DNA from: Nemertoderma westbladi
Lineage: Eukaryota > Animalia > Xenacoelomorpha
NCBI GenBank assembly: GCA_032718475.1
Contig: JAUCBJ010007565.1
Location: 1-35,273, forward strand
Length of the DNA stretch: 35,273 nt
Direction: 5' to 3'
Made by a program: the position numbers and the translations under genes
Notes under the pieces: model-generated
What the model was told of the DNA's origin: nothing
Seen by the model: only the letters and a program-made list of their open reading frames with translations
Databases searched by the model: none
Part shown: piece by piece, positions 1 through 35,273 of the stretch
Numbering within the stretch: position 1 is the stretch's first letter
Layout: every line of letters starts with the position of its first letter

Positions 1-475
1 GCTATAAACCTGAATGATGACGCGTATGCTGATGAAAATGAAATGATGCGCACCATGGTGCTGCGCTTATAACCAATGATGATAGCCGGGGGGCTATAAA
101 CCCAATGATGATGTGGAAATAAATAAATGTGAAATAAATGGTGGAACTAAATGTGTTGAAATATATGTGGAAATAAATGAAATGAAATGAAATAATAATG
201 AAATGAAAAAAGAAAAAAAAGGTATAAAAGAGGTCAAAGAAAAGAATTGGAAAAAAAGGACAAAAAAGTCATAAAAAACTGGTTGGATATTATGTATAGC
301 TATAGTAACTGTAAATGCTGAATGTATTAGCAATAAGATGATAGATGCCTATATAGCAATGTTATTGAATAAACTGAATTAAATAAAAAACTGAATTATT
401 CTGCTATCGCTATAGTTTCAGACTTTCTGGACTTATAATTAACTGACCTAATTTGTAACGGATATAATCGTAAAT

Positions 476-3076
476 ATGGACCCAAATCGCCAAATTATCG
501 GCGAATTACGTAACACGGTAGATCTACTGGAATATTCGCAACCCGGATCCCCTGACTTTGATACGAATTGGAGCACCCTACTAAATGAGAACGTGCGAGT
601 CATTAAATTCACCGGGCGAGAGGGACCAGATTCTAAGAATCTACGAGCCCTCCGGTTAGCCGATGCTAGTACGAGACTGAAAAGAACTCGGAACGCAAAG
701 GCAACCGGAGGGGACGATTCGTCGTTTTGGGAAACGTTCCGGCAGAGCGTCTACAGATCCCGATGTTTGATCTACGACAACGAGGGAAACGCGACGCCCA
801 CCTCGAAAGCGATTACGTTGGCGAGATGTCAAAGTTTCGTCGACGACAAGAGTACGTACCTCGCCCACTGGGGAAACCTGTCGGAGTGTACGGCGACGCT
901 TCGAGAGGAACGCGTATCGATTATCCAAAACCGCGACGACTACCAGGAAAAGTACGGGGCGAAAGAATACGGTCGATCCTTAGTCGTCGTCCTCGGAACC
1001 CTGGACGGTTTGGTACTGGTGTGCCGAATATTCCCGACACCCAGACAGGAAGTGCAGGCAGCCGGAGCGATCTGGTTGCTGCCTCCGGAAATCCAAAAGA
1101 TCCTCTTCGACTTCGACGTCATTAAAATCGGGTCGGATATCAAGGCGGACGTCCGGAACGACTACGCGAACGCTCCCGCAGGAAGAAACCGACGAAACGA
1201 CCTCAACGCACTTAGCCATTGCATCGACACTCAAACGCTACTAGCCTGGTTACGATTCGCCGAGTTCATGCGAGGATTCCAAGAGGTGAGACCGACGAAA
1301 TCCGGGATCGGCTACCTCGCTGTGCTAAACGGCGGTATCGACTTCAAACCCCAGAAATTCCGGGATTATAATAAAATATACGGTGGATACCCGGGATTGG
1401 AAATAAAGAGCGAGCGAGAGGGTCGATGGAAGGACGTTGATCGGAAATGGACGATACACCAAAGATGGGAGAATCCCGATCGACGGAACTACGTTTACGT
1501 CGTTATGGAATGCTACACCGTCGCTAAGTTTATCTGTAAAACTCTCGATAACCTTATTACGGCGGTCCCCCTTTCCTTCGTCGACTACGACTGGAATGAG
1601 GTTATAAACCACGCGTTTAAAGCGGTCGAGAACATTACACCGGGAGAATCGAAAACGCCCGCCGTTATCGATTCCTGGGACGAGAGCGGACCTTACGACA
1701 TCCCTACGATTACCGAACTTCTCGGTGCGGAGGAGCCTCTGATCTCCTCGGAAGGGGAAGAGATATGGCTAAACGAGGGTGTTCTACTCTCCACCCCGAA
1801 GCGACAACTCGAGCCGGAGGCCGCGTATGGACCGGCCGCCAAACGGGTTGCCTCGGCCGAACCGATGAAGAGAGCAGGCGTCTACACCCCACGCGGCTCC
1901 GGTAGCCCCGCGAGAGAGGTAGCCACTACAGCCGCATTGAGCGACTTCGGCGACATATGCCAACGGTTATCCCAGTATCCTTTCCCGGGCGGCGAAGATT
2001 GGTCGTCGGAGATTCCGAGTACCAGCCAACAACGGACCCGCTCAGCGATACTGGTCGAGGAAGGCCCCAGCGATGCGCCGACACCCGACGATCTCCTCGG
2101 TATCCCTCCGTCGAAAACCCCGGCACCCCTTCGCCGACCAGCGGTGGCTACTACACCCGCCGTTCCTCAGGACCCTATGCGACTAACCCGTTGGTACGCC
2201 GAGCAAACTGAATGGATCCACCGCCAGAAACGGTCGTCCGAGTTGAGACCATCGGGACATAAAGAGGGTTATCGGAGCGAGAACATACTACGCAAAAGCC
2301 TAGCATTCCGCGGGCTACCGACCACCGAGAATATTCCGAAGAGCGACCGACGACTCGAATACTACGCCGGCGTCCCGATTCCGATATTCCCCGGTCGAGA
2401 GATGCAGTTGGAGGTATGCGGCGACTGCGGTTCGGAGCAGTGCCCACGCAGCAGAAGGAATCGGGTTACCGATTCTTGCCTCCAGCTCCTCGGGATACTC
2501 TATTGCCCATACTGCGCGATATCGGGCCACGACGTTTCGGTCTGTCCGATCCTTTATAACCTCTGCACCACGTGCGGTTTCCGTGGACATTCCGCTAGCC
2601 CCCGCTGCTATATTAAATGTCCAACCAAAGACGTTACCGCTATGGGCAATACGGTCATGTTTGAGACATACGCAAACAGCCATTTAAAGACCAAGTTTCG
2701 GAGAAACGCTCGGAATATCGCGCAGGAGATGGCGTGCGGATATTTCTCCTTCCCGGAACGCCTCCACACGTCGGCCTCGCTACCCTTCCATTACGTGGAT
2801 CTGCTACTGAGCGCCGGATTATTCGGTCCATTCGAAGTTATTAGACGATTATATTCGTATAAAGAGGAGTTCGGTGACGGAGAATGGTTCCTAGAGGCAC
2901 GCAACTCCGAGTTGGAAAGACGAACCGACATGATCCCGATGCCTTCGAAAGGAAGAGCCGCCAGGAGACAAGCTGAAGCGTTACTCACGATGGATGTTGA
3001 CGCTCCCCTACCAGCCATAGCGATCGATGAGAGTCGACGGGCGAAGAGACGAAAGGCGTACCAGAAAAAGAAATAA
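476..3076 (+). CDS. 866-aa protein: N-terminal DEDD(y)/WRN-RNase D-like 3'-5' exonuclease domain, Pro/acidic linker, Cys-rich region with two CCHC zinc knuckles, basic NLS-like C-terminus
   Basis: ExoI-like CLIYDNEG (D101,E103). WRN-exo-like LPPEIQKILFDFDVIKIGSDIKAD (D225), then CIDTQTL and SGIGYLA. ExoIII-like YVVME (Y341,E345). CPYCAISGHDVSVC = CX2CX4HX4C (aa 677-690); CTTCGFRGHSASPRC = CX2CX4HX5C (aa 697-711). Ends RRAKRRKAYQKKK. Confidence 0.8.
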   Translation: MDPNRQIIGELRNTVDLLEYSQPGSPDFDTNWSTLLNENVRVIKFTGREGPDSKNLRALRLADASTRLKRTRNAKATGGDDSSFWETFRQSVYRSRCLIYDNEGNATPTSKAITLARCQSFVDDKSTYLAHWGNLSECTATLREERVSIIQNRDDYQEKYGAKEYGRSLVVVLGTLDGLVLVCRIFPTPRQEVQAAGAIWLLPPEIQKILFDFDVIKIGSDIKADVRNDYANAPAGRNRRNDLNALSHCIDTQTLLAWLRFAEFMRGFQEVRPTKSGIGYLAVLNGGIDFKPQKFRDYNKIYGGYPGLEIKSEREGRWKDVDRKWTIHQRWENPDRRNYVYVVMECYTVAKFICKTLDNLITAVPLSFVDYDWNEVINHAFKAVENITPGESKTPAVIDSWDESGPYDIPTITELLGAEEPLISSEGEEIWLNEGVLLSTPKRQLEPEAAYGPAAKRVASAEPMKRAGVYTPRGSGSPAREVATTAALSDFGDICQRLSQYPFPGGEDWSSEIPSTSQQRTRSAILVEEGPSDAPTPDDLLGIPPSKTPAPLRRPAVATTPAVPQDPMRLTRWYAEQTEWIHRQKRSSELRPSGHKEGYRSENILRKSLAFRGLPTTENIPKSDRRLEYYAGVPIPIFPGREMQLEVCGDCGSEQCPRSRRNRVTDSCLQLLGILYCPYCAISGHDVSVCPILYNLCTTCGFRGHSASPRCYIKCPTKDVTAMGNTVMFETYANSHLKTKFRRNARNIAQEMACGYFSFPERLHTSASLPFHYVDLLLSAGLFGPFEVIRRLYSYKEEFGDGEWFLEARNSELERRTDMIPMPSKGRAARRQAEALLTMDVDAPLPAIAIDESRRAKRRKAYQKKK

Positions 3077-3232
3077 TGGATTGGGATATTCCAGGAATAT
3101 TTATCGAACATTTATTTTTATACAAACTCTAGGTCAAATTAATTAAAACTATGCAATATTAAATTTGGGATTTTTTATATTGGGAATGACCTACGCAAAC
3201 TCAATCGACCGACAGACTTCACGAAGGTCATT

Positions 3233-3241
3233 GGGGGGGAC
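3233..3241 (+). promoter_or_regulatory. Polypurine tract (plus-strand priming site) of the LTR element
   Basis: GGGGGGGAC directly upstream of the TGTT LTR start. Confidence 0.65.
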
Positions 3242-4848
3242 TGTTCGCGGTATTTCAACTTTCCATAACGCGAGTTGAATATTTTTGTATTTATTTAAAA
3301 TTGATTATTCCGATATTACTACTGGGTGCGGGACCATGGGTTTTGGGCACATTCAATAAACTGGGGGCGATTTATGGGCGAACTTTGGGGCAACTTACAG
3401 GGTACGGGAATAATTTCATAGTTATAAGGGCCAGGGGGGATGGAAAATGCAAGCAGTATTCAGGTTAGCCTGAGTACTATTAGGCCCTGGCCAACTTCCT
3501 GCTGCCTGTAGGGGTGGATTTGGTAATGCGCCAGGCCTAAAGGACAAGGACTGCCCTTAGCGGTCCCTGGCCAACGGCAGCTACTACGAGACTGAAAAGA
3601 ACTCGGAACGCTGACTGCTTGTGTCAGGGATTTGCGACGGGCACCGACGGCCCCTTAGTAGCCAAGCCGTTCTGGTTCTCGATGATCGAACCCCGGGGTT
3701 CGTGAGGGGTGGAGCGGACACGCGAACAGGTGGCCAACTAACGACTGCCCCCTGACCTAAGCCGTACTGGTTCTCGATGACCGATCCCTTCGGGGTTCGT
3801 GAGGGGTGGGACGGACATGCGAAAGGGCTGGCCACAGGACTGGTTTGACAAGGACTGCCCTTAGCGGTCTCGGGTCAACGGCAGCTACTACGAGCCTGAA
3901 AAGAACTCGGAACGCTGACTGCTTGACTGGGATTTGCGACGGGAACCGACGACAGACCCCTTAGCCAAGCCGTTCTGGTTCTCGATGATCGTTCCCTTCG
4001 GGGTTCGTGAGGGGTGGAACGGACACGCGATGGGGTCGAAAGACAAAGGACTAGACTCGACTAGACTCTACTGGCCTACCGACTGTTCGGAGCAGTTTCT
4101 CGGCTGCCGAAGCGACTACGAGCCTGAAACGGACTCGGAAAGCCTAGGTGGTTGGGTTTCTGTGATGAACTGACGGACCCCTAGCCAAGCCGTTCTGGTT
4201 CTCGATGATCGAACCCTTCGGGGTTCGTGAGGGGTGGAACGGACACGCGAACGGGTCCACCGACACGACAGACTCCTAGCCAAGCCGTACTGGTTCTCGA
4301 TGACCGAACCCTTCGGGGTTCGAGAGGGGTGGTACGGATACGCGACAGAGTCTACCGACTGGACCGACCCTTAGCCAAGCCGTGCTGGTTCTCGATGATC
4401 GTTCCCTTCGGGGTTCGTGAGGGGTGGAACGGACACGCGACAGGGTCGACCGACACCGACACTACGGCACTAAGACTGGGACCGAGGGAAAATCTGGGGA
4501 ACATTAGGTAGGCTAAAATTCTGAGCGAACAGTGGGTTATTAAATAATATACCGTAGGGATTTATATTATCGTGTATAATTATTGTGAATATTTGGTGTA
4601 TAATGATTTGGGGAAGCCCAAAATTATTCTTAATCAGGGTTCAATATTGTTAACAAGGTTCAACAGAGTTCAGTTACATTAAAGAGTATATCCAACTAAT
4701 GCAGCTTTTTCTCAACCGCAACCCTGCATCTCAGAAAACATTCCCTCCCCACAATCAATATCCGGTGACTGGCCGGGGCTCGGTGGTCTGTAAAGTCACG
4801 TCTCCAGCATCGGCGTTTTTCCCCCCTGGTGTTGGGATAACGGCAACA
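3242..4848 (+). repeat. Putative 3' LTR (~1607 bp)
   Basis: Starts TGTTCGCG and ends CGGCAACA (TGTT/AACA terminal inverted repeat). AT-rich TATA-like region at ~4540-4605 and ATTAAA at 4678-4683 ahead of the end. The partner LTR is not in the window, so the right boundary is tentative. Confidence 0.6.
3543..4448 (+). ncRNA. Array of cis structured-RNA modules in the LTR, order B-A-A-B-A-B-A-A-A (A = K-turn/UUCG hairpin; B = GAAA/loop-E-like hairpin)
   Basis: A copies: 3649-3735, 3747-3828, 3955-4037, 4175-4258, 4270-4353, 4365-4448, with compensatory changes in stems. B cores: 3580-3611, ~3884-3915, ~4112-4143. The B-A block is duplicated at a 304-bp offset (3543 vs 3847). Confidence 0.7.
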
Positions 4849-4857
4849 TATTAGGTA

Positions 4858-4897
4858 AATAATTAATACAATTAATAATAATAATAATAATAATAAT
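4858..4897. repeat. (AAT)n microsatellite
   Basis: Imperfect then perfect AAT run. Confidence 0.85.
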
Positions 4898-5821
4898 AGA
4901 ATAGGCCAACAGGCAGAAGTTGGAAGTAATACTGTAATATATAGGAACAATATATAGAAGAACAATAAGTAGCCTACAAGCTGGTTATATGTAATGGCAA
5001 AATATTGTGTTAGGGAATTAAATAAAAAGTTTATTGATATATAATGTATTGAAGGTACTGTATTTATTAAAACGTTTTCAACTATTTTACATTAATTTTC
5101 AAATGGGAGCGACCAAGCTTGAAAATATATTGTTCATTCACCGCGATTTTGGAGCCAACCCCCCACCCCCCCCCACCCCTCAGCTACGCCACTGACAGTT
5201 ACAAATAGATTTATTTATTGTTTAAATCAAGTGAAATTAATCCATTAAGCTTATCATCCTCGTGCTCTTGACAGGGCCTGTTGGGATATACGGTTAAAAA
5301 AACGCAATAATTTTTTGTTGTCTGTTTAAATCCTTTTTTTGTCCTTTTTTTTACTTTTTATGTCCTCCAGAAATCTACCGTTGGGTTCCTTGCTACCGCG
5401 GTTTATCTACTGCTGTTCTCTTAGGCTATAAGTACCGGTATTAGTATATATCAGTATATAGAGCATTATTTTGCAGTATTGCATTGTATGTAGGTATAAA
5501 GCATATGCCTTATAAATAATTATACTTTCTGACTGTATTATACTTCATTACAGCATTAGGTACTGACTCGCTGATTCTGTGATATGTACAGTTGTAAATA
5601 TGATAGGCGAGGCCCAATTGAGGAATTGTGATAAAGTAGTCCAAGTCGTTTTGTTTTATTCACTGTTCAACTTTCTCCTGTTTTTATTATGTGCAGTTTT
5701 GTTTATACGCTTCTATGACAGCGGTGTCTCCACACCCACATAATATAATAATAATAATGATAAAGGTAATTTATTAATTACGGTAATTTCAGAATTTTAG
5801 TACCGGTACCGGTTTTACATA

Positions 5822-6858
5822 GTTTATTGTTTTGGTTAGAAAATCCCGCCTCGGTAACCCGCCCCTTTCCCTCAATTAGTTAAATGATTGTTTATTGTTT
5901 TGGTTAGAAAATCCCGCCTCTGTAACCTGCTCCTTTCCTTCATTTGGTAAAGTGACTGTTTATTGTTTTGGTTAGAAAAGGCCCGCCTCTGTAACCCGCC
6001 CCTTTCACTCAATTAGTTAAATGATTGTTTATTGTTTTGGTTAGAAAATCCCGCCTCTGTAACCTGCTCCTTTCCCTCAATTAGTTAAGTGATCGATTAT
6101 TTTTTTGGTTAGAAAATCCCGCCTCTGTAACCTGCTCCTTTCCCTGATTTGGTAAAGTGATCGTTTATTGTTTTGGTTAGAAAAGCCCGCCTCTTTAACC
6201 TGCTCCTTTCCCTCAATTGGTAATGTTATCGTTTATTGTTTTGGTTAGAAAAGACCATCTATGTAACCTGCTCCTTTCCTTCATTTGGTAAAGTGACTGT
6301 TTATTCTGTTATTGTTTTGGTTAGAAAATCCCGCCTATGTAACCCGCTCCTTGCTTTCCCTCAATTAGTTAAATGATCGTTTTATTGTTTTGGTTAGAAA
6401 ATCCCGCCTCTGTAACCTGCTCCTTTCCCTGCTTTGGTAAAGTGATCGTTTATTGTTTTGGTTAGAAAAGCCCGCCTCTTTAACCTTCTCCTTTCCCTCA
6501 ATTAGTTTAAGTGATCGTTTATTGTTTTGGTTAGGAAATCCCGCCTCTGTAACCTGCTCCTTTCCCTCAATTGGTAATGCTATCGTTTATTGTTTTGGTT
6601 AGAAAATCCCGCCTCTGTAACCTGCTCCTTTCTCTCAATTGGTAATGTTATCGTTTATTGTTTTGGTTAGAAAATCCCGTCTCTGTAACCTGCTCCTTTC
6701 CCTCAATTAGTTAAATGATCGTTTATTGTTTTGGTTAGAAAATCCCGTCTCTGTAACCTGCTCCTTTCCCTGATTTGGTAAAGTGACTGTTTATTGTTTT
6801 GGTTAGAAAACTCGGCCTTAACCTGCTCCTTTCCATCAATTGGTAATTGTTTTTGGCT
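5822..6858. repeat. 68-bp minisatellite, ~15 copies
   Basis: Unit GTTTATTGTTTTGGTTAGAAAATCCCGCCTCTGTAACCTGCTCCTTTCCCTCAATTAGTTAAATGATC; unit starts at 5822, 5890, 5958. Confidence 0.95.
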
Positions 6859-7553
6859 ATAAAATGAGTGTTTTGCTACGTCATGTGGTAATCGATTATC
6901 GACAACAACCACAAACTATTAAATATAGAGTCTTTTTACCACAGGCGCATATGGAAATCTATCTCATAGTCTATAAATCATGGAATCATGGAATGTTTTG
7001 GCACAGGCATAGTGAAATCAACTGTCTGACAGTCCAGAAATCAGCAGTCTGACAGTTTGAAGAAATACATACATAAAAAGTGACAATAAAAGTCATTAAA
7101 TGGACAACAAAAGTCATTATGCATAATTCGTAAAAAAAAAGTGACAAAAAAAGTCAAATAAATTGACATAAAAAATCACTGCCTTAAAAAAATTGACGTA
7201 TTTTGTATTGCAGTACCGGTACTGAGTCTGTAGGTAGAGTACCGGTAGGCCTACCGGCTGACCGGTATTGTCAGTTTGTTAGAACTGTCTGACTGTAGAA
7301 TGTTAGGTCAGTACCGGTACATCAGTACATTCAGTGGGTCGTAGCTCGTAGGCCAGGTAGGCCTAGCTGCCTAGGACAGTAGGACTATTATTGATCCGAT
7401 TCTGAAATGGGCGTACCGGTAATGTCAGTGTCAGAATGTTGACTGTTAATATCGCAGCACCAGACCCAAGACCAGATTGTTGTGTTGTGTTGGCGCTTGC
7501 GCTTGGCAAGACCAGGAATGGCTTTACTGGTATTGAAATTCGAAAATTTAAAA

Positions 7554-7654
7554 ATGGAAAACGATTTTAAATTTCTTATTGCTGGAATTTGCGTTTGTGT
7601 AATATCGGTTATTATCTTGTTTCTTTGCATATGCATTAGAGAAAGGAAGAAAAG
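7554..7654 (+). CDS. Coding exon 1 of PAG1/Cbp-like transmembrane adaptor (TM helix + CxC + basic stop-transfer); alternative in-frame ATG at 7518
   Basis: MENDFKFLIAGICVCVISVIILFLCICIRERKK, ending at a perfect donor AAG|GTGAGT (phase 2). Confidence 0.8.
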
Positions 7655-8457
7655 GTGAGTTTGGAGTTTTCCAGTTCTCAATTGCTGAATTGGTTTACTA
7701 TTATTGATTAATAATATTATACATACACCCCCAACTCCCCCCAAGCTGCCAAGCGGGGTAAATCGGTACCGTACAGCCGTACCGATTAAAACGTGTAAAA
7801 ATATTAATTCTTTATAAAAATTCATAGTTGTACAGTTGTAGTACTGTAGTGTAGTATACCGGTATACCTGTATACAGATAACAGATATAGTACCAGTACA
7901 GCAGTATATATACTGATATAGGCCTATATATATATATCAGTATATATACTGTACCGGTAGTATACCGGTGTAAAAAAAGGTCAGTCCCCACGCCCAAAAG
8001 TAATTATGCCCAAACCCAATGACAGAATGAACCCCGGTCTGCCAACTGGCCTAGGCCACCCTTGACATAAAGTGCTATAACTTTTATTTTTATTTTAATG
8101 TCCTGTCCGCCTGTCAGTTTTTATTACTTCAGTACTTCTACCAGTAAATGAAGCTGAATAATTTTTCAATAAAATGACATATAAATAAACCATATCTTTA
8201 ACTGATTCCATTATTTTACAGTGACATGGCAAAGTTTCAGTTCAAGAAAAAGTGCAGCTTTTAGGTTTTGTGATTTTTGAGTAACACACACTAGGTGCCT
8301 TCGGAACAGGTTAATGCTTGCCCATACAGCCATATTGCAGTATTGTAATGATGTTGAATAGTATGTGTGTTAAATTATAATTTATAAATATTTCCATTTA
8401 TTCGATTTCTTTAGGTAACTTTTAGATGGGTTAGGCCTATTTACCCTCAAAAAATCA

Positions 8458-8503
8458 TGGCCATACCACCCCTCCAAATTTAGACATTGGGGTGGTATGG
8501 CCA
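8458..8503. repeat. 15-bp perfect inverted repeat with 16-nt spacer
   Basis: TGGCCATACCACCCC (8458-8472) / GGGGTGGTATGGCCA (8489-8503). Confidence 0.9.
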
Positions 8504-8747
8504 CAAGACAGCAATAACAACTGCCAGGGACAGGAACTGATGGACAGACCATTAATATTTGCTAGGCCTGCTGTACTTTCTATTCTATTGCTTTCGTTTG
8601 TTTATACATTTTGTGAAACACTACACATATAACTCTATACTGGTAGCTGGTATATTCTACCATAGTGCAGTGCAGTATATTGGTTTAATTAAAATATTGC
8701 TTTAATTATTAATCATAATTGTTTTCTTCCTGTACAGTTCTTCTTGT

Positions 8748-10498
8748 CGCATAACATAAAAATATCGAGTGGTGAAAAATTGCCAGAGTTAAAATACTGG
8801 TATCAAGAGTGAAAAGATCGGGAGTAAAAATATCGAGAGTAAAAATATCGAGAGTAAAAATATCGCGAGTAAAATATAGAGAGGGAAAATATCGAGAGTG
8901 AAAATATCGGGAGTAAAAATATCGAGAGTAAAAATATCGAGAGTAAAAATATCGCGAGTAAAATATAGAGAGGGAAAATATCGAGAGTGAAAATATCGGG
9001 AGTAAAAATATCGAGAGTAAAAAATATCGAGTGTTGAAAAATATCAAGAATGAAAATATCGGGCTGTCGGGAGTAAAAATATCGGGCTGTTGGGAGTAAA
9101 AATATCGGGAGTAAAAATATCGAGAATGAAAATATCGGGAGTAAAAATATCGAGAATGAAAATATCGGGAGTAAAAATATCGTGAGTAAAAAATATTGAG
9201 TGTTGAAAAATATCAAGAGTGAAAATATCGGGCTGTCGGGAGTAAAAATATCGGGCTGCCAGGAGTAAAAATATCGGGAGTAAAAATATCGAGAATGAAA
9301 ATATCGGGAGTAAAAATATCGAGAGTAAAAATATCGAGAGTAAAAATATCGGGAGTAAAAATATCGAGAGTGAAAATATCGAGAATGAAAATATCGGGAG
9401 TAAAAATATCGAGAGTAAAAATATTAAGAGTGAAAATATCGGGAGTAAAAATATCGGGAGTAAAAATATCGAGAGTAAAAATATCAAGAGTGAAAATATC
9501 GGGAGTAAAAATATCGGGAGTAAAAATATCAAGAGTGAAAATATCGGGATTAAAAATATCAGGAGTAAAAATATTGAGAGTGAAAATATCGGGAGTAAAA
9601 ATATCGGGAGTAAAAATATCGGGAGTAAAAATATCGAGACTAAAAATATCAAGAGTGAAAATATCGGGAGTAAAAATATCGGGAATAAAAATATCGAGAC
9701 TAAAAATATCAAGAGTGAAAATATCGGCAGTAAAAATATCGGGAGTAAAAATATCGAGAGTAAAAATATCGGGAGTAAAAATATCGAGACTAAAAATATC
9801 AAGAGTGAAAATATCGGGAGTAAAAATATCGGGAGTAAAAATATCGGGAGTAAAATATCGAGAGTAAAAATATCGCGAGTAAAAATATCGCGAGTAAAAA
9901 TATCGAGAGTAAAAAATATCGAGAGTAAAAATATCGAGAGTAAAAATATCAAGAGTGAAAATATAGAGAGTAAAAATATCGAGAGTAACAATATTTTTAA
10001 TAAGGGATGTATGATAACTTTTTTCCTTAAAATATTCTAGAACAAAAAAATGTGTTCTAGAACAAAAATATTTATCAAAATTGATAGCTAGCACATATTC
10101 TATAATATCTATTAAAAAAATAGCAAAATCTAGGTACGGTAGTATAACAAATATGGTCAATCGGTGGGTACTCAAGGTTTATTAAATGCCATTTATTTGG
10201 ACTTCTCTGATGTACCACATGCACTGCAAAATTGTGCCATAATTCTAAATAAAATGCTCACAATATTTTTACTCTCGATATTTCCACTCTCGATATTTTT
10301 CAACACTCTATATTTTTCAACACTCTATATTTTTCAACACTCTATATTTTTCAACACTCTATATTTTTCAACACTCTATATTTTTCAACACTCTATATTT
10401 TTCAACACTCTATATTTTTCAACACTCTATATTTTTCAACACTCTATATTTTACAACACTCGATATTTTTCAACACTCAATATTTTTTAATATAACCG
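8748..10498. mobile_element. Foldback-like non-autonomous element with arms built from tandem repeats in opposite orientation
   Basis: Left arm (~8757-9995) is ~15-bp GAGTAAAAATATC(G/R) units with occasional GAGTGTTGAAAAATATC. Right arm (~10260-10490) is reverse-complement units (TATTTTTACTCTCGA, then ~19-bp TATATTTTTCAACACTCTA). Outer ends are similar when inverted. No TSD recognised. Confidence 0.6.
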
Positions 10499-10599
10499 CC
10501 TATTGCAGTACCGTATTGATTGTATAGCCAAGTATACTGATTCACACTGTAATATACAAATTACTTTTTCCTATAGGAATATCAAAAGAACTGGGGCTG

Positions 10600-10705
10600 C
10601 AAACTCTGATCACTATTACGGATTCCGTGGAATAAACTCCCCTCCTCTACCAATCAACCGGGGTGGATCTCTAAAAACATTCCGGGATAATATAGTTAAA
10701 CACAA
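10600..10705 (+). mobile_element. Possible degraded 3' end of a CR1/L2-group LINE ORF2
   Basis: Frameshifted WNKLPS...GSLKTFRDNIVKH resembles the WNxLP...SLxxFKxxL C-terminal motif of these LINEs. Confidence 0.35.
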
Positions 10706-10903
10706 TATTGACTTAGAGAGGTATAAATTATATGAGTACTCTTACTATAGCACGGTTTGTTATAAATATAAAGTACCGGATGGTATGCACGATTACGCAC
10801 TGGCTGGCGGTGGCTGGTCCTCACGGCGAAAACCCTGAGTTATGGTGTAACCACTCGTGCGTGACTGAAACGCAAACAAACATGTTCATTTGTTTATTTT
10901 TAG

Positions 10904-11118
10904 ATGCCAAAGTATGGAGCGGGCCTTACCGACGTTGCCCAGTAGTCTAGAACCACAGTTCTACAGCGCGGTGTTGGCCAATCAGACAGTAGCGATAGTG
11001 GAGCGCCGCCCGGTAAACGCGGAGGATCAGTCGCTACAGCGACCCGGTAAACGGAATCACAAGTACGAGAGGATCAGTAGGAAGCGTCGCTGCGAATCGA
11101 TGGTGGAGTTTAATGGAG
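10904..11118 (+). CDS. Coding exon 2 of transmembrane adaptor
   Basis: Acceptor TTTATTTTTAG|A, donor GAG|GTGGGC; phase 2 in, phase 1 out. Encodes CQSMERALPTLP...FYSAV...KYERI...NG; GC-rich island in AT-rich intron. Confidence 0.75.
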
Positions 11119-12724
11119 GTGGGCGAGTCTAACAAAAATAATACATTATATAACTTAATAAGTTATTGTAGAGGTGGCGAGCAAGAAGGGTGTCTAGCCG
11201 GCAGATAACAAAGCTACTCTAAAAAATAAATCACAACAAACAATACACCTGTTCAGAAAATTTGGATAAAATATTATAATAAATGCATCTATTCGTCGTG
11301 CAGGAGATAATCTCATCTGTTTAGATCTGTAAACCCCTTTTCGGCGCCTCGACTCCATTAATAGTTTATTAATAGGTTATTAATAGTTTAAAGTAAGAAA
11401 ATCTCATCTGTTAGAGGGGAAGGTGCCGAGGACAGCGGTGGCATTTCCTCTCACCACCGCCACGGATGGGCGTTGGTGGAGGGAAGCTGTGGGGTTCACC
11501 AGTGGTATGGGCGATCTTCCTCCCTATCTCGCGAATGGTGCTGGTTGCTTCAGCCCCGATCGGCTCGAGAGTCTAGGTAGCAAATAGTTACAAAGAGATA
11601 GTCGCGGCACAGGTCAGCGTATTTGTTTGCCTGTAATCGCTCTGCTGCGGTTGCTGCGGCTGTTCCGGCAGTCTGGGACATCGCGACTTACCATAGTTGT
11701 GGACACGGTTTTGTCCATGTACGCCTGAGGTGTTCACTTGAGCACTACTCATGCTCAGAGCAGATTGTAGTGTCTGTATGCAGATTGATACGCCAATTCG
11801 TAGTTGGTCATCCTCGAGGCGGAGTCCCAGATATAAGATATAGGAACCGGGCGTTTAGCCGTAGTCACGAAGCCGTGATCTACCCTGGCAGCCAACAGAC
11901 GCGCCTTAGTGATATTTTTTTGTTTAAATTCATTTTTAAATTGTAATAAAATCAACTATTTTTCCCCTTTGTTGTAATTTAATGCTCTGCCTATTAGGCC
12001 AGCCGTACATTTAATGCGCTCCAGTTTACGACGCGGAATAATATTTGCTAAGTCCTATGTTCTGTTTGTCTTACTTGAAAGTTGAAAACTGGCAAATTAT
12101 AATATTGAAAAACACAGCTCTTCCATATCCTGGATAGCTTGAGCATTTCTATCAGGCTTTCTCTCAGGGATCCTGAGAGAAATTCTGAGTATCAGCTACT
12201 AGTAACCAGTCCATCCAGTGATTGAATGTTGCTGTTGTCTGAGTCCATGTTTACTGTCAGAATTAAAAAAAACTCAATTATACTGTCAGAAACACACAGA
12301 ATAGATTCAATTCAATACAAAGTTACTAACTGACATATCGGAATTGAACTCACCGACCCGGAATACTCACACGATGTATAATTTAGCTCGTTGATGTGCT
12401 TCCTTCATGTGAGACATTATTAACCAAACAGACCGTAGACAGTCAGTATCTAAACTAGGTCTACTACTCCTTCGCAATGTTTCAACCAATAAAGTTAGTT
12501 TCAATAGTTTGTAGTTGGACCAAGATAGTGGGTGGGTCTAGTGTAGCCATGATAAAATAGGTATACTATACTAACCTCTACCTCTAACCCCAATTGACAG
12601 CCATATTTTTAAAAAGAAGGTTCAAGGTGTTAATTTTAGTAACTTAAATACAATAAATACTCCGATCAATTTATTTAGTTTTGAATTCGCTATTACTTGA
12701 CTAATAAATATTCTATATTGACAG

Positions 12725-12883
12725 CGTCCAATGCGGGGCCATCGGTCCACGCTACCTCGTCCTGGCACGACGTCCGTCAACCCGCCACACAACAGAACGC
12801 CGTCGAACCAATCGAACCAATCTCCTACGTGATCAGCGATGACGCCTACTACCAAAGCATCAGCGACACGTATCGGCATCTGG
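12725..12883 (+). CDS. Coding exon 3 of transmembrane adaptor
   Basis: Branch-like TGACTAAT ~20 nt upstream, acceptor GACAG|, donor TGG|GTACGG; phase 1/1. Encodes ...SYVISDDAYYQSISDTYRHL. Confidence 0.75.
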
Positions 12884-14865
12884 GTACGGCCAAGGGCGAG
12901 GGGAAGGTTAACAACATACCATCCAATCGTGAGAAAGGTGTGTAACCGTCCGTACTGGGTACGGCCAAGGGCGAGGGGAAGGTTAACAACATAGCAGCCA
13001 ATCGTGAGAAAGGTGTGTACCCGTCCGTACTGGGTACGGCCAAGGGCGAGGGGAAGGTTAACAACATACCAGCCAATCGTGAGAAAGGTGTGTACCCGTC
13101 CGTACTGGGTGCGGCCAAGGGCGAGGGGAAGGTTAACAACATACCATCCAATCGTGAGAAAGGTGTGTACCCGTCCGTACTGGGTGTGGCCAAGGGCGAG
13201 GGGAAGGTTAACAACATACCATCCAATCGTGAGAAAGGTGTGTACCCGTCCGTACTGGGTACGGCAAAGGGCGAGGGGAAGGCTAACAACATACCAGCCA
13301 ATCGTGAGAAAGGTGTGTACCCGTCCGTACTGGGTGCGGCCAAGGGCGAGGGGAAGGTTAACAACATACCAGCCAATCGTGAGAAAGGTGTGTACCCGTC
13401 CGTACTGGGTACGGCCAAGGGCGAGGGGAAGGTTAACAACATACCATCCAATCGTGAGAAAGGTGTGTACCCGTCCGTACTGGGTACGGCAAAGGGCGAG
13501 GGGAAGGCTAACAACATACCAGCCAATCGTGAGAAAGGTGTGTACCCGTCCGTACTGGGTGCGGCCAAGGGCGAGGGGAAGGTTAACAACATACCAGCCA
13601 ATCGTGAGAAAGGTGTGTACCCGACCGTACTGGGTACGGCCAAGGGCGAGGGGAAGGTTAACAACATAGCAGCCAATCGTGAGAAAGGTGTGTAACCGTC
13701 CGTACTGGGTACGGCCAAGGGCGAGGGGAAGGTTAACAACATAGCAGCCAATCGTGAGAAAGGTGTGTACCCGTCCGTACTGGGTGCGGCCAAGGGCGAG
13801 GGGAAGGTTAACAACATAGCAGCCAATCGTGAGAAAGGTGTGTACCCGACCGTACTGGGTACGGCCAAGGGCGAGGGGAAAGTTAACAACATAGCAGCCA
13901 ATCGTGAGAAAGGTGTGTACCCGACCGTACTGGGTACGGCCAAGGGCGAGGGGAAGGTTAACAACATAGCAGCCAATCGTGAGAAAGGTGTGTAACCGTC
14001 CGTACTGGGTACGGCCAAGGGCGAGGGGAAGGTTAACAACATACCAGCCAATCGTGAGAAAGGTGTGTACCCGACCGTACTGGGTACGGCCAAGGGCGAG
14101 GGGAAGGTTAACAACATAGCAGCCAATCGTGAGAAAGGTGTGTAACCGTCCGTACTGGGTACGGCCAAGGGCGAGGGGAAGGTTAACAACATAGCAGCCA
14201 ATCGTGAGAAAGGTGTGTACCCGTCCGTACTGGGTGCGGCCAAGGGCGAGGGGAAGGTTAACAACATAGCAGCCAATCGTGAGAAAGGTGTGTACCCGAC
14301 CGTACTGGGTACGGCCAAGGGCGAGGGGAAAGTTAACAACATAGCAGCCAATCGTGAGAAAGGTGTGTAACCGTCCGTACTGGGTACGGCCAAGGGCGAG
14401 GGGAAGGTTAACAACATAGCAGCCAATCGTGAGAAAGGTGTGTACCCGACCGTACTGGGTACGGCCAAGGGCGAGGGGAAGGCTAACAACATACCAGCCA
14501 ATCGTGAGAAAGGTGTGTAACCGTCCGTACTGGGTACGGCCAAGGGCGAGGGGAAGGTTAACAACATACCAGCCAATCGTGAGAAAGGTGTGTAACCGTC
14601 CGTACTGGGTGTGGCCAAGGGCGAGGGGAAGGCTAACAACATAGCAGCCAATCGTGAGAAAGGTGTGTAACCGTCCCTACTGGGTGCGGCCAAGGGCGAG
14701 GGGAAGGCTAACAATATACCAGCCAATCGTGAGAAAGGTGTGTAACCGTCCGTACTGGGTGCGGCCAAGGGCGAGGGGAAGGCTAACAATATACCAGCCA
14801 ATCGTGAGAAAGGTGTGTAACCGTCCGTACTGGGTGCGGCCAAGGGCGAGGGGAAGGTTAACAAC
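12880..14865. repeat. 75-bp satellite, left block (~26 copies)
   Basis: Unit CTGGGTACGGCCAAGGGCGAGGGGAAGGTTAACAACATACCAGCCAATCGTGAGAAAGGTGTGTACCCGTCCGTA. Confidence 0.97.
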
Positions 14866-15020
14866 TCTGTCTCTGGAAAAATCTAAAAAGAAACAAGGAA
14901 AAATACAAAAAGTAAAGGCCAATACCAAAGTTTCACCCTCAAACTCACCTCCAAAGGATAAACCTGTCATTTCAGCTATTACACCCAATAACTTAAAAGA
15001 AAATACATAAACCAGCTCTG

Positions 15021-16079
15021 ATGATCCCCGACTCGCCTGTTAAAACTTCAGTTCCACACCCACATAACTTGGATGATGTCATGTATAGTGCATACACTTG
15101 GCAGAAACCTGCACAAACCTATAAACCTCAACATGGGCAGATACAGGGATCAGTGGGTATTAAATTACAAAATAGATTCAAGCCTCTAGAAATAGATAAT
15201 GAATGGGAATCACAGGTTGCTACACTGCTCAAAGAACAGAATCTGCTCCTCCATAACATACTAGGACACTCGTTGATATCTGCCTCACAGAGTACACCAT
15301 CTCAAGGAGAAGGGACGAATGGAAATTCTAAAGGAGCTCCTCAGGATCACAATATAAGAATAGATGCCCATAGCAGACTTAATGAACACACTTCCTCAAA
15401 GAGACTCACTTCAGACACAGGGAAACGCTCTGACCCTTCTGATAACTATGAAGCATACAATTATTGGTCAAACTCTGAAGATTCTACTAAAAATCTAGAG
15501 GCTTACAACTACTACTTTAATCTTGAAAACTTAAATACTAGTAGACCTAAAAGATCAAATGAACATACCTGTAATAAAGCTAATCAGTATTATATGAATC
15601 ATGAAGATCCAGTTCGAAATCTAGAAGCTTACAACCACTACTTAAATTCTGAAAGTTGTTTATTACCAGGTAGAGGGGGAATCTTGACACAAGTGGGGGA
15701 TACAAAATCTATCCAGACATCTACAACAAATCATCAGCAGGAATTGAAATTAGTCACAGTCTTAGTCAGAGGTCTTCCTACAAATACCTCATCCTTTGGA
15801 CTATCACAATTTTGCTTTAAGCAAACCGGACATAGACCTTTAAATGTAATGATAATTGGTTCCAAGGGCACAATCAAAAATGCAAAAATAACCATTGAAA
15901 AGACCTATCTCCCAATGTTTTTGCGGCAAGATATGTGGCCTAATCTCTCTCTAAGTGTTATACCTGCGCACCTAAATCAAGGAAATAAATATATGAAACA
16001 ACTGCACTATAATGGTGGATGGCAGACACATGCAAACTATTACTATTATCCAAAGCCACAACCAAGGCAGTGGTTTTAA
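15021..16079 (+). CDS. LINE ORF1 (probably C-terminal part), with RRM-like C-terminal domain
   Basis: LQNRFKPL motif. VLVRGLPTNTS...AKITI...DMWP resembles the RRM-like 'WP' domain of RTE-X/CR1-group ORF1s. Overlaps ORF2 start by 68 bp. Confidence 0.7.
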   Translation: MIPDSPVKTSVPHPHNLDDVMYSAYTWQKPAQTYKPQHGQIQGSVGIKLQNRFKPLEIDNEWESQVATLLKEQNLLLHNILGHSLISASQSTPSQGEGTNGNSKGAPQDHNIRIDAHSRLNEHTSSKRLTSDTGKRSDPSDNYEAYNYWSNSEDSTKNLEAYNYYFNLENLNTSRPKRSNEHTCNKANQYYMNHEDPVRNLEAYNHYLNSESCLLPGRGGILTQVGDTKSIQTSTTNHQQELKLVTVLVRGLPTNTSSFGLSQFCFKQTGHRPLNVMIIGSKGTIKNAKITIEKTYLPMFLRQDMWPNLSLSVIPAHLNQGNKYMKQLHYNGGWQTHANYYYYPKPQPRQWF

Positions 16080-19000
16080 GCAGACTTCAAAATACTGTGC
16101 AGTAGTGAATGAAGGTCAAGTTTTACATGCTCATAAATATGAAACTAAATCTAGTACTGGATTCTTAAAAATAGAAACTTTTAATTGCAAGGGTTTTATC
16201 AGAAATAAATCATATATCATACAAAGATTGAATACTGAGAAACCAGATGTTCTGATGTTACAAGAACACTGGCTTGGGCCTAGACAAGCTGACTTTTTCT
16301 TCAAGAGACAGTCTCTACATAAAGAATATACATGTGTTGATTACACAATCTCATCAGAGATGCTTAAACCCAAGCGGCGGATACGGGGAGAAGGGGGAAC
16401 GGTTATATATATAAAAAATAACCTACAAGTATTTTGCAGTCCTTTAAACTTAAACTCTGAACGTTTAACTGGTATTAGAATTGCTGGAGCTTTTGATAGA
16501 GACTTGGCAATAATCAATATATATCTCCCTTCAGATTGCAACAGACCTGAAGATAAAAATAATTATTTTCTTACCACTACTCACCTGGCTACTGTCATTG
16601 AAGAATGTCAGGCAGCTGGTTTGGGTATAATCATAGGAGGTGATATTAATGGGTCACTTAAAGCAGATATTTTTCATCCCAGAGGATCTAGAAGTTATTC
16701 ACATTTTGGACATATTTTTAACAATGTCATATTGAGAAATTATGACTTTACAGTTGCTGACATGTGTATAAAGGCATCTGGTCCAATGTCTACATACACC
16801 TTCAATAACAAATTTGGAGATATCATTCGTGAGAGTTACATTGATCACATATTAGTTGGAAATGAAATGTATGAAAATATCCGAGAGTCACTTGTACTAG
16901 AACATGATGAGAAAAACCTCTCTGATCATAGGCCAGTAAAGATACTCCTCCAATATAAAAAGACTCTCCAAGTGGAAGACAATCTACTACGATCTCGAAT
17001 TAAACAAACTAAATTTGATTTCAAAAAGGCAACAAATGTACAGAAGGTTGCTTACAGAGAGGAAATCCGAGGAAAGCTTGAATCTGTAAATCACAATGTA
17101 ACTTTAGATGAGAAAGTGAATATCCTAACAAATACTATAAACGAAGCATCCAAAAACAATATTCCTAGATTTTACTGGAAACCAAAAACTCATTTGAAAT
17201 ATCGCAAAAACTTAAAGGTGACTGGAAAACGTAGCACAAATTACTCAAAAGACTACCAAGACTATCAACAACATATAAGAGATATTATTGCAACAAACAG
17301 GCATGATCCGAAACTTTTCTGGAAAAATATTAAGCCAGTAAAAGACAACTTCATTGTTCCAAATCCTACATTACTATATCACGAAGTTAAAACACAATTC
17401 AACAACTGTATGCAACACAATGAAGATCCATCACTTCATACACCTGATCCCACATGTAGTAATTCAAAGCCCGAGCTGGGGAAGACAGTCAAAGATGACT
17501 GTTCAACGAAGACAAACCCAAATAATATAACCCCAACAGAAATTGAATCCAATATAAAGGACCTTAACCGGCAGAAGGCAGCTGATATCAACAATATCAT
17601 CTCAGAATCTTTATTTTATGGCCTATCCGATACACTTACGGGTTTCATTGCAGATATTTTCAATGAGATTAACCGCAAAGGGAAAACCCCTCTTTCCTTC
17701 TCAACTAGTATAATATTTCCTGTTCCTAAACCAGCCAAGAAGAACTCTGTAATACAAAATTCAACACGATTTCGAAATATAAGTATTATCACTGTTTTGG
17801 CAAAATTATGGGAGCGAACTATCATTAAAGAGCTTGAATGTCTGACTCTAAATGAACTCCAGCTTGGTTATAGAAAAGGCATAGGCAGTGAAACTGCTTA
17901 TTTATTGGCATCCCAGCTAATTCGAAAGTTTAACAAGAAAAACTCAAAAATATATGCCTTATCTCTTGATATGTCGGCTGCATTCGATAAAGTTAGCTAC
18001 ACTATGCTTTTTGACAAACTGAGACAGTCAAAATTAAATGGCAACATTGTTGATGCTATAGAGACATACTATAGAAATTCGGTCGCATATTTGAATTGTA
18101 ATGGATATTGTTATGCAGAGCCGATTGCCTTGTGTCAAGGTGTGCGACAAGGTGGAGTCCTATCCCCACTACTATTCAACTATTACATGACGGATTTAAT
18201 TACTGAAATAGTGGAGAGCGGCCTAGGAGTTCACATAGCAAGGGAATCTTTTGCCATTTTAACATATGCAGATGATGTACTGCTGCTTGCTACACTTAAA
18301 TCAGATTTACAGGAAATGCTGCAATTATCGAGCTGCTTCCTCGAGAAACACAACATGAAATTGAACTTCTCAAAATGTCACTTTCTATCCATAGAAACAG
18401 ATGGCAGGTGTTCTACTAATGATAGCATAACCTTCTGCGGTAAAGTAGTAGATGCGGCTGATGGTTGTTTTTATATGGGTATCCCGCTACCTTCACATCG
18501 GAATAGGCTCAAAGATCATCTCAACACCAAAGTCTGGTCTAACCTTTCTATGTTAAAAAATCGGGGTCTAACTGTGGATCAAATAACGCTTAAAATCTCC
18601 AGCTTAGTTTGGCGTATGATATGTCTACCCTCTATATCATATGGGGCCCTAGCCTTATCCAACAATGAACTGACTGAAGTTGCAAGCAGCTGTAGGTCTG
18701 CCATGAGGGATATTATACACTTAAAGAGCTACATGCCAAATGCAGTGTTAGCTCAACTTTTTGAGATTGATGTGGAAAGTCACCTACGACTTACTAACTT
18801 TCGAGGACTATATAATACATTTAACACCTCCAATAAAAAGATATCTTCTTTCTTTGGGTCTTTACTGTGTGACCACTGGACAGACGAGGATAATAAAGAC
18901 TCAATTTTTACTCTTTATCAGATGTCCAGCTGGTATCATGACTTGCCACCACTGAATTCACTAGCTGTGCATAATTACTCCCCTCAACACTGCATACAAA

Positions 19001-19152
19001 AACGGAAGAAAGAGTTGCAGCACCAAATCACTGATCGTGATATGTTCCTCACGCTGATTAATCTATCTCTCCTCAACAGGCCAGACATACCTATGTCACT
19101 GAGAAAGGAGGTTTTGCAAGAGACTAATAAGATGGTCTTGGTGGGCTTATAA
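16012..19152 (+). CDS. LINE ORF2: apurinic-type endonuclease + reverse transcriptase, 1046 aa, uninterrupted
   Basis: EN motifs TFNCKG, LQEHW, NIYLP, GGDIN, IDHI, SDHRP. RT motifs FRNISI, QLGYRKG, LDMSAAFDKV, GVRQGGVLSPLLFN, YADD. Confidence 0.96.
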   Translation: MVDGRHMQTITIIQSHNQGSGFKQTSKYCAVVNEGQVLHAHKYETKSSTGFLKIETFNCKGFIRNKSYIIQRLNTEKPDVLMLQEHWLGPRQADFFFKRQSLHKEYTCVDYTISSEMLKPKRRIRGEGGTVIYIKNNLQVFCSPLNLNSERLTGIRIAGAFDRDLAIINIYLPSDCNRPEDKNNYFLTTTHLATVIEECQAAGLGIIIGGDINGSLKADIFHPRGSRSYSHFGHIFNNVILRNYDFTVADMCIKASGPMSTYTFNNKFGDIIRESYIDHILVGNEMYENIRESLVLEHDEKNLSDHRPVKILLQYKKTLQVEDNLLRSRIKQTKFDFKKATNVQKVAYREEIRGKLESVNHNVTLDEKVNILTNTINEASKNNIPRFYWKPKTHLKYRKNLKVTGKRSTNYSKDYQDYQQHIRDIIATNRHDPKLFWKNIKPVKDNFIVPNPTLLYHEVKTQFNNCMQHNEDPSLHTPDPTCSNSKPELGKTVKDDCSTKTNPNNITPTEIESNIKDLNRQKAADINNIISESLFYGLSDTLTGFIADIFNEINRKGKTPLSFSTSIIFPVPKPAKKNSVIQNSTRFRNISIITVLAKLWERTIIKELECLTLNELQLGYRKGIGSETAYLLASQLIRKFNKKNSKIYALSLDMSAAFDKVSYTMLFDKLRQSKLNGNIVDAIETYYRNSVAYLNCNGYCYAEPIALCQGVRQGGVLSPLLFNYYMTDLITEIVESGLGVHIARESFAILTYADDVLLLATLKSDLQEMLQLSSCFLEKHNMKLNFSKCHFLSIETDGRCSTNDSITFCGKVVDAADGCFYMGIPLPSHRNRLKDHLNTKVWSNLSMLKNRGLTVDQITLKISSLVWRMICLPSISYGALALSNNELTEVASSCRSAMRDIIHLKSYMPNAVLAQLFEIDVESHLRLTNFRGLYNTFNTSNKKISSFFGSLLCDHWTDEDNKDSIFTLYQMSSWYHDLPPLNSLAVHNYSPQHCIQKRKKELQHQITDRDMFLTLINLSLLNRPDIPMSLRKEVLQETNKMVLVGL

Positions 19153-19181
19153 CTTCTGTTTTCGCTGGACATACTTATTTA

Positions 19182-19651
19182 GTTAACTGCACATTCATTT
19201 CAAGTAATATTGTAATGCAATTTTAATGTGAATCCTTTTCAGCTAACTGCACATTTAATTCAGTTTAATATTTAAATGCAATTTCAATGTGAACCGTTTA
19301 TTGTGGTTCTCTTTTACATATACTCTGCGTCTGCTCTATACATCAGATGTTAACTGCACATTCATTTCAAGTAATATTTTAATGCAATTTTAATGTGAAT
19401 CCTTTTCAGATAACTGCACATTTAATTCAGTTTAATATTTAAATGCAATTTTAATGTGAACCGTTTATTGTGGTTCTCTTTTACATATACTCTGCGTCTG
19501 CTCTATACATCAGATGTTAACTGCACATTCATTTCAAGTAATATTTTAATGCAATTTTAATGTGAATCCTTTTCAGCTAACTGCACATTTAATTCTGTTT
19601 AATATTTAAATGCAATTTTAATGTGAACCGTTTATTGTGGTTCTCTTTTAC
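19182..19651 (+). repeat. 167-bp tandem repeat (~2.8 copies) in LINE 3' UTR
   Basis: Units start GTTAACTGCACATT at 19182, 19349, 19516. Each holds two ~60-bp subunits bounded by CACATT...AATGTG. Confidence 0.9.
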
Positions 19652-19706
19652 TAATTATGACTCTAATATAGCCGCCGGGGCGCAAGCCGGATAATAATAA
19701 TAATAA

Positions 19707-20822
19707 TAACAACATAGCAGCCAATCGTGAGAAAGGTGTGTAACCGTCCGTACTGGGTGCGGCCAAGGGCGAGGGGAAGGCTAACAACATACCAGCCAAT
19801 CGTGAGAAAGGTGTGTAACCGTCCGTACTGGGTACGGCCAAGGGCGAGGGGAAGGCTAACAACATACCGGCCAATCGTGAGAAAGGTGTGTACCCGTCCG
19901 TACTGGGTGCGGCCAAGGGCGAGGGGAAGGCTAACAACATACCGGCCAATCGTGAGAAAGGTGTGTACCCGACCGTACTGGGTACGACCAAGGGCGAGGG
20001 GAAGGTTAACAACATACCAGCCAATCGTGAGAAAGGTGTGTACCGGTCCGTACTGGGTACGGCCAAGGGCGAGGGGAAGGTTAACAACATACCAGCCAAT
20101 CGTGAGAAAGGTGTGTAACCGTCCGTACTGGGTACGGCCAAGGGCGAGGGGAAGGTTAACAACATACCAGCCAATCGTGAGAAAGGTGTGTGTGTACCCG
20201 TCCGTACTGGGTACGGCCAAGGGCGAGGGGAAGGCTAACAACATACCAGCCAATCGTGAGAAAGGTGTGTGTGTACCCGTCCGTACTGGGTGCGGCCAAG
20301 GGCGAGGGGAAGGTTAACAACATACCAGCCAATCGTGAGAAAGGTGTGTAACCGTCCGTACTGGGTGCGGCCAAGGGCGAGGGGAAGGCTAACAACATAG
20401 CAGCCAATCGTGAGAAAGGTGTGTGTGTACCCGTCCGTACTGGGTGCGGCCAAGGGCGAGGGGAAGGTTAACAACATACCAGCCAATCGTGAGAAAGGTG
20501 TGTACCCGTCCGTACTGGGTACGGCCAAGGGCGAGGGGAAGGTTAACAACATAGCAGCCAATCGTGAGAAAGGTGTGTACCCGACCGTACTGGGTACGGC
20601 CAAGGGCGAGGGGAAGGCTAACAACATAGCAGCCAATCGTGAGAAAGGTGTGTAGCCGTCCGTACTGGGTGCGGCCAAGGGCGAGGGGAAGGTTAACAAC
20701 ATAGCAGCCAATCGTGAGAAAGGTGTGTAACCGTCCGTACTGGGTGCGGCCAAGGGCGAGGGGAAGGCTAACAACATAGCAGCCAATCGTGAGAAAGGTG
20801 TGTAACCGTCCGTACTGGGTGT
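19707..20822. repeat. 75-bp satellite, right block (~15 copies)
   Basis: Same unit as the left block, resuming in register; three units carry a +4 bp GT expansion. Confidence 0.97.
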
Positions 20823-20916
20823 GGTTGGCGGGAGGTGGCGGGGTTGGGGTGTTTGGTTCAGGGTGGCGGGTGTGGGCAGGGGTGTAGGGGTGTGGGGGGG
20901 GGGGTGGGTGGGCTGG
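20821..20916 (+). other. G-rich tract with G-quadruplex potential
   Basis: Many GG-G(n) runs with T/C spacers terminating the satellite. Confidence 0.55.
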
Positions 20917-20919
20917 AAT

Positions 20920-22725
20920 ACAACTGATTTTCAGTTACACACTTACTGTGTACTGACTATTAATTAATACTTCATGGTATATTGAAAGTGTTGAAACCAG
21001 AACAATTATTAAGGGGGGTGGGGGGGGGGGGGGGGTGTAACACCCCCCGCTAAAAAAATCAAATTGTTTTTTTGTTATTGCATATAGAGCAGAATTTAAT
21101 GAGGATTTCAAATCTGAAAACGGCTTAGAGAGATCTACTTTAGTTCTCGAGATATCGTGGATTATCTGTCTGGCAATCTGTCTTTCAAAATGTAAGACAG
21201 ACATACAGACAACCGACAGACGGACAGACTACATTCAACCAAACATTAAAACTGAAATCGGAAATAAAATGAGCGACCCCGAAAACCCCCGTAAATATAA
21301 TTTTAGCTCGGTGGTAAAGGTAGTTTTGCGCGGGAAGGATGGAACTTTGAAGGCGATTCACGAAAAATACGACTCCGACATTCTTAGCCGTTTTTTCAAT
21401 TGTTGCTTTATATGAAAGGTAATAAATTTCACGCACTTTTCTTAATTTAATGATATTTCCCCATTTTTTTTATGAAAAATTAAAAAAAACAGTTTTTTTT
21501 TATAAAATTGCCAATTATAAGAAATAGAAAACGAAAATAAAAAAAGTTCGTGAAAAATATTATGAAAATGATCATACTGCGATGCTGGTTCCGAAAAATG
21601 TGGTATCGGAAAATAAAAATGGGAGTTAAGGGGGAGTAATGTTTTTAGTGAAATTTAAAATTTTGCGCAGGCTGCTGGGGGGGGGGGGGGGGGGGTCCCT
21701 AAGGTCCCTTCTAAAAATTAACTGTGCTAATATTACGGATTATGTTATTTATCAAGCACGTTAAGTAAAATCCTTACCGGTAGGTGTGTTAGTACCAAAG
21801 TATGTAAAAAGGGGGCGAGGCACCAACAGTTGTCACCGCCGAGATCAGTGACCCGGTGGACCAGGTAGCTGCTGACTGTAAGTTTGAGTACCGAGGTCGG
21901 GCAACCGATCTGTTTTTCGAAAGTTGCGTGGACTTATACCCAGGTATTGCACACGGACAGTTCGGTTCGTTTTCACTACAACTAAACTGCGCCAGTCACT
22001 CCCGTCTCTTAAACATCCCGTCCCGGATATCCTTGCGTCTAATGTCGTTTACTCTTTCTCTTGTCCCTCTTGTAAGGGGGGATATGTTGGGTTGGACACA
22101 CCATCCAACACTTGTTTGAACGCGTTAGACAGCACCAGGATGGGACTGCCAATGATGGGAGCAAACAGGGTAAGACTGTGCAAAACCACATCATGACTCA
22201 CCGCGGCGAGCCCAATACGCGTTGGCCGACTGACTGGCGTGAATTGTTTTAACATTTCAAAGTAATTGCTAGACACCCATTGCGGCCAGTCTTGCAAAAG
22301 CTTGATATGTATTACATTCAAACACGCAAGCCCGTTATCAACAAGCAGAAACGTGAGGCGTAAGTTTGTGGTGCTGTTTCCTAGTAGCTAGTTACCTACA
22401 GAGTACAGACCTCACTCTTCAATTTCAATACTCGTTCTCTCCCTTTGTGAATTTCTCTCTACATTTCCTGGCTTGTCCTCCTGAGCATACCTTCAGTTGA
22501 GGAGCGAAACCTACCGATCAGCTGGCTGCTGTCAGCTGATCACTGATTGCATGCAACGTCTAGGTCCTGTTGCTTTTTAGTTTTTTACATACTTTGGTAC
22601 TAACACACCTACCGTTAAGGTTTTTTACTTAACGTGCTTGATAAATAAATCAATATAATTCGTAATTATCGAAAGCTTCTACTTCAATTGTGCTAATATT
22701 ATTCGAATAACAGCTTTCTTCTAAA
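20920..22725. mobile_element. Probable non-autonomous DNA element (DINE-1/Helentron-associated-like), interrupted near its right end by the Penelope insertion
   Basis: GACA/GACG microsatellite (21196-21230; reverse complement of the GTCY repeats typical of such elements), poly-G tracts, AT-rich body; boundaries approximate. Confidence 0.4.
21736..22688 (+). mobile_element. 5'-truncated, degenerate Penelope-like element (GIY-YIG remnant + pLTR) with an inverted copy of its 3' end at the 5' side
   Basis: LKHPVPDILASNVVYSFSCPSCKGGYVG (~22009-22092) matches Penelope GIY-YIG. 21732-21810 is the reverse complement of ~22582-22666. A 13-bp direct repeat TGTGCTAATATTA lies at 21723-21735 and 22689-22701. 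Confidence 0.85.
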
Positions 22726-23159
22726 ACAGATGGCGGCCGCTTAAATAATTTCCTTTTTCGATTGACTGGCCATACGGCTTTAAGCTTTAGATGTTATTTA
22801 AATTTATACAAACAACCATCTGGTTATGTACCAACTGCATTACGTTGGTTCTGGTTGTATTTATAATGTTCATTGTGGACCATGTTGATGAATGAATTCC
22901 TATTCTTCTGGGACTGGGTTGTTAGTTTATACGTAGAGCCGCAGTTGCTGAGCCTTCTATATTATGGTGCAGAGAGTTGGCTTTATTATTATTGTTTGCC
23001 ATCAGGACGGCTGTGCGGTATTTTTACATTTGTTATTAAGTTTTCTGTAATATCCGAATAAATAGTCAGTCAGTCAAATCTTAATTATGATTTATTAATA
23101 TTATTATATAACTAGTTTGTATAGAAAGGCATAGGATAATTAATACTTACATACGCCAG

Positions 23160-23210
23160 ACAAAGGACTTCCGTTTAATTGCGTAACGCAATTAAACGGG
23201 AGTCCTTTGT
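23160..23210. repeat. 51-bp near-perfect palindrome
   Basis: ACAAAGGACTTCCGTTTAATTGCGT-A-ACGCAATTAAACGGGAGTCCTTTGT; one mismatch (a G-U pair as RNA). Confidence 0.92.
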
Positions 23211-23735
23211 ATGTCTTGGTGACTGTAGAAGGTGAACACTGTTTAACTGAGATGCCGAAATATTGTCCACATTTTGTTGCAAACTTTAGAGACGCTCGGT
23301 TTACTAGATAGTGTAGTTTATTTATTCTTCCCACGACAATTTAGTTAAAAATATTTAATTAAAATATTATTAAAATAATATTAAAATATTATTATTTCTA
23401 TTAATAACGTATGCGTTGCGTAGCGTATTGCCATTACGGTAAACCGTAAACGTAACACAGTTGTATATTATGTAGTTTACCGGTATCAGTTTGCAGACAG
23501 CACTGTGTGCTGCAGAGCTCGGGCTGGAAAGTAGATTGAAGTCCATGCACGGGCACGCCGCACTCGTCTGCTTTGTTCTTGATGGTGTGCTATGTTGGTC
23601 CGAGTTTCATTATAGAAATACTGTAAAATACTGTAGGCCTACTACCGGTACATGTATAGGCTATTCGTTATAATTTTTTTGCTACGGAGTATCTCAAATC
23701 AGGAGTTTACGGCGTAATATTAATTAGCCTCGGCG

Positions 23736-24674
23736 ATGGGTAGCAAAGTTTTCGAAGAATTCGCATTGGGGGCCTCTTCGGGCTGCTCGGCGTGTCTGTT
23801 CTCCAACCCGCTGGACGTGGTAAAGACGCGGATGCAGCTGCAAGGCGAGCTGCTGGCCCGGGGTACCTACGTGCGTCCGTACCGCAACGTTCTACACGCT
23901 ATGTCGACTATAGGGAAGGTAGACGGGTTGTTAGCGCTGCAGAAAGGGTTGGTTCCCGCGCTGAGCTACCAATTCGTTATGAACGGAGTTCGAATCGGGG
24001 TCTATCAGAACTCTAAGAACGCAGGTCTCCTGTCTACCTCCGAGGGGGACTACAGTGTCTGGCGGAACTTCCTGGGTGGGTCTATATCCGGGTTGCTAGG
24101 GGCTACATGCGCTAGTCCCTTCTATCTGATGAAGACTCAGTTACAGAGTCGTTCTGCGGATAGCATCGCGGTGGGGCACCAACACTCGCACCGGGGAATG
24201 ATTGCGGGGTTGCGCGATGTGTACCGCAGAGAGGGGTTGCGGGGCTGGTGGAGGGGGGTGACCGCCGCCCAGGCTCGGGTATTCGTCGGCTCGGGGGCGC
24301 AACTAGGCTCCTTCGCTCTCTTTAAGGAGTATCTACCTCGAACTCGCGCCTCCAATCTGGATAAGACGTCGCTTAGGGTCGTGTCCGCGGGTTGTTCCGG
24401 TATATTCGTCGTGTGTTGTATGACCCCGATGGATGTGTGCTCCACTCGGATGTACAACCAGCCAACCACCGCCGCCGGTAAGGGGGTCTATTACAGCAAT
24501 CTAGTGGACTGTATAGTGAAGATATTAACCAAGGAAGGGCCTCTCGCCTTCTATAAGGGGATATCGGCCTCTTTGTTCAGGTTGTGGCCCCACACCGTGT
24601 TACATCTGACTTTCTGGGACACTTTCCGAGAATATTATTTATCTTACGTTAAGCTGAAACAGGAGAAAGTCTAG
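23736..24674 (+). CDS. SLC25A35: Mitochondrial carrier, SLC25A34/35 subfamily (yeast Oac1-like), coding region intronless, 312 aa
   Basis: Three carrier repeats with signatures PLDVVKTRMQLQGEL, PFYLMKTQLQ, PMDVCSTRMYNQP; SIAVGHQH and LQKGLVPAL are typical of SLC25A35; AATAAA signals at ~24878-25065. Confidence 0.92.
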   Translation: MGSKVFEEFALGASSGCSACLFSNPLDVVKTRMQLQGELLARGTYVRPYRNVLHAMSTIGKVDGLLALQKGLVPALSYQFVMNGVRIGVYQNSKNAGLLSTSEGDYSVWRNFLGGSISGLLGATCASPFYLMKTQLQSRSADSIAVGHQHSHRGMIAGLRDVYRREGLRGWWRGVTAAQARVFVGSGAQLGSFALFKEYLPRTRASNLDKTSLRVVSAGCSGIFVVCCMTPMDVCSTRMYNQPTTAAGKGVYYSNLVDCIVKILTKEGPLAFYKGISASLFRLWPHTVLHLTFWDTFREYYLSYVKLKQEKV

Positions 24675-26349
24675 AGGGATGTAGTTCGGTCTTTTGGTGC
24701 TATTTATATTAGTAATTAATGTGGTATCGCGTTATATACGCAGGTACAATACAATACAATACGTCCACCACACATAACAGGTATGCCACATTGTATTCCA
24801 CTTTTCATCTGATACCCTTATTGCCTTTTTACTTCTCCTTGCTCCCGTAAAAGGTGAAAAAATCCGGCGTTTTTAGGAATAAAAGTAGCTAAATCCTCTC
24901 CTCTTCTGTTTTGGGGATAATTAAGTAATTCCCATCTATTTGTAGGAAAATAACCAAATCTTTATCATTTTTTTAAACTTTGAGTTTATAATTTGGTTAA
25001 AAAGCAAATTATGTGGAATAAAAAGCTTTAATTTAATTCGTTTACTTTTTGTTTTTTTAAATAAACTGTTGATTATTTGAGGTTATACTTATACAACTTT
25101 TCAGATCTGGTTCTCACTTAAATCTAAAAAGAACGACGTATTTAGTGTTTCTTTCCAAGTGGTAGTTGCGTTTAATATTATTGTAAAACTCTGTGAGGTT
25201 TAACTAGGAATAATAAGTGTGAATTCTTGTGCTTTTTGTTTATCTTTAGGATTTAGGTTTGATAGCCACCGTATTCCTTATAGTTCGCCATTTCCAACGC
25301 ACAAAAGTATTGTATCCGAATCTTAAACAGTATTTTTTCTTAATAATTATTATTTAAGGCATCACCGCATACTTCTACGATGACGTCATTGAATACTGTA
25401 CATAAAGAGTTTGTAGTGCATTAAATAACAAATTTAGCTATTTAAATAATTAAATTTGTGCCTTAATTTGATATCTTATTAAGTGATGAATCTGTACACA
25501 TTAATGGTTAATATGAATGTCTCTAGCTCTACTTGTGTTCTTTATATTATTATTATCAGTATAATACTTAAACGTAAAGTTCTTCTGTTGTGGCAAATAT
25601 CTTAAACAACAAAATTGTTGCAATTCTGTTCTACATGAAGGTAAATCTGACCTGTTGCTGTGATTGTTTATTATAATTTGAGTTAAGTTGGCCAATATAA
25701 TTATTTATTATGGATGGCCTATCACACCTGTAACAGCCGGCAATGCATCCACCGTGATGTGTGGGGCGAGCCACAAAGTCTAGTTTCGCTTTTGTGCCTA
25801 GCTGGTATAATTAGTTGACCGTCAGTCACGATCAGGATCAGTCCGGATCATTGATCTTTGAGGAAATGGAGCCAAGCTTGGTACATATGTACTTGTACTA
25901 AGGTTTATTTAAATTCTACTCACAGTCAGACATCTATGGTTCCTATGTCGGCCGCTAGGGGGAGTGACAATGTCCACTAATTGTACACGAAGGTTCATCT
26001 AGCCAACGTGCTGCACGAATTCCCCACGGATATGTATTTACTACATCCTAATTAATTGATTCCAGTTTTATCAATATGCGTTGAGAAAGTGAAACAATTA
26101 TTTGCAGCATATCTTATTTTATATTTTGCGCATTTTTATCCTTGTGTGCAGTTTTATTTCGCTGTAGCTATAGGATCTAATTTTATGTGGTATTTTATTT
26201 TCTTAAGAATTAATGTGGTGTTTTGGTGTTGTTTATTATTAATCCTCGTATTTCTACTTCGGTAATATAAACTTAAATGATGAACGTCATTGTTTACCTT
26301 TTTTGTTGTATGGGAGTTAATTTCGCAAAGTAATTTTAGGAAGAAACAC

Positions 26350-29300
26350 GTTATCTGAGTAATGTAACAATGTATGTTATCTGAGTAATGTAACAATGTA
26401 TGTTATCTGAGTAATGTAACAATGTATGTTATCTGAGTAATGTAACAATGTATGTTATCTGAGTAATGTAACAATGTATGTTATCTGAGTAATGTAACAA
26501 TGTATGTTATCTGAGTAATGTAACAATGTATGTTATCTGAGTAATGTAACAATGTATGTTATCTGAGTAATGTAACAATGTATGTTATCTGAGTAATGTA
26601 ACAATGTATGTTATCTGAGTAGTGTAACAATGTATGTTATCTGAGTAATGTAACAATGTATGTTATCTGAGTAATGTAACAATGTATGTTATCTGAGTAG
26701 TGTAACAATGTATGTTATCTGAGTAATGTAACAATGTATGTTATCTGAGTAATGTAACAATGTATGTTATCTGAGTAATGTAACAATGTATGTTATCTGA
26801 GTAATGTAACAATGTATGTTATCTGAGTAATGTAACAATGTATGTTATCTGAGTAGTGTAACAATGTATGTTATCTGAGTAATGTAACAATGTATGTTAT
26901 CTGAGTAATGTAACAATGTATGTTATCTGAGTAGTGTAACAATGTATGTTATCTGAGTAATGTAACAATGTATGTTATCTGAGTAATGTAACAATGTATG
27001 TTATCTGAGTAATGTAACAATGTATGTTATCTGAGTAATGTAACAATGTATGTTATCTGAGTAATGTAACAATGTATGTTATCTGAGTAATGTAACAATG
27101 TATGTTATCTGAGTAATGTAACAATGTATGCTTATCTGAGTAATGTAACAATGTATGTTATCTGAGTAATGTAACAATGTATGTTATCTGAGTAATGTAA
27201 CAATGTATGTTATCTGAGTAATGTAACAATGTATGTTATCTGAGTAATGTAACAATGTATGTTATCTGAGTAATGTAACAATGTATGTTATCTGAGTAGT
27301 GTAACAATGTATGTTATCTGAGTAATGTAACAATGTATGTTATCTGAGTAGTGTAACAATGTATGTTATCTGAGTAATGTAACAATGTATGTTATCTGAG
27401 TAATGTAACAATGTATGTTATCTGAGTAATGTAACAATGTATGTTATCTGAGTAGTGTAACAATGTATGTTATCTGAGTAATGTAACAATGTATGTTATC
27501 TGAGTAATGTAACAATGTATGTTATCTGAGTAATGTAACAATGTATGTTATCTGAGTAATGTAACAATGTATGTTATCTGAGTAGTGTAACAATGTATGT
27601 TATCTGAGTAATGTAACAATGTATGTTATCTGAGTAATGTAACAATGTATGTTATCTGAGTAATGTAACAATGTATGTTATCTGAGTAATGTAACAATGT
27701 ATGTTATCTGAGTAATGTAACAATGTATGTTATCTGAGTAATGTAACAATGTATGTTATCTGAGTAATGTAACAATGTATGCTATCTGAGTAATGTAACA
27801 ATGTATGTTATCTGAGTAATGTAACAATGTATGTTATCTGAGTAATGTAACAATGTATGTTATCTGAGTAGTGTAACAATGTATGTTATCTGAGTAATGT
27901 AACAATGTATGTTATCTGAGTAATGTAACAATGTATGCTATCTGAGTAATGTAACAATGTATGTTATCTGAGTAATGTAACAATGTATGTTATCTGAGTA
28001 ATGTAACAATGTATGTTATCTGAGTAATGTAACAATGTATGTTATCTGAGTAATGTAACAATGTATGTTATCTGAGTAATGTAACAATGTATGTTATCTG
28101 AGTAATGTAACAATGTATGTTATCTGAGTAATGTAACAATGTATGTTATCTGAGTAATGTAACAATGTATGCTATCTGAGTAATGTAACAATGTATGTTA
28201 TCTGAGTAATGTAACAATGTATGTTATCTGAGTAATGTAACAATGTATGTTATCTGAGTAATGTAACAATGTATGTTATCTGAGTAATGTAACAATGTAT
28301 GTTATCTGAGTAATGTAACAATGTATGCTATCTGAGTAATGTAACAATGTATGTTATCTGAGTAATGTAACAATGTATGTTATCTGAGTAATGTAACAAT
28401 GTATGTTATCTGAGTAATGTAACAATGTATGTTATCTGAGTAATGTAACAATGTATGTTATCTGAGTAATGTAACAATGTATGTTATCTGAGTAGTGTAA
28501 CAATGTATGTTATCTGAGTAATGTAACAATGTATGTTATCTGAGTAATGTAACAATGTATGCTATCTGAGTAATGTAACAATGTATGTTATCTGAGTAAT
28601 GTAACAATGTATGTTATCTGAGTAATGTAACAATGTATGTTATCTGAGTAATGTAACAATGTATGTTATCTGAGTAATGTAACAATGTATGTTATCTGAG
28701 TAATGTAACAATGTATGTTATCTGAGTAATGTAACAATGTATGTTATCTGAGTAATGTAACAATGTATGTTATCTGAGTAATGTAACAATGTATGTTATC
28801 TGAGTAATGTAACAATGTATGTTATCTGAGTAATGTAACAATGTATGTTATCTGAGTAATGTAACAATGTATGTTATCTGAGTAATGTAACAATGTATGT
28901 TATCTGAGTAATGTAACAATGTATGTTATCTGAGTAATGTAACAATGTATGTTATCTGAGTAATGTAACAATGTATGTTATCTGAGTAATGTAACAATGT
29001 ATGTTATCTGAGTAATGTAACAATGTATGTTATCTGAGTAATGTAACAATGTATGTTATCTGAGTAATGTAACAATGTATGTTATCTGAGTAATGTAACA
29101 ATGTATGTTATCTGAGTAATGTAACAATGTATGTTATCTGAGTAATGTAACAATGTATGTTATCTGAGTAATGTAACAATGTATGTTATCTGAGTAATGT
29201 AACAATGTATGTTATCTGAGTAATGTAACAATGTATGTTATCTGAGTAATGTAACAATGTATGTTATCTGAGTAATGTAACAATGTATGTTATCTGAGTA

Positions 29301-30004
29301 ATGTAACAATGTATGTTATCTGAGTAATGTAACAATGTAGGTTATCTGAGTAATGTAACAATGTATGTTATCTGAGTAATGTAACAATGTATGCTATCTG
29401 AGTAATGTAACAATGTATCTTATCTGAGTAATGTAACAATGTATCTTATCTGAGTAATGTAACAATGTATGTTATCTGAGTAATGTAACAATGTATGTTA
29501 TCTGAGTAATGTAACAATGTATGTTATCTGAGTAATGTAACAATGTATCTGAGTAATGTAACAATGTATCTGAGTAATGTAACAATGTATGCTATCTGAG
29601 TAATGTAACAATGTATGTTATCTGAGTAATGTAACAATGTATGTTATCTGAGTAATGTAACAATGTATCTGAGTAATGTAACAATGTATGCTATCTGAGT
29701 AATGTAACAATGTATGTTATCTGAGTAATGTAACAATGTATGTTATCTGAGTAATGTAACAATGTATGTTATCTGAGTAATGTAACAATGTATGTTATCT
29801 GAGTAATGTAACAATGTATGTTATCTGAGTAATGTAACAATGTATGTTATCTGAGTAATGTAACAATGTATGCTATCTGAGTAATGTAACAATGTATCTG
29901 AGTAATGTAACAATGTATGTTATCTGAGTAATGTAACAATGTATGTTATCTGAGTAATGTAACAATGTATGCTATCTGAGTAATGTAACAATGTATGTTA
30001 TCTG
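26350..30004. repeat. 26-bp satellite, ~140 copies
   Basis: Unit GTTATCTGAGTAATGTAACAATGTAT, highly homogeneous. Confidence 0.98.
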
Positions 30005-30412
30005 GCACAGTATGGCGGCTTTAATAATTCCAAATAATGTAATTCAAACTTGGGGAGGTGGGGGGGGGGGGGGGGGCTGGTTACAAGGCCACATTATTCT
30101 TACGAAAACAAAGAGACGAGAGGCTATATCACGGCGGTTACAGTTGTTTTATTTTTGATAGTAATCAGCTGTTTTGCGTCGAGTTTCACGTGGAGAGGGA
30201 TGAATCCCCACTACATGGTTGGTTGCATTTTATCGAGGGAAAATTATTTGCGTTTATTCAACTGCCGTGTTGTATTTTTTTTAGATATATTCACATACAG
30301 TGTCTCAGATTTGTAAATACAGAACTCGAATTCGTAAGTCTCTCGAAACCGCTCCCGCTAGAGGGCTACATAAGTATTAGACGTCCTCCCATTCCTAAAG
30401 CTGAAACTTAGT

Positions 30413-32397
30413 AGTAGTCACTACTAACTGTGAGCCACAGTAGTCACTACTAACTGTGAGCCGCAGTAGTCACTACTAACTGTGAGCCGCAGTAGTCACT
30501 ACTAACTGTGAGCCGCAGTAGTCACTACTAACTGTGAGCCGCAGTAGTCACTACTAACTGTGAGCCGCAGTACTCACTACTAACTGTGAGCCGCAGTACT
30601 CACTACTAACTGTGAGCCGCAGTAGTCACTACTAACTGTGAGCCGCAGTAGTCACTACTAACTGTGAGCCGCAGTAGTCACTACTAACTGTGAACCGCTG
30701 TAGTCACTACTAACTGTGAGCCGCAGTAGTCACTACTAACTGTGAGCCGCAGTAGTCACTACTAACTGTGAGCCGCAGTAGTCACTACTAACTGTGAGCC
30801 GCAGTAGTCACTACTAACTGTGAGCCGCAGTAGTCACTACTAACTGTGAGCCGCAGTAGTCACTACTAACTATGAACCGCTGTAGTCACTACTAACTGTG
30901 AGCCGCAGTAGTCACTACTAACTGTGAGCCGCAGTAGTCACTACTAACTGTGAGCCACAGTAGTCACTACTAACTGTGAACCGCTGTAGTCACTACTAAC
31001 TGTGAGCCGCAGTAGTCACTACTAACTGTGAGCCGCAGTAGTCACTACTAACTGTGAGCCGCAGTAGTCACTACTAACTGTGAGCCGCAGTAGTCACTAC
31101 TAACTGTGAGCCCCAGTAGTCACTACTAACTGTGAGCCGCAGTAGTCACTACTAACTGTGAGCCGCAGTAGTCACTACTAACTGTGAACCGCTGTAGTCA
31201 CTACTAACTATGAACCGCTGTAGTCACTACTAACTGTGAGCCGCAGTAGTCACTACTAACTGTGAGCCGCAGTAGTCACTACTAACTGTGAGCCGCAGTA
31301 GTCACTACTAACTGTGAGCCGCAGTAGTCACTACTAACTGTGAGCCGCAGTAGTCACTACTAACTGTGAGCCGCAGTACTCACTACTAACTGTGAGCCGC
31401 AGTAGTCACTACTAACTGTGAGCCGCAGTAGTCACTACTAACTGTGAGCCGCAGTAGTCACTACTAACTGTGAGCCGCAGTAGTCACTACTAACTGTGAG
31501 CCGCAGTAGTCACTACTAACTATGAACCGCTGTAGTCACTACTAACTGTGAGCCGCAGTAGTCACTACTAACTGTGAGCCGCAGTAGTCACTACTAACTG
31601 TGAACCGCTGTAGTCACTACTAACTGTGAGCCGCAGTAGTCACTACTAACTGTGAGCCGCAGTAGTCACTACTAACTGTGAGCCGCAGTAGTCACTACTA
31701 ACTGTGAGCCGCAGTAGTCACTACTAACTGTGAGCCGCAGTAGTCACTACTAACTGTGAGCCGCAGTAGTCACTACTAACTGTGAGCCGCGCAGTAGTCA
31801 CTACTAACTGTGAGCCGCAGTACTCACTACTAACTGTGAGCCGCAGTAGTCACTACTAACTGTGAGCCGCAGTAGTCACTACTAACTGTGAGCCGCAGTA
31901 GTCACTACTAGCTGTGAGCCGCAGTAGTCACTACTAACTGTGAGCCGCAGTTGTAGTCACTACTAACTGTGAGCCGCAGTTGTAGTCACTACTAACTGTG
32001 AGCCGCAGTAGTCACTACTAACTGTGAGCCGCGGCCACGCAGTAGTCACTACTAACTGTGAGCCGCAGTAGTCACTACTAACTGTGAGCCGCAGTAGTCA
32101 CTACTAACTGTGAGCCGCAGTAGTCACTACTAACTGTGAGCCGCGCAGTAGTCACTACTAACTGTGAGCCGCAGTAGTCACTACTAACTGTGAACCGCTG
32201 TAGTCACTACTAACTGTGAGCCGCAGTAGTCACTACTAACTGTGAGCCGCGCAGTAGTCACTACTAACTGTGAGCCGCAGGCAGTAGTCACTAATAACTG
32301 TGAGCCGCAGTAGTCACTACTAACTGTGAGCCGCAGTAGTCACTACTAACTGTGAGCCGCAGTAGTCACTACTAACTGTGAGCCGCAGTAGTCATTA
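30413..32397. repeat. Second 26-bp satellite, ~76 copies
   Basis: Unit CAGTAGTCACTACTAACTGTGAGCCG with internal AGTAGT-C-ACTACT palindrome. Confidence 0.98.
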
Positions 32398-32549
32398 CCA
32401 ACTGCTGGACCCCAGACTGAATTGGACTGCGGTCCCATAGAATAAAACGGAAACCAAACTACGTTACAGCTAGGTACGAAACTATTGCAGTAATTATCCG
32501 TAGTAACTGCTTGGAACTGTTTATAATACAATGACGTTGTGTCTCCTAG

Positions 32550-33946
32550 GTTACGATGACGTGTCTGTATGCCGGTCTACCGATGCCGACAGCGGACTGT
32601 ACGAATCCACCGAGGATCTGAGTGCGACCGACAGAGAGAAGGGCTACGCGTTGGTGCGTCGGGTCAACGACCGGGCGGTCGGTGGCCCCAGCAGTCCCGC
32701 CGCCTCGCCGCCTCGTAGCGACTCCAGCGGCGAGGTGCCGCCCCCGGTCCCCGCCCGTCTGCCCAACATCGAGCTAAGCGACGAGGAGACCCCCGCCGTG
32801 TGGGTCCCCCCTCGCCCCCGCTCCCTCCTCTGGGACCCGGCCCCCCAAGTCGCCCACTCCCGTCGCGGTTCTCACGAAGTCGCCTCCGTTGCCATGACGT
32901 CGCCCAATCACCGCCTCGCCGCCCACGCTCGAACTCGGAGCAACGGATTCGCTCAGCGCTCGCCCGACAGATCGCTCCCGCCGATCCCGCTCGGTTCCCT
33001 CGACGCGCCCTCCAGCGAGGGAGTGCCGCGGGAACCCAGTTACACGCTGGTCGGCGCGCGACCCTGTCTGGACGACGTTCTCCGATCGCCCCCTAGCGGC
33101 CCCCCCGAGTACTACTCATCAATAGCCTCCTCTTCCGACCCCACCTACGACCATATACCGGAGTCGGCCGCTAAGGGGCGACCGACGGCTTCCACTCCGT
33201 ACGCGGCGGTGGACTCGGATATTTACCTCGACCTGGACTCCGTCGCGAGTCCGATCTACGCACCTATCGGGCCGCCGGTGTCGCGATTAGTCGCGCCGTT
33301 GGCGCGGCTCTCCGAGTTCGACGAGGTAAGTCCGGAGCCGGAACGTCGGAGTCGGCATCGGAGGGTCATGTCGGACCCAGTGGAGGAGTTGTACGCGCGG
33401 GTGAATAAACCGGGTCGCCCGAACAATGTGCGGGTGTCGGTGAACCAGGGAAGGGAACCGACGAACCACGGGGGGACGGAACCAACGAACCACGGGGGGA
33501 GGGAACACGACTCGGACTCGAGCAGCGCTCCCGGCTACGAATCGGTCCCGTGGCCGAGTCGCACGTTGGGGCGATTGGAGGAGGACGCGCGACACCCGGT
33601 CGTCGGCACAAACCCGAGTGCTGTAAGAGTCAACGGCGATTTGACGACGTACTCGGACGTTGTCGGGCCCCTGGATCCCCGTCAGATGATCCAGATAGAC
33701 GAGGTGCAGCGAGCGGATCCCGCCTTCTGGGCTCGTAGGGAGCACACCTACACCGAGATACTCCGAGGGGGGCCGGACGCCCATCACACATACTCCGAGA
33801 TTCCCGGGGGCCGTTCGGCCAGGCAGCACACCTACACAGAGATACCCAACGACAGGTCGGCCCGGCCACGCAATAAACGCCACAGTCGATTACGTCACGG
33901 TGTCAGCAATGGGGACTGCGGTAACAGAAAGCTGGGAACCCTGTAG
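32550..33946 (+). CDS. Terminal coding exon of PAG1/Cbp-like transmembrane adaptor (disordered, Tyr-motif and PxxP rich)
   Basis: Acceptor GTCTCCTAG|GT, phase 1, in frame with exon 3. Motifs YDDV, YTLV, YSSI, YDHI, YAAV, YLDL, YAPI, YARVNKPG, GYESV, YSDV, 3x HTY(T/S)EI; PPPVPAR, RSLPPIP. Confidence 0.85.
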
Positions 33947-34325
33947 TTCCAGAGAACACTTTTACTTTCAGTTTAAAGTTTCAGCTTATTGTAAATTTTT
34001 TATAATAGCAATATAATTGTTGTTACTCGTTATTACTACTTCCTTAGATATAGACTACCAGTTCTGTTGATATGCAGTATATTTATGTGCCCTGAGTTTT
34101 GTATTTATCGTAAACTATTATTATAGTTCTATATTTTATCACCAGATATTATTTTAGTTATTTTTATTTTGATCGCTTTGTTAAAGGTCGTTTTATCGTG
34201 TCGCATCAGTTGTTATGAATAACTATTAACAACAGTCGATAGTCCGGAATGTACACAATCATCGAAGGGTTTAAAAGCTCCCGCAATGTAATCTTATTAT
34301 TAAAGTTGTATTATTTTACGATAAG

Positions 34326-34331
34326 AATAAA
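34326..34331 (+). terminator. Candidate polyadenylation signal of the adaptor gene
   Basis: AATAAA ~380 nt after the stop codon, following an AT-rich UTR. Confidence 0.4.
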
Positions 34332-34423
34332 GTGTCGGAGAGATTTCGTCCGAGGGGGTGAGTTGGCAGGCTTTTAGCCATCGAGTGCAAAATTCAATAT
34401 TGCGCGGGCAGACAATCACCTTA

Positions 34424-34700
34424 GGTTCCACCTTGGTTTAGTGGATGCATTGAATTCACATCTCCTGTAGGTCGTGGGTTCGATCCTCGCATGGGCCAGG
34501 GCAGTTTTCTTATCGGCACGAATGCTTTAAAGGGACCAGCCAGGGCGCATCTCTGCCTCGCATCCTTAAGTGGTAGCTAAATGAGTACTGGAGTTTCCTC
34601 TGGGGAGTAAAGTTCTGGGGGGACCGCACTGGAAATAAGTCGTCAGACTTTGTGCGTAATCCCTGGCCTAGCGGCCGAAGAAAATTTACTTTACTTTTAC
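34424..34700 (+). mobile_element. tRNA-derived SINE
   Basis: A box TGGTTTAGTGG (34434-34444), B box GGTTCGATCC (34477-34486), central AAATGAGTACTGG...CTGGGGAGTAAAG block, (TTTAC)n tail. Confidence 0.8.
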
Positions 34701-35273
34701 GTTTTTAATCACGGCTTACTAAATGGCCTAATAGGCAAATTTTCAAAATTAATTTTATAGGATAATTAAAATCAACAAGTCATTGTGGGAAGGCCAAAAT
34801 GAACAAAAGCTTAATGTCCCAAAAGTCAATTCTCAAAAAAAGTATTTTTTACGAATTTTGGATATTTTCAAACTATCCCAAATGTCACATAAAGTTCGCT
34901 AATATGTTTTTCTCATTAAATATCGCATAAAGTTAAGTAACAAATAGTTCCAAACTGCACTAAACTAATAGAGTAAGTTGGAGGCTTGTATTCTATTGGT
35001 GGTTAAATTTGTTTTTCTTTAAATATTGGAGAATAAATAAAAATGATATAGAAATATTCCGTGGTTAATAATACACTGTGTATATGGGATGTGGTTGAAT
35101 TGCCATTAATTTTGTAAATAATTAATATATCGTGACCAAAGAGCCAGAAGATTAGAAGATTATTTTCCAAAGAGGCAAAACAATACATACTGAAATTTAA
35201 CATCAACTATAGTCTGTGTGTGTTGTTTTACCTCTAACGGTTTTCAACTTTTATGTTGTGAGGGTTGTTCTGG

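Follow-up and report, generated by a model that had tools for sequence, protein, structure and literature searches.

We find nine hairpin-forming modules arrayed in an LTR of a high-copy retrotransposon in Nemertoderma westbladi; they belong to two kinds, A and B, and follow one another in the order B-A-A-B-A-B-A-A-A. The window that we analyzed is the whole 35,273-nt contig JAUCBJ010007565.1. A sequence-only reading of this window had noticed six A modules and described them as kink-turn (K-turn) hairpins under selection for RNA structure. The six A modules are there, and that inventory missed the B modules, three in the LTR and one in the upstream open reading frame (ORF). The case for the K-turn is weaker than first claimed, and the array is richer. 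That selection on RNA structure acts on the array we regard as very probable. That the array is a multi-site protein-binding element on the retrotransposon RNA, kept by such selection, we put forward tentatively as the best explanation.

The location in an LTR, proposed in that reading, is borne out. The 3′ LTR (3242-4848, plus strand, 1607 bp) has the termini TGTT...AACA, and a purine-rich, G-rich tract abutting it at 3233-3241 is probably the polypurine tract. When the contigs of four public runs are mapped on positions 1-5400, the summed contig depth, which is not to be equated with copy number, is 13-40k (X1) and 17-32k (X4) over 1-3240, steps up two- to threefold to 57-113k (X1) and 55-124k (X4) over 3241-4860, and falls to 72-340 over 4861-5220. 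X3 is noisier, with depths of 77-490 on the ORF side and 108-832 in the LTR. At least about twice the internal dose and a sharp outer border are clear in X1 and X4, and noisy in X3. Loose contig ends lie near 4825-4848 and diverge right after the AACA at 4848. We place the LTR at 3242-4848 because of these depth steps and diverging ends; an end at 4531, our first guess, is ruled out by the read depth. In X4, the depth of single contig pieces is 5426 within the ORF and only about 15 in the flank, which points to an element present in hundreds of copies or more. The window begins inside this element, so that the second LTR and any gag-pol fall outside it.

The same reading had put the array in the 3′ UTR of the retroelement, which is plausible; the LTR has several TATA and poly(A) candidates that could delimit U3, R and U5 (TATAA at 3423, 4575 and 4599; AATAAA at 3355; ATTAAA at 4539 and 4678). 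Given how LTR elements replicate, the genomic RNA must contain one or more copies of each LTR segment. Two extra hairpins, 3248-3278 and 3452-3478, occur in the 5′ part of the LTR (3242-3545), outside the array. Beyond the LTR, another high-copy repeat starts within 5221-5400, with a depth of 15-30k in X1 and X4.

Just upstream of the LTR, a plus-strand frame of 874 codons is open (452-3076). It encodes an accessory-type protein of 866 aa from its first ATG (476-3076), with a possibly exonuclease-like N-terminus, a Cys/His zinc-knuckle module and a basic tail. Pfam has no match for it. HMMER finds seven distant proteins that share the Cys/His module, all unnamed or "hypothetical", and in five of them (P0002-P0004, P0006 and P0007) the sequence extends far enough for an N-terminal region to be aligned as well. 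The module itself (residues 650-790, window 2390-2890) has the pattern C-x-Y-C-x4-H-x4-C-x2-L-x3-C-x2-C-x2-R-G-H, belongs to no Pfam family and is duplicated in P0003. A DEDD/EXD-type exonuclease-like domain at the N-terminus is a lead only, to which three kinds of comparison point, all of them under their thresholds or close to them. The ORF scores 0.92 to the PF01612 cluster in a feature comparison, a profile search gives an exonuclease match only at E 1.5, and Foldseek, run on a poor model (pLDDT 40; the structure models have pLDDT 34 and 40), puts EXD2 on top at E 0.3. The ExoI signature D-x-E appears as D-V-E in P0002 and P0004 and is absent from the window protein at the aligned place. 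RNA binding would be a fitting role for an inactive exonuclease domain combined with zinc knuckles and a basic tail. Related elements were not reached by way of the protein: word-indexed searches gave no match, and scanning loci with P0007, P0009 and P0001 turned up nothing.

Two other features precede the ORF in the window. Within 223-476, upstream of the ORF ATG, TATAAAAG occurs near 223 and TTTCAG, which resembles an acceptor site, near 420; they possibly mark an internal promoter or a spliced message. Within 9-110, three box C-like ATGATGA motifs occur in the same high-copy element, with CTGA 8 nt after the first; the box C/D snoRNA matches there are all sub-threshold.

The array reads on the plus strand, and we give for each module the z-score of its folding energy. 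It opens with B1 (3552-3643, z -5.6), which has a basal UA-GC/GC-GA motif, a long stem, a predicted loop E motif (ACUA/GAA) and a GAAA-type tip. A1 (3649-3735, z -1.8) has the K-turn sequence, an apical loop short by 2 nt and a weak outer stem, and A2 (3747-3834, z +0.7) is the most degenerate A copy. Then come B2 (3856-3944, z -2.8), A3 (3955-4037, z -3.7) and B3 (4085-4170, z -3.0), the last with a divergent lower stem and a basal GA/GA in place of UA/GA. A4 (4175-4258, z -4.3) is the best copy, with the bulge at 4204-4206 and candidate G·A pairs of 4207-4208 with 4229-4230. A5 (4270-4353, z -3.1) has three compensated pairs relative to A4 and C·A at position 3b·3n, and A6 (4365-4448, z -1.1) closes the array. 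The basal UA-GC/GC-GA motif is common to B1, B2 and five of the A modules. Eight ACCGAC spacers mark module borders on the plus strand (3643-4460, at 3643, 3945, 4078, 4259, 4354, 4363, 4449 and 4455); the minus strand of the LTR has none. The fourth B-type module is inside the ORF (648-712, plus strand), with an AGUA/GAA version of the predicted loop E motif, a GAAA-type tip, and a lower stem of 13 bp that has a sequence of its own.

Members of the family differ at contig joints by in-register loss and gain of modules. One loose end in X4 joins an A-type outer stem to a B-type stem, and the shortest variant seen, a contig of organism B, retains one B and one A. Because module number varies in this way, nine copies are not required.

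Folding energy favors the plus strand over the minus strand in all nine modules, and z is below -2.7 in six of them. This bears on an explanation at the DNA level, in which the repeats are enhancer or factor-binding sites in U3 and the RNA folding is incidental. Tandem repeats in U3 are common, the array may itself be in U3, and a DNA-binding protein could be expected to keep sequence cores invariant. But sense-strand-specific folding with G·U pairs and UUCG loops, and stems that change in compensated fashion, are not expected of DNA sites, and we consider this explanation improbable.

The six A cores start at 3676, 3771, 3979, 4199, 4294 and 4389. A model built from the six copies recovers those six at 90-116 bits, and no other place in the window scores higher than 14 bits; a stretch at 3478-3547 is a weak match (E 0.34). 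The four outer stems quoted earlier as differing in sequence yet still pairing do so, and the change from U-A to A-U in copy 5 is as described. The regularity attributed to the modules was overstated: only copies 4 and 5 show a fully paired apical stem with a UUCG loop. That stem is interrupted by two tandem U·U mismatches in copies 3 and 6 and by one in copy 2, and copy 1 is without two of the loop bases. The middle stem has one mismatch in copies 2 and 6, and the outer stems of A1 and A2 have only 3-4 pairs. Copies 1 and 2 are degenerate, and we count A1, A2 and A6 as decayed. An outer A stem pairs best with its own partner in only three of six rows.

Covariation among the A copies, also claimed in that reading, is found between A4 and A5 and fails to reach significance across all six. 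In a MAFFT alignment of the six, which does not bring the outer stems of copies 1-3 into register, 3 of 27 pairs are changed on both sides, and 76 of 500 column shuffles reach that number. RNAalifold reports a two-sided change in 2 of 25 pairs. Between A4 and A5 there are 11 differences in 84 sites, which include three compensated Watson-Crick pairs, a result obtained in 0.012% of 200,000 random placements (p 1.2e-4). This comparison was picked afterwards from 15 possible ones, so that p is about 2e-3 allowing for the 15, under a null of random placement that does not include templated copying. The corresponding simulation for A4 and A6, run with 9 changes where 8 are observed, is not significant (p 0.09).

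The B modules present a different pattern. All four are built of a long stem, an internal loop of 5x4, a second stem of 4 bp and, at the tip, UGAAA. The tip folds as CU-GAAA-AG, a GAAA tetraloop, in three of the four; we presume that it could also be read as a T-loop. The B cores are 81-97% alike and the stems 40-85%, with most pairs of modules at 40-55%. Even so, the best partner of every 5′ stem is the 3′ stem of the same module, in 4/4 rows and 4/4 columns, and RNAalifold gives a two-sided change in 7 of 21 pairs. In all four modules the 5x4 loop has the order of a loop E motif, A·G, U·A, a bulged base and A·A, the bulged base being G or C. Among the genomic variants listed, the bulged base at 3584 is C or often U. 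Changes at 3582 and at 3608 have equal depth in X3, X4 and X6, and one genomic variant, altered at these two positions, has A·C with C·C. Judged by these bases, the B internal loop is a sarcin-ricin/loop E motif, with a variant like the C-U-A triplet of PSTVd. In PSTVd, loop E has such a triplet variant, and the loop binds RPL5 (PMC6633198, excerpt).

Could all of this arise without selection, by tandem duplication of one hairpin through template switching, with the covariation produced by hairpin-templated copying between the arms? The in-register deletions and duplications among family members and the decayed copies are what such a process would leave; the six-copy column shuffle (76/500) is not significant, and the null for A4 and A5 leaves templated copying out. 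However, the parts that are most conserved are asymmetric loops, which templated copying would erase, and B stems with 40-55% identity in most pairs still pair, although one of these stems has to fit within a coding frame. We give neutral duplication a low probability. The claim of selection on RNA structure is supported by the plus-strand folding and the compensated stems of A4 and A5.

What the A core folds into is a more delicate question. A standard K-turn has a 3-nt bulge followed by G·A and A·G, with C-G at -1 (PMC5061560, excerpt). All six copies have the GAU bulge, then G·A and A·G between the C helix and the NC helix, as well as C-G at -1. The core (10+8 nt) is invariant, with 0 of 18 columns variable against 23 of 24 in the outer flanks. 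The sole K-turn position to vary is 3b·3n, which is U·U in four copies, C·U once and C·A once, and never Watson-Crick. So the earlier description as a canonical K-turn is right as to sequence definition; but a slipped Watson-Crick register, in which CUC pairs with GAG and a 5-nt bulge is left, is 4.0-6.0 kcal/mol more stable. The nearest-neighbor model gives the slipped register dominance in 6/6 copies and the K-turn register less than 1% of the ensemble. A C helix in the K-turn register can form (C-G, U·G, C-G, U·G), 4-6 kcal/mol above the slipped one by an energy model that omits G·A geometry and protein. Being invariant, the core has no covariation by which to tell the two registers apart. 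The change in copy 5 breaks a pair of the slipped register and leaves the K-turn intact.

Because a more stable register competes, the K-turn would need a protein to form. A protein-induced K-turn is the fold we favor for the A core, since the energy model ignores both G·A geometry and protein, and since the copy-5 change breaks a slipped pair only. Box C/D K-turns fold only with protein (PMC5689011, excerpt), and, among K-turns generally, C at 3b favors ion-induced folding while a Watson-Crick 3b·3n pair blocks it (PMC4382518, excerpt).

The GAAA-type tips suggest another architecture, in which the RNA assembles by itself: B tips dock in the basal loop of A modules, K-turns bend the arms, and the RNA is compacted or dimerized for packaging without a dedicated protein. 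The A basal loop does map on the topology of the 11-nt GAAA receptor, having the C-G core pair (C2-G10), the AA platform (A4-A5) and a bulged pyrimidine; the pair and the platform are found in 6/6 copies. Receptor positions 3 and 9 both change to U in A2, A5 has G6·U7, three of four B tips fold as CU-GAAA-AG, and the shortest variant (X6) keeps an A and a B together. The U3·A8 handle, though, is C·A in five of six A copies, and G6 faces C in five of six; U3 and U7 are each present in 1/6 copies and never in the same one, so that no copy has the full receptor. In one study, receptor changes at U3/A8 cost more than 2.5 kcal/mol and G6-C 4.3 kcal/mol (PMC10243134, PMC2275092, excerpts). Membership of the A basal loop in the 11-nt receptor family is ruled out by U3·A8 and G6·U7, and self-assembly as the function of the array seems to us unlikely.

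No Rfam family matches the modules. None reaches gathering scores in the window, and at E up to 10 the regions 3050-4600 and 1-800 give sub-threshold matches only. The A cores have no box C or D, and the best Rfam CD-box match is 13 bits against 55. Pattern scans for related RNAs found 0 in viral contigs and 0 in prokaryote genomes; the two metagenome matches are both chance, lying in bacterial glycosyltransferase regions without blastn or tblastn likeness to the window. In the open-access literature we found no LTR with a K-turn or loop E array; such an array was not found described, while LTR RNA elements as such are known.

Two explanations by known kinds of RNA are affected by these searches. 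One module type might be an undescribed self-cleaving ribozyme or processing signal, like the hammerheads in retrozyme LTRs, a precedent (PMC4918200, excerpt) that the invariant internal loops would fit. But neither a hammerhead nor any other Rfam ribozyme family is found at E up to 10, the LTR has no CUGANGA core, and many cuts would presumably fragment the genomic RNA, all of which makes this very improbable. Or the modules might derive from tRNA or 5S polymerase III units, as in Cassandra LTRs; a relaxed A box is matched by five of six A copies, and the B architecture resembles, we take it, the loop E arm of 5S rRNA. This we find hardly credible, since the modules contain no full A box and no B box, and there is no tRNA and no 5S or tRNA Rfam match at E up to 10.

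The rest of the window is eukaryotic repeat-rich DNA, with a LINE (endonuclease and RT), satellites and a mitochondrial carrier frame. The LINE (14997-19152) has a 360-codon frame and an intact-looking endonuclease-RT frame of 1051 codons. It is flanked by two arrays of one 75-bp unit (12880-14865 and 19707-20821), the first of which is open for ~680 codons in two minus-strand frames. The carrier frame (23724-24674) is intron-less, has three PF00153 repeats, sits amid repeats and is possibly a retrocopy. Two different 26-bp satellites, in 141 and 76 copies, occupy 26350-32404, followed at 32507-33946 by a 479-codon frame with no Pfam match. Minisatellites of 15 bp and 17 bp at 8801-10487 are related in inverted orientation.

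How would a multi-site protein-binding element work? On binding an A module, a host protein of the L7Ae family (15.5K/Snu13 or eL30) would shift the invariant core out of the slipped register and into the K-turn. The B modules would offer the loop E motif and the GAAA-type tip to the ORF product of the element or to a host loop E binder, and the B copy early in the ORF would serve for autoregulation. Once assembled, the particle would promote export, stability or packaging, as RcRE with Rec does in HERV-K. A more ambitious version, which we consider doubtful, takes K-turn, loop E, GNRA tip and receptor-like loop together as a modular RNP scaffold: an L7Ae-family protein would flip A from straight to kinked, the pseudo-nuclease would read B, and the result would be protein-switched control of RNA fate, tunable by module copy number.

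Cis-acting RNA signals of LTR retrotransposons are poorly known beyond a few models. If the proposal is true, a retroelement uses parts like those of ribosomes and snoRNPs to set the fate of its own RNA, and the natural, repeated K-turn/loop E array of so successful an element would be a case of core housekeeping RNA-binding proteins being recruited by a retroelement. Given the copy number, the array could even titrate these proteins. In A and B we would also have two small, new RNA modules, with a possible protein-driven register switch.

By analogy, the closest working counterpart is RcRE in the HERV-K U3, bound by Rec; RxRE and Rex of HTLV are a comparable pair of LTR element and protein. 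As in our element, RcRE is a structured cis element in the LTR (U3), at the RNA 3′ end, with an accessory protein encoded upstream (PMC6916052, excerpt). In our element, by contrast, hairpins of two repeated types, which contain K-turn and loop E sequences, make up a modular array, and the likeness is one of position and of a basic zinc-knuckle ORF alone.

Other LTRs contain structured RNA too, a 5S domain in the Cassandra TRIM and hammerheads in retrozymes (PMC7215508, PMC4918200, excerpts). As these excerpts describe them, they are small non-coding elements with one known RNA family per LTR, whereas our element has a long ORF and, in its LTR, nine modules that fall in no known family. The rotifer LTR retrotransposons Vesta and Juno have a DEDDy ORF3 just upstream of the 3′ LTR, where we see the putatively exonuclease-like ORF; RNA secondary structure has 0 mentions in that paper (PMC5408684). 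The two are likened by position and domain type, but ours is fused to a zinc-knuckle module and its ExoI residues are apparently missing.

The motifs themselves compare with well-studied RNAs. With the K-turns of U4 snRNA and box C/D RNAs the A modules share the 3-nt bulge, G·A and A·G, C-G at -1, U at L3 and, in four of six copies, U·U at 3b·3n (PMC5061560, PMC4382518, excerpts). They differ in having C at 4b where box C has G, in lacking a guide, in being closed by a UUCG hairpin, in the slipped register that competes, and in being six in an array. With loop E of 5S rRNA and PSTVd all four B modules share A·G, U·A, a bulged G or C and the A·A stack (PMC6633198, excerpt). Unlike those loops, they match no Rfam 5S or rRNA family, are repeated, and continue into a 4-bp stem, a further internal loop and a tip of the GAAA type.
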